Virus record (IMG/VR): IMGVR_UViG_3300032294_001909 | Location: 1 to 62,170 of that record | From: a virus | Taxonomy: Duplodnaviria; Caudoviricetes | DNA length: 62,170 nucleotides | Strand: one strand, 5' to 3' | Shown here: positions 1-62,170 of the stretch, piece after piece | Position numbering within the stretch: position 1 is the first letter of the stretch | Layout: the number at the start of each line of letters is the position of its first letter | Position numbers and translations under genes: made by a program | Notes under the pieces: generated by a model | Told to the model about the DNA's origin: nothing | The model's input: only the letters and a program-made list of their open reading frames with translations | The model's database searches: none

Positions 1-468
1 CATTGCCCCGACGCCAGCAGGATCGGCGGCAAACATCTTGAGAAGATTAGTAATCTCCTCGGTGATCTTACCGCTGGGAACGAACCCACCATCGGGATTG
101 ATTCGCCCGAAGAAGATGTTTGCACCGAACGGACCACCATCGGTGATCATCACCGAACCGTTGTACTTGGACCGCTCCCCAGCCAGACCCAACACCACCT
201 TCTGGCCACTCTCCGTCGTGAGGCGGATCTTCGGGTACTTGAGCTTCGCGGATGCCGTCTTGATGAGGGAGATAATCCCCGCCACCTCCAGCATCTCGGT
301 GGGCTCCGGGGCAGGGCGCACCGCCTTGTTCGTGAGAGTGACCACCCAGTACATCTGCTTGTCAGTCAGCCCACGCTTCCGGCCTTGAATAATCAGGTCA
401 TTGGCAAACTGCTTGTCACGAGGCCCGAGGTTAGGAAGAACCGCTTCGAGGTTGTCGATGATCTGCAT
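1..468 (-). CDS. hypothetical phage protein, runs off the window start (MQIIDNLEAVLPNLGPRDKQFAND...)
   Basis: ATG at 468 after a GGGAGA RBS, open to position 1, downstream of the promoter at 510-537; not in the ORF track because it has no stop in the window. Confidence 0.8.
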   Translation of the reverse strand, partial: MQIIDNLEAVLPNLGPRDKQFANDLIIQGRKRGLTDKQMYWVVTLTNKAVRPAPEPTEMLEVAGIISLIKTASAKLKYPKIRLTTESGQKVVLGLAGERSKYNGSVMITDGGPFGANIFFGRINPDGGFVPSGKITEEITNLLKMFAADPAGVGAM

Positions 469-509
469 TGCTTTCTCCCGCTGAAGTGTTTGCTGCGGTG
501 GACACTGCT

Positions 510-537
510 AACCTAGCACATCCCGGGAAAACCGCAA
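510..537 (-). promoter_or_regulatory. sigma70-like promoter, cassette 1
   Basis: TTGCGG-16-TAGGTT. Confidence 0.65.
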
Positions 538-582
538 CCCCCCTTGACAACCATCGGGCCACGGGTTATGCGCGGGCGGGCC

Positions 583-627
583 GTGATAAAATGCGTTGTG
601 GGCAACACTAGGGTAGTATTTTATCAC
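583..627. repeat. paired box 1 (span 45)
   Basis: GTGATAAAATGC...GTATTTTATCAC; 45 bp from the -35. Confidence 0.95.
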
Positions 628-663
628 ACTTCTGGGAACCGGTTTCCCGGCCCCCGTTATCGA

Positions 664-1398
664 TTAGTGTAGCACGTACGCCGTGGGCTCCGTCTTGTCC
701 CAGCACTTGGTGCAGTTATTCTCCGCACACTTGTGGGAGTTACCGGGTATCGTGGCGGGGCAAGCATTGTGCTTCGGGAAAGTCTCTAGTATCGGCAGAC
801 CACGGATGACTGTCGTGCCAGCAGCGAACCCGGGAATCTCGGGCGCAGCTTCGTCAAGCGCCAGCGCGGACGGGCGCAGGGAAACGTTTGGGAGGTTTCC
901 AAACTCTTGAAGAGTATCTAGCATAGAGGGGATAACCCAGCTACGGGTAGGGAACCAAAACCGAACGTCGGGGAGCGCTTGGGCAATCTTGATCCATGCC
1001 CGCACATAAGCCACCGCGAAAAAGTCCCCGGAGTCGTGGCCCCGGAAAAGCGGAACCTTAGCGGCCCGCACACTTTCCCGGATCATGTCCACCATAGCGG
1101 CAATGAATTCTGCCCCGTTGTCGTGAGCCAGCGTTTCGATAATCCACCCGAAGCGCGCAAGCTGCGCCTTTTCCGTGCTAGGCATATTGTAGAATCCTGC
1201 CGTAGCGTAGCACTCGTGGCAAACGGCATTCTCGCCGGCCCGTTTCATGGACACCTTGGCCCCGGGGCAGGTAGTAACCGCCGGGAGGCTCCACGAATAG
1301 CAGGGCATCTTGGACGGCGTGGAAAGGGAAATGGTTTCCCCATTGGACATCGTGCGGGCAATACGGGGGAAGCGCTTCGCGGCGGCGGTGCGGGGCAT
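664..1398 (-). CDS. Gp88-like Cys-rich phage protein
   Basis: TCPGA..C..CYA, RGHDSGDF and FWFPTR motifs plus a C-terminal Cys cluster; start moved to ATG 1398 (GGAG RBS, downstream of the promoter). Confidence 0.65.
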   Translation of the reverse strand: MPRTAAAKRFPRIARTMSNGETISLSTPSKMPCYSWSLPAVTTCPGAKVSMKRAGENAVCHECYATAGFYNMPSTEKAQLARFGWIIETLAHDNGAEFIAAMVDMIRESVRAAKVPLFRGHDSGDFFAVAYVRAWIKIAQALPDVRFWFPTRSWVIPSMLDTLQEFGNLPNVSLRPSALALDEAAPEIPGFAAGTTVIRGLPILETFPKHNACPATIPGNSHKCAENNCTKCWDKTEPTAYVLH

Positions 1399-1441
1399 CT
1401 TGGCTCCGTGCATTGGGGAGGGTACATCGGGGAACGCCACT

Positions 1442-1470
1442 AACCTAGCATCTTGGGAAATCTTTGGCAA
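1442..1470 (-). promoter_or_regulatory. sigma70-like promoter, cassette 2
   Basis: TTGCCA-17-TAGGTT. Confidence 0.75.
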
Positions 1471-1514
1471 CCCCCTTGACAAGGACTGGACACCGTGTTA
1501 TGCGGGCGCCAACG

Positions 1515-1558
1515 GTGATAAAATACATGTTATGTATGTAATATAGGCATTTTATCAC
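1515..1558. repeat. paired box 2 (span 44)
   Basis: GTGATAAAATAC...GCATTTTATCAC; 44 bp from the -35. Confidence 0.95.
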
Positions 1559-1601
1559 CAAAAGGGAAGCCCCCGGCGAAGTGCCGGGGGCGTTCCTTGG
1601 A

Positions 1602-2000
1602 TTAGAACGGCAGGTCGTCGTTCAATTCCTCGACCTGAATTTTCAGGTCGAAGTCATCGAACCCGTTGTGGTATCCGGCCACCGGCTGCTGGGCGTCGGG
1701 GTCGTTGAAATCCCTGTCTTCGGGATGCGGCCCCGGCTCCCCGGTGTAGTAGGGGTTCCGCTCCCACGTGTCGTAGGAGGTGAGGATCCATTCCCGGTCG
1801 GGGTTCTCCCGCCCGACGTTCCACGCATACTCCCGCATGGCCTCGGCGGGGGTGGCGGGGTGGTCGTTCTCTCGTTCCCACGCCATCTGGTTGTACTCCT
1901 TCTCCTCCCAGTCGAGGTCGTCGTGGTCACCCCACCCCTCCATTGCTTCCTCCCACCCGTCGAGGTCGATGTTTTCCCGGTCGTCGTAGTAGTCGCTCAT
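1602..2000 (-). CDS. very acidic 132-aa protein with an SSB-like C-terminal DDLPF tail
   Basis: AGGAG RBS before ATG 2000; about 39 D/E residues; ends LNDDLPF. Confidence 0.8.
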   Translation of the reverse strand: MSDYYDDRENIDLDGWEEAMEGWGDHDDLDWEEKEYNQMAWERENDHPATPAEAMREYAWNVGRENPDREWILTSYDTWERNPYYTGEPGPHPEDRDFNDPDAQQPVAGYHNGFDDFDLKIQVEELNDDLPF

Positions 2001-2051
2001 TGTGGATCTCCTGTTGCGGTGGCGGCGGGCTGCGGAGTGCAACCCACGCGC

Positions 2052-2080
2052 AATGTGCAACGGGCGGGAAGCCTTTACAA
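2052..2080 (-). promoter_or_regulatory. sigma70-like promoter, cassette 3
   Basis: TTGTAA-17-CACATT. Confidence 0.55.
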
Positions 2081-2125
2081 GAGGGAGTTTAGAAATTGTT
2101 ACACAACTGTTACACTCGGGGTCGC

Positions 2126-2160
2126 GTGATAAAACATAGGTCGCCCGTGCATTTTATCAC
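2126..2160. repeat. paired box 3 (span 35)
   Basis: GTGATAAAAC...GCATTTTATCAC; preceded by GTTACA-N5-GTTACA. Confidence 0.95.
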
Positions 2161-2206
2161 GCCCCGTGAAAAGGGGGAGAGGGCCGAAGCCCCCTCCCCC
2201 ACCCGA

Positions 2207-2596
2207 TCAGAGAAACTTGGAGATTGCCTTGAACGTGGAGGCAGAGACCATCTCCTCGTCAGTCATCTTGAGGATGCGGATGGCGTTCTCCACTTCGTTG
2301 ATGTCGTCATCGATACGGTATCTATGATCGACAGGCTCCGGGCGCTTGGCGATGAGGTCGGCGGGAATCATGAATCGCGCCGTCACGGATTCGGTGCTGC
2401 GGGCGTGGCCTACGGTATCCTTGTGAGCCATCTTCCACGAGGACACATCCAGCGAAGCGATCACCATCTTGTCCCACTTCTCCAACTCCTTGGTGTACTT
2501 CTCGTACAGAGCGGGGTACGCCTTCATCTCCTTCAGCTTCTTCTCCAGAGCAGCGATCACCTTCTTGGTTTGCACCTTCACGGTAATTCCAGCCAT
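2207..2596 (-). CDS. hypothetical protein
   Basis: 129 aa, GGAG RBS, followed by a terminator-like hairpin at ~2169-2200. Confidence 0.8.
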   Translation of the reverse strand: MAGITVKVQTKKVIAALEKKLKEMKAYPALYEKYTKELEKWDKMVIASLDVSSWKMAHKDTVGHARSTESVTARFMIPADLIAKRPEPVDHRYRIDDDINEVENAIRILKMTDEEMVSASTFKAISKFL

Positions 2597-2657
2597 CGCG
2601 TTCTCCGGTAGAGGTGGTGCCCCCCGGCGGATGCCGGGGGGCGGTACTGCTATCTTG

Positions 2658-3200
2658 TCACGCCAGTTCCAGCACGTTCCCGTTCACCGCCGCCCGCGAG
2701 ACGTTGGTCAACGTAAACATACGATACCGCCCGGAGGGAAGCAACTTCTCAATCCGGCGCTTGGCGATAGTCTTCGGTGCAGACTTGACCGGCTTCCGAG
2801 GAGTTCCCTCCTGAATCACGATCTTATGATTCAGCAGCCCCGACACATACAGCGCACCCGTTTCGTTGTGCATCCTGACACCGGGGAACCCGTCCACATT
2901 GGTATAGGTGTCCTTGTTGGTGTATGCGGAGTTATTCCCGATCCCCTTGGTGAGAGATTCGTTCCGGCTGTTCAGGAGTTCCTGTGCGGCCTGAATCACA
3001 TGGGGCCGCGCCCCAATCTTCTGGAGCAGGGGGAGGATGCGGTTCAACTTCACGATGTCCTTCGCGTACAGCGTCTCCGTCGTGGCCCCAAGGATAAGGT
3101 GATACTTGGCGACCTCCCCCGTCTCCTTGGTGGTGTAGGTGAAGCTGGCGAAGTGTGCGCTTATGCGCCGTGCGAGTGCTTCGAGTAGCTGGTGAATCAT
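2658..3200 (-). CDS. hypothetical basic protein
   Basis: 180 aa, GGAG RBS. Confidence 0.8.
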   Translation of the reverse strand: MIHQLLEALARRISAHFASFTYTTKETGEVAKYHLILGATTETLYAKDIVKLNRILPLLQKIGARPHVIQAAQELLNSRNESLTKGIGNNSAYTNKDTYTNVDGFPGVRMHNETGALYVSGLLNHKIVIQEGTPRKPVKSAPKTIAKRRIEKLLPSGRYRMFTLTNVSRAAVNGNVLELA

Positions 3201-3232
3201 GGGTTATACTCTCCGTTAGAGTGTGAGCCCCA

Positions 3233-3261
3233 AGAATAGCGTGGGGCAACCCCGGTGTCAA
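3233..3261 (-). promoter_or_regulatory. sigma70-like promoter, cassette 4
   Basis: TTGACA-17-TATTCT. Confidence 0.85.
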
Positions 3262-3275
3262 CCCCCCACTTTTGC

Positions 3276-3319
3276 GTGATAAAATGTTCTTGTATATGGA
3301 ACGCCGTGCATTTTATCAC
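3276..3319. repeat. paired box 4 (span 44)
   Basis: GTGATAAAATG...GCATTTTATCAC; 14 bp from the -35. Confidence 0.95.
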
Positions 3320-3373
3320 GCCCGGAGGGCGAGAAAAACCGCCGCCCCCCGGAGGGGGCGGCGTCTTCTCCTC

Positions 3374-4243
3374 TTACTGTTCCTCGCTGGACTCCTTAGC
3401 GAACGTGACCCCTAGGATGTGGTCGGCTGCTTTCTGCGCGGCGGATGCGGCGTCGAGAATCAGGCGGGGCTCCTTGCCCAACCGCGTTGCCCAATGCTGG
3501 ACGTAGGCGGTGCTGTTGTCCTGCACCGCGTCGAGGATTCCGCACTCAGCCGACAGGAACGCCGCCGTCATTTCGGCAATCAATTCCTCGCGGCTGTAGG
3601 GGTCGGTGCCGAACGTGCCGTCGAGCTTCCGGTCGAGTCTCGTGGCGTGTCCCGTGCTGTGCGCCATCTCGTGAAACATCGTGGAGTAGTAGCTTTCGGC
3701 GTTCACAAACTGAGCCAGCAGGGGCATCGTGATCTCGTCTCGTGAGGGCGTGTAGAACGCCATGTCGGACGATTGCACGGTAATCTTGGGGGGATTCTTC
3801 ATACCCCGCACCACCGATTCCGCCGCCGCAATGGGCTCCTTAGCCTTGACCTCCTCCACCTTGACGTTGCAGCCGTTCGTCTGAGCGAGGTTCCACACGT
3901 TGTACCAGCGAAGCATGGGGATGGTCTTCTTCTCCCCGGTGGCCTTGTCGGCAACCTCCTTGAAATTCCAGAACATGATCGGGGTGGCCTTTTCCCCCGT
4001 GTTGATGCGCCCCCCAAGGGCGTTGCAGCCCTTGAACGTCACCCATTGGCCGGTGGGGTAGCTCTTGATCTGCTGCAACATCCCCAAGAACAGGGCGTTG
4101 CTGCCACGGTACGGCTTCTTCGACTGGGCATTGTGGGGACGCCCCAGCATCCCCCCGGACCACGGCTTGCGCCACGGGATGACGCCGCCGTTGAGGGCGT
4201 CGATGAATCGCTGCGCGATAGTGTCGCGAATGTCCTGTTGCAT
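3374..4243 (-). CDS. ardC: ArdC-like antirestriction protein (ssDNA-binding N-domain plus zincin domain)
   Basis: PWRKPW, YRGSN, WVTFK, HEMAHSTGH and YSREELIAE motifs. Confidence 0.85.
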   Translation of the reverse strand: MQQDIRDTIAQRFIDALNGGVIPWRKPWSGGMLGRPHNAQSKKPYRGSNALFLGMLQQIKSYPTGQWVTFKGCNALGGRINTGEKATPIMFWNFKEVADKATGEKKTIPMLRWYNVWNLAQTNGCNVKVEEVKAKEPIAAAESVVRGMKNPPKITVQSSDMAFYTPSRDEITMPLLAQFVNAESYYSTMFHEMAHSTGHATRLDRKLDGTFGTDPYSREELIAEMTAAFLSAECGILDAVQDNSTAYVQHWATRLGKEPRLILDAASAAQKAADHILGVTFAKESSEEQ

Positions 4244-4286
4244 TGTTCCCCCTGTCGGGTGGTGAGGTGTTGCGGTGAACGGCTGT

Positions 4287-4314
4287 ATAATGCCCCCGGC
4301 GACCGCCGCCGCAA
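4287..4314 (-). promoter_or_regulatory. sigma70-like promoter, cassette 5
   Basis: TTGCGG-16-CATTAT. Confidence 0.5.
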
Positions 4315-4420
4315 CAGGGGGAAACCGCCGCCGTTACATTCCCGTTACAATGTCACGGGTTTGTAACAGTCTCGTGGGGGCACTTGACAAACGGCGGCTA
4401 CCGTGTTACACGCGGGTGCG

Positions 4421-4487
4421 GTGATAAAATGCCACGGGCGATGATAAAATAACATAGGCGGTTGTTTCTTGAGGAGCATTTTATCAC
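4421..4487. repeat. box cluster 5 (two forward half-sites at 4421 and 4441, one reverse)
   Basis: GTGATAAAATGC, ATGATAAAAT, GCATTTTATCAC. Confidence 0.95.
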
Positions 4488-4543
4488 GGTTGTGGACACA
4501 AAAAAACTGGGGGAGCGGTTTCTCGCTCCCCCAGTCTCTTGCG

Positions 4544-4759
4544 TTAGCTGTGGGTGTATCCGTCCTTCTCCACACCCAACCACAGCCCGCTGGTGGCCTG
4601 TACCATCACGGCACCGCTCCCGTCGAAGATCGGATGCACCTTCATCGTTCCCCCCTTCACCGATTCGGGGAACCGCTCCCCGACGTTTTCCAACGCCTTG
4701 CGCTGCTGCGGGGTCAGGGTCACGACGGGATCACCGCTGGCGTTCCAAACGATTTTCAT
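4544..4759 (-). CDS. hypothetical protein
   Basis: 71 aa, AGGAG RBS. Confidence 0.75.
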   Translation of the reverse strand: MKIVWNASGDPVVTLTPQQRKALENVGERFPESVKGGTMKVHPIFDGSGAVMVQATSGLWLGVEKDGYTHS

Positions 4760-4819
4760 GAGTGCTTCTCCTGTTGGGGACAGTACCGGGGGGAGGGAAT
4801 CTCCCCCCGGTGTTCACGG

Positions 4820-5083
4820 TCACGGCTTCTCGTTCGTTTCCTTGCCGGTGATTTCCAGCATCCGGTGGTTATACAGCGCGGTCAGGTCGGCGTAGGCTTC
4901 CTGAAGGCCCCGGCGACTCTGGACATACCGGCGACCCGTCAGGGTGGTTGCGGCTTCTCGCATCGCGGGCGGCGTGTACATCCGGCTGGCCTTGATTCCG
5001 TGGTCAAGGTACATACGCAAGGCGCTGGCGATGACCTTGATCCGGTACGCTTCAATCTGCTGCGGCGTGGTGAACGCTTTCAT
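4820..5083 (-). CDS. hypothetical protein, paralog of 7702-7926
   Basis: TTPQQIEAYR..YTPPAMR..TGRRY..SRRGL. Confidence 0.8.
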   Translation of the reverse strand: MKAFTTPQQIEAYRIKVIASALRMYLDHGIKASRMYTPPAMREAATTLTGRRYVQSRRGLQEAYADLTALYNHRMLEITGKETNEKP

Positions 5084-5142
5084 GCTGTCCCCGTGTTAGG
5101 AGGGTGTCGGATAGGGGCCGGAGTGCCCCGCCCGACGTTTCC

Positions 5143-5171
5143 AACCTAGCACTATTCGACCCGGAACGCAA
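5143..5171 (-). promoter_or_regulatory. sigma70-like promoter, cassette 6
   Basis: TTGCGT-17-TAGGTT with an extended TG. Confidence 0.7.
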
Positions 5172-5184
5172 TAGTCACTTTTGG

Positions 5185-5239
5185 GTGATAAAATGCCATA
5201 GGTGATAAAATGCTGAAGGGCAGCATGAAATTTTATCAT
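5185..5239. repeat. box cluster 6 (forward half-sites at 5185 and 5202, one reverse; outer span 55)
   Basis: 2x GTGATAAAATGC, ATTTTATCAT; 13 bp from the -35. Confidence 0.95.
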
Positions 5240-5300
5240 CATTTATGGCACAAAAAACTGCGGGGTGCCGGTAGAGTTCACGGCACCCCGCAGCTTCCTG

Positions 5301-5495
5301 TCACCCGTACAGGTCGCCGCCGTTCTCCAAGATGGTGGCGCACCCGTTGCAGTAGGCGTAGTGCGGCTGGATCCGCACCACCTTGCCGCACCCCGCGCAC
5401 TTTTTGCGGACGTTCGTGCGCTGCGTCTTGCGGTAGAACGCCCGCACCTCCGGGTCGTCGCCGCCGTGCCACTCGCCAAAGTTATCGTCGTACAT
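5301..5495 (-). CDS. small zinc-ribbon protein
   Basis: CAGC...CNGC; GGAGG RBS before ATG 5495. Confidence 0.75.
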   Translation of the reverse strand: MYDDNFGEWHGGDDPEVRAFYRKTQRTNVRKKCAGCGKVVRIQPHYAYCNGCATILENGGDLYG

Positions 5496-5551
5496 TGCCC
5501 AACCCTCCGGTTTCGGTTCCGGCGTTTCCGGGGTGGATCCGCCTACGGCGG

Positions 5552-5580
5552 AATATACGGCCAGATCAAGGGGGAAACCA
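5552..5580 (-). promoter_or_regulatory. promoter with a weak -35, cassette 7
   Basis: TGGTTT-17-TATATT; three GTTRCA repeats upstream. Confidence 0.5.
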
Positions 5581-5624
5581 TAGGCGTTGCACAATTGTTA
5601 CACAATCGTTACAATCACCAATCG

Positions 5625-5658
5625 GTGATAAAATAACCTAGATGGCGCATTTTATCAC
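5625..5658. repeat. paired box 7 (span 34)
   Basis: GTGATAAAAT...GCATTTTATCAC. Confidence 0.95.
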
Positions 5659-5698
5659 AACTTCTCCGGGGCCGGTTTCCCAGCCCCGGAGGGTCGTA

Positions 5699-6019
5699 TC
5701 ACTCTTCCGTGAAATCTTCGATTGCTTCGTCCAGAGTCTCGAACGGACCAAACCATGCCGAATCCGGGAGGCAACCCGGGAGGCAGTAGCACCAGCACCA
5801 GCCACCTTCCAGCCCCATCTCGCGCACAATCGCGTCCAGCATCAGGTCACGCACTCGCGAGTTCATGCTGGCCAGACGGAACTCCGGGAGCTTCATGAAC
5901 TCGTGAATCTCATCTTCCAGCCCTGCGGCCAATTCCGTCGCCGTCAATTGCGCGACCATGACGTTGGGGAGCTTGTGCGGATCCAACTCATCCGCCTTGC
6001 GCGAGTGATACATGGCCAT
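5699..6019 (-). CDS. hypothetical protein
   Basis: GGAGG RBS; GWCWCYCLPGCLPDS...GPFET motif. Confidence 0.75.
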   Translation of the reverse strand: MAMYHSRKADELDPHKLPNVMVAQLTATELAAGLEDEIHEFMKLPEFRLASMNSRVRDLMLDAIVREMGLEGGWCWCYCLPGCLPDSAWFGPFETLDEAIEDFTEE

Positions 6020-6076
6020 TAGTCCAACCCTCCGGGTTTGGTTTGGAAGCCCCGAATCGTTCGGGGCTTCGCCCCG

Positions 6077-6105
6077 AAGATAGGTGGGCGCAAGCCCAAA
6101 ATCAA
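6077..6105 (-). promoter_or_regulatory. sigma70-like promoter, cassette 8
   Basis: TTGATT-17-TATCTT. Confidence 0.75.
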
Positions 6106-6149
6106 GCACGGCGACACGCTTGTTACACAATCGTTACAATCACCAATCG

Positions 6150-6183
6150 GTGATAAAATGCATGTACTGGGGCATTTTATCAC
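6150..6183. repeat. paired box 8 (span 34)
   Basis: GTGATAAAATGC...GCATTTTATCAC; 44 bp from the -35. Confidence 0.95.
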
Positions 6184-6238
6184 CGCTGGAGGGGGCAAAA
6201 AAAAACTCCCGCCGATCTTCCGGCGGGAGCTTCTTTCG

Positions 6239-6493
6239 CTAGACGGCTTTCTGTGCTTCGTTCGCCAGTTCCGCGATGACGTAGCTATCGAACGAACGGG
6301 GAACGCTGTGGTCCACCAAATCTCGTGAAGCCCACTCAAACTCGAACCAGTAGGAACGGGCAGAGGGGAGTCTGACTCCCTTGAAGCCCCGGAAGAAACT
6401 GTCCACGAATACTGCCGGGACAGTCACCCGGACGATAGAGCCTTTCGACTCCACCCGGAACGGGTGCCCGTTGAAACTCACCTTCGTTCGCAT
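6239..6493 (-). CDS. hypothetical protein
   Basis: 84 aa, GAGGAG RBS. Confidence 0.75.
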   Translation of the reverse strand: MRTKVSFNGHPFRVESKGSIVRVTVPAVFVDSFFRGFKGVRLPSARSYWFEFEWASRDLVDHSVPRSFDSYVIAELANEAQKAV

Positions 6494-6546
6494 TATGCGC
6501 TCCTCAGTTATGGTGCCGTCGCGCCCCGGATGGGCTTGACGAATGT

Positions 6547-6574
6547 ATTATAGCACATTCCGGGCAATATGCAA
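6547..6574 (-). promoter_or_regulatory. sigma70-like promoter with A-tract, cassette 9
   Basis: TTGCAT-16-TATAAT. Confidence 0.8.
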
Positions 6575-6588
6575 GTATTTTTTTTCTG

Positions 6589-6633
6589 GTGATAAAATGC
6601 ATTGGCGCTATATAGGCGGGGGCATTTTATCAC
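6589..6633. repeat. paired box 9 (span 45)
   Basis: GTGATAAAATGC...GCATTTTATCAC; 14 bp from the -35. Confidence 0.95.
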
Positions 6634-6681
6634 CGTTGGAGGGCGCAAAAAGCCCCCAGCTTTCGCTGGGGGCCTCTTGCT

Positions 6682-6927
6682 TCAGGAGTCGAGTGCGCTC
6701 TTCACGATTGCCCGGATGCGCTTCTGGTCCTTGCTGTGCGTGACATCCACCCACACGCCGTTCACTTCCGCCTTCGCGATGTCGTGCGAGTAGATGCTAC
6801 CCAGTTCCGTGAAGATGCCTTCCACTTCCGCCAAACGGATGTTCCCCCGCTTGTTGTCCTTGAGGGTGGCGTACCACCCGTTCCGTAGGCGGATGCGGGT
6901 ACCGCTCTTGAGGTCATTCGTGAGCAT
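6682..6927 (-). CDS. hypothetical protein (MLTNDLKSGTRIRLRNGW...)
   Basis: GGAG RBS before ATG 6927. Confidence 0.8.
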   Translation of the reverse strand: MLTNDLKSGTRIRLRNGWYATLKDNKRGNIRLAEVEGIFTELGSIYSHDIAKAEVNGVWVDVTHSKDQKRIRAIVKSALDS

Positions 6928-6981
6928 GGTGGCTCCGTGTAGCTGGTGGCAGCGAGTCCGGGATGGCTTCGCTGTGCCAAC

Positions 6982-7010
6982 AACGTAACACCTCCGGGGC
7001 TGAAATGCAA
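6982..7010 (-). promoter_or_regulatory. sigma70-like promoter, cassette 10
   Basis: TTGCAT-17-TACGTT, A-tract upstream. Confidence 0.75.
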
Positions 7011-7023
7011 GCACTTTTTTTCG

Positions 7024-7068
7024 GTGATAAAATAATAGTACAGGGTATGCCGCAGCGCATTTTATCAC
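7024..7068. repeat. paired box 10 (span 45)
   Basis: GTGATAAAAT...GCATTTTATCAC; 13 bp from the -35. Confidence 0.95.
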
Positions 7069-7203
7069 CAATTATGCCCACGAGAGAGCCCCGCCTCCCA
7101 TATGGGAGACGGGGCCGGGGTGGTAACCCGCTCGAATGCTGTTGCGTCACGAGCCATTCCCGGGAGCAGCCCCCCGGCATCTCACCGGGGGGCTTCCCAC
7201 TCG

Positions 7204-7479
7204 TCACTCTTCGGTTCGGATGAACCATTCCGACATCACATGCGCCTCTTCCTCGCCATCGGGGGAGCGGATGAGGCCGTACTCCAGCACCTCGTTCTTG
7301 AACAGCACCAGCGTGAGGACCGGCTCCTCCGGGAGATGAAGCCCCATCTCCCGGAACACTTCCGCCGACTTGGTGCGCTTGCCATCCGCCAGCACCGCCA
7401 CCAGCCCCTTGGCCACGATAGCCTTAGCCATCTCATAGCGGTACAGGCCACTACGGGTCACCGCCTCGACTCGTAACAT
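7204..7479 (-). CDS. hypothetical protein
   Basis: 91 aa, AGGAGG RBS. Confidence 0.75.
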   Translation of the reverse strand: MLRVEAVTRSGLYRYEMAKAIVAKGLVAVLADGKRTKSAEVFREMGLHLPEEPVLTLVLFKNEVLEYGLIRSPDGEEEAHVMSEWFIRTEE

Positions 7480-7580
7480 GACAGCCTCCTAGGCTGTTCA
7501 GGTTCGCCGGGGCACCGGAGTGTGCCGCCGACACCAATATGATTACCTTTCAGCCCCCAAAAGTCAAGCACTTTTTTTCC

Positions 7581-7625
7581 GTGATAAAACAGCCCCTCTA
7601 CTGGGGTGGGTGGGCATTTTATCAT
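7581..7625. repeat. paired box 11 (span 45)
   Basis: GTGATAAAAC...GCATTTTATCAT; 13 bp from minus-strand TTGACT (7562-7567). Confidence 0.95.
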
Positions 7626-7701
7626 GCGTGACCGATCCGCTAGGAAAAAATTGCCGGGGGGCTAGGAACCTTCTGCCTAGCCCCCCGGAATCATTTACCG
7701 C

Positions 7702-7926
7702 CTAGTTCATGAACAGGGCGTTCAGGTCGTTCAGGGCTGCCTCCAGCCCCTTCCGGCTGCGGGGGTACGTCTTGCCGGTGTACTGGGAAGCAACCGCCCG
7801 CATGTTCGCCGGGGTGTAGGCGCGGTTCGCCTTCATGCCGGTCTTCAGGTACAGCTTGATGGCAGACATGATCACACGAAGCCGAAAGGCTTCGATCTGC
7901 CCGGGGGTGGTTAACACTCGCTCCAT
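7702..7926 (-). CDS. hypothetical protein, paralog of 4820-5083
   Basis: TTPGQIEAFR..YTPANMR..TGKTY..SRKGL. Confidence 0.8.
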   Translation of the reverse strand: MERVLTTPGQIEAFRLRVIMSAIKLYLKTGMKANRAYTPANMRAVASQYTGKTYPRSRKGLEAALNDLNALFMN

Positions 7927-7982
7927 GCTCGCTCCAGTAGGAGAGTGCGTCCGCATTGCCGAAGTGCATTGCGAACACCCAC

Positions 7983-8011
7983 AATATGGCTAATGTTAGA
8001 CTGGGAGTCAA
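7983..8011 (-). promoter_or_regulatory. sigma70-like promoter, cassette 12
   Basis: TTGACT-17-CATATT, A-tract upstream. Confidence 0.75.
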
Positions 8012-8024
8012 GCATTTTTTTTGG

Positions 8025-8069
8025 GTGATAAAACAGCCCTGCGTTTGGTGTACATGCGCATTTTATCAC
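8025..8069. repeat. paired box 12 (span 45)
   Basis: GTGATAAAAC...GCATTTTATCAC; 13 bp from the -35. Confidence 0.95.
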
Positions 8070-8070
8070 A

Positions 8071-8104
8071 GAAAAGCGAGCCCCCCGGCGCGAGGCCGGG
8101 GGGC
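8071..8104 (-). terminator. intrinsic terminator-like hairpin, near-identical copy at ~8528-8561
   Basis: GCCCCCCGGC/GCCGGGGGGC stem followed by a short U-tract on the minus strand. Confidence 0.6.
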
Positions 8105-8110
8105 GTCCCC

Positions 8111-8380
8111 TCATAACTGGACGTTGTGGTAGTCGTCGTACTCGGCGTTGTCGTCGTCGTCCCCCTCGTCGTCGGACCCGAACATCGCCGTCCACTCGGC
8201 GGGGGTGATGCCGGTCTTGATGAACTCCCGCTGCTCGGCGTTGAGCATCGGGAACGCCTTCTGAATCAGGGTACCGGCCTTCCACGCCGCCTCACAGGCG
8301 TCGAACTCGTCCTGCGTGAGGGGGACGAACATGGCATTCATCTTGCCAGACATCTGGCTCCTGCGAGTCACCTTGAGCAT
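8111..8380 (-). CDS. hypothetical protein with an acidic tail
   Basis: LIQKAFPMLNAEQREFIKTGITPAEW; AGGAG RBS. Confidence 0.8.
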   Translation of the reverse strand: MLKVTRRSQMSGKMNAMFVPLTQDEFDACEAAWKAGTLIQKAFPMLNAEQREFIKTGITPAEWTAMFGSDDEGDDDDNAEYDDYHNVQL

Positions 8381-8439
8381 TGTCCTGTCTCCTGAGAGAG
8401 GGTGTCGTGCCGCGCCGGGTTGCGCTGCCGACAGGAACC

Positions 8440-8467
8440 AATATACACTACTTTCCCCCCGGCGCAA
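8440..8467 (-). promoter_or_regulatory. sigma70-like promoter, cassette 13
   Basis: TTGCGC-16-TATATT. Confidence 0.7.
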
Positions 8468-8481
8468 GTGCGGATTTTCCG

Positions 8482-8526
8482 GTGATAAAATAGCACCCGG
8501 GCACCCCTATAGAGTTATTTTATCAC
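8482..8526. repeat. paired box 13 (span 45)
   Basis: GTGATAAAATA...TATTTTATCAC; 14 bp from the -35. Confidence 0.95.
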
Positions 8527-8577
8527 AGAAAAGCGAGCCCCCCGGCGCGAGGCCGAGGGGCTGGTACTGCGGGGTGG

Positions 8578-9057
8578 CTAGAGCCACCCCTGTTCCGCAA
8601 AGCTAGTGTAGCGGGCCGCACCGATGATGATGTGGTCGTGGACAGCGATGTCCAACAGCCGCCCCGCTGCCACCAACTGCGCCGTAATGTTCCTATCCTC
8701 GGCGCTGGGGGTGGGATCCCCGCTGGGGTGATTGTGGGCGATGATGAGTGCAGCGGCATTGAGTGCGATGGCCATCCGGAAAACTTCCCGGGGATGCACC
8801 AGCGATGAGTCAAGCAACCCACGGGTAACCTCAACCCGGGCGATGCACCGATGCTGCGCGTTCAAGATGGCCACGCAGAAAACTTCGGAGTCCTCGTTTT
8901 CCAGATCGGAAAACAGCGCGGCAGCTTCCCTCGGCGTACGCACCGGGGCGAGTACCGGCGGGGCGTTGTACTCGGGGCGGGGCGTACGCACCAGCCGCAG
9001 CCACGGGGCGTGGCCAGTCACACGGGGCGTCACTAACGACATCCGGGGCGTTTCCAT
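8578..9057 (-). CDS. radC: RadC-like JAB/MPN domain protein (stand-alone domain)
   Basis: VHPREVF, HNHPSGDPTPSAED and DHIIIG motifs. Confidence 0.92.
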   Translation of the reverse strand: METPRMSLVTPRVTGHAPWLRLVRTPRPEYNAPPVLAPVRTPREAAALFSDLENEDSEVFCVAILNAQHRCIARVEVTRGLLDSSLVHPREVFRMAIALNAAALIIAHNHPSGDPTPSAEDRNITAQLVAAGRLLDIAVHDHIIIGAARYTSFAEQGWL

Positions 9058-9114
9058 GCGGGTTCCCTCTGTTCGGGGTTGTCAGCCGCGCCGGGTTGCG
9101 CTGCCGACACCCCA

Positions 9115-9143
9115 AGTATTACCCTCCAACCCCCAAAAGTCAA
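9115..9143 (-). promoter_or_regulatory. sigma70-like promoter, cassette 14
   Basis: TTGACT-17-AATACT. Confidence 0.65.
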
Positions 9144-9156
9144 GCACTTTTTTTCG

Positions 9157-9201
9157 GTGATAAAACAGCCCCCCGGGGGTAGGGGATGGGCATTTTATCA
9201 C
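9157..9201. repeat. paired box 14 (span 45)
   Basis: GTGATAAAAC...GCATTTTATCAC; 13 bp from the -35. Confidence 0.95.
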
Positions 9202-9242
9202 AGAGAGGGCTCCCCCGCCGAAGCGGGGGAGCGATCCGTGGG

Positions 9243-9425
9243 CTATCGGCGGCGAGCCTCCTCCTCCATGATCCGCAGCCGACGCGCAAACTCCTGCTGC
9301 ACCGCAGGAATCCGATCCCCATGAATCGTACGCTGCGCCTGAGTGGTGATGCGAAGCTGCTCTGCACGAGCTTGCATGGGCGCGTTCCCGACGCGCACCC
9401 GATCCGGTAAGACAGTCCAGTCCAC
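9243..9425 (-). CDS. hypothetical protein
   Basis: GGAGG RBS then GTG at 9425. Confidence 0.55.
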   Translation of the reverse strand: MDWTVLPDRVRVGNAPMQARAEQLRITTQAQRTIHGDRIPAVQQEFARRLRIMEEEARRR

Positions 9426-9482
9426 GGTAACCTCCAAGAGGGGGGGGGTGCCCCCCGGCGGGGTGCCGGGGGGCGGTTGTTG

Positions 9483-9749
9483 CTAGTCGATGTCGATCTT
9501 CAATTCACCATCGGTGCTGATCCAGAAGTGCCCCAGCGTCACCTCATGTTCGTCGCTGGTGCGGCAGTTGTGCAGGGTGACGTTCCGAGTCTGGTCAATG
9601 GTCCGCAGGAAGTCGATCAACTCCCCGACAGTCAGGTGGTGCGATCCGCGAAACTGACGCACCATTTCCCCGCAGCACTCCGCTTCCTCGTTGAATTCGT
9701 ATGGCATCCCTTCAACGTTTTCGCTCACCTTCCCACGGATTCGTAACAT
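9483..9749 (-). CDS. hypothetical protein
   Basis: GGAGGA RBS. Confidence 0.65.
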   Translation of the reverse strand: MLRIRGKVSENVEGMPYEFNEEAECCGEMVRQFRGSHHLTVGELIDFLRTIDQTRNVTLHNCRTSDEHEVTLGHFWISTDGELKIDID

Positions 9750-9813
9750 TCGCACGTTCCTCCAAGAGGGGGGGGGGGTGCCCCCCGGCGGGGTGCCGGG
9801 GGGCGGGGGGTGC

Positions 9814-10035
9814 TTATCGAGCCACCCGGTTGATGTAGCTCACCTCACCACCGAACATCCCGACGAACACCCGGTACCCGTCCACCGTGGCGACCCACGT
9901 GGTGTTGGGGCGGCCCGAGTTGCTCACGCTGCTGCTGTCCAACTTCCAGTTGGCCCCGGGGATGACCTGCTCCACCACCAGCCGGTCCTGCGCCACCAGC
10001 AGGTCCATCGCGGCCATCGTCACGCTCTGCGACAT
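9814..10035 (-). CDS. hypothetical protein
   Basis: GAGG RBS before ATG 10035. Confidence 0.7.
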   Translation of the reverse strand: MSQSVTMAAMDLLVAQDRLVVEQVIPGANWKLDSSSVSNSGRPNTTWVATVDGYRVFVGMFGGEVSYINRVAR

Positions 10036-10094
10036 TGTGCGTCCCTCTGTTCGAGTCTGTCGGGTGGGGCGGGCTTGCCCTGCCGACGACCCCA

Positions 10095-10122
10095 AGTTTA
10101 CCTTTCGACCGCCGAATGTCAA
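10095..10122 (-). promoter_or_regulatory. sigma70-like promoter of the rightmost cassette (no box pair)
   Basis: TTGACA-16-TAAACT. Confidence 0.75.
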
Positions 10123-10401
10123 GGCCCGGAAGGTTTCTTGGAACTGGAAAGTTTTTTGCCGGCGACCACCCTAGGGTGGCTCACGAACATCACGCTAATA
10201 TTTTTTTGCCTATAGAACTTTTCTTATACAATAATTATGCGTCCCCCAACATGCGCCCCCAATACTGCGCCCCCCAAGTTACGTCCTTGTTCTAGGAATA
10301 TCAAAAAATTATCGACCCCTCGGCATGTTGAAAAAAAATTCTAAAAAAATTTTTGGGTATGGGAAGACTATTTATACAAAACTTCTACTTAACTTGATTT
10401 T

Positions 10402-12780
10402 ATGACATCATTAGCTACGTTGATATTTGAAGATGACATTAGTGTATCGCAAGGTGCGAAAAAAGCAAAAGAAATGGGGCTGGAGAAAAAGCCCGGTATT
10501 GGGTTATATGGACCGCCTGATAGTGATGTAGCAACCCATAGAATCAAGAACGGCCAATTAATTCCAATTCTTCGAAAGAAAAAAAAGAAAGATACGGCGG
10601 GTGGCGGCAGCGATGTATCTGGTGCAACTGGAGGTGGTGATGGGGAAGTAAAAGGGGAAAAAAAGAAAAAGGAAGATGATGGTACTGTTGCGGGATTGTT
10701 TGCACAATTACAACAACAAATTATCGATAGATTAGCTACGCCTATTCCTACAACATCAACTGAAGGTGGCGAGGAAGGCATGACGCTTATGGATGTAGTT
10801 GACCAACTGCAATCGGATATCATTGAAAGGCTTGCAACGCCGCGCCCGGGTGATTTGGTTCCATCACCGGAAAGCAGTGAAGAAGAACCCGCCGATACAA
10901 ACGACACTGATGATCCAAATCAATCAACCTTTTTTAATGGTATGGTAAAGCATTATACCAAGTTAAGAGAAGACTATGAAAAGCGAATCGGCATATCCAA
11001 ATACAGGTTCTTTACTTCGGCGTGGGGTACGTTAATAACTCACTTAAAGGAAGTAGACAGTGACCAAAATCTACGGCCCGAAGATAAAACGTTTATTATA
11101 GCACATTCCTTGGAAAGTTTCATGGATAGTAAGTTTAAATTTAATCCACTTGATTTAGATGAAATGTTTCCTAATACTGATATTTTCACAACAAGACAAA
11201 AACTAGACGAGTTAGTAAATCAGGTGTATCCGTATGATATACCTGAACCAAGGTTTTTTGACAATATCATCTTGACTGGGCTGAAGTATGCGGAACATTC
11301 TATTCTGCGAGATGTGCAGGAACGCTGTTACTACTTATCCATTAACAGTCTGATTGCAGACCCCTCGGTAAGAAAAGTAGCGTCTTATACGTTATTTCAT
11401 GCAATGAAAAAAAATGAAGAAGACGTTAGTGAGTTGGTATTTATGTATCCACAGAAATGGGTCGATAGCAAAAAAATGCTTGTTCCAAGAGGAACAGAAA
11501 AAGAAACTGAAGACTCATATATCGAAGAAATTGATAAAGATTTAGAAGCGCTAACATCACCAATTGATTTGCGAATAGCAGAATTACCGGACGTAATAGA
11601 TTACCTGCAAAAGGTAATACAGTTTGCTGCAAAGTATAGAATTAATCAAAATATGACGAAATTAAAAGACCCCGCTACCAGTGGATGGGGGGCGCTTAGT
11701 ATTGGTATGGACGATGAAATGTCTAATGCGTTAGCGGCAATCCAAAGTTCAGAAAAATTTAAAGAGCTTATGGCTAGCATTGGAAATCCACGGCTGACAT
11801 CAGTTACTGGATTAATGCCGATGGATGTTGCGGACAAAATTTATGATACCGCAAGTTTCTTGAAATTTGTAATACACGATCATTTAAATGATGTATACAC
11901 CGAAAGAGACAAGGAACGGTTGGAAAAAAAGGAAATTAAAGAAGCAAAACTGTTTGCTACGCTTGTTGCGAGATGTTTTTCAAAAAGAGATTTGCCCGAT
12001 AAAGCCTCGGATTGGGTGCAAAATATTTCCTTTTCCGGAGGGGTGAGAACAGACACTCGAAAAATTTTGTTTGATTACTTTGAACGAATGTTACCGGACA
12101 ATTTGCGGCAATCTATGGTAGCATACGCAGACTTTATCAAACAACGCCGAGGAGGCGGGCTTAGGGTTACCAGTACTACGTCTCAGCTTAGGGCGTCGGC
12201 GTGGAGCACAACAGGAAATATTTCCTTAACCGACACAGATTCTGCCAGTACCGTGTTACATGAAATATTTCACATTGTGGAAGATTCCAACAAAGACTTG
12301 CATTCTCGCGCTGTTGGATTATTATCAAACTCAATAAATAAATTTCCTGATCCGTCTATACCAACGCCGCTCACTCCACTTGCCAACGACCCAAATGTAA
12401 CCGTATTATATGGCAATGTACTACAACTTAAAAGCATAAATCGCTCATATGAAGAAAACGAACTATACATGAGATCAGAATTATTTCATCCATATACATC
12501 TAAATTATACATAACATATAACGCATCCGCGTTTCCTAATAATACAGCCTCATCAAAAGTACTAGTGTATGTTAAAGATAAAATAAGTAGACAAGGGCTT
12601 TTGCCGCTCCCATCCGTTGATCCGACAATTGTTGGATACGATGAATGGCTAGTTGGTTACATACACGCAACTGAAATATCGTCGTCGGCATTAGGTGACT
12701 TGTTCAAAAGTCCACTTCTGTTGTATCAACATGACAAAATTTTATTTAGTTACGCCACATCCGTGTTGCGAGGAGAATAG
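10402..12780 (+). CDS. large hypothetical protein with an HExxH motif
   Basis: 792 aa; VLHEIFH; TATTTATA upstream at 10369. Confidence 0.8.
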   Translation: MTSLATLIFEDDISVSQGAKKAKEMGLEKKPGIGLYGPPDSDVATHRIKNGQLIPILRKKKKKDTAGGGSDVSGATGGGDGEVKGEKKKKEDDGTVAGLFAQLQQQIIDRLATPIPTTSTEGGEEGMTLMDVVDQLQSDIIERLATPRPGDLVPSPESSEEEPADTNDTDDPNQSTFFNGMVKHYTKLREDYEKRIGISKYRFFTSAWGTLITHLKEVDSDQNLRPEDKTFIIAHSLESFMDSKFKFNPLDLDEMFPNTDIFTTRQKLDELVNQVYPYDIPEPRFFDNIILTGLKYAEHSILRDVQERCYYLSINSLIADPSVRKVASYTLFHAMKKNEEDVSELVFMYPQKWVDSKKMLVPRGTEKETEDSYIEEIDKDLEALTSPIDLRIAELPDVIDYLQKVIQFAAKYRINQNMTKLKDPATSGWGALSIGMDDEMSNALAAIQSSEKFKELMASIGNPRLTSVTGLMPMDVADKIYDTASFLKFVIHDHLNDVYTERDKERLEKKEIKEAKLFATLVARCFSKRDLPDKASDWVQNISFSGGVRTDTRKILFDYFERMLPDNLRQSMVAYADFIKQRRGGGLRVTSTTSQLRASAWSTTGNISLTDTDSASTVLHEIFHIVEDSNKDLHSRAVGLLSNSINKFPDPSIPTPLTPLANDPNVTVLYGNVLQLKSINRSYEENELYMRSELFHPYTSKLYITYNASAFPNNTASSKVLVYVKDKISRQGLLPLPSVDPTIVGYDEWLVGYIHATEISSSALGDLFKSPLLLYQHDKILFSYATSVLRGE

Positions 12781-12782
12781 TT

Positions 12783-13070
12783 ATGAAAAATGAAAAATTC
12801 GGAGCCGTTCTAGAATTACCCGAAAATATTATTGTATATGTAGATTACAATACATTAAACTTAGAAGTATTAACAAAAGTTGACGCCAAGGTACATGCGC
12901 AACTGCTACACGCATACTTCACGATAAAAGGAGAATCTATGCTTGGCTATTTTCCGTACCGGGGAGATGAGATAGTAGCTCTTATGGAAAAACACATGAA
13001 TGCCAAGATAGTAGATCGGTGGGATGATTCGGTTAGTTCAAAACAATCAGATAAAATGATTGTATACTAA
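12783..13070 (+). CDS. hypothetical protein
   Basis: 95-aa ORF with AGGAG RBS. Confidence 0.75.
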   Translation: MKNEKFGAVLELPENIIVYVDYNTLNLEVLTKVDAKVHAQLLHAYFTIKGESMLGYFPYRGDEIVALMEKHMNAKIVDRWDDSVSSKQSDKMIVY

Positions 13071-13096
13071 TTATAGTAAATGCTTTGGAGTAGCTT

Positions 13097-13345
13097 ATGA
13101 TTTCTTTAATAGACTTAATACTTGAATTAAACGATACAGAAGAACGTAAGGTATGGAGAACATACGCAAATAGATTTGGTTCAAGAAACACGGTGGGTCA
13201 GGTCAGGTATTTTAAAAATAGAGATAAAGCATCAAAGTTTGCCACCGGGGCAAAAAAAGGACCAAAGATGGGAAGACCCAAGGCAAAAATCAAACCTCGG
13301 CATAAAGAAGAAAAACAAAAGTACGACTATACTCCGGGAACATAA
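13097..13345 (+). CDS. basic hypothetical protein
   Basis: 82 aa, GGAG RBS. Confidence 0.75.
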   Translation: MISLIDLILELNDTEERKVWRTYANRFGSRNTVGQVRYFKNRDKASKFATGAKKGPKMGRPKAKIKPRHKEEKQKYDYTPGT

Positions 13346-13346
13346 A

Positions 13347-13380
13347 AAAATCGCTAGCTTGATGGCTAGCGATTTTGTTT
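13347..13380. terminator. bidirectional intrinsic terminator
   Basis: AAAATCGCTAGC-loop-GCTAGCGATTTT between convergent genes. Confidence 0.8.
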
Positions 13381-13885
13381 ATTCGCAGAATTGATATATA
13401 AACGGCTTGGGAGGATGAAACTCAGGTAACCCATATTTTAGTTGAAGGCTTTTTATTAGTTCCTTGGATGGTCTTCGTTTATTATCCCATCCCATAATCC
13501 GTGTATTTTTATTTACTTCTTCGATAAATTCTTTAAATGGCCCGAAATAAAGTAGCTTTAGTTCTGTGTATGTGCTGTTTGGCTCTAATATAGCAATCAA
13601 GTCTACGCTTTCTTCGCCCGTGTATGTACAAGAAACTTCGGTGTGCATTTCACTGACAGTTTTTACTTGTACCGTTTTGCCGTCCATGAGAACTAAATCA
13701 ACGGCGTCATCGTGGCCCTTTTGTTTTTTTGTAGCATTCCATACAGAGCGTAATATAGCTTCACCGTAGTCACCGGAATGGTTGAACTTTTCTCCGTAAA
13801 ATCCAACGCTACGGTGAAGATTATTTACTTGCCGCCAAACTTCTAGATACGTTTTTGCTTCGTCATTTAATGGTATTAGTGACAT
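13379..13885 (-). CDS. putative PD-(D/E)xK-like nuclease fold protein
   Basis: GDYGE...D...DGKTVQVKT pattern. Confidence 0.5.
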   Translation of the reverse strand: MSLIPLNDEAKTYLEVWRQVNNLHRSVGFYGEKFNHSGDYGEAILRSVWNATKKQKGHDDAVDLVLMDGKTVQVKTVSEMHTEVSCTYTGEESVDLIAILEPNSTYTELKLLYFGPFKEFIEEVNKNTRIMGWDNKRRPSKELIKSLQLKYGLPEFHPPKPFIYQFCE

Positions 13886-14092
13886 TACCGGCTGTTATTG
13901 TGGTCGAGCTAAATGTGCTGTTTAGAAGGCCGCTTGTGGAAAATCCCGATGTGATAGTTCCGGATCCACTACAGGGAAAATTCCATTTTTCGTTTGCCCA
14001 TTGTTGATCGTAATACCAGATGCTATTTCCCGTATATGTATTAATGGCCGTGCCCGTGAATGGTTTAACGGTTAAACCTTCCCACCACGGGC

Positions 14093-14293
14093 TTACCGAA
14101 AAGGGCGGATTAAGATATCAATATTATCTAAATCGTCTTCCCAATCGGACGGGATTTCTCTAATAACTTTTGCACGAGCCTTGTCTTCGGTAGCCGCTAA
14201 TACAATGTCGCGAGCAATAACTTGTGCCAGACCAGCGTCTTCCGTTTCCGGATTGTATACAACCACGTAATCCCATACTAACTTTTTTGCCAT
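14093..14293 (-). CDS. small protein ending IRPFR; probable -1 frameshift extension to 13863
   Basis: C CCU UUU slippery site plus a hairpin; 78-codon open -1 frame. Confidence 0.8.
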   Translation of the reverse strand: MAKKLVWDYVVVYNPETEDAGLAQVIARDIVLAATEDKARAKVIREIPSDWEDDLDNIDILIRPFR

Positions 14294-14305
14294 AAAACCC
14301 TCTCT

Positions 14306-14650
14306 TTATAGTGGTAACATAAATTTGTCTAGCTTGTATCCCACACCTTCGCTCACTGCATCAAGTGATTTCGTTCCATAATAATTCTTGATCTTCCACC
14401 CGCTCTGAAGGTAATCCTTTAGGCACATCTTGTCATTATACATAAAGCTAAAAATTACCAGAGGAATAATTCCTACCCAAAACAGTGACGCGACAATTAA
14501 TACTGCTGCAATTATAAGGGAGTTTTTCCAATCTTGTCGAAAGATTGCGGGGAAACATCCCCAAAAAAGAACCGTCCATGAATATCCCACAGGAATAGTC
14601 TTCGTTTCATCTGTGTTAGGATTTACGATTGTAACATGACCATGCGCCAT
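14306..14650 (-). CDS. membrane protein (DUF2628-like)
   Basis: GYSWTVLFWG..PAIFRQDW plus hydrophobic segments. Confidence 0.65.
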   Translation of the reverse strand: MAHGHVTIVNPNTDETKTIPVGYSWTVLFWGCFPAIFRQDWKNSLIIAAVLIVASLFWVGIIPLVIFSFMYNDKMCLKDYLQSGWKIKNYYGTKSLDAVSEGVGYKLDKFMLPL

Positions 14651-14679
14651 AAATTACCTTTAGGTTGAAGTTAGGTGTA

Positions 14680-14768
14680 CGGAAGGAGAGGGATTCGAAC
14701 CCTCGGTGCAAGTTTCCTCACACGGCGGTTTAGCAAACCGCTACCTTAAGCCTCTCGGTCATCCTTCC
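14680..14768 (-). tRNA. tRNA-Ser(GCT)
   Basis: GGAAGGA acceptor, anticodon stem GCGGT-TT GCT AA-ACCGC, long variable arm, GTTCGAATC. Confidence 0.95.
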
Positions 14769-14810
14769 TACTCATTAAGTATAATGAGTCTGCCACAAAA
14801 TGTCAATAGG

Positions 14811-15413
14811 TTATTTGATATCAGCCGAGGTTATCAATGTGTATGTAAAGCTATTTCCGTGAATATCACGCGCCTTTCTACAAATGTCCATAAATAAGTT
14901 AAAATCTTTTACTCTCTTGAACACTTGACATCCCTCTGACCAGTTTTCAACAAATTCTGATTCCGTTTTTGGATTGGAGCGATGAATATTGATACCAAAT
15001 AATCCATCTTGGGTTGTTGCTTCATCAAACGTCATATCTTTATTTTTATCACGCCACACCTTTACAGTTTTTTGTTGGCGCAACGCTTCATACTTTCCTT
15101 GGTGCATTCCAATCATGTGAGACCCACGATATTGATTGGGTACTAATCTTGCCACGCCGTTTGGATTACTGAACTCTTTTACGGCTTTTGTGCCGGGATC
15201 GGTTGTACAAGGCCAGATGTGAAATTTCCAAACACCCCCCTCTTTATACGAAATCGTCATCCAGTCATCAAACTTATTTGTAACTTTTTTTCCGGTTGTT
15301 GCATTTCGTATGCCCACAATATTTACATCAAAATCTTTAGCACCTTCAAACCACACATAACCCTTGGCTTTTACTGCACGTTCTACTTGTTCTCGGGTAA
15401 ACGCCATAGACAA
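14811..15413 (-). CDS. putative cell-wall enzyme/endolysin (L,D-transpeptidase-like)
   Basis: GINIHR...WSEGCQV His/Cys motif; next to holin-like genes. Confidence 0.5.
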   Translation of the reverse strand: MSMAFTREQVERAVKAKGYVWFEGAKDFDVNIVGIRNATTGKKVTNKFDDWMTISYKEGGVWKFHIWPCTTDPGTKAVKEFSNPNGVARLVPNQYRGSHMIGMHQGKYEALRQQKTVKVWRDKNKDMTFDEATTQDGLFGINIHRSNPKTESEFVENWSEGCQVFKRVKDFNLFMDICRKARDIHGNSFTYTLITSADIK

Positions 15414-15423
15414 TCTCGGTTGA

Positions 15424-15759
15424 TTAGTTTACATGACCGCAGTTTGTACAGGCATTATTTTCTGGGGTTGGCTCTGTTGGAGTTGATACCGCAGCTTCTG
15501 CTTCAACTTTTGCCGCTGGAGAAAATCTTTCTAACCCAGCAACACCAAACGAGCCTAATGTGATCGTTACAAACGAATTATAGATGTATTCAGTTATCAC
15601 TAAATCATGTCCAATAATTCCTGATCCCAAATCAATAAATGCCGTTAAAACCATCATTGCAAATGAAATGAAACCAATTATTGTTTTTTCGTTGTAGTCG
15701 TTTGAATCCTTAAAAATTTGAGTAAACCACATTTCTTTTTTCCTCTTGGTTGGCGACAT
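15424..15759 (-). CDS. two-TM membrane protein, holin-like
   Basis: two hydrophobic helices. Confidence 0.5.
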   Translation of the reverse strand: MSPTKRKKEMWFTQIFKDSNDYNEKTIIGFISFAMMVLTAFIDLGSGIIGHDLVITEYIYNSFVTITLGSFGVAGLERFSPAAKVEAEAAVSTPTEPTPENNACTNCGHVN

Positions 15760-15820
15760 AATGTTCTCAGGTAAGAGTTTACAAAACTAACATTACCTTT
15801 ATGTAACCAATTTAAGAGAG

Positions 15821-15926
15821 CGGCATCGGGGGATTCGAACCCCTATTCCTTGGCTTAGCACGATATAAATAAACTATCACGGTAGCGAGCCCAAATATCG
15901 TCGTTGTCCCGTCCAACTGCGATGCC
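15821..15926 (-). ncRNA. tRNA-like RNA with an expanded anticodon arm
   Basis: GGCATCG/CGATGCC acceptor and GGGGTTCGAATCCCC T-arm; ACGATAT/ATATCGT stem with a ~28-nt loop. Confidence 0.7.
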
Positions 15927-15930
15927 TATA

Positions 15931-16002
15931 TACCCCAAGAAGGATTCAAACCCTCTCTAAAACGTTCGAAGCGTTTCGTGCTATTCTTTACACTATTGGG
16001 GT
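15931..16002 (-). tRNA. tRNA-Arg(TCG)
   Basis: AAACG-CT TCG AA-CGTTT; T-loop TTTGAAT variant. Confidence 0.88.
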
Positions 16003-16003
16003 G

Positions 16004-16282
16004 TTAATTACGCTTGTTTTTTATTTCTTCTCGTAAATCTTGTATAAATCCGTCACGTTGCTCTACTAAATATTTTTCTCTTTCTATCAATCTAAGTCGC
16101 TCTTCGTCTGTCAATTTCAATACTAATTGTTCTTTCTGTTCAATCATTTTTTTGTATTCGTCCAACTGCTTTGAAAATAGCATGTTTTGATAATATAAAA
16201 TACATACCAACAAAATTATGGTAAACGATTGTTCTTTTAGCTTTTCAATAAACGTGTCTGAAATGTGTTTTGTGGCTGCCAT
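16004..16282 (-). CDS. membrane-anchored coiled-coil protein
   Basis: one TM segment then a charged helix. Confidence 0.7.
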   Translation of the reverse strand: MAATKHISDTFIEKLKEQSFTIILLVCILYYQNMLFSKQLDEYKKMIEQKEQLVLKLTDEERLRLIEREKYLVEQRDGFIQDLREEIKNKRN

Positions 16283-16316
16283 GCATGTCTCCCGTGTATG
16301 ACAACACAACCATTTA

Positions 16317-16390
16317 TGGCACCGATTGGATTCGAACCAACGTATTCTCCCTTATGAGAGGAGCGCCTGAGCCTCTCGCGCCACGATGCC
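16317..16390 (-). tRNA. tRNA with CAT anticodon (Met or Ile2)
   Basis: CTCCT-CT CAT AA-GGGAG; GTTCGAATC. Confidence 0.9.
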
Positions 16391-16391
16391 G

Positions 16392-16712
16392 TTACATCAA
16401 TTTACCGGTATTTTTCTCTACGCGGATTGCTTTGTCGTCAAACAAAGCAACCATATACATGTCTTTTTTATTAGTGATTTCTAACTCTTGGCCTATATGT
16501 GTTTTACACCATTTTTTAATAATAGAAATGGTTTTTTCATCCGCGTCGGCTGCACGAGCAGTCATAATCTTAACAATTTTACCAGATGCTAACAATTTCT
16601 TAACCTTATCAACCATAGGTTGAATGGGTTCACCTATGTGATGAGTACCTTTCCAACCATCTATTTTAGCTAACGTTCCGTCTAAATCAACTCCTATCCA
16701 CTGTTTTTTCAT
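16392..16712 (-). CDS. HAD-superfamily phosphatase-like protein
   Basis: IGVDLDGTLA, TAR and FDDKA motifs. Confidence 0.8.
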   Translation of the reverse strand: MKKQWIGVDLDGTLAKIDGWKGTHHIGEPIQPMVDKVKKLLASGKIVKIMTARAADADEKTISIIKKWCKTHIGQELEITNKKDMYMVALFDDKAIRVEKNTGKLM

Positions 16713-16770
16713 ATAAGTCTCTATAAAAATACTGTAACGCGGAGAGTAAAACCCACTTCTTCTATAACTA

Positions 16771-17031
16771 TCAAGGAGCAGTATTAGTTACTTCTTGATA
16801 TAGCGTTTCAAATTCTTCGTTAAGCTGAATTTCTTCGGAGAAATTTTGCTTATGATATGTCTTTGCTAGCTTAGTAAAAAGCTTCTTATTTAAATCCAGT
16901 TCTTTGCAAATGTCATCCTTGATGTTTTTTTGCAAGTCTCGCTCCGCTTCTACTCTAGTCAGTGAGGTGCTAAAATCCTTTAGCGCCCCCATCAATTTTA
17001 TTTTATCATTTGGTCCCATCGTAATATTCAT
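16771..17031 (-). CDS. T4 DsbA-like dsDNA-binding protein
   Basis: RVEAERDL...KLAKTYHKQNF; GAGG RBS before ATG 17031. Confidence 0.6.
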   Translation of the reverse strand: MNITMGPNDKIKLMGALKDFSTSLTRVEAERDLQKNIKDDICKELDLNKKLFTKLAKTYHKQNFSEEIQLNEEFETLYQEVTNTAP

Positions 17032-17038
17032 AATAACC

Positions 17039-17401
17039 TCATTTGTTTGCAAAAGTTGTTCTCCACCCAACCGGCAATACGCAATTGTCGGGTGCATTTT
17101 TAAATAGTGGTGCAATCTCTTCGTCTTCGTAACCAGCAAACCCACATCCAATTCGCGTGACGTTAAATTTCATATCTGGGTTTAATTTGGCAAACTTGAT
17201 AAACGCTTGTACATACTGTGCAACTTTGTTAATAGGCAAAGATTTTAAGTTGTCATCTTTTGTTGGAATTGCGTAACTACTTCCCTGCAATCCCATTCCT
17301 TGTCCATAAATCGCACCGTGTTCACGGAACGCTGTTAATGCCGCTCCTTTTCCATGCCGTCCTGCTAAATTACTACCAAAAACAAATATACTATTTTTCA
17401 T
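17039..17401 (-). CDS. A1S_2505-like phage protein
   Basis: IFVFGSNLAGRHGKGAA, YAIPT and TRIGCG motifs. Confidence 0.75.
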   Translation of the reverse strand: MKNSIFVFGSNLAGRHGKGAALTAFREHGAIYGQGMGLQGSSYAIPTKDDNLKSLPINKVAQYVQAFIKFAKLNPDMKFNVTRIGCGFAGYEDEEIAPLFKNAPDNCVLPVGWRTTFANK

Positions 17402-17403
17402 AA

Positions 17404-17742
17404 TTATCTTACCATATGCACCATTACATTATGTTCATTTGCGTACGCTTCTTGTTCCATTGGAATATTTCTCTTTACAAACTTTGCTTTTATTGCTTGC
17501 AGCGCATACGTAGGTAAATATTTCCATCCTAACTTTCGTGCTTGTAATACGTGGATTGCTTCATGACCAATGATATTTGGTAAGTATACTAATACAAATT
17601 CCAAGCGATATTTTAGGAATACATGATTGGCACTTAAAGTAATACCCGCTGTTTTGTATAGCAACGTCAACCATCGCGCGTGGTCGTATAAATTAAACTC
17701 AAAGGTTTCGTCATTGTATGTTGCTCGAATTCTATATTTCAT
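17404..17742 (-). CDS. small HExxH protein (DUF4157-like)
   Basis: HEAIHVLQ...MEQEAY. Confidence 0.6.
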   Translation of the reverse strand: MKYRIRATYNDETFEFNLYDHARWLTLLYKTAGITLSANHVFLKYRLEFVLVYLPNIIGHEAIHVLQARKLGWKYLPTYALQAIKAKFVKRNIPMEQEAYANEHNVMVHMVR

Positions 17743-17743
17743 A

Positions 17744-18238
17744 TCAAGTCCATAGTCCGCTGTAATATTTTCCAAATAGACGAAACCCATTTTCCATTCT
17801 GTCGGCATACGCCTTGATGCCCGCCGCGTCACACCCAAGTATTGGGTTTATATCGCCGTCTGTTGATTCTGGAGGGGTGTTCCAAAACTGATCTTCCCAA
17901 TCCGTAAGTTTACTTTCAAATGCAAAAATCATTTCACCAAGTACCCACTCCCACCGCTTAAAATGATTATCATCGGGTTCCCATTCTTCAAGTCGAAGAC
18001 GGGGAAACGCTTCCCAGTCTTCAACTTTAGGTGCTGAAAACCTGCGAAGGTTTTCCGGTACATCTTCATCTACTACATAAGGCGCTCCATTCTTATCGTT
18101 TTGTAGTTGCTTAAGCATAGGAACAATAATAAGAGCCAGCGTAGTATCCATGTTCCACGTATCCCACGGATCAATTTGAATGGATACCTTACGTTCTTTA
18201 TTTGGATTCTTAGGATATTTTCCGATATAAACTTTCAT
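17744..18238 (-). CDS. hypothetical phage protein
   Basis: GAGGAGG RBS; Trp-rich. Confidence 0.8.
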   Translation of the reverse strand: MKVYIGKYPKNPNKERKVSIQIDPWDTWNMDTTLALIIVPMLKQLQNDKNGAPYVVDEDVPENLRRFSAPKVEDWEAFPRLRLEEWEPDDNHFKRWEWVLGEMIFAFESKLTDWEDQFWNTPPESTDGDINPILGCDAAGIKAYADRMENGFRLFGKYYSGLWT

Positions 18239-18455
18239 ATACCTCCTCAAGTATACTCCCCCAATCTAAACTCAGTTTTCCAAATTTTTCTTGATACAAA
18301 TTAATCATTTCTGCTTCTTTATCAATCCCATAATAGAAATTTTCTATGGGATTTTCTTCATCAATTTTTACCAAAAAAGAAAGCTCTTCTTCAGTCAATT
18401 TTCTTTTTCTGAAAGCTTCAATATCTTGAACAGCAAGATCTAACTGATGTGACAT
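18210..18455 (-). CDS. hypothetical protein
   Basis: 81-aa ORF. Confidence 0.65.
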   Translation of the reverse strand: MSHQLDLAVQDIEAFRKRKLTEEELSFLVKIDEENPIENFYYGIDKEAEMINLYQEKFGKLSLDWGSILEEVYESLYRKIS

Positions 18456-18562
18456 AATTAGTCATGGCTCCTGTTGGTCTAAATGTTTAATTACATATAT
18501 CATGCCACATGCTACCACAGAACACAATACTAAAAATATAACAATAGCTTCTAGCATATGAT

Positions 18563-18838
18563 TCACATCCACCTATAAATTCCTATCAGATCAATCAATA
18601 TCCAAACTCCATTAACTATCATCATGGGATAATCATGCTTTTCATAGAACGAATGTAACATACCACCATGCCCAAAGAAAAACAAGACATAGGGAATAAA
18701 TAATGGAACGGGTAGTTTACCCGCCAATATAATACCACCAAGAATCAATAGTATTACTGCCCACCATTTACGTTTTACTATTTTATGTTCTTGCGTTTCT
18801 GATAATATTTTTGGTTTTGCGTATAAAATGTCTTTCAT
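18563..18838 (-). CDS. small membrane protein
   Basis: three hydrophobic segments. Confidence 0.7.
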   Translation of the reverse strand: MKDILYAKPKILSETQEHKIVKRKWWAVILLILGGIILAGKLPVPLFIPYVLFFFGHGGMLHSFYEKHDYPMMIVNGVWILIDLIGIYRWM

Positions 18839-18858
18839 ATAACTTACAGTAGAAGTAG

Positions 18859-18930
18859 CTCTCCGGGAGAATTACGATATCTCGACCCTCGGTTTAACAG
18901 ACCGATGCTCTGCCTCTGAGCTACCGGAGA
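18859..18930 (-). tRNA. tRNA-Asn(GTT)
   Basis: TCGGT-CT GTT AA-ACCGA; variant T-loop ATCGTAA. Confidence 0.9.
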
Positions 18931-19091
18931 ATATGTGTAGTTGGTTATTCAAGTTCACACCACACAGTGAACGTTAGAGGACCATCCAGTTTCGTTGATA
19001 ACCTACAACGTCTATGATTTATTAGAAGGGGAGCCATAGATGCTACTTCGGTTCCGCACCGCCGGGTACCGCCCCATTCGGTCTTATAGTT

Positions 19092-19412
19092 TCATGATTC
19101 CTCGTCGTCCCATGATGACCAGAAAAGCTCATATGAGTTCCCCAGATATACATAAACAGGACCAGTATTATCTTTATCAAATCCGGAATAATATTCAATG
19201 TTTAAATCGGATTTAGTGCACATATCACGAGGAATCGTTCTTAGAATCAGCGGGTTGCACATTTTCGGGGCGAATCCCAACTTTAACTTTAACATTTTAG
19301 TCGTATCTACTACGGAAAAGTAGTCATCCCCCGCCATACATATGGGTCGTACCCAACTTTCTGTCGCTGGAAATATTATTTGTCCTAGATGTTGCATTTC
19401 ATTACTCGTCAT
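19092..19412 (-). CDS. hypothetical protein
   Basis: 106 aa, GGAG RBS. Confidence 0.7.
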   Translation of the reverse strand: MTSNEMQHLGQIIFPATESWVRPICMAGDDYFSVVDTTKMLKLKLGFAPKMCNPLILRTIPRDMCTKSDLNIEYYSGFDKDNTGPVYVYLGNSYELFWSSWDDEES

Positions 19413-19436
19413 AACATTTGCTCCACATAAAAATCA

Positions 19437-19519
19437 AGGGCGAGATCGGATTCGAACCGATGACGGAATACTCCGAAGGTTTTGCAGACCTCTGCCTTTA
19501 GCCACTCAGCCACTCACCC
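19437..19519 (-). tRNA. tRNA-Cys(GCA) with a long variable arm
   Basis: GAGGT-CT GCA AA-ACCTT; variable hairpin CGGA-GTAT-TCCG; U discriminator. Confidence 0.9.
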
Positions 19520-19522
19520 GAA

Positions 19523-19882
19523 TTACGAACCAAGAGAATGGCGAACAGGTCTACCATTCTCATTTACTGCCACGAAAACCATTTCATCAATATTAACGAT
19601 AACCTTTTGTGTTGTCAAGTCTCTAACTTGAACATCCAACGTTACTGATGTTTTTCCTACTTTTTTTAGAGCTACCCCGATTTCAATAACATCTCCCTGA
19701 AATGCTGGAGCAATGAAGTTGATAGCAGAGATGCTTTTCGTTACAACTCTACGATGCTTCATCTCTATCCCGGCAAAAATTGCCGCTTCTTCGTCGATCC
19801 ACTGTAATACTCTGCCACCAAAAAGAGTGTTGCTGGCGTTTAAATCTGTAGGTTGTACTAACTTTCTTGTAAGAAATCTCAT
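19523..19882 (-). CDS. hotdog-fold acyl-CoA thioesterase
   Basis: DLNASNTLFGG..LQWIDE, VGKTS and FVAVNENGRP motifs. Confidence 0.88.
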   Translation of the reverse strand: MRFLTRKLVQPTDLNASNTLFGGRVLQWIDEEAAIFAGIEMKHRRVVTKSISAINFIAPAFQGDVIEIGVALKKVGKTSVTLDVQVRDLTTQKVIVNIDEMVFVAVNENGRPVRHSLGS

Positions 19883-19889
19883 ATGTAAC

Positions 19890-20375
19890 TTATTTTTGTT
19901 TGGGTTTTTGTTTTTCAAATCTGGTTAAAAACTTTTCAAATACTAAATCTAGATCCCGATAACCATCTTCCGACAATTTAGATTGTAATATTTGCCCCGT
20001 CAAGCCCCCTAAAATCTTTTCTAAATTAGTAACCAGCCCTTCTTCAAGTCTCTGGGTAACCTTTAACTTTTCTTTGTCATTCTTACACAAGTCTTCGGTC
20101 CATTCTACGATAGGCCAAGCCAAGCAATGACACATCTCATGTATAGCGGTACAAATGACATCATAGTCGTTTAAGTTAACTAAATTCTTGATGTATAATC
20201 GTATTATTGCTTGCTTGTACTCCGGGCGAGCTTCACATGTAGCTAGCTGCTTTGTTCCAGCCTTTCTGGAGTATTTAACTACTATAGTCCAATCGTTCAA
20301 GTTTAACAAAGGCTGAAGAATTTCTATGGTCTTAGAAAATAAGACTTTCTTAGAAATTCTTTTTTTCTCTACCAT
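19890..20375 (-). CDS. hypothetical HExxH protein
   Basis: IHEMCH. Confidence 0.65.
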   Translation of the reverse strand: MVEKKRISKKVLFSKTIEILQPLLNLNDWTIVVKYSRKAGTKQLATCEARPEYKQAIIRLYIKNLVNLNDYDVICTAIHEMCHCLAWPIVEWTEDLCKNDKEKLKVTQRLEEGLVTNLEKILGGLTGQILQSKLSEDGYRDLDLVFEKFLTRFEKQKPKQK

Positions 20376-20395
20376 AGACTTCTCCGCTTAAGTAA

Positions 20396-20469
20396 TGCAT
20401 TCGGTGAGATTCGAACTCACACTGTACAGATCCTAAGTCTGTCGCCTCCTGCCGTTGGGCTACGAATGC
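20396..20469 (-). tRNA. tRNA-Leu(TAG) with a short variable loop
   Basis: ACAGA-CT TAG GA-TCTGT; 5-nt variable loop. Confidence 0.9.
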
Positions 20470-20472
20470 GTT

Positions 20473-20664
20473 TTATAACGCTTTAATACTATCCAGCGCG
20501 TTTTCTATCTTTTTTTTACCTTCTTCTCTACAATAAGTATACACATCTATAAGAGACGTTTCAAGTTTCCACGCTCTGATAAATAACGTTTTAGCGTTTT
20601 TACGTTCTTTACGTAAGTTTACGTAAAGATATATATTTAAGAGTATTGATAAAAGTAATAACAT
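20473..20664 (-). CDS. small membrane-anchored protein
   Basis: 63-aa ORF. Confidence 0.5.
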   Translation of the reverse strand: MLLLLSILLNIYLYVNLRKERKNAKTLFIRAWKLETSLIDVYTYCREEGKKKIENALDSIKAL

Positions 20665-20674
20665 ACGTTTATAA

Positions 20675-20705
20675 CGTTTTGGCGTTTTGGCGTTTTGGCG
20701 TTTTT
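20675..20705. repeat. CGTTTTGG tandem repeat (~3.8 copies)
   Basis: direct reading. Confidence 0.85.
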
Positions 20706-20726
20706 AACGTTTAGACCGCTTTTACA

Positions 20727-20787
20727 AGTATAGCCTGAAAAAAACGTTTGTCAAGCCCCTTGACAAAAATAATTTTAAGAGTATACT
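20727..20787. promoter_or_regulatory. back-to-back divergent sigma70 promoters
   Basis: TTGACA-16-TATACT on both strands at the strand-switch point. Confidence 0.8.
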
Positions 20788-20815
20788 TATCACAACCCTT
20801 AATTTGGAGTACTAT

Positions 20816-21040
20816 ATGGAACCTCTTAATAAGTATGAAGTATATGTTAAATTTACCGTGCTGGGCGATTCTGAAGAAGATGCTGTCGAATATCTAAGCG
20901 ATGCAATCGACTCATCGGATATTATTTTACAAGATGGTATGATTGGAGTCGAGATCCTAGAAGATACCGTGTCAACCCTTGACGATGAGGATGATGTTGA
21001 GTATACTGTTGAATCGGATGAAGATGATTCCGATGAATAA
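20816..21040 (+). CDS. acidic hypothetical protein
   Basis: GGAG RBS; D/E-rich. Confidence 0.75.
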   Translation: MEPLNKYEVYVKFTVLGDSEEDAVEYLSDAIDSSDIILQDGMIGVEILEDTVSTLDDEDDVEYTVESDEDDSDE

Positions 21041-21055
21041 CACTAACAGTGGAGA

Positions 21056-21331
21056 ATGGTTATGCTAGTTAATCTAGTTAACAAACTAAAAAGTTTTAGC
21101 TTTGAGGCGTTTTGGGACGCGATTTTTATCTTGGGCGGTACCGCTATGATCATGTATTTTATAGTACAATTTGACACTGAACGCAGTTTATCCGCTCAAA
21201 AGGCAAATACTGCGAGGATGAATGTTATTTGCCCTTCGCTTCTTAGTATTGGTAGATCTTCCAGAGACACGTTAATTGTCATGAAGGCAGAGCCTCTCTG
21301 CAATACTTTTGTGATGGAAAATCTAAAGTAA
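21056..21331 (+). CDS. hypothetical membrane protein
   Basis: one TM segment. Confidence 0.7.
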   Translation: MVMLVNLVNKLKSFSFEAFWDAIFILGGTAMIMYFIVQFDTERSLSAQKANTARMNVICPSLLSIGRSSRDTLIVMKAEPLCNTFVMENLK

Positions 21332-21398
21332 GATATTTATAGTTGTACCTAAAGTGGTACCAATAAAGGTTTTATCTTAACTTTTATTGGAGAAAACT

Positions 21399-21764
21399 AT
21401 GGTGGTATTCGCGGCAAACCCTCTTGTTTCTGAAATAGGTTCCGCTGTTTATGGAGCTATTGGAGCATTGTTGGTTGCGGCTGCGATCAAGATGATCCAA
21501 AAATTTCTAGATAGAGACAAAGAAAAGTTTAAAGAAAACTTTCTTCTTAGAAAAGAATTACGGGAAGAACTTGCAGAAGTTAAAAAAGAATTATATGCAT
21601 TACAGGAAGAAATCGACGAGTGGAAGCAGAAATACTACGCTCAAGTAGAGCTAACTAATAGTTTGAAACTTGATGTGCTAAAGCTTACGGAAGAACTTGA
21701 AGAGTACAAAAAAAATACCGGTAATTACACAACGTTACCGGACATAGCTCCTAGAGCAGATTAA
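21399..21764 (+). CDS. TM plus coiled-coil protein
   Basis: GGAG RBS. Confidence 0.75.
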   Translation: MVVFAANPLVSEIGSAVYGAIGALLVAAAIKMIQKFLDRDKEKFKENFLLRKELREELAEVKKELYALQEEIDEWKQKYYAQVELTNSLKLDVLKLTEELEEYKKNTGNYTTLPDIAPRAD

Positions 21765-21785
21765 TAATATTTAATAAGAGGTTAT

Positions 21786-22247
21786 ATGGACATTTTTCAA
21801 GTATTTGTGGTTATCATCGGCGTGGTTAGTGTAATAAATTTGTTTGTATTATTGCTATTAGTATTTAAGCTTCTGCCAGAAATGGCATCGGCTAAATTCG
21901 CAATAATGACGCAAGTAAGTAACGCTAACCTGTTAACGGCTGGGAAGCTGAATACGATTGAAGTGTTGTTGGTAAAGTTGAGCAATAGCTTTAATGAATT
22001 TGTGAACATGACCGGAAGCGTGGTAGATAAAATGGATGATATGTTTAAATTTCCACCGGCCATGCAAATGTTTAGAACTATGGATGGAAAATTTACGGCG
22101 CGATCATTAGACGAGTTAGTTGATAAGATTAAAAAGGCAAATAAAGAAAGTGATTATTTGTCTGAAGAAGAGCTTAAGAAACTGAAAGAAATGTTTGAGC
22201 AGTCCGAAGATTCGGACGACGATGGTGACGACGACGACGAGGAATAA
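21786..22247 (+). CDS. hypothetical membrane-anchored protein
   Basis: N-terminal TM, acidic tail. Confidence 0.75.
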   Translation: MDIFQVFVVIIGVVSVINLFVLLLLVFKLLPEMASAKFAIMTQVSNANLLTAGKLNTIEVLLVKLSNSFNEFVNMTGSVVDKMDDMFKFPPAMQMFRTMDGKFTARSLDELVDKIKKANKESDYLSEEELKKLKEMFEQSEDSDDDGDDDDEE

Positions 22248-22606
22248 TGATTTTTGACAATATGAGAGATGGTTGGAGAAACGCATTTCAGCCCAAATTT
22301 GATATCTTATATAAATATTTTCCAGACATAACTGTAGAAAGCTCAGTAAAATATAGAGGAATGTTACGAGTCAAACTTAAAGCACTTGACAGCGATGTGC
22401 AGTTCATATTAGATTCAGTGACGTACTTGATAGAGCGTCAGTCAGCAAAAACATGCGAAGTATGTGGTACACATACGGCAATTAGAATTTTGCATGATTA
22501 CCGGTTGCCTGAAGTAATGTGCCTATGTTGGAAATGTTATGCCTTTGAAATAAGTTCATTGGACGATCATAACAGATTGAACAAAATAGAAAGAGAGAGT
22601 GCATGA
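22247..22606 (+). CDS. hypothetical protein with CxxC pairs
   Basis: TCEVCG...CWKC. Confidence 0.75.
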   Translation: MIFDNMRDGWRNAFQPKFDILYKYFPDITVESSVKYRGMLRVKLKALDSDVQFILDSVTYLIERQSAKTCEVCGTHTAIRILHDYRLPEVMCLCWKCYAFEISSLDDHNRLNKIERESA

Positions 22607-22860
22607 TGTTTTGGACCGAAGAAGATATTCAACCAGTTGTAGATGCGGCAGTTAAGATGTTTGGCTCACAGGGGATGTATTATTATTACCCAAGCAACGT
22701 TTGTATGCTTACCGTCTCCTCCCCAAAATTTGGAAAAATTTGGCACGGAGAAGTAGAAAAGACCCAACAGCAAGCTACTGACATGGTAAAAGCCTTGTCA
22801 CAAGCAACTAATGAGCCTCTACTGTGTGAAGTATCAGAAATAATTCGAACTGCCTCTTGA
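22603..22860 (+). CDS. hypothetical protein
   Basis: 85 aa, overlapping start. Confidence 0.7.
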   Translation: MMFWTEEDIQPVVDAAVKMFGSQGMYYYYPSNVCMLTVSSPKFGKIWHGEVEKTQQQATDMVKALSQATNEPLLCEVSEIIRTAS

Positions 22861-22886
22861 CAAATAAAGTCAACCCTGTTACATTA
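22858..22886 (+). promoter_or_regulatory. sigma70-like promoter
   Basis: TTGACA-17-TACATT. Confidence 0.7.
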
Positions 22887-22961
22887 TATAGGTCGCGGAT
22901 GAGTAAGGCATGTGCGACTAATATCTAATTCCTTACAAAACCATTTAAATAAAGAGGTTAT

Positions 22962-23249
22962 ATGTCAAGTACCAATCGTAGAACCAACGTTGATGGAGCA
23001 GAATTTTCACGTTTAGTTAGCGGAATGCGTTCTTATTTGAACCGACTCGCTCGCGGTCGGACTTCAGGAACCGTATCAGCAGATGACGCTCATACCTTCC
23101 TTGATCGCAATGGTGTGAGTGAGTCCCCTCGGGTGCGGCTGCGCTTTATCAATAGCGTACTTCGTACTCCACAATATTCATACGCTGGTGTGACGACTTC
23201 AACTCGTCCAGTAGCAAAGGGCCGCACGATCAATCTCTGGACTCGTTAA
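22962..23249 (+). CDS. basic hypothetical protein
   Basis: GAGG RBS; followed by an inverted repeat at 23304-23342. Confidence 0.75.
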   Translation: MSSTNRRTNVDGAEFSRLVSGMRSYLNRLARGRTSGTVSADDAHTFLDRNGVSESPRVRLRFINSVLRTPQYSYAGVTTSTRPVAKGRTINLWTR

Positions 23250-23360
23250 TCCAGACAAAACTCTCCAAGTAATTTAAGTTTTACAAAAAACTTGATATAC
23301 TTATCAAAATAGAAACGGGATTATCTCTCGTTTCTATTTTGACTTTATACCGAGAATTGA

Positions 23361-23828
23361 ATGAATGCAATTGAAGAAGAAATTAAAGACATCCGTTACA
23401 TATTATCGGTGTCTATACCAGAAGAATTAAACGCTGCATTAGAATTTGGAGATGCGGACGACAATTCAGAGTTATCTGAAATCTTGAGTAGACAATATTA
23501 TCTTAGCGTTAGGTTAAATCAACTTATCAATCGACTCGAAGAAGCGGAAGTCGTAGATTGCTCTAAATTACCAACTGATAGAGTGCATCTTGGATCTAGA
23601 GTAACTGTACAAAACGCAACCACGGGTGAAATACTAAAATTTTTCATAACAAAAACCGTAGAATCATTTGATGATGTTCCGTATCAAGAATACCTAGTAG
23701 TTACTGCGAAGTCGCCTATTGGAAAGGCGATACTAAATAAAAAGACATCCGATCAGGTACATGTTAAACTACCCTCTGCATCAGTAACGTTTATTATACT
23801 AGATTTTTTGACCGTACACGACACTTGA
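23361..23828 (+). CDS. greA: GreA/GreB-family transcription elongation factor
   Basis: GDADDNSE tip loop, GSRVTV and SPIGKAIL motifs. Confidence 0.8.
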   Translation: MNAIEEEIKDIRYILSVSIPEELNAALEFGDADDNSELSEILSRQYYLSVRLNQLINRLEEAEVVDCSKLPTDRVHLGSRVTVQNATTGEILKFFITKTVESFDDVPYQEYLVVTAKSPIGKAILNKKTSDQVHVKLPSASVTFIILDFLTVHDT

Positions 23829-23873
23829 CTTTTCAAATCCTAATACTTATATTAAAGAAACTGTACAGGGGGA

Positions 23874-24104
23874 TTGATGCAACGAATACATAACCAATCA
23901 TCTGATAAGCAACATTTGATAGTTGATCTTGGTCCATTTACCACGCTACTACTGTGTGAAATAATTTTAATACTATTGAAGTTGACACATCATATTAATT
24001 TTCCTTGGACGTTGGTACTTTCGCCAATATTATTGGTTATACTAGGATCTATTTTGATAATTTTACGTGCGTTGTTTAACCTATTACGCAAAACTTTTTT
24101 TTAG
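23874..24104 (+). CDS. small membrane protein
   Basis: LKLT..I..PW..VLSP. Confidence 0.65.
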   Translation: MMQRIHNQSSDKQHLIVDLGPFTTLLLCEIILILLKLTHHINFPWTLVLSPILLVILGSILIILRALFNLLRKTFF

Positions 24105-24113
24105 GAGAATTTT

Positions 24114-24302
24114 ATGGAAACTGCGTTAATTGTATTAGTATTAGGAGCATTTGTTTTCTTGTTTTATAAGTCACACACTCGCAAGAACACACAAACCCCT
24201 ACTACATTTAATGGTGGCGGTGGCGGTGGTGATACTGGCGAAGGTGATCGTACTAGACCAGATGGAGTTGGTGAAACACAACGCCCTTCCAATCAAGCAT
24301 AA
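24114..24302 (+). CDS. small membrane-anchored protein
   Basis: AGGAG RBS. Confidence 0.65.
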   Translation: METALIVLVLGAFVFLFYKSHTRKNTQTPTTFNGGGGGGDTGEGDRTRPDGVGETQRPSNQA

Positions 24303-24311
24303 GTAACACAC

Positions 24312-24650
24312 GGGCACGACCGGCTTCGACGGGGTGTGGATGATTAAGCTTTGTGTCTCGTTTGGTAAGACGAGTAAAACAGACCAAAAAATCTAACTGG
24401 CAACTATAATCTAGCCCTCGCTGCTTAATTGCGGCCTGACGAAGTAATCTGACCCACGTAGGGTTACTTTGTTCAATTACGTGGTATAGTCTTAGCACAC
24501 GGGACGTAACTAAGATGATACACAACGCTTCCCTTTGACCGCCTTGTGTTTGTTTGTTGTCAATAGGCGCCAAGAATATACAACAAACTACACACATAAA
24601 TCCTTAATAGGAAGCAATCTCGGACAGGGGTTCGATTCCCCTCGTGTCCA
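24312..24650 (+). ncRNA. ssrA: tmRNA, tag (A)GNYNLALAA
   Basis: GGGCACG/CGTGTCC acceptor with G3:U, TTCGACGGGG 5' motif, T-arm, tag ORF at 24399-24428. Confidence 0.93.
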
Positions 24651-24682
24651 CTTAACATGGTTGACGTTTTATAACTAATTAC

Positions 24683-24949
24683 ATGGAGAGCGGTATGTAT
24701 AATTTTATAATGCGTCATATAAAAAGATTATTGTACAATCCAGCAAAATATGATTTGTATTATAACATAATTATTAAAGAATTGCACAAGCCTATTACAC
24801 TGTCTCAGTTGTATTATACTAGCGGATTAATCAATGATCTAGATAAACAAATAAAAAAAGATGGATACGAAAACGAGCTAAAATATAAAATTCAAGAACT
24901 TGACAAATTATGGTTAGTTCGGCTAAAACTATGGAAGCGTAGGAATTAA
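24683..24949 (+). CDS. hypothetical protein
   Basis: ORF. Confidence 0.6.
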   Translation: MESGMYNFIMRHIKRLLYNPAKYDLYYNIIIKELHKPITLSQLYYTSGLINDLDKQIKKDGYENELKYKIQELDKLWLVRLKLWKRRN

Positions 24950-24950
24950 T

Positions 24951-25271
24951 ATGAAAAGAAAAAAAAGTAAAGTTACCGGAACTTCCGTATTAAGTATAAA
25001 AATAGGCAGACAATACATACCTTGTTCAGAGTGTGGTATGGATGAACTTGAAGTTCCAACTGACGTTTCTAAAGTTATTTGTTCTCGGTGTGTACAAAAA
25101 ATGTCTGCGCCACCGGAAAAAGCACCAGAAAAGTCGGACAAGCCAAAAGGATGGCATTTAAAAATATATTTTGAGCATAACGGAAACGTTTATTCTCGGG
25201 GCAAACTAATAACAGATTCCGCTGAAATTAAAAAATTAAAAGTACAACGTTTAGAGGAAACTAAATGCTAG
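24951..25271 (+). CDS. zinc-ribbon hypothetical protein
   Basis: CSEC...CSRC, KPKGWH. Confidence 0.7.
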   Translation: MKRKKSKVTGTSVLSIKIGRQYIPCSECGMDELEVPTDVSKVICSRCVQKMSAPPEKAPEKSDKPKGWHLKIYFEHNGNVYSRGKLITDSAEIKKLKVQRLEETKC

Positions 25272-25567
25272 TATTACCGATCAAAAGTAAAGTGGTTTGG
25301 AAACGATTTATGGAAGAAAACAGACCATTGATATACAAGTTTGTTCTTAAAGAAATTAAGAAGAACTTAACCTCTTCAGCGGAAAAGATTGATTTATTTA
25401 AGTGTGAAGATGGTTCTAGGTATACTTGGATACAAAAAAAAGAAATTCCGGTTGTTTTGAATGAAGCGGTTAACGTTTTTATAAAAACAGAAGAATATGA
25501 GTACGCCAAAAAAGCAGACGATTTATTAAAACAATATTATATACACAAGCTACTTAGCGAAATTTGA
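25265..25567 (+). CDS. hypothetical protein
   Basis: GAGG RBS. Confidence 0.7.
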   Translation: MLVLPIKSKVVWKRFMEENRPLIYKFVLKEIKKNLTSSAEKIDLFKCEDGSRYTWIQKKEIPVVLNEAVNVFIKTEEYEYAKKADDLLKQYYIHKLLSEI

Positions 25568-25585
25568 GAATATGAGGTTTGACAT

Positions 25586-26104
25586 ATGGGATTTGAAACA
25601 ACTAGATGCGTTGTTCTAAATTCTACATACGAGCCAATATCTATCATAACATCTAAACGAGCATTACTTCTGATACTTGAAGGTAAGGCAGTTGTGGTAG
25701 AAGAGCATCCGTATCTAGAAATTAGATCTCCTAGCGTAACATTTAAAGTGCCCGTTATGGTTGCATTAAAAGTGTTCGTTAAGGCTAGAAAGATTTTTAG
25801 AACAAAGGCTGCTCTTACGCAAAAAAATCTGTTTATCAGAGACAATTATACGTGTCAATACTGTGATCGTCATAGATCTGAGCTTAGAAGTTTTGAGTTT
25901 TTGACTCGCGATCACATCATCCCTGAATCAAAGGGTGGAAAAAATACGTGGGAAAACTTGGTTACTGCTTGTTCAACGTGTAATAATAAAAAGGCAGATC
26001 ATTTCTTGGCAGATGTAACTATGAAATTGATAAAAGAACCAACTATTCCCACTTTATTTGAACTTTGGATGAAGCACAATAGCAAAAAATTACCAAATTT
26101 TTAA
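25586..26104 (+). CDS. HNH endonuclease
   Basis: RDNYTCQYC, DHIIPESKGG..WENLVTACSTCN. Confidence 0.9.
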   Translation: MGFETTRCVVLNSTYEPISIITSKRALLLILEGKAVVVEEHPYLEIRSPSVTFKVPVMVALKVFVKARKIFRTKAALTQKNLFIRDNYTCQYCDRHRSELRSFEFLTRDHIIPESKGGKNTWENLVTACSTCNNKKADHFLADVTMKLIKEPTIPTLFELWMKHNSKKLPNF

Positions 26105-26114
26105 AGAGGTTATT

Positions 26115-26750
26115 ATGTTTACATTAGACGAAAAGGCAGTTGCGACTGAAACCACCGAGGCATACAATAAGTTTCTAGCATATATTGCTTCCGATAGTAG
26201 GGCGGATGCTCTTAATGTCATGTATACCAAGCTACATGATCAGTTGATAACCGCACCTGCCTCCAGCAGAACGTATTTTCATAATTGTTTCCCCGGCGGA
26301 TACATTGATCATATTGTTCGTGTCGCTGAACTTGCTTTGAAGCTGGCAGCCACGTTTAAATCTGGTGGTGCTAACATTACGTTTACGAAAGAAGAATTGA
26401 TTTTCTCTGCACTTCATCACGACCTTGGAAAACTTGGGGACGGAACTGATCCATATTACCTAGACCAAGATTCGGAGTGGCACCGTAAGCGTGGCGAGCT
26501 TTACAAGATAAACGAAAATATTCAATATTTTAAGGTACCGGAACGTGGATTGCTACTGCTTCAACAGCACGGGATTACGGTCACCGAACAAGAGTGGCTT
26601 TCCATAAAGCTGTCCGATGGCTTATATTGCGAAGGAAATTCTTCATATCTTAAGAACAATGGTATGAAAACGGATCTTCCTTACATAATTCATTGGGCCG
26701 ATAACATGGCAACGAGAATAGAAAAACATAAGAATTCTATTACTTTTTAA
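26115..26750 (+). CDS. HD-domain hydrolase
   Basis: GGYIDH...HHDLGK...HWAD. Confidence 0.85.
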   Translation: MFTLDEKAVATETTEAYNKFLAYIASDSRADALNVMYTKLHDQLITAPASSRTYFHNCFPGGYIDHIVRVAELALKLAATFKSGGANITFTKEELIFSALHHDLGKLGDGTDPYYLDQDSEWHRKRGELYKINENIQYFKVPERGLLLLQQHGITVTEQEWLSIKLSDGLYCEGNSSYLKNNGMKTDLPYIIHWADNMATRIEKHKNSITF

Positions 26751-26838
26751 TATTTATACGATAGATGGGGATGTCTTCGGAGTCCCTGAAATCGTCACCT
26801 AATAGTAGGGACGATACTTTAAAACAAGGAGAATTTAT

Positions 26839-27339
26839 ATGACAAAGTGGGTAACACACCGAGTACCAGCATCTGTGCTGGCAAAAGAACTAGAATTCAA
26901 TCGCGACAGTTTACTGAATTCATTCGACAAAATACTTGACGATGCGTTTAGAGGAGTCAACCCAGATCTGTACAAAGCATTTGGAATTGATCCATTTAGT
27001 AAGTCTGCGTATCCAAAGGTTAACGTGCTTTCATTTGATAACAGAATTGAAATTGAAGCGGAAATTGCCGGTTATACCAAGGAAGATATTTCCGTCCAAA
27101 TTGAAGAACATGTGTTAAGTATTGTAGGAAAGGCGTCTCAGTTGAACGAGCAAACTGATAAATCTGTTTATCTACTACGTGAACTGAAGCGATCTTCATT
27201 CAGTCGTTCATTTACGCTCAGTGATCAATTAGATGCCAGCAACATCGACGCTACTTTTAAGGATGGTTTACTAAAGCTTGTAATTCCACGGAAAGTAAAG
27301 ACTCCAGAAAGTAAAGTCAACAAAGTAGTAATCAAATAA
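26839..27339 (+). CDS. small heat shock protein (Hsp20)
   Basis: YPKVN, FSRSFTL and ATFKDGLLKLVIP motifs. Confidence 0.9.
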   Translation: MTKWVTHRVPASVLAKELEFNRDSLLNSFDKILDDAFRGVNPDLYKAFGIDPFSKSAYPKVNVLSFDNRIEIEAEIAGYTKEDISVQIEEHVLSIVGKASQLNEQTDKSVYLLRELKRSSFSRSFTLSDQLDASNIDATFKDGLLKLVIPRKVKTPESKVNKVVIK

Positions 27340-27487
27340 ATAACCATTAAAGTGGAGGGTTGAAAATGTGTAATGAATGCATTTTGTGTGGTTGTGGGAA
27401 ACTTTATTGTAACGTAACTGCTAACTAACCGAGGAGGTGATCTTAACAGTTACGTCCCGCTAAAACCCTTAAAAATACGGAGAAACG

Positions 27488-27517
27488 TGCGACTGAAGGG
27501 TTCTTCAGTCGCATTTT
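27488..27517 (+). terminator. intrinsic terminator
   Basis: TGCGACTGAAG/CTTCAGTCGCA followed by TTTT. Confidence 0.8.
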
Positions 27518-27529
27518 CTTAATGAACAT

Positions 27530-28540
27530 ATGAATAAAAAAACTTCTTTAATACTATTAACGACTATAACTTCTACATTCGTTGCACTATGCGCGGCAGT
27601 ATTTTCTATATCCGGCATAGCAAAATTATTTTCTGGGGCAGCGCTTGCAACCGGAATAATGGCATCCGCCTTAGAATTAGGAAAATTGGTTAGTATTTCT
27701 TTTTTGTATCAATACTGGAAACTTATTCCAAAAGCACTTAAAGTATACCTATCTACCGCTAGTTTAATCTTGATGTTGATAACTTCTGCTGGTATTTATG
27801 GGTATTTGTCCGCTGCATACGCTACCGTTGCAGCGGATCCGTTGAAAAAAACAGCAGATATACAAACCGCAGAAGTTAAACTTGTCACGATAGAACAAGA
27901 TATACAGAGAAAAAACGACCGGTTAAATCAGCTTATAGCTCTTAGAACTCAACAAGAAAACCGAGTTGATGCGCTGATTAGTAAAAGTCAGTCTGGAAAT
28001 TCCTCTGCTATCAGAACGGCACAAAGTAGCTTGGCTATAGCTGACAATAATGTAAAAGACATTCAAAAAGAACTTTCGCAGTTATCCGAAATACGAGACA
28101 GTTTGAACTCCATAAAAATAGCGAAGCAAGTTGAAATAGAAACAAATGGAGATGTTGGTACGTTTATTTATATTGCAAAAACACTAAATACTAGTTTGGA
28201 CGTAGTTGTAAAATGGTTTATATTGATTATAGTGTTGGTGTTTGATCCACTGGCAATCGCTTTAGTCCTAGCAGTTAATTTCTTGTTGAAATTAAAAAAC
28301 GATGATCCCGCCCCGGTAGTAGACCTCCCGAAGCCAACAGAATCGTTAGGCGAACCGTTTGAAATATACAAAGAACCAGCAGTGGAAGAAGAACCGCAGG
28401 TTTCATACATAACACCCAGCGACCCACAATATTTTGCCAGAGGAGATTTTGATTGGCGAAATAAAGCGCTGTGGGAAAATAATCCGGCGGCGGTTAAATA
28501 TTATAACGAGCGGATGAAACATATCATAGAGGGAACTTGA
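27530..28540 (+). CDS. membrane protein with coiled coil
   Basis: three N-terminal TMs, coiled coil, VFDPLA TM. Confidence 0.8.
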   Translation: MNKKTSLILLTTITSTFVALCAAVFSISGIAKLFSGAALATGIMASALELGKLVSISFLYQYWKLIPKALKVYLSTASLILMLITSAGIYGYLSAAYATVAADPLKKTADIQTAEVKLVTIEQDIQRKNDRLNQLIALRTQQENRVDALISKSQSGNSSAIRTAQSSLAIADNNVKDIQKELSQLSEIRDSLNSIKIAKQVEIETNGDVGTFIYIAKTLNTSLDVVVKWFILIIVLVFDPLAIALVLAVNFLLKLKNDDPAPVVDLPKPTESLGEPFEIYKEPAVEEEPQVSYITPSDPQYFARGDFDWRNKALWENNPAAVKYYNERMKHIIEGT

Positions 28541-28590
28541 CATATAACGTACCTCGTTATATATTTAGGAAACCACTACAACGAGGTTAT

Positions 28591-29481
28591 ATGCCGCATC
28601 GGATTGGATATTGCTGTATTAACAATACGCTAGCCGCAAAAGGTATTACTACCAACCGTGGTATGATTTTGCGCACGTTTCAAGAACGTGGTATACAGTA
28701 TGCATCGGAACTTGCCTTGCAAAACGTAAAAGACTTGTGCTCCATTATTAAATGGAACGCAGAGAATAATATTTTTGCATTTCGTATGTCATCGAACTTG
28801 TTTCCGTGGAACAGTAAATATAATCTGTGCGATCTACCAGATTACGATGAAATTGTAAAGTATCTACAGCTAGCAGGAAGTTTGGCTACACAATCAAATC
28901 AGCGCATCACCGCACATCCAGACCATTTTGTCAAGCTCGGATCCACAAAACCAGACGTAGTTAATAACGCAATTCACGACCTCGAACATCATTCTGAAGT
29001 CTTTGATTTGATGGGACTATCCGCGTCTCATTACAATTGCCTAAACATTCACGTAGGCATGAACTACAACGAAGATACTATTAATCGCTGGCTTCATGCG
29101 TTTGACCGACTGTCTGATAATTGCAAGAAGCGTCTCGTTGTAGAGAATGACGACAAAGCATCTGCGTTTTCTGTGCAGCAACTATATGATAAGATTTACA
29201 AGCAAGCTCACGTTCCAATCACGTTTGATTACTTCCACCATCAGTTCCATCCAGACGATCTTACCACAAAAGAAGCCGCTGCTCTTGCAGTTTTTACTTG
29301 GGATACTCTGCCCCTGTTTCATTATAGCGAATCCAAAAATCTCAACGAAAATGTCTCTGGTAATCCTCGGGCACATGCGGATTATGTGTTTAATAAAATT
29401 GACGACTATGGGATGCGATTCGACGTTGATCTAGAGGCAAAAGCAAAAGAACTGGCACTCTTTAAATATCGGGAATTGTAA
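28591..29481 (+). CDS. uvsE: UV damage endonuclease UvsE/UVDE
   Basis: IGYCCIN, FRMSS, HPDHF, ENDDK, HYSES and EAKAKE motifs; promoter TTGACA-17-TATATT at 28538. Confidence 0.9.
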   Translation: MPHRIGYCCINNTLAAKGITTNRGMILRTFQERGIQYASELALQNVKDLCSIIKWNAENNIFAFRMSSNLFPWNSKYNLCDLPDYDEIVKYLQLAGSLATQSNQRITAHPDHFVKLGSTKPDVVNNAIHDLEHHSEVFDLMGLSASHYNCLNIHVGMNYNEDTINRWLHAFDRLSDNCKKRLVVENDDKASAFSVQQLYDKIYKQAHVPITFDYFHHQFHPDDLTTKEAAALAVFTWDTLPLFHYSESKNLNENVSGNPRAHADYVFNKIDDYGMRFDVDLEAKAKELALFKYREL

Positions 29482-29483
29482 TA

Positions 29484-29936
29484 ATGGGCGTTTGGACAAC
29501 ATTTAGCGGGTTATATACGCACTCGGCGCGGTATGGAATCATTAAAGGACAAATCTGGGCACCAAGGGAACCAAATGGTTATCCCAATAATGAAATCATT
29601 GGAATAACAGTTAGTGGGTATGTTATTTTTGATAGAAGCGAAAATAAACTGATTCTTCCGGGAAAGATGTATGTTCGAAACTTTCTTGAACAATACAAAC
29701 TAACACAGCCGGTCATACTAAAAGCACATATTCAACACGGAGGTACACGGGTTCAGATATTCCGTGAAAAAGAGGGAGTGATGGTAGCACGTGGTCATAT
29801 AAAAGACAACTACGAGTGGAACCGATGCAACTGCAAGTGCCATCATATTGAAGGAGTAATACACGTTATTGATTGTTGCGAAGGAGTCTATAAGCTATAT
29901 CCGTGGGCAAGGCAAAAAAATAAGGAGAACACATGA
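29484..29936 (+). CDS. hypothetical protein
   Basis: 150-aa ORF. Confidence 0.6.
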   Translation: MGVWTTFSGLYTHSARYGIIKGQIWAPREPNGYPNNEIIGITVSGYVIFDRSENKLILPGKMYVRNFLEQYKLTQPVILKAHIQHGGTRVQIFREKEGVMVARGHIKDNYEWNRCNCKCHHIEGVIHVIDCCEGVYKLYPWARQKNKENT

Positions 29937-31237
29937 TTTTTGGTACACACGACGAAAAGACACTAGCTCAGTTCGAGGATGTTAAGAGTCGAGCAGTTAG
30001 AGCGGCACTTATGGCTGATGGGCATATGGGTTATATTATGCCTATTGGTGGCGTTGCTGCCTATGACAACATGGTATCCGTAGCCGGTGTTGGGTTTGAT
30101 ATTGCGTGTGGTAACGCCGCAATTCGAACCGATGCGAAGATTTCGGATTTTGATACCCGTGAATTGAACCGTGTAGCGAACGATATTCAGTCAATGATTT
30201 CGTTCGGCGTTGGTCGTAGTAACAAGGCCAAGGACGCACCTACTGACCACGAACTTTTTAGTTCCGATGCGTGGGACGTTCTAAAGGACGTAACGGGTAA
30301 GGGACAGGCGCACGTGATACTGAAGGCTAAGGCTCGTGAGCAGTTGGGAACGGTCGGCAGTGGAAACCATTACGTTGACGTATTCGTTGACCGTAAGGAT
30401 GGTCATTTGTGGGTCGGTGTTCACTTTGGTTCCCGTGGACTTGGTCACAGTATCGCTTCTGGGTTCATGGCTCTTTCCCAGAACAAGTCTTGGGACGAGA
30501 AGGTTCAGGAAGTCGAGGCTCTTCTTTCTCTTGACTCTGATTTGGGTAAGGCGTATTGGGAGTTGATGACTCTTGCCGGTGAGTATGCCTATGTTGGCCG
30601 TGAATGGGTTGCACGAACTGTTGTGGGAATCTTGGGCGGTAAGGAGTTGGACTTGGTTCATAACCATCACAACTTTGCGTGGAAGGAAAAGCACTTTGGT
30701 CAGGAACTTGTTGTAGTCCGTAAGGGCGCAACTCCTGCGTTTCCGGGGCAACGTGGATTCGTTGGTGGTTCTATGGGTGATGATGCTGTCATCTTGGAAG
30801 GAATCTCTTTAGGAGTTTTTCATGAAAGAACGGGTTCACCAAACATTACTGTTGATTGGAACAATAATGCGGTGGTTTGCATCAACGCTGCACGGACTGA
30901 ATCTCTATACTCCACCGTCCACGGCGCCGGTCGTGTAATGTCCAGAACGGAAGCAGCAGGTAAGCGCGACCGTAAGACTGGTCAACTAAAGCTGGACAAG
31001 GAAACCGGACTACCAGTAAAGCCGGGGAAAGTAACACCGGATATGATGAACAACTGGATTTCTGATAAGGGTGTTATTCTCCGAGGCGGTGGACTAGACG
31101 AATCGCCACACGCATATCGTCGCCTACCTGACGTATTGACAGCGCAAGGTGATACTGTTACTGTACTACACACACTTCGTCCTTTGATTGTTGTGATGGC
31201 TGGTGCAAATGAATTTGATCCGTACAAAGACGGTTAG
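29933..31237 (+). CDS. rtcB: RtcB RNA 3'-phosphate ligase
   Basis: DIACG, GSGNHY, HFGSRG, HNHHN, RKGAT, HGAGR and DESPHAY motifs. Confidence 0.95.
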   Translation: MIFGTHDEKTLAQFEDVKSRAVRAALMADGHMGYIMPIGGVAAYDNMVSVAGVGFDIACGNAAIRTDAKISDFDTRELNRVANDIQSMISFGVGRSNKAKDAPTDHELFSSDAWDVLKDVTGKGQAHVILKAKAREQLGTVGSGNHYVDVFVDRKDGHLWVGVHFGSRGLGHSIASGFMALSQNKSWDEKVQEVEALLSLDSDLGKAYWELMTLAGEYAYVGREWVARTVVGILGGKELDLVHNHHNFAWKEKHFGQELVVVRKGATPAFPGQRGFVGGSMGDDAVILEGISLGVFHERTGSPNITVDWNNNAVVCINAARTESLYSTVHGAGRVMSRTEAAGKRDRKTGQLKLDKETGLPVKPGKVTPDMMNNWISDKGVILRGGGLDESPHAYRRLPDVLTAQGDTVTVLHTLRPLIVVMAGANEFDPYKDG

Positions 31238-31294
31238 TGTTTGAGTGTGACCTGTACTATTTATTAGTATGGGTCACACTCAACGGAGTCGGGT

Positions 31295-32152
31295 ATGAAA
31301 TGTTTAGCATGTAATAAAGAAGTGCGCAGTATAAATTATGTACATTTAAAATATTGTTCTGGATTAACGGTTAGTGAATACAAAGAAAAATATTCCACTT
31401 CTGATTTAATGGACGATGATGTAAAAATTGCATGCGCACATCATGGTGTAGATAACTCATCATGGGTTGCGGAAAAGCATAACAAATCATCATGGAAGAG
31501 AACTTGTCAATGCGGTAGAATTGTAGTTCATAGATCGTATGAAGCTTATCTACGATCAAAAAAAATAAATACTTGTACAAAATGTATTGTGCGTGATCAT
31601 TGGATAGGTAAATTGCATTCAGTAGAATCTAAAAGTAGAATTAGTCTTGCCAACAAAGGAAAAGATTATAATAAATCTAGATTGGGTGTGCGTGAATCAG
31701 AAGAAACTCGTAGACGAAAAAGTATAGCATTGAAAGGTAATAAATCTTGGTTAGGAAGAAAACACTCTGATTCAACTCGACAGAAAATGAGTGAAGCTAG
31801 AGCAAAATTGCTCTTACAAAGATTTGGTGAAGAGCATCAAATTTCACCGTGGTATAATAAAACAGCTTGTGCTTTGTTTGAAACAATAAACAAGTTTTTT
31901 GGTTGGAATGGACAACATGCTGAAAATGGTGGTGAGTTTTATATTGGTGGTTATTGGCTTGATTATTATGAACCGTTTCAAAATATAGTAATTGAGTTTG
32001 ATGAACCTAGACATGACATACCATCTGTAAAAGAAAAAGATTTAATCAAACAAAAGTATGTAACTGAGCAATTAAAGTGTAAGTTTATTCGTATTAAACA
32101 AATTGAACAAGATAATTGGAAAGCCACGATACAACGAGAACTAATCATATGA
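31295..32152 (+). CDS. putative homing endonuclease with NUMOD3 repeats
   Basis: HSVESKSRIS and HSDSTRQKMS repeats; C-terminal D..IEFDE..H nuclease. Confidence 0.75.
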   Translation: MKCLACNKEVRSINYVHLKYCSGLTVSEYKEKYSTSDLMDDDVKIACAHHGVDNSSWVAEKHNKSSWKRTCQCGRIVVHRSYEAYLRSKKINTCTKCIVRDHWIGKLHSVESKSRISLANKGKDYNKSRLGVRESEETRRRKSIALKGNKSWLGRKHSDSTRQKMSEARAKLLLQRFGEEHQISPWYNKTACALFETINKFFGWNGQHAENGGEFYIGGYWLDYYEPFQNIVIEFDEPRHDIPSVKEKDLIKQKYVTEQLKCKFIRIKQIEQDNWKATIQRELII

Positions 32153-32769
32153 TATCATTTGGAATTACTACACATAATGAAGGTGTATATATTCAAGAGC
32201 TACTAGATCAACTCGTTCCATACTGCGAGGAATCTGGTGACGAGATCGTGGTTGTTGATGATTTTTCCACCGATCCGTATACAATTAATCTGTTAGAAGG
32301 ATATGAACGTGATGGTCTTATCAAACTTCACCAACACGCTCTTAACAAAGATTTTGCTGCCCACAAAAACTTTCTGTCGGAGCGGTGTGCCGGAGATTAT
32401 ATTTTTCAAGTTGACGCCGACGAAACGTTTCATCCAAATCTACTAACCTACTTACATGACATTGTAGATAACAATACAGAAATTGATCTATTTCTCATTC
32501 CCCGTGTCAACGTAGTTAATGGATTAACTAATGAAGATATTCGTCGGTGGGGATGGCAGGTAAATGATAAAGGGTGGGTAATGTTTCCGGACTATCAGAC
32601 AAGACTTTACCGTAATCACGTAGACATCCGGTGGGAAGGAAAAGTTCATGAACGGATTGTTGGACACAAAACAATAGCCCCACTTCCAGCAGAAGAAGAG
32701 TGGTCCCTTTATCACATCAAGGAAATAGAACGCCAAAGGAAGCAAAATGAATTCTACGGAACTATTTGA
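32149..32769 (+). CDS. glycosyltransferase family 2
   Basis: VVDDFSTD, VDADE and VHE motifs. Confidence 0.88.
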   Translation: MISFGITTHNEGVYIQELLDQLVPYCEESGDEIVVVDDFSTDPYTINLLEGYERDGLIKLHQHALNKDFAAHKNFLSERCAGDYIFQVDADETFHPNLLTYLHDIVDNNTEIDLFLIPRVNVVNGLTNEDIRRWGWQVNDKGWVMFPDYQTRLYRNHVDIRWEGKVHERIVGHKTIAPLPAEEEWSLYHIKEIERQRKQNEFYGTI

Positions 32770-32901
32770 TACGGGCAGTCTTGAACATCAAATGATCAGT
32801 ATGTCTAACGCCACATATTTGGCGTCAAAGAAAATCCCACAACTCAGTTATATATCAGTAAAACTAGATGGTAAGTGGGTAACATTCGAGGATAACAAAC
32901 C

Positions 32902-33426
32902 ATGAAAAAATTTATTACATTATTTATACTGTTAGTGGTAGCAACAAAAACAACGGAACGCTTGCCTGATGTAAAATTGACACCAATCCCGATGTCAGAA
33001 CCAACTCAGGTAGAAAAATTTATGAAAAGAATTGCTATCATTGAAAGCGATAATAACCATCGCGTTGTAAATGAATTCGGTATGATGGGAAAGTATCAAT
33101 TTAGCCCATCTACGGTTAGAGTATTAGGATTTAAAATTTCTAAGAAGGAATTCCTAGACAACCCCCGCCTACAGGACACGGTTATGTTGGCATATATGAA
33201 GGCCAACCAGCAAGATCTTCGCCCTCTTATAAAGAAATATAACGGTAAGGTAGTTAATGGGGTAAAGATAACCCGTGCTGGTATTTTGGCGGGAGCGCAT
33301 TTTGCTGGGTCTGGAAATCTTGTGGCGTTTTTTAACTCATCCGGTGAAGGCATTTCCGATGCCAGAGGAACAACGGTTAAAAAGTATATGTCATATTTTA
33401 GTAACTTCTACCTACCAGAGATTTAA
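32902..33426 (+). CDS. lysozyme-like/transglycosylase protein with an N-terminal signal
   Basis: IES...GKYQF. Confidence 0.6.
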   Translation: MKKFITLFILLVVATKTTERLPDVKLTPIPMSEPTQVEKFMKRIAIIESDNNHRVVNEFGMMGKYQFSPSTVRVLGFKISKKEFLDNPRLQDTVMLAYMKANQQDLRPLIKKYNGKVVNGVKITRAGILAGAHFAGSGNLVAFFNSSGEGISDARGTTVKKYMSYFSNFYLPEI

Positions 33427-33428
33427 TC

Positions 33429-33716
33429 ATGGTTTATTTTTTAATACTATTAAATATTATATTAATTATTTATGCAATAGGATCTGCTATTGTAATTACT
33501 AAACTTTTTAAACAACAAGATTTATATGAAACTACTATCACGGAATTTTATTCCTCCGTTAGCATAGTGTTACACACCATGCGAACATTGGATAACAAAA
33601 AAATGTTTGAAACCGACGACGAAGTTGGATATGTATTTTCTCAATTAGTGGAAGTACTATCCATGCTTCGTCCTATACTTTATGGACCGGAGCCTGATGA
33701 AGAAGAAAAAAACTGA
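33429..33716 (+). CDS. membrane-anchored hypothetical protein
   Basis: N-terminal TM. Confidence 0.7.
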   Translation: MVYFLILLNIILIIYAIGSAIVITKLFKQQDLYETTITEFYSSVSIVLHTMRTLDNKKMFETDDEVGYVFSQLVEVLSMLRPILYGPEPDEEEKN

Positions 33717-34428
33717 TTTAGAAATACGAAGAGCCAAGCTAGGCAAAATATATTGGACCAGTGATACTGAAATGGCGATTGTAGAGTTTAATAACTCAAA
33801 TGACTTAGATGAGCGAGAAACGATATTTAGAGAACGAATACACCCTGCAATAGATAAACTAGCGGAAAACATAATAAACCGATTTAAGTTTCCTTATATA
33901 GACGGTACATTTGATGATATTAAAAATCAAGTGGTATCGTTTCTTGTGTTAAATTTACACAAATATACGCAAAATAAAGGAAAAGCATTCTCTTATTTTT
34001 CTGTTGTTGCCAAAAATTATTTAGTTTTAAATAATAACAATTCGTACCGAGATGAACTTAGATCCTCGCCTATCTTAGAAACCTCATCCGATGAAACATT
34101 TTTGTTGGACGAAATTCTTACCACCAAACCAGACATAGAATCTTCTCATAAAGATACTAGTGAATTCATTTCTTTATTGATAGACTATTGGGATACAAAT
34201 TTAGACGTAATTTTTAAGAAAAAACGAGATAAAGAGATAGCCAATGCGGTGGTAGAACTAATGCGTAGAGCAAATACCATTGAAAATTTCAATAAAAAAG
34301 CTCTGTATGTGTTAATACGAGAAATGACAAACAATAAAACCGTTCATATTACCAAAGTAATAAATAAAATGAAAGTTCATGTTATTAGACACGTACAAGA
34401 ATTTAGAAAAACGGGAATTATTCAATAA
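33697..34428 (+). CDS. putative late sigma factor (gp55-like region 2)
   Basis: KLAENII, KY...KGKAFSYFSVVAKNYL; lies ahead of the structural module. Confidence 0.55.
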   Translation: MKKKKTDLEIRRAKLGKIYWTSDTEMAIVEFNNSNDLDERETIFRERIHPAIDKLAENIINRFKFPYIDGTFDDIKNQVVSFLVLNLHKYTQNKGKAFSYFSVVAKNYLVLNNNNSYRDELRSSPILETSSDETFLLDEILTTKPDIESSHKDTSEFISLLIDYWDTNLDVIFKKKRDKEIANAVVELMRRANTIENFNKKALYVLIREMTNNKTVHITKVINKMKVHVIRHVQEFRKTGIIQ

Positions 34429-34464
34429 TATCTATTTATAATGTAGATCTTCAGGAGATTTATA

Positions 34465-34848
34465 ATGAGCATGGAAGCAGTAATATTTGAAGGGAAAACT
34501 TTAGCGGATATGTTTTCTGACGTATACCGAAATACTAGTTCTAAGAGAGATCAAATAAACCAGTACGTGTCTAGTATGGTAAAGCTTATACGAACACCCG
34601 AAGACGCTACTATAATTGGTCCTATTATAAAAGACTTTCTAGAAGTAAATGTAAAGAATGATGAGCATATCGTACGATTGGTACAAATTGCTCAGCGTAT
34701 TGTATCTGTAGGTAATAAATCAGAGTCGGATGGCATTTTATCTGAACAAGAAAAGGAACAGTTATTAAAAAATATAAAAACCGAGTTTGAAACTGTTATT
34801 GCAGAACAGGATGAGTTTCAAACAACAATTAACAGCTTGAAGAAGTAA
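34465..34848 (+). CDS. hypothetical protein
   Basis: AGGAG RBS, TATTTATA upstream. Confidence 0.8.
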   Translation: MSMEAVIFEGKTLADMFSDVYRNTSSKRDQINQYVSSMVKLIRTPEDATIIGPIIKDFLEVNVKNDEHIVRLVQIAQRIVSVGNKSESDGILSEQEKEQLLKNIKTEFETVIAEQDEFQTTINSLKK

Positions 34849-34849
34849 T

Positions 34850-36352
34850 ATGGTATATGTAAGCAGAGGAAAGTCTAGCGATTTATTTACCCTTGGTAGC
34901 TCAATCGACTCGGGTCGGGTAATATCTGAGCCCATTTATGAAGCATTGGTCGAGGATGTTATTTTTGATCAGTTCCACCCAGAATATTCTGATGTTGATG
35001 GGTATAACGTTGGTGATATAAAAGTAAGAATTTTTTCTGTTGATAATAGTAGAGACTCCGAATTACTGGATTGGGCGAGTCCAAAAGAAATAACACTTCA
35101 AGAATATCCGCTAAAAGGAGAAATTGTTATTCTCCATAAGATTCTTGGAAAATTCTTTTATTCAAAAAAAATTAACATTACCCATCGATTACAAGAAGCG
35201 GGAATGCTTAATTTAGCGAGCGATTTAAATAATAAATACGCAAAATTAAATTCCGGCGTTAACCCATCTCGCAATAGTGAGATGACAACGAAAGAACATA
35301 GATTTGGTGAATATTTCAAACCGGATTCTAGAGTACGGCAGTTAAAACATTTTGAAGGTGATGTAATACTTCAAGGTAGGATGGGTCAATCGATTAGGTT
35401 TGGCTCAGCTATGATGAGTCTTACAGACGAATCATTAGCACCTAATGTAATTTTGCGAACTGGACAGGGAAAGGACGTTGAGAAGACGGACGCAAGTATA
35501 GACAGCTTATACGGTTTAATTTTGGAGGACGTAAACAAGGATGCATCTTCTATATGGATGACCTCTGATCAAACCGTTCCATTTGAACCGGCAACAGTAA
35601 GCGCTGGCTCGTTTTCTCGCTCCATAAACAACTTTCCACAAACGTTTAATGGCGCACAGTTGATCGCTAATTCTGATAGATTAATTTTAAACTCTAAACG
35701 TAATGAAATATTGTTGTTTTCTAAGAAAGGTATACATTTAAATAGTTTTGACGATGCAACGATAGATACTGACAATGATGTCATATTAACCGCTAACATT
35801 GACGTTTTAATTAGGTCGGGAAATAATATTCAACACACTGCGGATCTTGATTATGCTATAAATGCGGGCAGTGATTTTATATCTATAGTAAAAGAAAAGA
35901 CTTCATTTATATCAGATAAAATTCACTTGGGAAGTGTGGAGAACACCGATGAGCCAATGGTTGGTGGAACTAGTATATCAATATTTCTTGCTAGATTGAT
36001 AATGACATTAATGGGAATTCCTACGACTATACAAACTCAGACCCAAGCTAATTCTAGAATTTCTATACCTAGAACTATAACACCCGGTATTGCAACGAAT
36101 ACACACGTTATAACACCAACTGGGCCGGGGTTACTGTCTCCACAAATTGTTACTGCATTGACTAAATTGTATAATGAGTTGGCTACCGGTACGTTTGCCA
36201 AAGCGCCGTTCAATAGCGAAGATAACTTTGTAATGCTGCAAAACGAAACGCCTGAGTTAGAGCTAAATGAATTTGAGTCTGGTGAAAATTTAATACCTGA
36301 TGCCCCTGAATGGGATTACACTGCACCGTACTATGAAATTGCGGATAAATAA
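34850..36352 (+). CDS. baseplate spike/hub (gp5/VgrG-like) protein
   Basis: YPLKGE, EGDVILQGRMGQSIRF and NSDRLILNSK beta-repeats; context. Confidence 0.6.
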   Translation: MVYVSRGKSSDLFTLGSSIDSGRVISEPIYEALVEDVIFDQFHPEYSDVDGYNVGDIKVRIFSVDNSRDSELLDWASPKEITLQEYPLKGEIVILHKILGKFFYSKKINITHRLQEAGMLNLASDLNNKYAKLNSGVNPSRNSEMTTKEHRFGEYFKPDSRVRQLKHFEGDVILQGRMGQSIRFGSAMMSLTDESLAPNVILRTGQGKDVEKTDASIDSLYGLILEDVNKDASSIWMTSDQTVPFEPATVSAGSFSRSINNFPQTFNGAQLIANSDRLILNSKRNEILLFSKKGIHLNSFDDATIDTDNDVILTANIDVLIRSGNNIQHTADLDYAINAGSDFISIVKEKTSFISDKIHLGSVENTDEPMVGGTSISIFLARLIMTLMGIPTTIQTQTQANSRISIPRTITPGIATNTHVITPTGPGLLSPQIVTALTKLYNELATGTFAKAPFNSEDNFVMLQNETPELELNEFESGENLIPDAPEWDYTAPYYEIADK

Positions 36353-36355
36353 TAC

Positions 36356-37492
36356 ATGATAGACCCAATTAAACAAGCAATAGCTGTAGCTAAAAATCCA
36401 ATCGATCCATTACCGGAAAATATACCGGATATACTAGATGACGTTCAGAAAAAGGTAAATTCAAAAAATAAGTTACCGGTGATGAAAAATCAGCGATTAA
36501 CTGCTGCACAAAAAAAAGCTAAAGCACAAAAAAAGCTTGCCGAAAAAAAAGAAAAGGCGTTAAAGGCAAAAAACGAAGCAATTAAAAATGCAAAAAAATC
36601 AGCAAAAAGCAAAGCTACGGGTGCAGTAACAAAAGCGGTATCGTCTATACCAAAACCACCAATAAAATCAGAAAAGGTGCTGTCTTCAATCGCAGTGGCA
36701 AAGCAAGTAAAACAAGCGGCGGCGGAAAGAAAAGCGGCAACGATACAAAATATACAGACAAATTCTAGACTATTTAAATTTCCTATGAAAGCTCCTACAG
36801 GGCTTGGTCTTGCGTTACCGTTGGTAGCGAATTCGGTTTCTGCTATTAAAAAAATCAACATCAAGGATTTGTTTAAGACTAGAGACATTTCTCCAACCGT
36901 GTCACTTAAAGATAAATACTGTAATACATTTTCAAATAAAAATGCCAGAACTTTGTGTAAATTTGCATATGATCAAGGAATAACTGAAGTAAAAGAACTG
37001 GCACAGTTTATGGCACAGACTAAAGTGGAATCTTCTACTTTTTCTAGGCTACAGGAAGGATTGTATTATACAACGGTGAGTAATTTGTTAAGTACTTTTG
37101 GAAGTACGTTAAGAACACCTGATGTAGCGGCTAGATTTCTTAAAAATCCAATTTCGTTAGCAAATTTTGTATACGCGAGATCAAACGGAAATAGATTTCC
37201 GGGTGATGGATATAAATTTAGAGGAAGAGGATTTATCCAACTCACCGGTAGAGAGTTATATGATGATTTTGGTTCTTTTATTGGAAAAAATGTAATTGAC
37301 AATCCAGACTATTTATCTACATTGCAAGGTGCATTGGAATCGTCTGTGTGGTACTGGAAAACGAGAGTAAAGTCTAGGATAACTTCATTTGAAGATACGC
37401 GAGCAGTAACGGCCACCATAAATCCAGCACTTAAAAAATTATTAGAAAGACAAGCTTCGTATGAAACAATATATCAATCATTTCAATTTTAG
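36356..37492 (+). CDS. GH19 lysozyme/chitinase-domain tail-associated lysin
   Basis: AQFMAQ..ES, GDGYKFRGRGFIQLTGR..Y; Lys/Ala-rich N-terminus. Confidence 0.85.
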   Translation: MIDPIKQAIAVAKNPIDPLPENIPDILDDVQKKVNSKNKLPVMKNQRLTAAQKKAKAQKKLAEKKEKALKAKNEAIKNAKKSAKSKATGAVTKAVSSIPKPPIKSEKVLSSIAVAKQVKQAAAERKAATIQNIQTNSRLFKFPMKAPTGLGLALPLVANSVSAIKKINIKDLFKTRDISPTVSLKDKYCNTFSNKNARTLCKFAYDQGITEVKELAQFMAQTKVESSTFSRLQEGLYYTTVSNLLSTFGSTLRTPDVAARFLKNPISLANFVYARSNGNRFPGDGYKFRGRGFIQLTGRELYDDFGSFIGKNVIDNPDYLSTLQGALESSVWYWKTRVKSRITSFEDTRAVTATINPALKKLLERQASYETIYQSFQF

Positions 37493-37507
37493 GATAGGAG
37501 CGTTAGT

Positions 37508-37852
37508 ATGGATAAGCAGCTATTAAAAGCGTATGTTAGAACTCTAGTGGAAGATGAAATTAGACGGGTGTTACCGGAGATTTTAGGAGAAGCTATTAGT
37601 GAACTAAAGCAACTAAAAGAAAATACTACTGTCGCTCACGCTCCTGCTCAACCACAAAAACCAAAGGTAGATAGGGCAAAGCTTGCTCAAATGATGGGGC
37701 TTGATTATGACGGAACTACTTTAATGGCAACTTCTACTGATGCAATTAAAACGAGATTACCAGAGAACGCACCAATTGATGTAGATAAAAAGGTACTTGA
37801 TGCAATTACTAAAAATTACTCGCAAGAAATGAAAAAGTGGGGTATAATTTAA
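37508..37852 (+). CDS. hypothetical protein
   Basis: AGGAG RBS. Confidence 0.75.
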   Translation: MDKQLLKAYVRTLVEDEIRRVLPEILGEAISELKQLKENTTVAHAPAQPQKPKVDRAKLAQMMGLDYDGTTLMATSTDAIKTRLPENAPIDVDKKVLDAITKNYSQEMKKWGII

Positions 37853-37860
37853 ACTAATAT

Positions 37861-38241
37861 ATGACACAGGCAATAGGCATAACGCTTCCCCTTGGAATGG
37901 GAAATTCTGGATATTTCCAGCAATCGTATGATTCATTAACTCAAATCAAGTCAAATTTTATAAATCTGATACTTACTAGAAAGGGAGAGCGTGTGCATCA
38001 ACCTGACTTTGGTTGTGATATTCACAAGTATTTGTTTGAGAATTTGACTCCCTCTACGATAGACGGTGCTAAGCGGTCTGTGTTAGACGCTGTAGAAAGA
38101 TGGATGCCCTTTTTAGAATTGATTCAATTCGATTTAGGACAATCTAACGATGATATTGACAGAAATAGGCTTAGGCTATATGTTGGGTATAGACTTAAAA
38201 AAAATTTAAATATACGAGATGCTATTATCTTGACGTTTTAG
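37861..38241 (+). CDS. baseplate wedge gp25-like
   Basis: LILTRKGER..PDFGC. Confidence 0.9.
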   Translation: MTQAIGITLPLGMGNSGYFQQSYDSLTQIKSNFINLILTRKGERVHQPDFGCDIHKYLFENLTPSTIDGAKRSVLDAVERWMPFLELIQFDLGQSNDDIDRNRLRLYVGYRLKKNLNIRDAIILTF

Positions 38242-38251
38242 GAGAGTTTAA

Positions 38252-40237
38252 ATGGCGGTAAGTCAATCTATTACAAAAAAATTTAATCCAGCATATAAAG
38301 ACGTAAATTATCTTGCAAAAAATTTCACTGATTTTAGGCAAAATTTAATTGAGTTTGCTAAGGTTTATTTTCCAAATACATATAGTGATTTTAACGAAGC
38401 ATCTCCGGGTATGATGTTTATTGAAATGGCCGCGTATATTGGAGATGTGCTTTCGTTTTACGTAGACAATCAATTTAAAGAAAATTTATTATTATTTGCA
38501 AACGAAAGAAAAAATATAATAGCAATTTCACAGGCGCTGGGGTATAAACCAAAACTAACCTCTGCTGCCACAGTAGAAGCTCTTATTTATCAGATGGTAC
38601 CCGCACTAGGGTCGTCACAAAATTATGAACCAGACGGTAGATTTTTCTTGAAGGTATTAACCAACTCTAAGTTTTCTACTAGCTCACCTCCTGTACAAAT
38701 TTTTAGATCATCGGGAGATGTTGATTTTTCTGATCCAACCGATAGAGACATACGAGTACTTGCGAGAGACGTAAACAACGCTCCGACGATGTACGTTGCG
38801 TCCAAGAAAATAAAGCTAATTTCAGCCGATACCAGAACCACGACTTTTACAATAGGATCTGCTCAAAAATTCTTAACGTTAGAAATTCCAGATGCAAATA
38901 TTATTGCAATTCAATCCGTGGTTGATTCTGATAATAATGTATGGGAAGAAGTTGATTATTTGGGGCAAGATTTGATTGTAGAAGATAGAGATTTAATGAC
39001 TAGAGACAACGACGGCTTTGTTCAGGCACAAACTCTTCCTACTGGATCTTTGCCTCCGTCTAAGTTAGCGGTGTTTAGAAAAAAACCAAGACGATTTGTC
39101 ACTAGAATAAATACAGATTTAAAAATGGAACTCTGGTTTGGATCTGGTACAGCAGATTTAACCGATGAATTGTTAACCTTAAATACCACTCAAATAGCAA
39201 ACTCTAAGTATAACCAGACGGTGGCTAACACTACGATAGACCCATCAGATTTTATATCATCTGATACCTTTGGAGTTTCCCCGGCAAATACGGTATTGAC
39301 CGTCACATATCTAGTAGGAGGTGGTATAGAATCAAATGTACCATCTAACTCTATTACTCGGGTAGATCTTCCAATCGTAGCCAATAATGCAAGCGATTAT
39401 GCACCGGTAGAACAAAATTTGTTTGCTCAAGTTGTATCTAGTATAGCTATAAAAAACGAAGAACCGGCTAGGGGTGGCGGAAGCGTAGAAACTCCCGAAG
39501 AAATGCGACAAAATGCATTAGCGTTTTTCAATGCACAAAATAGAGTAGTTACTGATAAAGATTATTTGGTAAGAACGCTGGCAATGCCGTCGAAATTTGG
39601 TAAGGTTGCTAAGGCATTTGTTGTTAGAGATGAGCAAATAAATGCTATAGGGGAACAAAATCCGGCAAATTTAGTAGTAAATAATGACGAGAATCCGTTT
39701 AATAATAGAACGTTCGTATTAGATCCGGTAAATCCAAATTCTATTAATTTATATGTACTGGGCTATAATTCAACCAAAAAACTTTCACCGTTGAATACCC
39801 TAGTTAAGAAAAACTTGGCTAAATATTTGGAACAATATCGATTATTAACGGATGATGTAAACATTTTAGATGCGTTTGTCGTAAATATAGGAGTTGAATT
39901 TCATATAGTAGTTTATCGAAATTATAATATGAATGACGTATTAGCCCGATCTATAGACGCGATTAAAGAATTTTTCGATATAGATAAGTGGCAAATAAAT
40001 CAACCAATCATACTAAATGATTTGCGTTTAACGATAGGTTCGGTTGAAGGGGTGCAAACCGTAACGTCAGTGAATGTATTCAACAAATACCGCTTTAAAG
40101 ACGGCAGTGACTATTTTGAATATAGATATCCAATAGACGAAGCTACTGAAGATGATGTGATATATCCTTCACTAGACCCGTGCATTTTTGAAATACGATA
40201 TCCAGAAACGGATATAATAGGATTTGCTAGACAATAA
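38252..40237 (+). CDS. baseplate wedge gp6/J-like
   Basis: DFNEASPG, GYKPK, GGG..ET and QNRVVT..DY motifs. Confidence 0.85.
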   Translation: MAVSQSITKKFNPAYKDVNYLAKNFTDFRQNLIEFAKVYFPNTYSDFNEASPGMMFIEMAAYIGDVLSFYVDNQFKENLLLFANERKNIIAISQALGYKPKLTSAATVEALIYQMVPALGSSQNYEPDGRFFLKVLTNSKFSTSSPPVQIFRSSGDVDFSDPTDRDIRVLARDVNNAPTMYVASKKIKLISADTRTTTFTIGSAQKFLTLEIPDANIIAIQSVVDSDNNVWEEVDYLGQDLIVEDRDLMTRDNDGFVQAQTLPTGSLPPSKLAVFRKKPRRFVTRINTDLKMELWFGSGTADLTDELLTLNTTQIANSKYNQTVANTTIDPSDFISSDTFGVSPANTVLTVTYLVGGGIESNVPSNSITRVDLPIVANNASDYAPVEQNLFAQVVSSIAIKNEEPARGGGSVETPEEMRQNALAFFNAQNRVVTDKDYLVRTLAMPSKFGKVAKAFVVRDEQINAIGEQNPANLVVNNDENPFNNRTFVLDPVNPNSINLYVLGYNSTKKLSPLNTLVKKNLAKYLEQYRLLTDDVNILDAFVVNIGVEFHIVVYRNYNMNDVLARSIDAIKEFFDIDKWQINQPIILNDLRLTIGSVEGVQTVTSVNVFNKYRFKDGSDYFEYRYPIDEATEDDVIYPSLDPCIFEIRYPETDIIGFARQ

Positions 40238-40250
40238 CGCGAGATAATTT

Positions 40251-41294
40251 ATGAGAACGTTTATTCCTATAAAAGAAGATGCTTCCATCTATCAACGATA
40301 TCCATTAACAAATACTGGGTTGGATGAAGTTTTAGAAGTTGGTAAGGTAGTAAAGTCAACTGACGGTGATGCTATGTATGCGTCTGGTTCGGCAAGAATT
40401 TTGTTAAACATTGACATCCCATCGGAAAATCAATACCCTACAAATTCTCTCTATTACTTAAACTTAAAAATAGCAAACGCAAAGAACGTTAATAGATATC
40501 AAACGTTGGAAGTGTACCCCGTTTCAAGAAGTTGGGTTGAAGGCAGCGGATATTTTTATCAAGATACTCAAAACTCGGAAGACGGTGTTACGTGGACTAC
40601 ATACAATGCTACTTCAAATTGGAATTCTCCGGGCGGTAATTTCGTAACATCTACCTCTTCGTTATATGAAATGTCATCCGTTCCTATTACGGACGTTAAA
40701 ATTAATGTCACTAACATAATTTCTTCCGTCGTAAGAGGAATTAACACAACTCCGTGGAATGGATTGATTATTAAATTTCCAACCGCTGACGAAGCAAATA
40801 GTAAAAATAAGGGAAATATAAAGTTCTTTTCTAGCAATACCCATACGATATTTGCGCCGAAATTAGAGGTTCTGTATCCGTCACAGGTATTTTCTACTGG
40901 AAGCTTAAAGCCGATTCCAAACGGTAACGTCACGGTTATACCAAAAAATTTAAAAGAATCGTACACGATTGGTGAAATAGATAAGGTATATTTGATAGTA
41001 CGAGATCCATTTCCAGATAAAAGATTTGACGCAGCGCAAAGATACAGATCAATGTATTATCTTCCATCTTCATCGTATTTTAGAATAACAGATCAAGTGT
41101 CTGGTGTTGTTGTCTATGAGTTTGATCAATATTCTTCCATTAACTGCGATTCGTCTGGCTCATATATAACACTAGACACAACCTCATTAGATATAGATCG
41201 TTATTATACAATTGATTTGAAAATAAATAAGAATGGACTGGTGTTTTTTCCCGAGTTTAATTATTCGTTTAAGGTAGATAACGATGGCTACTGA
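40251..41294 (+). CDS. putative structural protein
   Basis: NTGLDEVLE, W.EGSG; structural context. Confidence 0.7.
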   Translation: MRTFIPIKEDASIYQRYPLTNTGLDEVLEVGKVVKSTDGDAMYASGSARILLNIDIPSENQYPTNSLYYLNLKIANAKNVNRYQTLEVYPVSRSWVEGSGYFYQDTQNSEDGVTWTTYNATSNWNSPGGNFVTSTSSLYEMSSVPITDVKINVTNIISSVVRGINTTPWNGLIIKFPTADEANSKNKGNIKFFSSNTHTIFAPKLEVLYPSQVFSTGSLKPIPNGNVTVIPKNLKESYTIGEIDKVYLIVRDPFPDKRFDAAQRYRSMYYLPSSSYFRITDQVSGVVVYEFDQYSSINCDSSGSYITLDTTSLDIDRYYTIDLKINKNGLVFFPEFNYSFKVDNDGY

Positions 41295-41661
41295 TATCTT
41301 AAAAACATATATTCCAAAATTTTTAGTTGAATTAAATAGGCAAAATGAAGACATTATAACGGTAACTACAAACTACTTTTCGCCTAGTGGAGATGCGTAC
41401 CAATTAGATAAACGCGCCGTTTCTCCGATTGTAATACAAACTACACAGTCGTTATCTGAACTTAAACCTGAAATATCAACGGTGTATCCTTTTCGGGCGC
41501 CGGTAAAGTTAGATTATGATAATTCAACTTTATTACAGGTTCCTAGCGTAGATACTGTACCTACTTCGTCGCAAGATTATTATGTTCCTATTTATTTTGA
41601 GCGATATAAGCAAGACGTTGTTTTACTAATAGATAAAGAATTTACAGAGCTAACTGTATAA
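41284..41661 (+). CDS. hypothetical protein
   Basis: ORF in the structural operon. Confidence 0.7.
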   Translation: MATDILKTYIPKFLVELNRQNEDIITVTTNYFSPSGDAYQLDKRAVSPIVIQTTQSLSELKPEISTVYPFRAPVKLDYDNSTLLQVPSVDTVPTSSQDYYVPIYFERYKQDVVLLIDKEFTELTV

Positions 41662-41664
41662 CAT

Positions 41665-42504
41665 ATGCCAAACCAGTCTAATTTTAGGAGTGATGTTACA
41701 ACCGCGACCTCGGGTAGATACACTGCATCTAGGATAGTCAGTGTAGATGATAACTTTATATTAAATGAAGAACTTCCTGCTAGTTTTGGGTTCGACAATG
41801 AAGACAATATCGAAATTCATTTTTACTCTATCCCTGACAATGAGTTGATCTTAAGTACGGTCGTTAACATAAACGATGGTATGTTGAAATCTCATATAGT
41901 GTCGTATGTAGACGATACGTTTAAAAACTACATTAGAATTGATTTTACAAAATTGTTTATTGATAAAAATTTAATTTTAGCACCAAACGATTACCTTGTC
42001 ACGTTAAACTTTTTTTCTGATGAAATCGGATCGTATGATGACAGAATTTTAACGTTGCAAACTATATCTCCATCTAGAACTGAAGTTGAGTTAATTTTCA
42101 ATAATATCACAGATGAAGTGGCACGTGAAACTGCACTAAAATCTCTAAAAGAATTTATTGAGCCAGCATTTAACAAGCCAGACGCTGTTGGTGTTGCTGA
42201 GAAAATATTTACGGCGGGAGTTGTGTCCGGCGATGACGAAGAGGGCATCACCAGTAATGTAATCGCGCAATCATTTGCTCCTACTGTTATAAATCAGATG
42301 GACAATTTAGCGTTATACGACACGTTCCAGATTCAATTAAACAATTTTTTGTTAGAACTGTTTACTTTTATACGAGAAGAAATAATTATAAAAGGAGACG
42401 ACCGCATTCAGAGAGATGAATTTGAGGCTATTATTAGATCCACTGTATTGGATAAGATAAAAGAACTTCAAAAAATAGTAGATTCTAGAATTAAGATAAC
42501 ATAA
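41665..42504 (+). CDS. putative structural protein
   Basis: ISPSRTEV; context. Confidence 0.7.
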   Translation: MPNQSNFRSDVTTATSGRYTASRIVSVDDNFILNEELPASFGFDNEDNIEIHFYSIPDNELILSTVVNINDGMLKSHIVSYVDDTFKNYIRIDFTKLFIDKNLILAPNDYLVTLNFFSDEIGSYDDRILTLQTISPSRTEVELIFNNITDEVARETALKSLKEFIEPAFNKPDAVGVAEKIFTAGVVSGDDEEGITSNVIAQSFAPTVINQMDNLALYDTFQIQLNNFLLELFTFIREEIIIKGDDRIQRDEFEAIIRSTVLDKIKELQKIVDSRIKIT

Positions 42505-42517
42505 CAAGGACTTAAAT

Positions 42518-42985
42518 ATGGCACGGCAAACGTCTGTACAAGTAACAATAAATAATCCACAACAAGGAAGCGTCGAGCTTCAAGCCGGTACTTCTCTTGG
42601 TGATAGAGGTAGAACGGTTACCCTAAAAGCCATACCTGCACCGGGATATAAGTTTAGTCAGTGGCAAATTGCTGAATATGGATTGCAGCAGTATGCCGGA
42701 AATTTTATAGCGCGGTATTCAACGCCACAAGAAGTTTGTGCGGGGGCAAGTAGCGAAACTCCAATTGGGGATATATTTTTCATAAGTCAAATTGATGGAA
42801 AATTATATACATCCGCTGAAGGAGACGCCGAAGTGCCAGATGGCCTGTGGTATGTAGGTAATTTCAGATATATCCCAGTACAAGGCGGCGTTCCTCTACA
42901 ACCGGTGGTATGTCAATCTGGCTTAGGGGGCACGGGTGACGGGTCGGGTGGTGGTGATACTGGAACTCTTGTTCCTCAACTTTAA
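42518..42985 (+). CDS. protein with a divergent InlB B-repeat-like start
   Basis: VTLKAIPAPGYKFSQW. Confidence 0.6.
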   Translation: MARQTSVQVTINNPQQGSVELQAGTSLGDRGRTVTLKAIPAPGYKFSQWQIAEYGLQQYAGNFIARYSTPQEVCAGASSETPIGDIFFISQIDGKLYTSAEGDAEVPDGLWYVGNFRYIPVQGGVPLQPVVCQSGLGGTGDGSGGGDTGTLVPQL

Positions 42986-42996
42986 CAACTGATACA

Positions 42997-45030
42997 ATGA
43001 GCACGGTATTTAATTCTAATCCATTAAGCATTACGGTTTCTAATGATTTAGTTGTAACAGCTATTTTTGAACCGGATGATGCTAGTAATACACAAGTCAT
43101 AGATAAAGTTTTTATTTCTACGGGAGGGCAAGACGTATCCGAAATTGTTCTTCAGCTAGGGCAATCCGTAGATGTTTATGTAACTGCGATTGATAAAGAA
43201 GGCAACGCAATTACACAAGCTAACTCTATGGAGTGGGCTAGTACGACACCATCTGTAGCCGATTTTACCGTTGTAGGTGCTGCGTTTAACAATGGTATAT
43301 CATTTGCAACGCTTCGTGCTACTGCTAACGGGGTTTCTGTAATCCAAGCTTCATTAGATAACGTGCCCTCTAATGCCATAACTGTTAAAGTAGGAACACC
43401 ATCAATACAGATAACACCATCTGCGGTTGAAGTGGCAAAAAATACCACGGCGCAACTATCTGCGGTGTACAGAACAGAAGCCGGTGATATAGATAACAGT
43501 AAAGGTATAACATGGGAATCTTCTGCCCCCGCAATCGCCACAGTAACTCAAAATGGATTAGTAACTGGTATAAATACGGGAGACGTAACTGTTACCGCTA
43601 CTGCTAACGGTCTCGTTTCTTCTGCAAACATTACAGTTACTGCACCCTCGGCAGTTTCATTAGAAATTACTCCGCTAGAAAGCGAAATTTTCGTTGGAAA
43701 AGAAACTACATTTACTGCGATAGTAACAGATGCGGCGGGTAATATATTACCAAATAGAAAAATCTCGTGGAGCACTGCAAATGTAGATATAGTAAACCTT
43801 GATACTAGAACTGCTACTGTAGAAGGAAACGCAGTTACGTTATCCTCGTTGTCTTCTGGACTGATTACCGTTACTGGGCTAAAAGTCGGTGAAACATCAA
43901 TTCGAGCCCAAGATGTTACTAATTCGTCTACAATAGACACTGCAATAGCAAATTTTGCATTTGTAACAGTTAAACGTCTTCCATTTACTATACAACTTTC
44001 CCCCGAAAATTCCACTATTTTCGTAAGTAATACTCAACAATTGATCGCAACCATACTAGATGAAGAAGGGAGCGCTCAAACATACGCCATAGAACGATGG
44101 GAAACTTCAAATCCCTCAATAGCATCGGTAAGTGCCACCGGCCTAGTTACGGGAATCTCTGCCGGAACTGTTTCGGTGCGAGCTTTTATTGGAAATACTT
44201 TTGGGGAAGCAACGGTAACGGTTTCTGCTCAGGCTACTCCTGACATAGCTAGTATTTCAGTAGTTCCAAAAAATTCAACTATAAATGTTAACCAAGATAG
44301 AACGCTATCTGCAATAGTTCTAGACACTCAAGGAAATACGGTATCCAGAGTACTTCAGTGGGTTAGTGACAGTCCAACAATAGCCACAGTTGATGTTAAT
44401 GGAAAGGTATTAGGGATATCTAGCGGTCAAGCGGTTATTACAGCGAAGGTACGCAAAAACAACAACGAAGAACTCACGGATACTGCAAATGTGATAGTGG
44501 TAGCCGTTTCGGCGTCTCCTACTCCAACTCCATCTCCTTCGCCAACGCCACGGGCTAGTGAAGTTCCAACTCCTTCTCCAACACCAACTCCACAGCCAAG
44601 CGCAGTGCTATGGAGAGATTGTGCCTCGGGAAATCTTAATCAAGGAACTCCTCCGAATGGATATATACAGGCAATATATATTGGAGCGGGCGGTGGCTTT
44701 TGCTGGGAACCTTCTACTACGGTTGGGTTCAATCCGTCGTTGGCACAAGCTCTTGAGTTTGAATATCAACGAGGGTCATCGTTATACCCACAACCTAAAA
44801 CCGTAACTGCTACAAATCCATCATACGCTAAATCGTATAGAATTTCTCTTACCACGAATAGTGGAATTGCGTTTTTATTAGGAAACAATGCGTCAAATGG
44901 AACACTTTCGTTTAATTTAGGCCCTAGACAAAACATCTCGTTTGTTATTAATGTATCACCCGAATTATTGGATATTTTAGGTGACGGTAGATCCTCAATA
45001 AACTTAACGGTTTCCATCGAAGATTTATAA
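42997..45030 (+). CDS. Ig-like (Big_2) repeat virion protein with a PT linker
   Basis: about 5 repeats of W.SS.P.IATV..NGLVTG. Confidence 0.85.
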   Translation: MSTVFNSNPLSITVSNDLVVTAIFEPDDASNTQVIDKVFISTGGQDVSEIVLQLGQSVDVYVTAIDKEGNAITQANSMEWASTTPSVADFTVVGAAFNNGISFATLRATANGVSVIQASLDNVPSNAITVKVGTPSIQITPSAVEVAKNTTAQLSAVYRTEAGDIDNSKGITWESSAPAIATVTQNGLVTGINTGDVTVTATANGLVSSANITVTAPSAVSLEITPLESEIFVGKETTFTAIVTDAAGNILPNRKISWSTANVDIVNLDTRTATVEGNAVTLSSLSSGLITVTGLKVGETSIRAQDVTNSSTIDTAIANFAFVTVKRLPFTIQLSPENSTIFVSNTQQLIATILDEEGSAQTYAIERWETSNPSIASVSATGLVTGISAGTVSVRAFIGNTFGEATVTVSAQATPDIASISVVPKNSTINVNQDRTLSAIVLDTQGNTVSRVLQWVSDSPTIATVDVNGKVLGISSGQAVITAKVRKNNNEELTDTANVIVVAVSASPTPTPSPSPTPRASEVPTPSPTPTPQPSAVLWRDCASGNLNQGTPPNGYIQAIYIGAGGGFCWEPSTTVGFNPSLAQALEFEYQRGSSLYPQPKTVTATNPSYAKSYRISLTTNSGIAFLLGNNASNGTLSFNLGPRQNISFVINVSPELLDILGDGRSSINLTVSIEDL

Positions 45031-45031
45031 T

Positions 45032-45478
45032 ATGGCACTTCGTTTACCCAAGTCAGCAGATATACCGTTTTTAACTTCATATACACCGTTTGCTTCCCCG
45101 GAACAAGAGGCGGTTAGTATCGACGATATGGTACGGGTGACAATACCTCCGGACTTACTAACATCTGATTTAAATTATGTAATAGGTCTTGGAGAAGATT
45201 CGGAATATTTAGTGTCCATTGTAAATGTTACCGCAAATGCAAATTTAAGTATATTGATTACATGTTCAAATAAAGCATTAACAAATCCAGACGCGGTGAT
45301 AGTTGATGGGCAATTAAAATTAACTACACAAATACGTCCACGAGAAACGTTTAATACAACGTTTTCATTAAATAAAGAAAATCTAGACGCGAGTGATAAT
45401 TATGATGTATATCCCATTAATTTTTCACTGACAGTTAGAAATATCTTAAATGGGTCTATAGTACTCAAAGCCGGGTAA
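45032..45478 (+). CDS. hypothetical protein
   Basis: ORF. Confidence 0.7.
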   Translation: MALRLPKSADIPFLTSYTPFASPEQEAVSIDDMVRVTIPPDLLTSDLNYVIGLGEDSEYLVSIVNVTANANLSILITCSNKALTNPDAVIVDGQLKLTTQIRPRETFNTTFSLNKENLDASDNYDVYPINFSLTVRNILNGSIVLKAG

Positions 45479-45481
45479 TAA

Positions 45482-48400
45482 ATGATTCAAACGTTTACCG
45501 TTCCAATTATAGTTAATATTTTTCCGAGAAAAGAAGCGTTGGTTCTTTCTTTTCCTATTAATATTTCTGTACTTCCCGAAGAAACCCCGTCCTATTCTAT
45601 TTCATATACGGGAGTTAACAAAATTTCAACTTTTCCGGTTGAATTAAATGTTTCAGACCCCCTAATCTCTTCAGCAATAGAATTTTTAACGTCTACGTTT
45701 GAATCATACGTCGATGAGGATAGAGAGTTAAAAACTCTATTAAATTATGGTGAAGACTTACAAACGGTAGCGCTTGCCTATAGATACGGGCCGTTGGATG
45801 AAAATAACATACCATCCGTTCAATTAAAATTACTGACACCGGTTCCAGACACGGTAGCTGAAAACGTGTCGGTGTTTTTGAGTAGGGAATTAGCAAAAAG
45901 CATTATAGATAAATTTAGAATTAGGTTTGCACCTCAAATAGATGCTACTCCATACTTAAGACCAAAAAATCTTAGTGCATTAACTAATTTAGATACCGGT
46001 AAATCAGTAAATAATGTAACACTTAACACACTTTCATTACAATCTGGTTCAATAGGAATATCGGACACGTATAAAAATGTATCATTTGAAGATAGAATTT
46101 TTAGACAATGGTATTCTTATGATTTTAATTCGTCCGAGTTAAATTTAGATTTTACTGATTATAATAACTTTGTGTTTTATGGATCAGCGGCGATGCGACT
46201 TTCTGCATTTAGAGAAAAGCTTCGTCAACTAGAATTGATTGACGCAAACCGAATACAGTTTTTGTCATCTTCAACGTACATTGGTAATCCATCATCTTCT
46301 GGATTTTTGTTTGTACAACAAAAATCTGCGGAATACTCTGCTCAAAAAGAGGATGTTATTAGAGCGTTTGATAGATATGAGCAATATTTGTATTTTACAC
46401 CTTCCGGTTCACAATTACCATATTCTGCGTCGGCGTATTATGTGGATGGTGGAATTGAATACAATGAATTTTCTTACTGGCCTAAAACAGTGTCTGGTAG
46501 TGTGTATTCCATATATGCATCTGAATCTATCGCATGGTACAATCAGCAATTACAAATTGCACAACGGTTTGATGAGTTTAATGAGAACAATTTAGTAAAT
46601 ACGATTCCAACATATATTAGAGAGGATGAAAACAGCTCTTCTTATGTAACGTTTGTGTCTATGACGGGGCACTTTTTTGACTTGCTTAAGCCATACATAG
46701 ATCAAATGCTTTATGTTTGGAGCAGAAACTTAAATCCGAATAAAGAACTCTCAAAAGATTTAATACATGAAATCGCAGAATCAGTTGGATTCGTTATGCC
46801 TACCATAGATTCTACGTATGATATAACCGATAGTATTTTAGGAACAACGTCAGAAACTCCGCGAAGAGAATTAACCGCGCAAATATATAAGCGTTTGCTA
46901 CACAATCTTCCGTTCTTCGCAAAGGCAAAAGGTACTAAGTCTGCATTAGATTCGTTCCTAAGAACGTTTGGATTACCACCACAAATTGTTAGTATAAAAG
47001 AATCTGGCACCCCGGTCTCAGGATCATATTACGTGTACGATGAGTTTTCTACCGTATTAGATTTTGACGCATCGAAGATTTCATATGTTTCGTTACCCGT
47101 ATCTGCTAGCAATCGCTCACCAAAAATGTTACAATTTAGTTGTGTTGTGGCTAAGCAACAACACATGACAATTGCCACGGGAGATAATCGCTGGGCATTG
47201 AATGTATCTCCTCATCCAACAAATAAAGAGTTGGGTAGGTTTGAAATAGTGTCTGGTAGCAGTCAGACACTTATAATGAGCAGTAGTTATCAACATATAT
47301 ACAACGAGTCTCCGAATAGTGTTGTAATCGACGTTCAAGGGTCAACTGCCGTATTTAGAGTTATTCAAACGGAAGGAGAGGACATCGTATTTGATTCTAT
47401 CAATATAGAGTCCACGAAGTTTTCGCCGCTGTGGAACAATACGCAATTTATTTATCTCGGTGGAACCGGACCCTTGGTGGTTAGTAGATTCGAGGGATAC
47501 ATTGACGAGGTTAGATTGTGGAATGACAATCTATCAAATCAGTCTATCTTAAACGCAGCGTTTGACCCCGGTTCATCGGCGGGTGACACGTATGATGCGG
47601 CGTCGAATAATCTATTGATTCAATTGTCGTTTAATAATGTAAACACTGCATTATTAACTGCGTCTTCATCTTTAGAAAACGAGAGTCCGTACAAGAACAT
47701 AGCCGCTGCCCCTTCAATAGAACAAATATTTGCGTTTAACTTCACGGAATTAGATTTCAGCAGATACAATAGAACGGTTCGTCAAGATATGTTGCTGGGA
47801 GGAAGTTCTACCCCGTTAACAACTAAAGTTAAAGTAGCAGAACCAGCTAAGTTTATTGATTCATCTGACGGATTGCGATTATACAAAAATAAGAGTATAG
47901 TTGTTCCCGAAACTAAAAAATATACTCGGGGAAAGAATAGAGTTACTATTGCATCGTCTCCAACTGACATAATAAATCAAAATATTATAAGATCTATTGG
48001 ATTGGAAAACATAAACGCCTTGTTAGGATTTCCAAGCGATCTATATACCTCATACGACCTATCGTTGAGAATGCTAAAAAATCATTATCAACAATATTAC
48101 AATGTTACTGTTGATAAGAATAGATTTACTAGAATTATGTCTGAGATGGGACAGATAATAAACCAAGTGGTTGATTACTTTGTCCCGGCTAAAGCTAATT
48201 TATTAAAAGGAATTATCATTGAACCTAATGTTTTAGAGCAAGTAAAACTCAGACCAGTAAAAAGCGTAAAGGTTTATGGTAAAAATACTCGTAGAACATT
48301 GACCGCCGCTAACTCTAGAACAGGAAGCGCGTCGGATTATTCTGCAACATTTAACTTAAGTGATACTGTAGATGCAATCGAAAGCTCTACCGTACAAGGT

Positions 48401-50191
48401 TCGTATAAGACATATAAAGGATCTTTAGCAGACTTGGCAAAAGATCCAAATGTTTCACTTTCCGGTAAAATTTCACAACCGTCGTCGTCGGTACAAGTCT
48501 CACCAACGATGACCGATAATGGTATAAGTAAACTTCAAACTGATTTAACAGTTATTACTTCTCTAAAATCAGATCCAGTAAACAAACTGTCGGGGGATAT
48601 AGATGGTCTCATAACCGTTGTTTCTAGTAGTATTAGTAATTTGCGGGCTACGATAGAACGAGCTAATATTAATATTAGTTCTAGCTACTCAACACATCAA
48701 GCCAAACTTGATTCGGCTAATCCACAAATGATCGGTAGCTATGACACTAAACTCTCCAGTGTAAACGTAGCCTCTGAGATGGATGTGTCTGCAAATTATA
48801 ATACATATAACTTAAAGCACATAGCAACATCTTTGTTAAATATAGCGAAGCAGTTATCTGGCTCAACCAAGCCGTCGTCTGTTGATATGGAACTGAGCAA
48901 CATGAATAAGATTCCATACAATGATGTTAATTATGGGTCTCCCGGGGCAGAACCGTTTAATAGAGTTTACGCTCGAAAGCTTTTTCCGTTTGAAATACAA
49001 ACTAGTAGAAACGGTGGACTCACAAGCTTATACAAACCTGCGTTGTATGATATTCCTCCGTCTGCCGATTTCAGAGATTACGGGGTATACACATACTTTA
49101 ACCGATCTACCGGAATTTATTATTTCCCAGAAACTGTAAAAACACCGGCATACTTTAAGCCATTAACTCAAACGTGGAATTTCGAAAGCCAATCATTTTA
49201 TTCTAACACTACTTGGGAATATGGAAATAGATACAACATTTATGATGTAGTGTATCAGTCAATCGATCAATCATACTCATCTACGTTGGGAGCAGATCTG
49301 GTACGGGCCTCGTCTGCCGGAAACGGATTGTATTATGTGTTCAAGACTAGACCATCATACAAAGCATCAAGCGACGGGTCATTTTATTACTCGGGTAGTG
49401 TTCCTTCGTATATACCACCGTCATTGGACAGGGAAAACTGGGAGCCTTTGCGATTTACTCCTGTTACGCGGCTGCGCCCTAGAAGAGTAGTATTCGATGT
49501 CTTTACCAATTCTAACTTGTCACAAACGAATTTTAAAACTACCACGATATCAATAGATAAAAACGTTGACGCCCCCGCTAGATACATTGATGCAATTGAA
49601 GTCTCGTCAATTCCAGCCAACACATACGTTACCGGCGAAGTTTTAGCTCAAAATATTGCTGTTCTATTTGCAATTCAATCTAATTTTGGCGGATTGCGTG
49701 TTAGGTTGTACAGAACTCCACAGGCAAGAACTTCCGATATTAACAGATCGATTTCGACCAAGCCTACCGGATCACATGGAGTACTACTTGATATGCAAAT
49801 TCCTTCTAGCAACGTTGCAGTATTTACTAATCCAATTCCTACCTTAGTTGCAGATGGGATACCACCCAACGGTAAATTGTATTATACAATTGATAATTTA
49901 GAATCAGTTAGTAAGTTATCAGTAACGATGTTGCTATACTATTTTGCACTTCAAATTGAACCAAAAATTCCACGGGGATATTTACGAAAGCACTATAGAT
50001 TTTTTAGAGATAATTCTACTGCACTTAAGAGAAGAAATTATATTGGTTGTAAGAACACTCAATCTACTACAATTGACGGACTACCGGCGATTCAAATATT
50101 CTTAAGTGAAGGAACTGATGTGATTGTATCACCTACACAAACAAATGAAGAAATTATAACGGGTGGTGGTGGACAATTAAATGTGACGTAA
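45482..50191 (+). CDS. large baseplate/tail structural protein
   Basis: 1569 aa; KAKGTK wedge-like motif, LamG-like GYIDEVRLW. Confidence 0.75.
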   Translation: MIQTFTVPIIVNIFPRKEALVLSFPINISVLPEETPSYSISYTGVNKISTFPVELNVSDPLISSAIEFLTSTFESYVDEDRELKTLLNYGEDLQTVALAYRYGPLDENNIPSVQLKLLTPVPDTVAENVSVFLSRELAKSIIDKFRIRFAPQIDATPYLRPKNLSALTNLDTGKSVNNVTLNTLSLQSGSIGISDTYKNVSFEDRIFRQWYSYDFNSSELNLDFTDYNNFVFYGSAAMRLSAFREKLRQLELIDANRIQFLSSSTYIGNPSSSGFLFVQQKSAEYSAQKEDVIRAFDRYEQYLYFTPSGSQLPYSASAYYVDGGIEYNEFSYWPKTVSGSVYSIYASESIAWYNQQLQIAQRFDEFNENNLVNTIPTYIREDENSSSYVTFVSMTGHFFDLLKPYIDQMLYVWSRNLNPNKELSKDLIHEIAESVGFVMPTIDSTYDITDSILGTTSETPRRELTAQIYKRLLHNLPFFAKAKGTKSALDSFLRTFGLPPQIVSIKESGTPVSGSYYVYDEFSTVLDFDASKISYVSLPVSASNRSPKMLQFSCVVAKQQHMTIATGDNRWALNVSPHPTNKELGRFEIVSGSSQTLIMSSSYQHIYNESPNSVVIDVQGSTAVFRVIQTEGEDIVFDSINIESTKFSPLWNNTQFIYLGGTGPLVVSRFEGYIDEVRLWNDNLSNQSILNAAFDPGSSAGDTYDAASNNLLIQLSFNNVNTALLTASSSLENESPYKNIAAAPSIEQIFAFNFTELDFSRYNRTVRQDMLLGGSSTPLTTKVKVAEPAKFIDSSDGLRLYKNKSIVVPETKKYTRGKNRVTIASSPTDIINQNIIRSIGLENINALLGFPSDLYTSYDLSLRMLKNHYQQYYNVTVDKNRFTRIMSEMGQIINQVVDYFVPAKANLLKGIIIEPNVLEQVKLRPVKSVKVYGKNTRRTLTAANSRTGSASDYSATFNLSDTVDAIESSTVQGSYKTYKGSLADLAKDPNVSLSGKISQPSSSVQVSPTMTDNGISKLQTDLTVITSLKSDPVNKLSGDIDGLITVVSSSISNLRATIERANINISSSYSTHQAKLDSANPQMIGSYDTKLSSVNVASEMDVSANYNTYNLKHIATSLLNIAKQLSGSTKPSSVDMELSNMNKIPYNDVNYGSPGAEPFNRVYARKLFPFEIQTSRNGGLTSLYKPALYDIPPSADFRDYGVYTYFNRSTGIYYFPETVKTPAYFKPLTQTWNFESQSFYSNTTWEYGNRYNIYDVVYQSIDQSYSSTLGADLVRASSAGNGLYYVFKTRPSYKASSDGSFYYSGSVPSYIPPSLDRENWEPLRFTPVTRLRPRRVVFDVFTNSNLSQTNFKTTTISIDKNVDAPARYIDAIEVSSIPANTYVTGEVLAQNIAVLFAIQSNFGGLRVRLYRTPQARTSDINRSISTKPTGSHGVLLDMQIPSSNVAVFTNPIPTLVADGIPPNGKLYYTIDNLESVSKLSVTMLLYYFALQIEPKIPRGYLRKHYRFFRDNSTALKRRNYIGCKNTQSTTIDGLPAIQIFLSEGTDVIVSPTQTNEEIITGGGGQLNVT

Positions 50192-50249
50192 CAAAACGTA
50201 GTGTGCTATATATTTATATTAGAACTTTTATACTCTGGAGTTAATTTTT

Positions 50250-50888
50250 ATGGGATATCTTAACAAGTCAACGGTAACGGTTGACGCAATCTTAACTAAA
50301 AAAGGTAGAGAATTGCTTGCTCGTGGCCGCTCTGCCTTTCAAATTACACAATTTGCCGTGGCAGATGATGAAATTGACTATGGATTATATGATCCCGCTC
50401 ATCCTCTTGGTACGGAATACTATGGGTCTGTCATTGAAAATATGCCAATAGTAGAAGCCGTACCAGACGAGACTCAAAACTTACGGTATAAGTTAGTAAC
50501 ATTAAATCGCGGAACAAACTTAATTCCTACGATTCAGACAGGCATTTCTTCAATTGAATTAACCTTTAGCAATACACAAAACCCGGTAACTACGATCACA
50601 CCAACGACTAGCCAAGGATTTAATGTTTTGCCGTTTGGATATACAGCGATTTTGTATGACAGAGAAGCTGCGCTATTAACCAGTAACGGACTAGCTGGTT
50701 CGGCAACCGTTCCGGTTTTTATAAGCGATTCCATTTCTCAGAATGCAGTCGTAGTTCGAGGAACAACGTTTACTATTTCACCAAAAGACGTTTCCACTAT
50801 AACAAAGACACAATTGATCATCGTGGGAAATCAAACTGGTGCGACCGTAACAATTCCAGTAACGATTAATCCTGCAACAGTACTTTAA
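50250..50888 (+). CDS. putative tail/baseplate structural protein
   Basis: LTKKGRELLA..ITQFA..DDEIDY. Confidence 0.7.
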   Translation: MGYLNKSTVTVDAILTKKGRELLARGRSAFQITQFAVADDEIDYGLYDPAHPLGTEYYGSVIENMPIVEAVPDETQNLRYKLVTLNRGTNLIPTIQTGISSIELTFSNTQNPVTTITPTTSQGFNVLPFGYTAILYDREAALLTSNGLAGSATVPVFISDSISQNAVVVRGTTFTISPKDVSTITKTQLIIVGNQTGATVTIPVTINPATVL

Positions 50889-50904
50889 CATATAGGAAAT
50901 ACCC

Positions 50905-52098
50905 ATGAGTATTTATACACGATTAACTCCAGATGATATAGTAGAAGCAAACCCAACGGTAGTAACAACTGGGTTGTGGTCGGGAGATACTGGTTCATTA
51001 GAAACCAGTCTATTCTTGGATACTAGTCAACAGATTCCTAATGCCGGTGGTGAATATTATTTTGATGTTTATAATAAAATTCCTACTGATGAATTAGCAG
51101 AAGTTCAATTTTCAGTTTCGTACGGTCATGTTAACGGAGGAGGTTCTCCTCCATTGTCAGTTGATGAATTGGCTAAATTACCAACGAAAGCAATTTATAG
51201 CCAATATCGTAACCTATTACTGGATCCATCTGATACCAAATTTACATTTAATGGCGTAGACTCGGATCATATATATGTTATTAATTTTCAACGGGCTAGA
51301 ATCAGAGAACAACTTGATCCCGGTAATTGGGAATTGCCTCTCTCTGGGGCCAACGGCTCTTTCACTTTCATTGATGATAGCAATCAAACTTTAGGTGCTC
51401 TTACCGCCACCAGCAAAGCGGGTAGAGTCTTTAACATAGTGTCTGGTGCGTTGGATACCGTGTCCGGGTCTATTGTACATCACACTGCGTACCCGAGCGG
51501 ATCTTCTACCGGCAAGGGATATGGATTGGTGTACCCGGACTTAGGTATTATCATTTTAAATCCGGATGCAATTGGTCCGCTGGTTGGATTCTTTACGGGT
51601 TCAACTGGAACTGGGACTGGTTCAGCGGCATCGTCTAGCTTCAACACCGCACCGTTCTATGATTCTACAGACTTTACGAATTATGCGTCAAGTACATTAC
51701 GTCCAGTTGCGCCAGTAACGCAATCATTGAGTGAAACCGCGTGGAGTAATGGATCAATAAAATCTGCATACAATCATGCTGGATTGTTCATTTCTATTCT
51801 ATTGGCAACAACTGCAAGTATTGATTTTAAAGCTAGATCTGCGGAAACGATTTCATCTACGCACTATTTCATTAGATTGCGCAATAAAGAATATAATTAC
51901 TCAAATAATCCAACATTCTACAACCCAGATAACGGTTCGTTAATCAACGGTGAGTTTAGAAATGATCCAAAAGTTTACTTGACTACAGTTGGGTTATACA
52001 ACGATTCAAATGAACTATTAGCGGTAGCAAAACTAAGCCAACCAGTTCGCAAGAGCTTTGATGAAGAAGTTCTTTTGCGCGTAAGACTTGATTTCTAA
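50905..52098 (+). CDS. putative tail structural protein
   Basis: YLTTVGLYND..ELLAVAKLS.P. Confidence 0.7.
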   Translation: MSIYTRLTPDDIVEANPTVVTTGLWSGDTGSLETSLFLDTSQQIPNAGGEYYFDVYNKIPTDELAEVQFSVSYGHVNGGGSPPLSVDELAKLPTKAIYSQYRNLLLDPSDTKFTFNGVDSDHIYVINFQRARIREQLDPGNWELPLSGANGSFTFIDDSNQTLGALTATSKAGRVFNIVSGALDTVSGSIVHHTAYPSGSSTGKGYGLVYPDLGIIILNPDAIGPLVGFFTGSTGTGTGSAASSSFNTAPFYDSTDFTNYASSTLRPVAPVTQSLSETAWSNGSIKSAYNHAGLFISILLATTASIDFKARSAETISSTHYFIRLRNKEYNYSNNPTFYNPDNGSLINGEFRNDPKVYLTTVGLYNDSNELLAVAKLSQPVRKSFDEEVLLRVRLDF

Positions 52099-52171
52099 TT
52101 CAAATCTTAATACATAGTAAGATAACCACTACTTATATAAAAGGTAGTGGTTATTTACTTTTCTAGCTAAT

Positions 52172-53101
52172 ATGCAAACTTTTAAGACTATAAAACCCAG
52201 CGAATATACCGTAGAAGAAATATATGCAGCAACTCCCATTTCATGGGAATTGTTATCGGGGTCTGCTGGATTGGAACTAACATCGGCGTCCGAATTAAAC
52301 GATGCAATAACAATACAAATAGCATCTAACGATATTGTTGACTTTTACGAGTCGGGTGCTCCCAGAACAAATAATAACACAGGAATTCCGGAATATATCT
52401 TATATAAATCTGTTCGACATTTGTTTTACACCAACGCTCCTTTTGCAGTTAACAATAAAATACTAACCGCCAGCGCTGCTGGTCTGGCGGATTCATCCTA
52501 TGTTCTCAGTATAGGGCAAAATTTTTATGGTAATAGAATAAAGCCCGGATCGTTTACGATATCAACCGAGTTACCTAATACGTATATTTTAGATGATTCG
52601 TTTGGAAATTTGTATGTAAGTCAGTCTGGAGTTGGCTCCTATGTTGGAAATATTTTCTATGAACGTGGAGTTGCCGTTATCAAGCACGACTCCGGTTCTA
52701 GCACAACCGCGATCAATTCATCTGGGCTACATTTGGACAGCGGATCGTTTTTGTATATGGATTATTTCAGTGACGTAAAAGTGCATCGACATGAAATAAA
52801 TGTAAACATAGAACCTATGGATTTTAATTTTTCACCATTCAATCCGTCTATTTTTAATACATTTCAAAGCACTGGAAGTTTTGCCGCATCAATGGCAACA
52901 AAGAATATAAAACCGTCAGGTAGTAGCTCTGATACATGGAATTTATATAACTTGATGCGGGCAAATATAATCAAACCATATATTACAACGATTGGATTAT
53001 ATAATCAAGAATATGAACTTTTGGCGGTTGCTAAAGTAAGTGAACCAATACAGCGAACTTTCGACGTTAATCAGATATTTATTATTAGGTTTGACACATA
53101 A
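52172..53101 (+). CDS. putative tail structural protein, C-terminus paralogous to the previous gene
   Basis: YITTIGLYN..ELLAVAKVSEP. Confidence 0.7.
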   Translation: MQTFKTIKPSEYTVEEIYAATPISWELLSGSAGLELTSASELNDAITIQIASNDIVDFYESGAPRTNNNTGIPEYILYKSVRHLFYTNAPFAVNNKILTASAAGLADSSYVLSIGQNFYGNRIKPGSFTISTELPNTYILDDSFGNLYVSQSGVGSYVGNIFYERGVAVIKHDSGSSTTAINSSGLHLDSGSFLYMDYFSDVKVHRHEINVNIEPMDFNFSPFNPSIFNTFQSTGSFAASMATKNIKPSGSSSDTWNLYNLMRANIIKPYITTIGLYNQEYELLAVAKVSEPIQRTFDVNQIFIIRFDT

Positions 53102-53115
53102 TTTGGAGAAACAAC

Positions 53116-53622
53116 ATGGCAAACAGTTTGTTAGAGCTATACAACGCAACCGCGTCACCTACCGTTCTCGCCGCAAAAAGCATGGGAACTACCGCCAATC
53201 AAGGGCGAGGAGTAAACTTTTTTGATGGACAGTCGAGAGGACCGTGGAATAAAGATTCTACTGGAGTAAATGACGTATGGCAAGACAATTTCAAAGAAAA
53301 CGCGCAGGGTACAAAAATAACTCCCGCCACATCCAATGACAAGTCATATCCTTTAAGTAGATGGTCGGAAGACGCATTAAAAATCGCATTTGACGGAAAA
53401 GGTCCACCTCAAAGGGGAAATACATCGTATTGGGGAGATGTTAGATTCACCAAGTTCAGCGATACCGCCGGTAGAAATTTCAATACTGAATTACATCGGT
53501 ATGCTCCAAAGCAAGATAAAAAGTACGCCGACTTATCATTTGATAAAGACAATACCAGATGGGCAAATCTAAGAATCAATGCACGAGCATTTAGTACTTC
53601 GGTTAGGGGTATTATAGGATAA
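53116..53622 (+). CDS. hypothetical protein
   Basis: GGAG RBS. Confidence 0.75.
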   Translation: MANSLLELYNATASPTVLAAKSMGTTANQGRGVNFFDGQSRGPWNKDSTGVNDVWQDNFKENAQGTKITPATSNDKSYPLSRWSEDALKIAFDGKGPPQRGNTSYWGDVRFTKFSDTAGRNFNTELHRYAPKQDKKYADLSFDKDNTRWANLRINARAFSTSVRGIIG

Positions 53623-53642
53623 CTTGAATAAAAAGAGGTTAT

Positions 53643-54005
53643 ATGAAACCACGTAGTGCAAAAGCTAAGGGTCGAAAGTTACAAAACACTATCAGAGATT
53701 TAATACAGGAACATTTTCCACATCTTCACCCCGATGACGTTGTATCTACACAGATGGGTGGATCGGGAGTCGATATTCAGCTATCTCCTACGGCCAGAAA
53801 ATCGTTTCCATATTCTATAGAGTGTAAGAATTCAGAAAAGCTTTCTATCTGGTCTGCTTTAGAGCAAGCAGAAGCAAATACTAAGGAAGGAACTGTCCCG
53901 GCATTATTTTTTAAACGAAATCGTTCTAAAACATATGTTGTACTCGAAGCCGATCATTTTTTTGATCTAGTTCAGCGCATCAATCAACTTGACAAAAAAG
54001 AGTAG
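53643..54005 (+). CDS. Holliday-junction-resolvase-like PD-(D/E)xK nuclease
   Basis: KAKGR, GVDI and IECKN motifs. Confidence 0.7.
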   Translation: MKPRSAKAKGRKLQNTIRDLIQEHFPHLHPDDVVSTQMGGSGVDIQLSPTARKSFPYSIECKNSEKLSIWSALEQAEANTKEGTVPALFFKRNRSKTYVVLEADHFFDLVQRINQLDKKE

Positions 54006-54023
54006 TTATGCTATATTGGTAGC

Positions 54024-54941
54024 ATGACTACTCTTTTTCTACTCCAAGAACTATTAGGTAATTATATTCAACAACGGGACGAATGCTTGTTTTCGTGCCC
54101 GTTTTGCCATCATCCCAAGAAAAAATTATCTATTAATATATCGACTAATAAATGGAAATGTTGGGTCTGCGGCAGTAAAGGAGGCCATATCTTGTGGCTA
54201 CTCAAAAAACTTAATGTGCCACCCCATCTTATTAAAGAGTTTAAGAAAATATTGGGTGATGTAGATATTAAACAATACAAAAACACCACTTCAGAAGTCA
54301 CCCTGCACTTACCTACAGAATATATACCACTGTGGAAGGTTGACAGTGATTATAAGTACAAACATGCCATTAAATACTTAAACAACAGAGGAATAACAGC
54401 CGATGACATTCTACGATACCGTATTGGTTATTGCGCTCAAGGCGCGTATGCTAATAGAATTATACTTCCGTCATATGATGGAGATAACAACCTCAATTAC
54501 TTTACCGCCCGAACTTTTTATGACGGCGGAAGAAAATACTGGAACCCTCCCGTCTCAAAAAACATAATATGTTTTGAGAACATGGTGGATTGGTCAGACG
54601 AAGAAATTACTTTATGTGAAGGAATGTTTGATGCAATTGCTCTCCGACGAAACGCAATTCCATTGTTGGGTAAAACACTTCCATCAAAATTAGTTATCAA
54701 ATTATTAGAGTATAGGCCAAAAATAATTAATATAGTATTGGACAAAGATGCCATAAACAATGCCTACGAGATAGGACTATATCTTAATAATAATGGATTG
54801 CAGTGTAGGGTAATTCATTTGAATGCGAAAGACCCGTCTAATTTAGGATTTGAGAAATCTTGGGAAGCAATACAAAATCAACGAATTTTAACAGAAAGTG
54901 AAATTTTTTCTAATAAATTGAAACATGCCTTATATTTATAA
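54024..54941 (+). CDS. DNA primase (Zn finger plus TOPRIM)
   Basis: CPFC..CWVC, YLNNRG, EGMFD and LDKDA motifs; promoter TTGACA-17-TATATT at ~53989. Confidence 0.85.
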   Translation: MTTLFLLQELLGNYIQQRDECLFSCPFCHHPKKKLSINISTNKWKCWVCGSKGGHILWLLKKLNVPPHLIKEFKKILGDVDIKQYKNTTSEVTLHLPTEYIPLWKVDSDYKYKHAIKYLNNRGITADDILRYRIGYCAQGAYANRIILPSYDGDNNLNYFTARTFYDGGRKYWNPPVSKNIICFENMVDWSDEEITLCEGMFDAIALRRNAIPLLGKTLPSKLVIKLLEYRPKIINIVLDKDAINNAYEIGLYLNNNGLQCRVIHLNAKDPSNLGFEKSWEAIQNQRILTESEIFSNKLKHALYL

Positions 54942-54971
54942 CTGTAGTCAGTGGATATAAGGAGAACGTGT

Positions 54972-55700
54972 ATGTTTATTAGACAATGCCCAAATTGTAA
55001 TACGGATATAGATTGTAAAGAAAGTAGTTATTACCATGAAAGTGTTCGTGCAAACAGATTATGTAGAAGTTGTGCTTCTAAAGTTAAAGCTGAAAAACGT
55101 AAATATATTGGGTCTTTAAAGCGAACATGTGTAGTTTGTCAATCAGTACACGAATTTAAATCTGCTAATAAATACAAACAATCGTTGAAAACTAAAAAAG
55201 AATATATCTGTAAATCGTGTTCTATATCGGCAACACATAAGAATAAAACAGTATCAGACGAAACTAAAGAAAAAATGCGAGTGAGTAGTATTGGAAAAGT
55301 TATGTCATCTGAAACCAGAAAAAAGATATCAGAAAAAATGATGGGAAAAAATAATCCTATGTATGGTGTAATTAGACATGATGTTAGAAAAAAATATTTA
55401 GATTTTCTAATTGAAAATGGTATAAATCCAAAAATGTTTTACAACCCACGGGCGTGTGAGGCAATAGATGAGTATGGTAAACTGCACGGATACAACTTTC
55501 AACACGCAATGAACGGCGGCGAGTTTTATATAAAAGAATTAGGATATTCAATTGATGGATATGACAAAGAAAAAAATGTGGTCATTGAATATTACGAAAA
55601 CTATCACACCAGACCCAAACAGATTAGAAAAGATTTGGAACGACAAAAACTTATAACAGAATTTCTTGGTTGTGAATTTATAATTATACGGGAAGAATAA
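54972..55700 (+). CDS. putative homing endonuclease with NUMOD3 repeats
   Basis: CxxC pairs, SDETKEKM/SSETRKKIS; C-terminus similar to 31295-32152 (HAMNGGEFYI). Confidence 0.75.
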   Translation: MFIRQCPNCNTDIDCKESSYYHESVRANRLCRSCASKVKAEKRKYIGSLKRTCVVCQSVHEFKSANKYKQSLKTKKEYICKSCSISATHKNKTVSDETKEKMRVSSIGKVMSSETRKKISEKMMGKNNPMYGVIRHDVRKKYLDFLIENGINPKMFYNPRACEAIDEYGKLHGYNFQHAMNGGEFYIKELGYSIDGYDKEKNVVIEYYENYHTRPKQIRKDLERQKLITEFLGCEFIIIREE

Positions 55701-55713
55701 GGATATTGATAAT

Positions 55714-58700
55714 ATGAGAATAAATGTTCCGTTTACAAAATTGCGGCATGTATGCCATATTGCGGACGTACATATAAGATTATTTCGTCGGCATGAAGAA
55801 TATGAAATTGTGTTTGATCGGCTCTATAAAGACATTCGGTCGAAGCAACTGAAGAATTTTGTTATCGTGTTAGCCGGTGATATCGTTCACGCAAAAACTG
55901 ATATGAGCCCCGAAATGATAGAGGTAACGTCCGCATTTCTCAGAAACATAGCAGATATTGCGCCTACCATTTTAATTGCCGGGAATCATGATTGTAATTT
56001 AGCCAACCCTAATCGGTTGGATTCGCTAACACCAATAGTTAATAACTTGGGGCACCCCTCGTTGTATTACTTGAAAGACTCCGGAGTTGCATATGTGGCG
56101 GATACTGCATTTGCGGTGTGCTCTATATTTGATTCTCCGGAACACTGGCCCACGGCTGATGAATTGGACCCGGAAGTAGCACATAAGATTGCCTTGTACC
56201 ACGGCCCAGTTCACGGGGCTACGACGGATACAGGATTTATAATCACCAATGAGCACGTTCGCATCAAATCTTTCAACGGATTTGATATGGTATTGTTGGG
56301 GGATATCCACAGATTTCAGTGCCTACAAAATTACAGCGAAACGTTTAGCCGACCAATTATACAATATGCTGGGTCTCTTGTTCAACAAAATCACGGAGAG
56401 TCTCTTGCTGGGCATGGGTGGTGCTTATGGGATGTTCCCGACAGAACAGTAGAATTATGTGAAATTGAAAATGATTTTGGGTATGTAACCGTAGAAGTTG
56501 TTAATGGTACGTATACGTTACCTCCCAAGCTTCCAAAGAATATTAGAATGCGATTGTTTACGGGAGATCTAACACCCACCGAAGCAAACAATCTGATCTC
56601 TACTTTAAAAAGCAATTACAATATAATTGAATTAAGCGTAAATAAGCACAGAACGAAAAAGTCAATTGTTAGAACCAGCAATATAAAATTGAAAGAATTG
56701 GCTGATTTGTCGGATGTAAATACTCAAAATGAATTAATTTCTGACTGGATTTCTAGAAATGATCACACCGTAACAGCAAGTGATTTAGAGACTATTTTAT
56801 CTATTAATAAAGAGCTAAATACAAAAGTTTCACACGACGATCAGTCTAGAAATATTCACTGGAAACCTATCAAATTTACATTTGATAACATGTTTTCGTA
56901 TGGCGAAAATAACGAAATAAATTTTGATTCCATGAAAGGAATTTATGGAATATTTGCACCAAATGCTTCTGGAAAAAGCTCTATAATGGACTCACTAATG
57001 TTTTGTTTATACGACAAAACTCCCCGTGCGTTTAAGGGCGATCACATTCTTAACAATAGAAGAGACAAGTTTCAATGTGAATTAATTTTTGAAATTAATG
57101 ATGAAACATATGGTATAAGTCGGGTAGGAACTAGAAAAAAGAATGGCGATGTAAAGGTGGATGTTGATTTTTGGAAAGTTGAAAATGATGTAAAGATTTC
57201 TCTCAACGCAGAAGATCGACGTACAACCAACGCAATTATTCGTAATTATGTAGGAAGTTACGAAGACTTCGTAATGACTACTATGAGCGGGCAACTCGGG
57301 GCTTCGTTATTCATTGATAAATCCCACTCAGAAAGAAAAGATTTATTAAATCAATTTATGGGGCTTAATATTTTTGACAAATTAAACGAATTAGCGAACG
57401 TTGAGTCAAAAGAAATAAATGCCCTCCTAAAACGATTCAAAAAGTTAGAATTAACCGACTCGGTGACAGCAATTACCACGGAATTGAATGAATCTAAAAC
57501 TAAGTTAGAATTTACCACACATCAAGTAAAAGAATTAGAACTAAAACGAGACAAGTTAATTGAAAAATCAACCGAATTACAGCAAAAGAAACTTTCTGTT
57601 CCGGCGGTAAGCCTAAGTATAACAGAACTGACACAAACCCTTAACAAAAACAAAGCCGAGTTAAAGGAAAAAGAAGAACAACTTTTTCTTATGGATACCG
57701 TAATTGAAAAGGCGGAAATTGAGCGTGAAGTCGTGTCACAAGACTTAGAGCAATATGATTTAGTTGCTCTTAAAAAATCTATTGATAAAATTCGTTCACT
57801 TGAAGCGTTGTTAATTTCACATAATGCTAACATTAGGCACCTTTCAACAAAAATAGACGGGGCAATAAAGCTTCGAACTAAATTGCAAGCGTATGAATAC
57901 AATCCTACTTGTGCTGTGTGCGCAAAAAACAACAAGTCTATTATAGAAGAATTAAGCGCAGTTAATTCAGAGTTAGATCAATTATATGCAAATAAATTAA
58001 TAGAAGAGGGTATAGTAACCGAAACAATTAAAAGTATTGAAGAGTTGGTTGGTGATAAGGATGATTACAACACTGTTCAGGCATTGACTGAGTATTTGCG
58101 AAGAATCGATCAGTCCCTTGAAAATTTTAAAATACGTAAAGAAACATATTTATCTGATCAATATATGTTAAAATATGTTATCAACTCAACTAAAAATGAG
58201 ATCGAAATACACAACGAACACGCAAACGCTATAGCACATAATGACGCGCTAAATAATCAAATCAACGGATTAATCAATCCAGAAATCGTGTCAATAAAAA
58301 TGCAGTTATTAGATAAAGAAAAGGTAGTTCGAACGTTAATTGGAGACGTTAAAGTATTAGAAACTAAATTAGAAGATCTTTTCATAAAACTAAAAGAAGT
58401 TGATGATTTAGAAGCTAAGGCTAGAATATACTCGTTGTATATGGATGCTATTGGTAGGGACGGAATTCCGTATGAAATTATCGGAAAAACCATCCCATTG
58501 CTTGAAGACGAAATAAATGCGTTACTGTCTCAGATTGTAGAATTTAGAGTAAGTTTGGAGGTTGATGGTAAAAATATCAACAGTAGAATATCATACGATG
58601 ATGAAAGAATTTGGCCATTAGAAAACGGATCTGGCATGGAACGTTTCGTTAGTGGATTGGCCATTAGAGTTGCCCTGCTAAACGCAAGCAACTTACCAAA

Positions 58701-58899
58701 ACCAAATCTGTTAGTCATAGATGAAGGGTTTGCTGCGCTGGATGCTGAGCATTTAAATTCCATTCAAACGCTATTTAATATGATGAAACCGCAGTTTGAC
58801 TTTATGATCATCATAAGCCACCTAGAGTCCATGCGTGACATGGTTGACCATATCATAGAAATCAAAAAAGAAGATGGGTATAGCAGTATAAATATATAA
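55714..58899 (+). CDS. fused SbcD(Mre11)-SbcC(Rad50) nuclease/ATPase
   Basis: ADVH, GD, GNHD, GDIH; Walker A PNASGKS, CAVC hook, SGME, IDEG. Confidence 0.92.
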   Translation: MRINVPFTKLRHVCHIADVHIRLFRRHEEYEIVFDRLYKDIRSKQLKNFVIVLAGDIVHAKTDMSPEMIEVTSAFLRNIADIAPTILIAGNHDCNLANPNRLDSLTPIVNNLGHPSLYYLKDSGVAYVADTAFAVCSIFDSPEHWPTADELDPEVAHKIALYHGPVHGATTDTGFIITNEHVRIKSFNGFDMVLLGDIHRFQCLQNYSETFSRPIIQYAGSLVQQNHGESLAGHGWCLWDVPDRTVELCEIENDFGYVTVEVVNGTYTLPPKLPKNIRMRLFTGDLTPTEANNLISTLKSNYNIIELSVNKHRTKKSIVRTSNIKLKELADLSDVNTQNELISDWISRNDHTVTASDLETILSINKELNTKVSHDDQSRNIHWKPIKFTFDNMFSYGENNEINFDSMKGIYGIFAPNASGKSSIMDSLMFCLYDKTPRAFKGDHILNNRRDKFQCELIFEINDETYGISRVGTRKKNGDVKVDVDFWKVENDVKISLNAEDRRTTNAIIRNYVGSYEDFVMTTMSGQLGASLFIDKSHSERKDLLNQFMGLNIFDKLNELANVESKEINALLKRFKKLELTDSVTAITTELNESKTKLEFTTHQVKELELKRDKLIEKSTELQQKKLSVPAVSLSITELTQTLNKNKAELKEKEEQLFLMDTVIEKAEIEREVVSQDLEQYDLVALKKSIDKIRSLEALLISHNANIRHLSTKIDGAIKLRTKLQAYEYNPTCAVCAKNNKSIIEELSAVNSELDQLYANKLIEEGIVTETIKSIEELVGDKDDYNTVQALTEYLRRIDQSLENFKIRKETYLSDQYMLKYVINSTKNEIEIHNEHANAIAHNDALNNQINGLINPEIVSIKMQLLDKEKVVRTLIGDVKVLETKLEDLFIKLKEVDDLEAKARIYSLYMDAIGRDGIPYEIIGKTIPLLEDEINALLSQIVEFRVSLEVDGKNINSRISYDDERIWPLENGSGMERFVSGLAIRVALLNASNLPKPNLLVIDEGFAALDAEHLNSIQTLFNMMKPQFDFMIIISHLESMRDMVDHIIEIKKEDGYSSINI

Positions 58900-58949
58900 T
58901 GTTGTTAAGTTGTATATTTATTGTAGGCACTATTAATAAGAGATTGTGA

Positions 58950-61241
58950 ATGGCAAGAACCCGTAAATCTATACAACCATTAAATTTACACACCTACGAT
59001 GTATTGATAGAAGACAGAGGAGTGCGTTCCGACTACTTTAAAATATCCCAGTTCGATGGATATTTTTATGGTGGTCGTAACGCATTTTTGTTAGCGGGGG
59101 CCAGTGTATTAAAGCCCACTTCAAAAGTACTGGTTGAAATTTTAAACAAGGACAACAAAACGGTATACAGTGCCCCAGTTTCATCGTTCATAGAAGGGGA
59201 CTCCAGATTAATTCAAGTTGAAGTATATTCTGATACTCCAATTGGCCCGGGTAAAATAGTTTTGCTTGGGTGCGCGTCTTCTTTTATAGATGGATCTCCA
59301 ATCCCCAAAGAGTGGGAAGACAAATATAATGTTAGATGGATAACTGATGTTATTATTTCTCCTCTTATTGAAAATAAAACTCCTATTCGGTTTTATAATC
59401 CTCCAGTTGTTAGTGTTTCTGAAAAGTTATATGCAATACCGGCTACAGCGTCGTATTCTGAATCAGTAATACTTCCCGTAGATATAAAAATTTCCCCAAA
59501 AAAATACAATATTTTCCCAAACGGATACTTTCTTAATCTTGTAGGTCCATCCACCACTGAGTATTTGTCGGATTATTTAAATGGAGTAATTACAGGATCG
59601 ATTATATGTAAGACTAGTTCTTCCGTAGAATCTGCATCTATTAACTTACCTGTTACTAAAATATACAATTCTAAATTAGCTGAGACCGTGGGATCTTTAA
59701 TCTATACCGACTCTTCGAAACTTTTATTAGAAGGAACTATTAGTAGTAGCGGTATGTATATTGGTAATATAGAACCCTTCGGTCCCGTGAATATAACCAG
59801 TAGTTTAAATATACTGTATGGTAGGTTGAACACTAAAGAATCTGGGCAAACAAATTCATACGCTAATATTAGAATAGCAGATTTAAAAACCATTTCTGGT
59901 GAAATTCACAAAGTACAAGTATACTATAAAATAGCAACGGATCCCGCTGAATATGTTATCTTAACCGATGTTCCTACTAATGTAGAGGAACTTTTGGCGA
60001 TAGATACAGGTAGCGGTGTTCGTTCTACCGGAACGTTTAAAAATTTAGATGTGTTAAATTATTGGGCAAGCGCAACGATGTCCATACAAAAAAACGAAAA
60101 CGTTCAACAAGCACCAAACTATTACGCAACCTCATCTAATATATTATCAAACACTTTCATATTGGCTTCGTCTGATAAATTACTTGATTCTATAAATGCT
60201 ACCCCATTAATAGCAGGAAATAAATTTATAAACGATGTGTCATATTTTATCGGTACAAAGGAAAGAAATTCAATCGCATTATTTCCTAGAAGCGAGTATA
60301 CTCTGTCGTTTAATGCAATAGTAAATAAAAATTCTGGGTCTATTACGTTAGATCAACCCGATTATTCAGTAGAAGTCTATTTGGTGCCAGTTTCAGGATC
60401 AACGTCCCGGGTATTAAATCAAAATCCTTTGGGTCAATTACTCGGCGTTCTTACTCCATCGTCTACGTTTCAAAGTCAAAATTTTGACCGGGTGGAATTT
60501 AATTTTACACCTCAAATTGCTAATCCCGGGTTATATGGATTGCGATTTGTGTTTTATGGAGGATTCTGGAATATATCTAACGTGTCGGTGAAACCGGCAC
60601 AAGAACCATTTTTCAGTCCGGATGAAATTAATATATTAGTTCCGGTCATAGATTATGACAATTCATTAGTTCAATTCAAGGTAAACTTTTTAGATATTAA
60701 TAATAACTCGTCCGCGATTTATTCTGTATCCACACCAACATATTTTTCCGGTTCTCAAGTTTATGTTAAGCGTTCTGGTGATACTATGTCGGGAGCACTT
60801 ACCATAAATACGCCCAACGCCAAAGCGTTAAATTTAAATGGATTAACTTCTTTACAATCTGTTATAGAAAAAACTACAATTTCAAACATATCTGCTACCG
60901 GAACCGTTCATTTCGACGTTACAACACAGTCTATATTATTTTATTCTGCCAATTCGACTGGGAACTGGACGTTGAATCTCCGGGCTAACGCCGCCACAAG
61001 TCTCAATAGTATAATGGAAATTGGACAAACCATTACGATTGCATTTTTTGTATCTAACGGATCAACTCCATATTATCCTACCGCCCATAGTATAGATGGC
61101 GTTTCTATTACTCCATCGTGGCAAGGTGGCATTGTGCCTGTCGCAGGAAACGCAAATTGTATTGATGTTTACAATTACAGTATAGTAAAAACCGCAGATT
61201 CTACATTTATATTGTTAGCATCGCAAACTAGATTTGGGTAA
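58950..61241 (+). CDS. putative structural/tail protein
   Basis: 763 aa; YVKRSGDTMSG fibre-like motif. Confidence 0.7.
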   Translation: MARTRKSIQPLNLHTYDVLIEDRGVRSDYFKISQFDGYFYGGRNAFLLAGASVLKPTSKVLVEILNKDNKTVYSAPVSSFIEGDSRLIQVEVYSDTPIGPGKIVLLGCASSFIDGSPIPKEWEDKYNVRWITDVIISPLIENKTPIRFYNPPVVSVSEKLYAIPATASYSESVILPVDIKISPKKYNIFPNGYFLNLVGPSTTEYLSDYLNGVITGSIICKTSSSVESASINLPVTKIYNSKLAETVGSLIYTDSSKLLLEGTISSSGMYIGNIEPFGPVNITSSLNILYGRLNTKESGQTNSYANIRIADLKTISGEIHKVQVYYKIATDPAEYVILTDVPTNVEELLAIDTGSGVRSTGTFKNLDVLNYWASATMSIQKNENVQQAPNYYATSSNILSNTFILASSDKLLDSINATPLIAGNKFINDVSYFIGTKERNSIALFPRSEYTLSFNAIVNKNSGSITLDQPDYSVEVYLVPVSGSTSRVLNQNPLGQLLGVLTPSSTFQSQNFDRVEFNFTPQIANPGLYGLRFVFYGGFWNISNVSVKPAQEPFFSPDEINILVPVIDYDNSLVQFKVNFLDINNNSSAIYSVSTPTYFSGSQVYVKRSGDTMSGALTINTPNAKALNLNGLTSLQSVIEKTTISNISATGTVHFDVTTQSILFYSANSTGNWTLNLRANAATSLNSIMEIGQTITIAFFVSNGSTPYYPTAHSIDGVSITPSWQGGIVPVAGNANCIDVYNYSIVKTADSTFILLASQTRFG

Positions 61242-61243
61242 CT

Positions 61244-62170
61244 ATGTCTCCGGTTATTGGTTCTATCGGCGCGATGAGCGCACGTTCATTTGGATTATTT
61301 GGCGCAGCTACACCAACTCCAACGCCTTCGGTGACAGTTACTCCGTTTTTGTCACCTACTCCTACACCCACACCAACACCGTCGTTAACGGTCACTCCGA
61401 CCGTTACCCCATCAAACACAGTTACGCCCAGTGTTACTGCAACTCCGTCTAATACACAAACTCCTTCAGTAACGCCCACCCCGTCTAACACACAGACGCC
61501 ATCAAATACTACTACACCATCGGTGACACCAACAAACACCGTTACACCTTCTACCTCTTCAACTCCATCAAACACCGTCACGCCAACAAATACCTCTACT
61601 CCATCAAACACCCTTACGCCAACACAAACGCCCTCTAACACCGTTACGCCATCAAACACCGTTACGCCAACACAAACGCCGTCTAATACCGTTACGCCGT
61701 CTAATACTTCAACTCCATCAAACACCGCTACGCCATCACAAACTCCCTCTAATACCGTTACACCATCAAACACCGTTACGCCAACACAAACGCCGTCTAA
61801 TACCGTTACGCCGTCTAACACCGTTACGCCATCACAAACGCCCTCTAACACTGTTACGCCATCAAACACCGTTACGCCAACACAAACGCCGTCTAATACT
61901 ACAACACCATCAAACACTGCTACGCCAACACAAACACCGTCTAATACCCCAACACCATCAAACACCGTTACGCCAACACAAACGCCATCTAACACCGTTA
62001 CGCCGTCAAACACCGTTACACCAACACAAACGCCATCTAACACCGTTACGCCGTCAAACACCGTTACGCCAACTAACACCCCAACGCCCACTGTTACTCC
62101 TACGACACCCGCAAGCTCCGTTTGCTTTAACTCAAACGTCAATCAAATCTGCACAACGTGTGCTGCGTTC
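61244..62170 (+). CDS. Pro/Thr-rich (TPSNTV)n repeat protein, runs off the window end
   Basis: ATG 61244 MSPVIGSIGAMSARSFG...; 18-bp tandem repeats; open to the window end. Confidence 0.85.
   Translation, partial: MSPVIGSIGAMSARSFGLFGAATPTPTPSVTVTPFLSPTPTPTPTPSLTVTPTVTPSNTVTPSVTATPSNTQTPSVTPTPSNTQTPSNTTTPSVTPTNTVTPSTSSTPSNTVTPTNTSTPSNTLTPTQTPSNTVTPSNTVTPTQTPSNTVTPSNTSTPSNTATPSQTPSNTVTPSNTVTPTQTPSNTVTPSNTVTPSQTPSNTVTPSNTVTPTQTPSNTTTPSNTATPTQTPSNTPTPSNTVTPTQTPSNTVTPSNTVTPTQTPSNTVTPSNTVTPTNTPTPTVTPTTPASSVCFNSNVNQICTTCAAF

What the first reader, a model, noticed from the sequence alone, without database searches (positions are those of the whole stretch)
510..10122. Array of self-contained expression cassettes punctuated by 14 paired GTGATAAAA...TTTTATCAC boxes: candidate undescribed phage system
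Seen: read on the minus strand, each unit is [box pair] > promoter > 1-3 small genes > (usually) GC hairpin terminator > next box pair. The pairs lie at 583, 1515, 2126, 3276, 4421, 5185, 5625, 6150, 6589, 7024, 7581, 8025, 8482 and 9157, giving 30 half-sites. The consensus is a 12-bp inverted repeat, GTGATAAAATGC/GCATTTTATCAC, around a spacer that is different every time. I saw no such pair in the other 52 kb, even though it is more AT-rich. Known: attC, dif/pdif, loxP-type and CRISPR repeats do not have this layout. Inference: one protein binds all units, either co-regulating an immediate-early/host-takeover regulon (compare SPO1 and T5 early modules) or marking exchangeable cassettes. No candidate recombinase or regulator is evident in the window.
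Basis: partly seen in the sequence, partly recalled or inferred. Interest (0 to 1): 0.92.

Follow-up and report, generated by a model that had tools for sequence, protein, structure and literature searches.

The report
Conserved operator-like box in phage early cassettes
A short DNA box repeated 30 times between the small early genes of this uncultured phage is real and is shared by several other phages, so it is most likely a protein-binding control site added to a known type of shuffling promoter-terminator cassette.

Summary
There are 30 half-sites (14 inverted pairs plus 2 extras), all within 583-9201, inside a 59% GC block of a 38% GC partial phage contig.

The block is not an assembly chimera. 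An independent 30-kb viral contig (G003) has homologues of both compartments in the same layout.

The core is an asymmetric 10-mer, R-TGATAAAA-Y. It recurs in GC-richer early blocks of at least five other uncultured viral contigs. There it is mostly single or tandem and points with transcription (39 of 44 sites). Only this genome pairs it in inverted form.

Each pair lies between a GC hairpin terminator and a sigma70-type promoter, at distances quantised in helical turns. Cargo includes ArdC and RadC-like genes, and cargo order is shuffled between relatives.

Overall this is a variant of the published PeSL cassettes of T4-type phages. It carries an added multi-copy operator-like site, reminiscent of mycobacteriophage stoperators. 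The scan noted a comparable GC-rich cassette block before on other DNA (e1-5999873), with a different box.

The binder is unknown. No regulator or recombinase is encoded on this truncated contig. Two AT-hook proteins conserved in the relatives' blocks are candidates only.

The parts
583..627 (-). box pair 1 (span 45), upstream of the truncated gene 468..1
1515..1558 (-). box pair 2 (span 44), upstream of the GP88-family gene 1413..664
2126..2160 (-). box pair 3 (span 35), followed by TGTAAC 11-bp direct repeats; upstream of the acidic 132-aa gene 2000..1602
3276..3319 (-). box pair 4 (span 44), upstream of promoter TTGACA-17-TATTCT and genes 3200..2658 and 2596..2207
4421..4487 (-). box pair 5 (span 67) with an extra inner half-site at 4441; upstream of the ArdC-like gene 4243..3374
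5185..5239 (-). box pair 6 (span 55) with an extra half-site at 5202; upstream of genes 5083..4820 and 4759..4544
5625..5658 (-). box pair 7 (span 34), followed by TGTAAC repeats; upstream of the Cys-rich gene 5507..5301
6150..6183 (-). box pair 8 (span 34), followed by TGTAAC repeats and TTGATT-17-TATCTT; upstream of gene 6013..5699
6589..6633 (-). box pair 9 (span 45), A-tract, TTGCAT-16-TATAAT; gene 6493..6239
7024..7068 (-). box pair 10 (span 45); gene 6927..6682
7581..7625 (-). box pair 11 (span 45), A7, TTGACT-17-AATCAT; gene 7479..7204
8025..8069 (-). box pair 12 (span 45), TTGACT-17-CATATT; gene 7926..7702 (paralogue of 5083..4820)
8482..8526 (-). box pair 13 (span 45); gene 8380..8111 (49-54% identical homologues in G001 and G003)
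9157..9201 (-). box pair 14 (span 45), A7, TTGACT-17-AATACT; RadC-like gene 9057..8578
10095..10122 (-). first leftward promoter TTGACA-16-TAAACT. It has no box and no upstream terminator. It drives three small ORFs (10035..9814, 9755..9483, 9377..9243) separated by GC hairpins without boxes
1..10150 (-). GC-rich (0.58-0.63 per 2 kb) early or anti-defence block, 19 genes, all on the minus strand, truncated at the contig's left end
10238..10278 (.). 14-nt tandem repeats at the GC/AT boundary. One extra copy in run X2. Logan contigs break here

Best explanation
The boxes are copies of one asymmetric 10-bp protein-binding site, R-TGATAAAA-Y.

The site belongs to a composite boundary unit repeated between the small genes of a GC-rich early or anti-defence block. 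The unit runs: intrinsic terminator, then box(es), then further upstream elements, then a sigma70-type promoter, then SD. At least six uncultured AT-rich phage contigs share this block type.

In this genome every gene-direction box has gained an inverted partner. The pair sits at a fixed helical phase upstream of the promoter.

I infer that a sequence-specific DNA-binding protein occupies all units and controls them together. The most likely effects are shut-off of the early cassettes or insulation of each unit from read-through.

That protein is not encoded on this truncated contig. It may be phage-encoded, with two AT-hook proteins of the relatives' block core as candidates, or host-encoded.

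The repeated units also provide homology for cassette shuffling, as in PeSLs.

Shown: the site, its conservation, placement, orientation and phasing, and the shuffled cargo order. Inferred: that a protein binds, which protein, and the sign of the effect.
For: 1. Non-randomness: 28 exact 9-mers against 1.18 expected.

2. Restriction to the block: site density is 2.96 per kb inside and 0.135 per kb outside, although the outside is more AT-rich.

3. Conservation far above that of the proteins. The same core fills the GC-richer blocks of G001 (9 of 12 exact copies in 20.1-31.4 kb), of G002, G003 and G004 (the reversed-pattern control gave 0) and of L364. Shared cargo proteins are only 33-60% identical.

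4. Flanking positions are purine-only and pyrimidine-only in all 74 in-block sites.

5. Variable arrangements fit a monomer-type site that can be arrayed, not a fixed palindrome. Arrangements seen: single copies; tandem repeats at about 11, 13 and 20-22 bp; inverted pairs at 34-67 bp.

6. Placement:
- 14 of 14 pairs sit between a GC hairpin and a promoter.
- 4 of 4 intra-operon hairpins without a promoter lack boxes.
- The one promoter without an upstream unit lacks a box.

7. Phasing in this genome. The distal box lies 81 bp from the -10 in 7 units, and 91, 101, 103, 111 and 112 bp in five others. The proximal box lies 36-37 bp from the -10 in 8 units and 67-68 bp in 4.

8. Spacer length is kept while spacer sequence is not (identity 0.31).

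9. Candidate binders. The F4 family (invariant K-R-G-R-P-x-K in 28 of 28 aligned members) and an nrdC.10-like AAA ATPase with an invariant N-terminal RGRP sit in all four relatives' blocks. All four box-bearing IMG/VR relatives known before one search are among the five F4-encoding IMG/VR contigs.
Against: - No binder is identified. No DNA-binding domain was found in the 19 block proteins or in 58 other ORFs.
- F4 and the ATPase are absent from this contig.
- The fifth F4-encoding contig (L360) has no exact box, only a variant next to the CCCGAA repeat.
- F4's fold matches nothing solved (best Foldseek E 0.2).
- Box-to-promoter phasing is not evident in the relatives (distances 77-151 bp, weak -35 calls).
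- In this genome the 10-bp steps could be a by-product of inserting modules that themselves have 11-bp periods, or of descent by duplication.
- Six of the 14 promoter calls score low or have a near-tied alternative.
- All 14 gene-direction boxes here also fit an extended -10 (TGnTAAAAT).
Confidence: 0.5

Rival explanations
1. Pure PeSL-type unit with no dedicated binder. The box is only the AT-rich or UP-like upstream part of a strong early promoter cassette. It is kept uniform by promoter function plus gene conversion among repeats, and its main evolutionary role is homology for cassette shuffling.
For: - The architecture matches PeSLs: a stem-loop just upstream of an AT-rich region, a sigma70-like promoter and an SD, repeated between ORFans (passages read).
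- In 8 units the proximal box plus an A-tract lies 13-14 nt upstream of the -35. This resembles UP-element placement, a comparison I make from recall.
- Cargo order is shuffled with orientation kept.
- Gene-sized skips appear in contigs of other samples.
- The conserved ATPase of the relatives' blocks is an nrdC.10 homologue of T4-like phages.
Against: - Gene conversion within one genome cannot explain an identical 8-mer core, with constrained flanks, across six diverged contigs.
- In the relatives the box lies 77-151 bp from the -10, too far for an UP element.
- Box arrays of 3+3 occur at block edges.
Confidence: 0.2
2. The boxes are promoters themselves. In this genome each gene-direction box is an extended -10 promoter (TGnTAAAAT) giving a second, upstream start. 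The inverted partner fires antisense.
For: All 14 gene-direction sites in the window read TGATAAAAT. The consensus scan lists one such site with a TG extension.
Against: - In the relatives all 39 gene-direction sites end in C, not T, at the position that would be -7. This follows: 39 C and 14 T among 53 co-directional sites, and the 14 T are this window's.
- Tandem copies 11-13 bp apart make no sense as promoters.
- Face-to-face promoters whose start points coincide would occlude each other.
- The site is absent upstream of genes outside the block.
Confidence: 0.1
3. Iteron-type sites of a replication or partition-like protein. Direct arrays would serve an origin or boundary function. Inverted copies would serve as operators, as with Rep proteins of iteron plasmids (recalled).
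For: - Triplets of boxes with a 20-21-bp period occur at block edges in G004 and L364, in both orientations.
- Perfect TTATCCACA DnaA-type boxes sit directly beside boxes in G001, G004 and L364.
- A conserved AAA+ ATPase is present in the blocks.
Against: - This window has no DnaA-type box and no direct array.
- The sites are spread over 9 kb, one set per promoter.
- No Rep-like protein is recognised.
- The ATPase is an nrdC.10 homologue of unknown function.
Confidence: 0.1
4. Site-specific recombination sites that mark exchangeable cassettes (integron, lox or res-like).
For: Inverted arms flank a variable spacer. Span classes differ by about 10 bp. Cassette content varies between relatives.
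Against: - No integrase, resolvase or invertase is found in the window or in the relatives' blocks.
- In the relatives the site is mostly unpaired (39 of 44 co-directional).
- Spacers of 10-43 bp have no conserved core.
- The cassettes carry their own promoters.
Confidence: 0.04
5. Assembly chimera: a GC-rich phage fragment joined by mistake to an AT-rich phage.
For: GC steps from about 0.6 to 0.35 within 200 bp. Logan contigs break at 10237-10260. Depth is about 1.6 times higher on the GC side in two runs.
Against: - G003, an independent 29.6-kb contig, holds homologues of 4 block genes and 12 AT-part genes in the same layout.
- G001, G002, G004 and L364 show the same GC step.
- A Logan contig of run X1 spans 9777-10260 with no differences.
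- Run X6, from another study, holds near-identical pieces of both compartments at similar depth.
- The 11-mer CCCCTTGACAA occurs only at 540, 1472 and 20756.
- Both compartments use TTGACA-type promoters and SD sites.
Confidence: 0.02

Closest known systems
PeSL (promoter-early stem-loop) cassettes of T4-type phages (Arbiol et al. 2010, PMC2839356; Comeau et al. 2014, PMC4122927; passages read)
   Same: - A composite intergenic unit of a terminator stem-loop, an AT-rich stretch, a sigma70-like early promoter and an SD, repeated between small ORFans of a plastic early region.
- Relatives differ by gain, loss and reordering of single genes.
- The relatives' block core includes a homologue of T4-type nrdC.10.
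   Different: - There is an extra, sharply conserved 10-bp site, identical across diverged phages, arrayed as pairs or tandems.
- There are further upstream modules: CCCGAAG and TGTAAC direct repeats with an 11-bp period.
- The block is a GC-rich compartment in an AT-rich genome.
- Mini-circles and crossover points were not examined here.
Stoperators of Cluster A mycobacteriophages (abstract of PMC9283540 seen in the search listing; other details recalled)
   Same: Many copies of one short asymmetric site lie in short intergenic gaps of a phage. They are predominantly in one orientation relative to transcription (true of the relatives here), which suggests one protein acting at every unit.
   Different: - Stoperators belong to temperate phages with a known immunity repressor and are spread genome-wide.
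- Here no repressor or integrase is seen and the sites are confined to one block.
- In this genome the sites are in inverted pairs at a fixed phase to promoters.
Early host-takeover regions of lytic phages (T5 pre-early region, SPO1 host-takeover module; recalled, not read)
   Same: A roughly 10-kb run of small genes, each with a strong host-type promoter and terminator, carrying anti-host functions.
   Different: A shared upstream operator-like box and a compositional compartment are, to my recollection, not features of those modules. I did not check the literature on this point.
Iterons and Rep operators of iteron plasmids (recalled)
   Same: The same short site is used as direct arrays in some places and as inverted pairs upstream of promoters in others. 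DnaA-type boxes lie next to the arrays in relatives.
   Different: No Rep protein and no origin have been identified. There is one site set per early promoter over 9 kb.

Membership tests
PeSL cassettes | Repeated composite intergenic unit: a stem-loop directly upstream of an AT-rich region and a sigma70-like promoter, then SD and start codon | tested here: met
   14 of 14 units
PeSL cassettes | Located among small ORFans of a plastic (hyperplastic) early region | tested here: met
   Of 19 small genes, 3 have a Pfam family and 9 have a PHROG match at E <= 0.05
PeSL cassettes | Indels, replacements and reordering of single genes between relatives at the units | tested here: inconclusive
   Order is shuffled with orientation kept relative to G001 and G003. 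Gene-sized skips occur in contigs of X2 and X4, but the letters between are unknown. Exact crossover points were not resolved
PeSL cassettes | Recombination between units yields mini-circles | not testable with these tools
   Only assembled contigs of runs were available
PeSL cassettes | Host genome is a T4-type myovirus | tested here: inconclusive
   gp25-like baseplate protein in the window and an nrdC.10 homologue in the relatives. No T4 capsid, portal or terminase was seen on this partial contig
Stoperator-type multi-copy repressor sites | Short asymmetric site, many copies, in intergenic gaps | tested here: met
   R-TGATAAAA-Y; 74 in-block sites in five genomes
Stoperator-type multi-copy repressor sites | One orientation relative to transcription | tested here: inconclusive
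   Relatives: 39 of 44 co-directional. This window: 14 co-directional and 16 anti
Stoperator-type multi-copy repressor sites | Cognate immunity repressor and temperate lifestyle | tested here: not met
   No repressor or integrase domain in the window's ORFs. The contig is partial
Integron attC or lox-type recombination sites | Cognate tyrosine or serine recombinase nearby | tested here: not met
   None in the window or in the relatives' blocks
Integron attC or lox-type recombination sites | Paired inverted arms are intrinsic to the site | tested here: not met
   The sites are mostly unpaired in the relatives
Extended -10 sigma70 promoter | TGn followed by a hexamer ending in T | tested here: inconclusive
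   Met by 14 of 14 gene-direction sites here. Met by 0 of 39 in the relatives, which end in C
Iteron origin | Direct arrays with a period of about two turns, DnaA boxes, and a Rep gene | tested here: not met
   Arrays and DnaA-type boxes occur only in relatives and not in this window. No Rep gene found

The most novel reading that the evidence does not exclude
The R-TGATAAAA-Y box is the landing pad of a phage-encoded AT-hook machine. The machine would consist of the F4 protein plus the nrdC.10-like AAA+ ATPase, both with invariant RGRP hooks. It would assemble at every cassette boundary and act as an ATP-driven insulator or silencer that times the shut-off of an early anti-defence block.

On this reading the GC-rich composition of the block serves three purposes:
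- It makes these short A/T sites unique.
- It lets early genes be translated from the host's tRNA pool before the phage tRNAs appear.
- It may let the block escape silencing of AT-rich DNA by the host.

It would also give the first function to the widespread T4-type gene nrdC.10.
Probability: 0.12. Interest if true: 0.85.

Novelty: new variant of a known kind. Interest (0 to 1): 0.6.

Why it matters
Early regions of lytic phages hold most anti-defence and host-takeover genes, yet their regulation outside a few model phages is unknown.

This work gives a sharply defined cis-element, a small family of genomes that share it, and a short candidate list of binders. So the question of how an uncultured phage coordinates or insulates a dozen early cassettes becomes testable with oligos and two recombinant proteins.

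The recurring GC-rich early compartment inside AT-rich phage genomes was also noted on other DNA by this scan. It deserves an explanation of its own.

Tried and rejected
- **Paired-box scans.** Pattern scans for the paired box in viral, metagenome and prokaryote collections gave only isolated single hits in AT-rich DNA and no arrays. They missed the relatives because those carry unpaired boxes.
- **Backbone relatives.** megablast of the block against deposited phages: no match. The 1569-aa protein has only distant hits. The 792-aa protein has no relatives in IMG/VR. GP88 relatives at about 30% identity carry no boxes.
- **Circularity.** Not shown. The apparent 304-aa minus-strand ORF at the right end is the shadow of a Thr/Pro/Ser repeat gene.
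- **RNA or cruciform hairpin reading.** The arms can pair (-9 to -20 kcal/mol), but the relatives lack the second arm, so I rejected this reading. No Rfam family lies in the block.
- **Expression.** No RNA holder was listed, so nothing can be said about expression.
- **Published operator.** The full-text search for the two 10-mers found 102 papers. The 20 listed are primers or unrelated sequences. No other literature search for the motif was made.
- **Regulator search.** Pfam and PHROGs on the 19 block proteins, and Pfam on 58 other ORFs, gave nothing DNA-binding.
- **The 198-aa protein (79% identical in G001 and G003).** Considered as a binder and dropped. It has no Pfam hit, and its best hits are Bacteroides and crAss-like phage proteins, one of them annotated as peptidoglycan-binding. 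The off-block box copies lie inside its coding sequence.
- **F4.** The model is confident (pLDDT 83) but has no fold match. The ATPase and GP88 have no solved relatives. L360 failed the prediction that F4-encoding contigs carry exact boxes.
- **Phasing in relatives.** Not seen.
- **Host.** Not identified. I draw no conclusion from the tmRNA tag or from the best hits.
- **Supplementary files** of the PeSL papers were not seen. They may hold unit alignments relevant to the comparison.

Full report
**1. What the record is**

The window is the whole record: one 62,170-bp virus contig. It encodes phage functions, namely baseplate proteins, Ig-domain tail proteins, an endolysin, SbcC and RtcB, plus six tRNAs and a tmRNA.

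It is only part of a genome. No terminase, portal or capsid was recognised, and both ends cut genes.

Positions 1 to about 10150 have 0.58-0.63 GC. The rest has about 0.34-0.43.

**2. The observation**

- GTGATAAAA occurs 28 times against 1.18 expected, and 27 of the 28 copies lie in 583-9201.
- With one mismatch there are 30 half-sites in the block: 14 inverted pairs at the coordinates given, plus two extra sites at 4441 and 5202.
- Outside the block there are 8 one-mismatch singles and no pair.
- The outer spans of the pairs are 45 bp (7 units), 44 (2), 34-35 (3), 55 and 67.
- Spacer sequences are unrelated. Mean pairwise identity is 0.31 among six units, against 0.49 for the adjoining promoter flank.

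**3. Anatomy of a unit**

All recognisable genes of the block are on the minus strand: ArdC with a zincin domain, a RadC-like JAB protein and a GP88-family protein.

Read on that strand, every pair follows a strong GC hairpin within 60 nt. MFE ranges from -22.7 to -39.9 kcal/mol, and 10 of 14 also have a U-run of 4 or more. Every pair precedes a sigma70-like promoter and an SD.

Two controls fit this pattern. Four gaps inside operons have similar hairpins but no promoter and no box. The first leftward promoter, at 10122-10095, has nothing upstream and no box.

A scored promoter scan gives the following distances:

| Measure | Distance (units) |
|---|---|
| Proximal box end to -10 start | 36-37 bp (8), 67-68 bp (4), 42 bp (1), 128 bp (1) |
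| Distal box start to -10 start | 81 bp (7), then 91, 101, 103, 111, 112 bp; outliers 76 and 195 bp |

So 12 of 14 units fall in classes that differ by whole helical turns. Six of the 14 promoter calls are weak or nearly tied, so these figures are good but not final.

**4. Is the GC-rich block really part of this phage?**

Logan contigs of the best-holding run break at 10237-10260, inside a 14-nt tandem repeat. Depth is about 1.6 times higher on the GC side in two runs of one study. That could suggest a chimera. Five lines of evidence argue otherwise:

- One Logan contig spans 9777-10260 without a difference.
- A run of another study (X6) holds near-identical pieces of both compartments at similar low depth.
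- Both compartments use SD sites and TTGACA-type promoters.
- The 11-mer CCCCTTGACAA occurs only at 540, 1472 and 20756.
- An independent 29.6-kb IMG/VR contig (G003) carries homologues of four block genes and of twelve AT-part genes at 29-84% identity. Its layout is the same: GC block, then leftward genes, then a divergent hub, then rightward genes.

The same GC step is seen in G001, G002, G004 and L364. I regard the chimera reading as refuted.

**5. Relatives change the picture of the box**

A cargo protein led to G001, a 164-kb contig about 90% complete. Its commonest 10-mer is GTGATAAAAC.

A probe made from the second repeated module (TGTAAC direct repeats) found G002, G003 and G004. A composite pattern found L364.

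In all of them the core is concentrated in a 0.49-0.54 GC block within a 0.36-0.42 GC genome.

Across the window and G001-G004, the 74 in-block sites define R-TGATAAAA-Y. The flanking positions are purine-only and pyrimidine-only.

In the four relatives 39 of 44 sites point with transcription. The sites are single copies or tandem repeats at about 11, 13 and 20-22 bp. Most are followed by an 11-bp-period CCCGAAG direct repeat, then often by the TGTAAC repeats, then by the promoter.

Inverted pairs are rare there: one in G002 and one in L364, each flanking the CCCGAAG element.

Arrays of three plus three boxes, and DnaA-type 9-mers, mark the block edges in G004 and L364. G001 has a DnaA-type 9-mer beside a box at its block edge. 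This window has none.

The inverted pairing is therefore a speciality of this genome, not the nature of the site. That removes the cruciform, RNA hairpin and lox or attC-like readings.

**6. Shuffling**

- G001 and G003 share the cargo order 4544, 1602, 6682, 8111, GP88.
- This window has 8111, 6682, 5301, 4544, 1602, GP88.
- Every gene keeps its orientation.

Contigs of other samples skip gene-sized pieces at 2204-2657, 5518-6239 and 9486-9758. What lies between is not known.

This is what PeSL-type recombination between repeated promoter-terminator units would produce (passages read). Crossover points were not resolved.

**7. Who binds?**

Nothing on this contig looks DNA-binding.

All four relatives keep a block core of GP88, an AAA ATPase, a 131-aa protein (F4) and a SWIM-like 107-aa protein. 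The SWIM reading is my own recall of the CxC...CxH pattern.

Both the ATPase and F4 carry invariant RGRP AT-hook motifs. This contig ends just after GP88, where those genes would lie.

The ATPase is a homologue of nrdC.10 of T4-like phages, at 39% identity over 92% of its length, with hits in 1,309 records. That gene has no known function.

The evidence for these candidates is limited:

- F4 has 67 metagenomic relatives, none annotated.
- F4 has a confident model without a fold match.
- Of the five F4-encoding IMG/VR contigs, four carry box arrays. The fifth (L360) does not and has only a variant next to a CCCGAA repeat.

They are candidates and no more. An AT-hook alone would not explain the invariant G and TG of the core.

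**8. Verdict**

Its frame is known: PeSL-like early cassettes, with a multi-copy site in the manner of stoperators (search listing).

What is new:

- the conserved box itself;
- its phased inverted pairing in this genome;
- the companion upstream modules;
- the recurrent GC-rich compartment.

The compartment may therefore be a wider habit of uncultured large phages.

Noticed in passing
window 1-10150 vs 10237-20000: Depth of Logan contigs is about 1.6 times higher over the GC-rich block than over the AT part in two runs: 18.7 vs 11.8, and about 12.5 vs about 7.8. This could be GC bias, a terminal repeat present twice per genome, or the block being shared with another phage.
   Followed up: partly
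window 10238-10278: Three 14-nt tandem repeats lie exactly at the GC/AT boundary. One run carries an extra unit, and assemblies break here.
   Followed up: partly
window 2097-2116, 4333-4411, 5596-5614, 6121-6139: TGTAAC direct repeats with an 11-bp period lie between box and promoter in four units. They are nearly identical in G001-G004 and served as the probe that found the relatives. This looks like a site for a second, direct-repeat-binding factor.
   Followed up: partly
window 20747-20767: Back-to-back TTGACA -35 hexamers form a palindrome at the divergence point of the leftward and rightward AT-part genes. The same CCCCTTGACAA arrangement, facing away from the genes, occurs in block units 583 and 1515.
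   Followed up: partly
window 24312-24653: A phage-encoded tmRNA (tag GNYNLALAA) and six tRNAs lie in 14.6-20.5 kb. The tRNAs may compensate for a codon-usage gap, which would fit early genes being GC-rich.
   Followed up: no
window 4820-5083 and 7702-7926: Two paralogous small basic helical proteins (pI about 10) are the only duplicated cargo. One has a weak match to PHROG 19182, of unknown function.
   Followed up: no
window 1602-2000: Acidic 132-aa protein ending in DDLPF. Its central part is 57-60% identical in G001 and G003.
   Followed up: no
window 9438-9482 and 9756-9813: Near-identical G/C-only hairpins flank gene 9483-9755. A contig of run X2 skips exactly that gene.
   Followed up: partly
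window 61244-62170: A Thr/Pro/Ser-rich tandem-repeat protein is cut by the contig end. It probably broke the assembly.
   Followed up: no
G001 31165-31190; G004 about 90.97 kb; L364 206-300: Perfect DnaA-type 9-mers lie directly beside boxes at the edge of the GC-rich block in relatives. G004 and L364 also have three-plus-three box arrays in opposite orientations about 300 bp apart.
   Followed up: partly
L321:7801-8667 and L321:8692-9087 (G001): An nrdC.10-like AAA ATPase and a 131-aa protein of a 67-cluster metagenomic family both carry invariant RGRP AT-hook motifs.
   Followed up: partly
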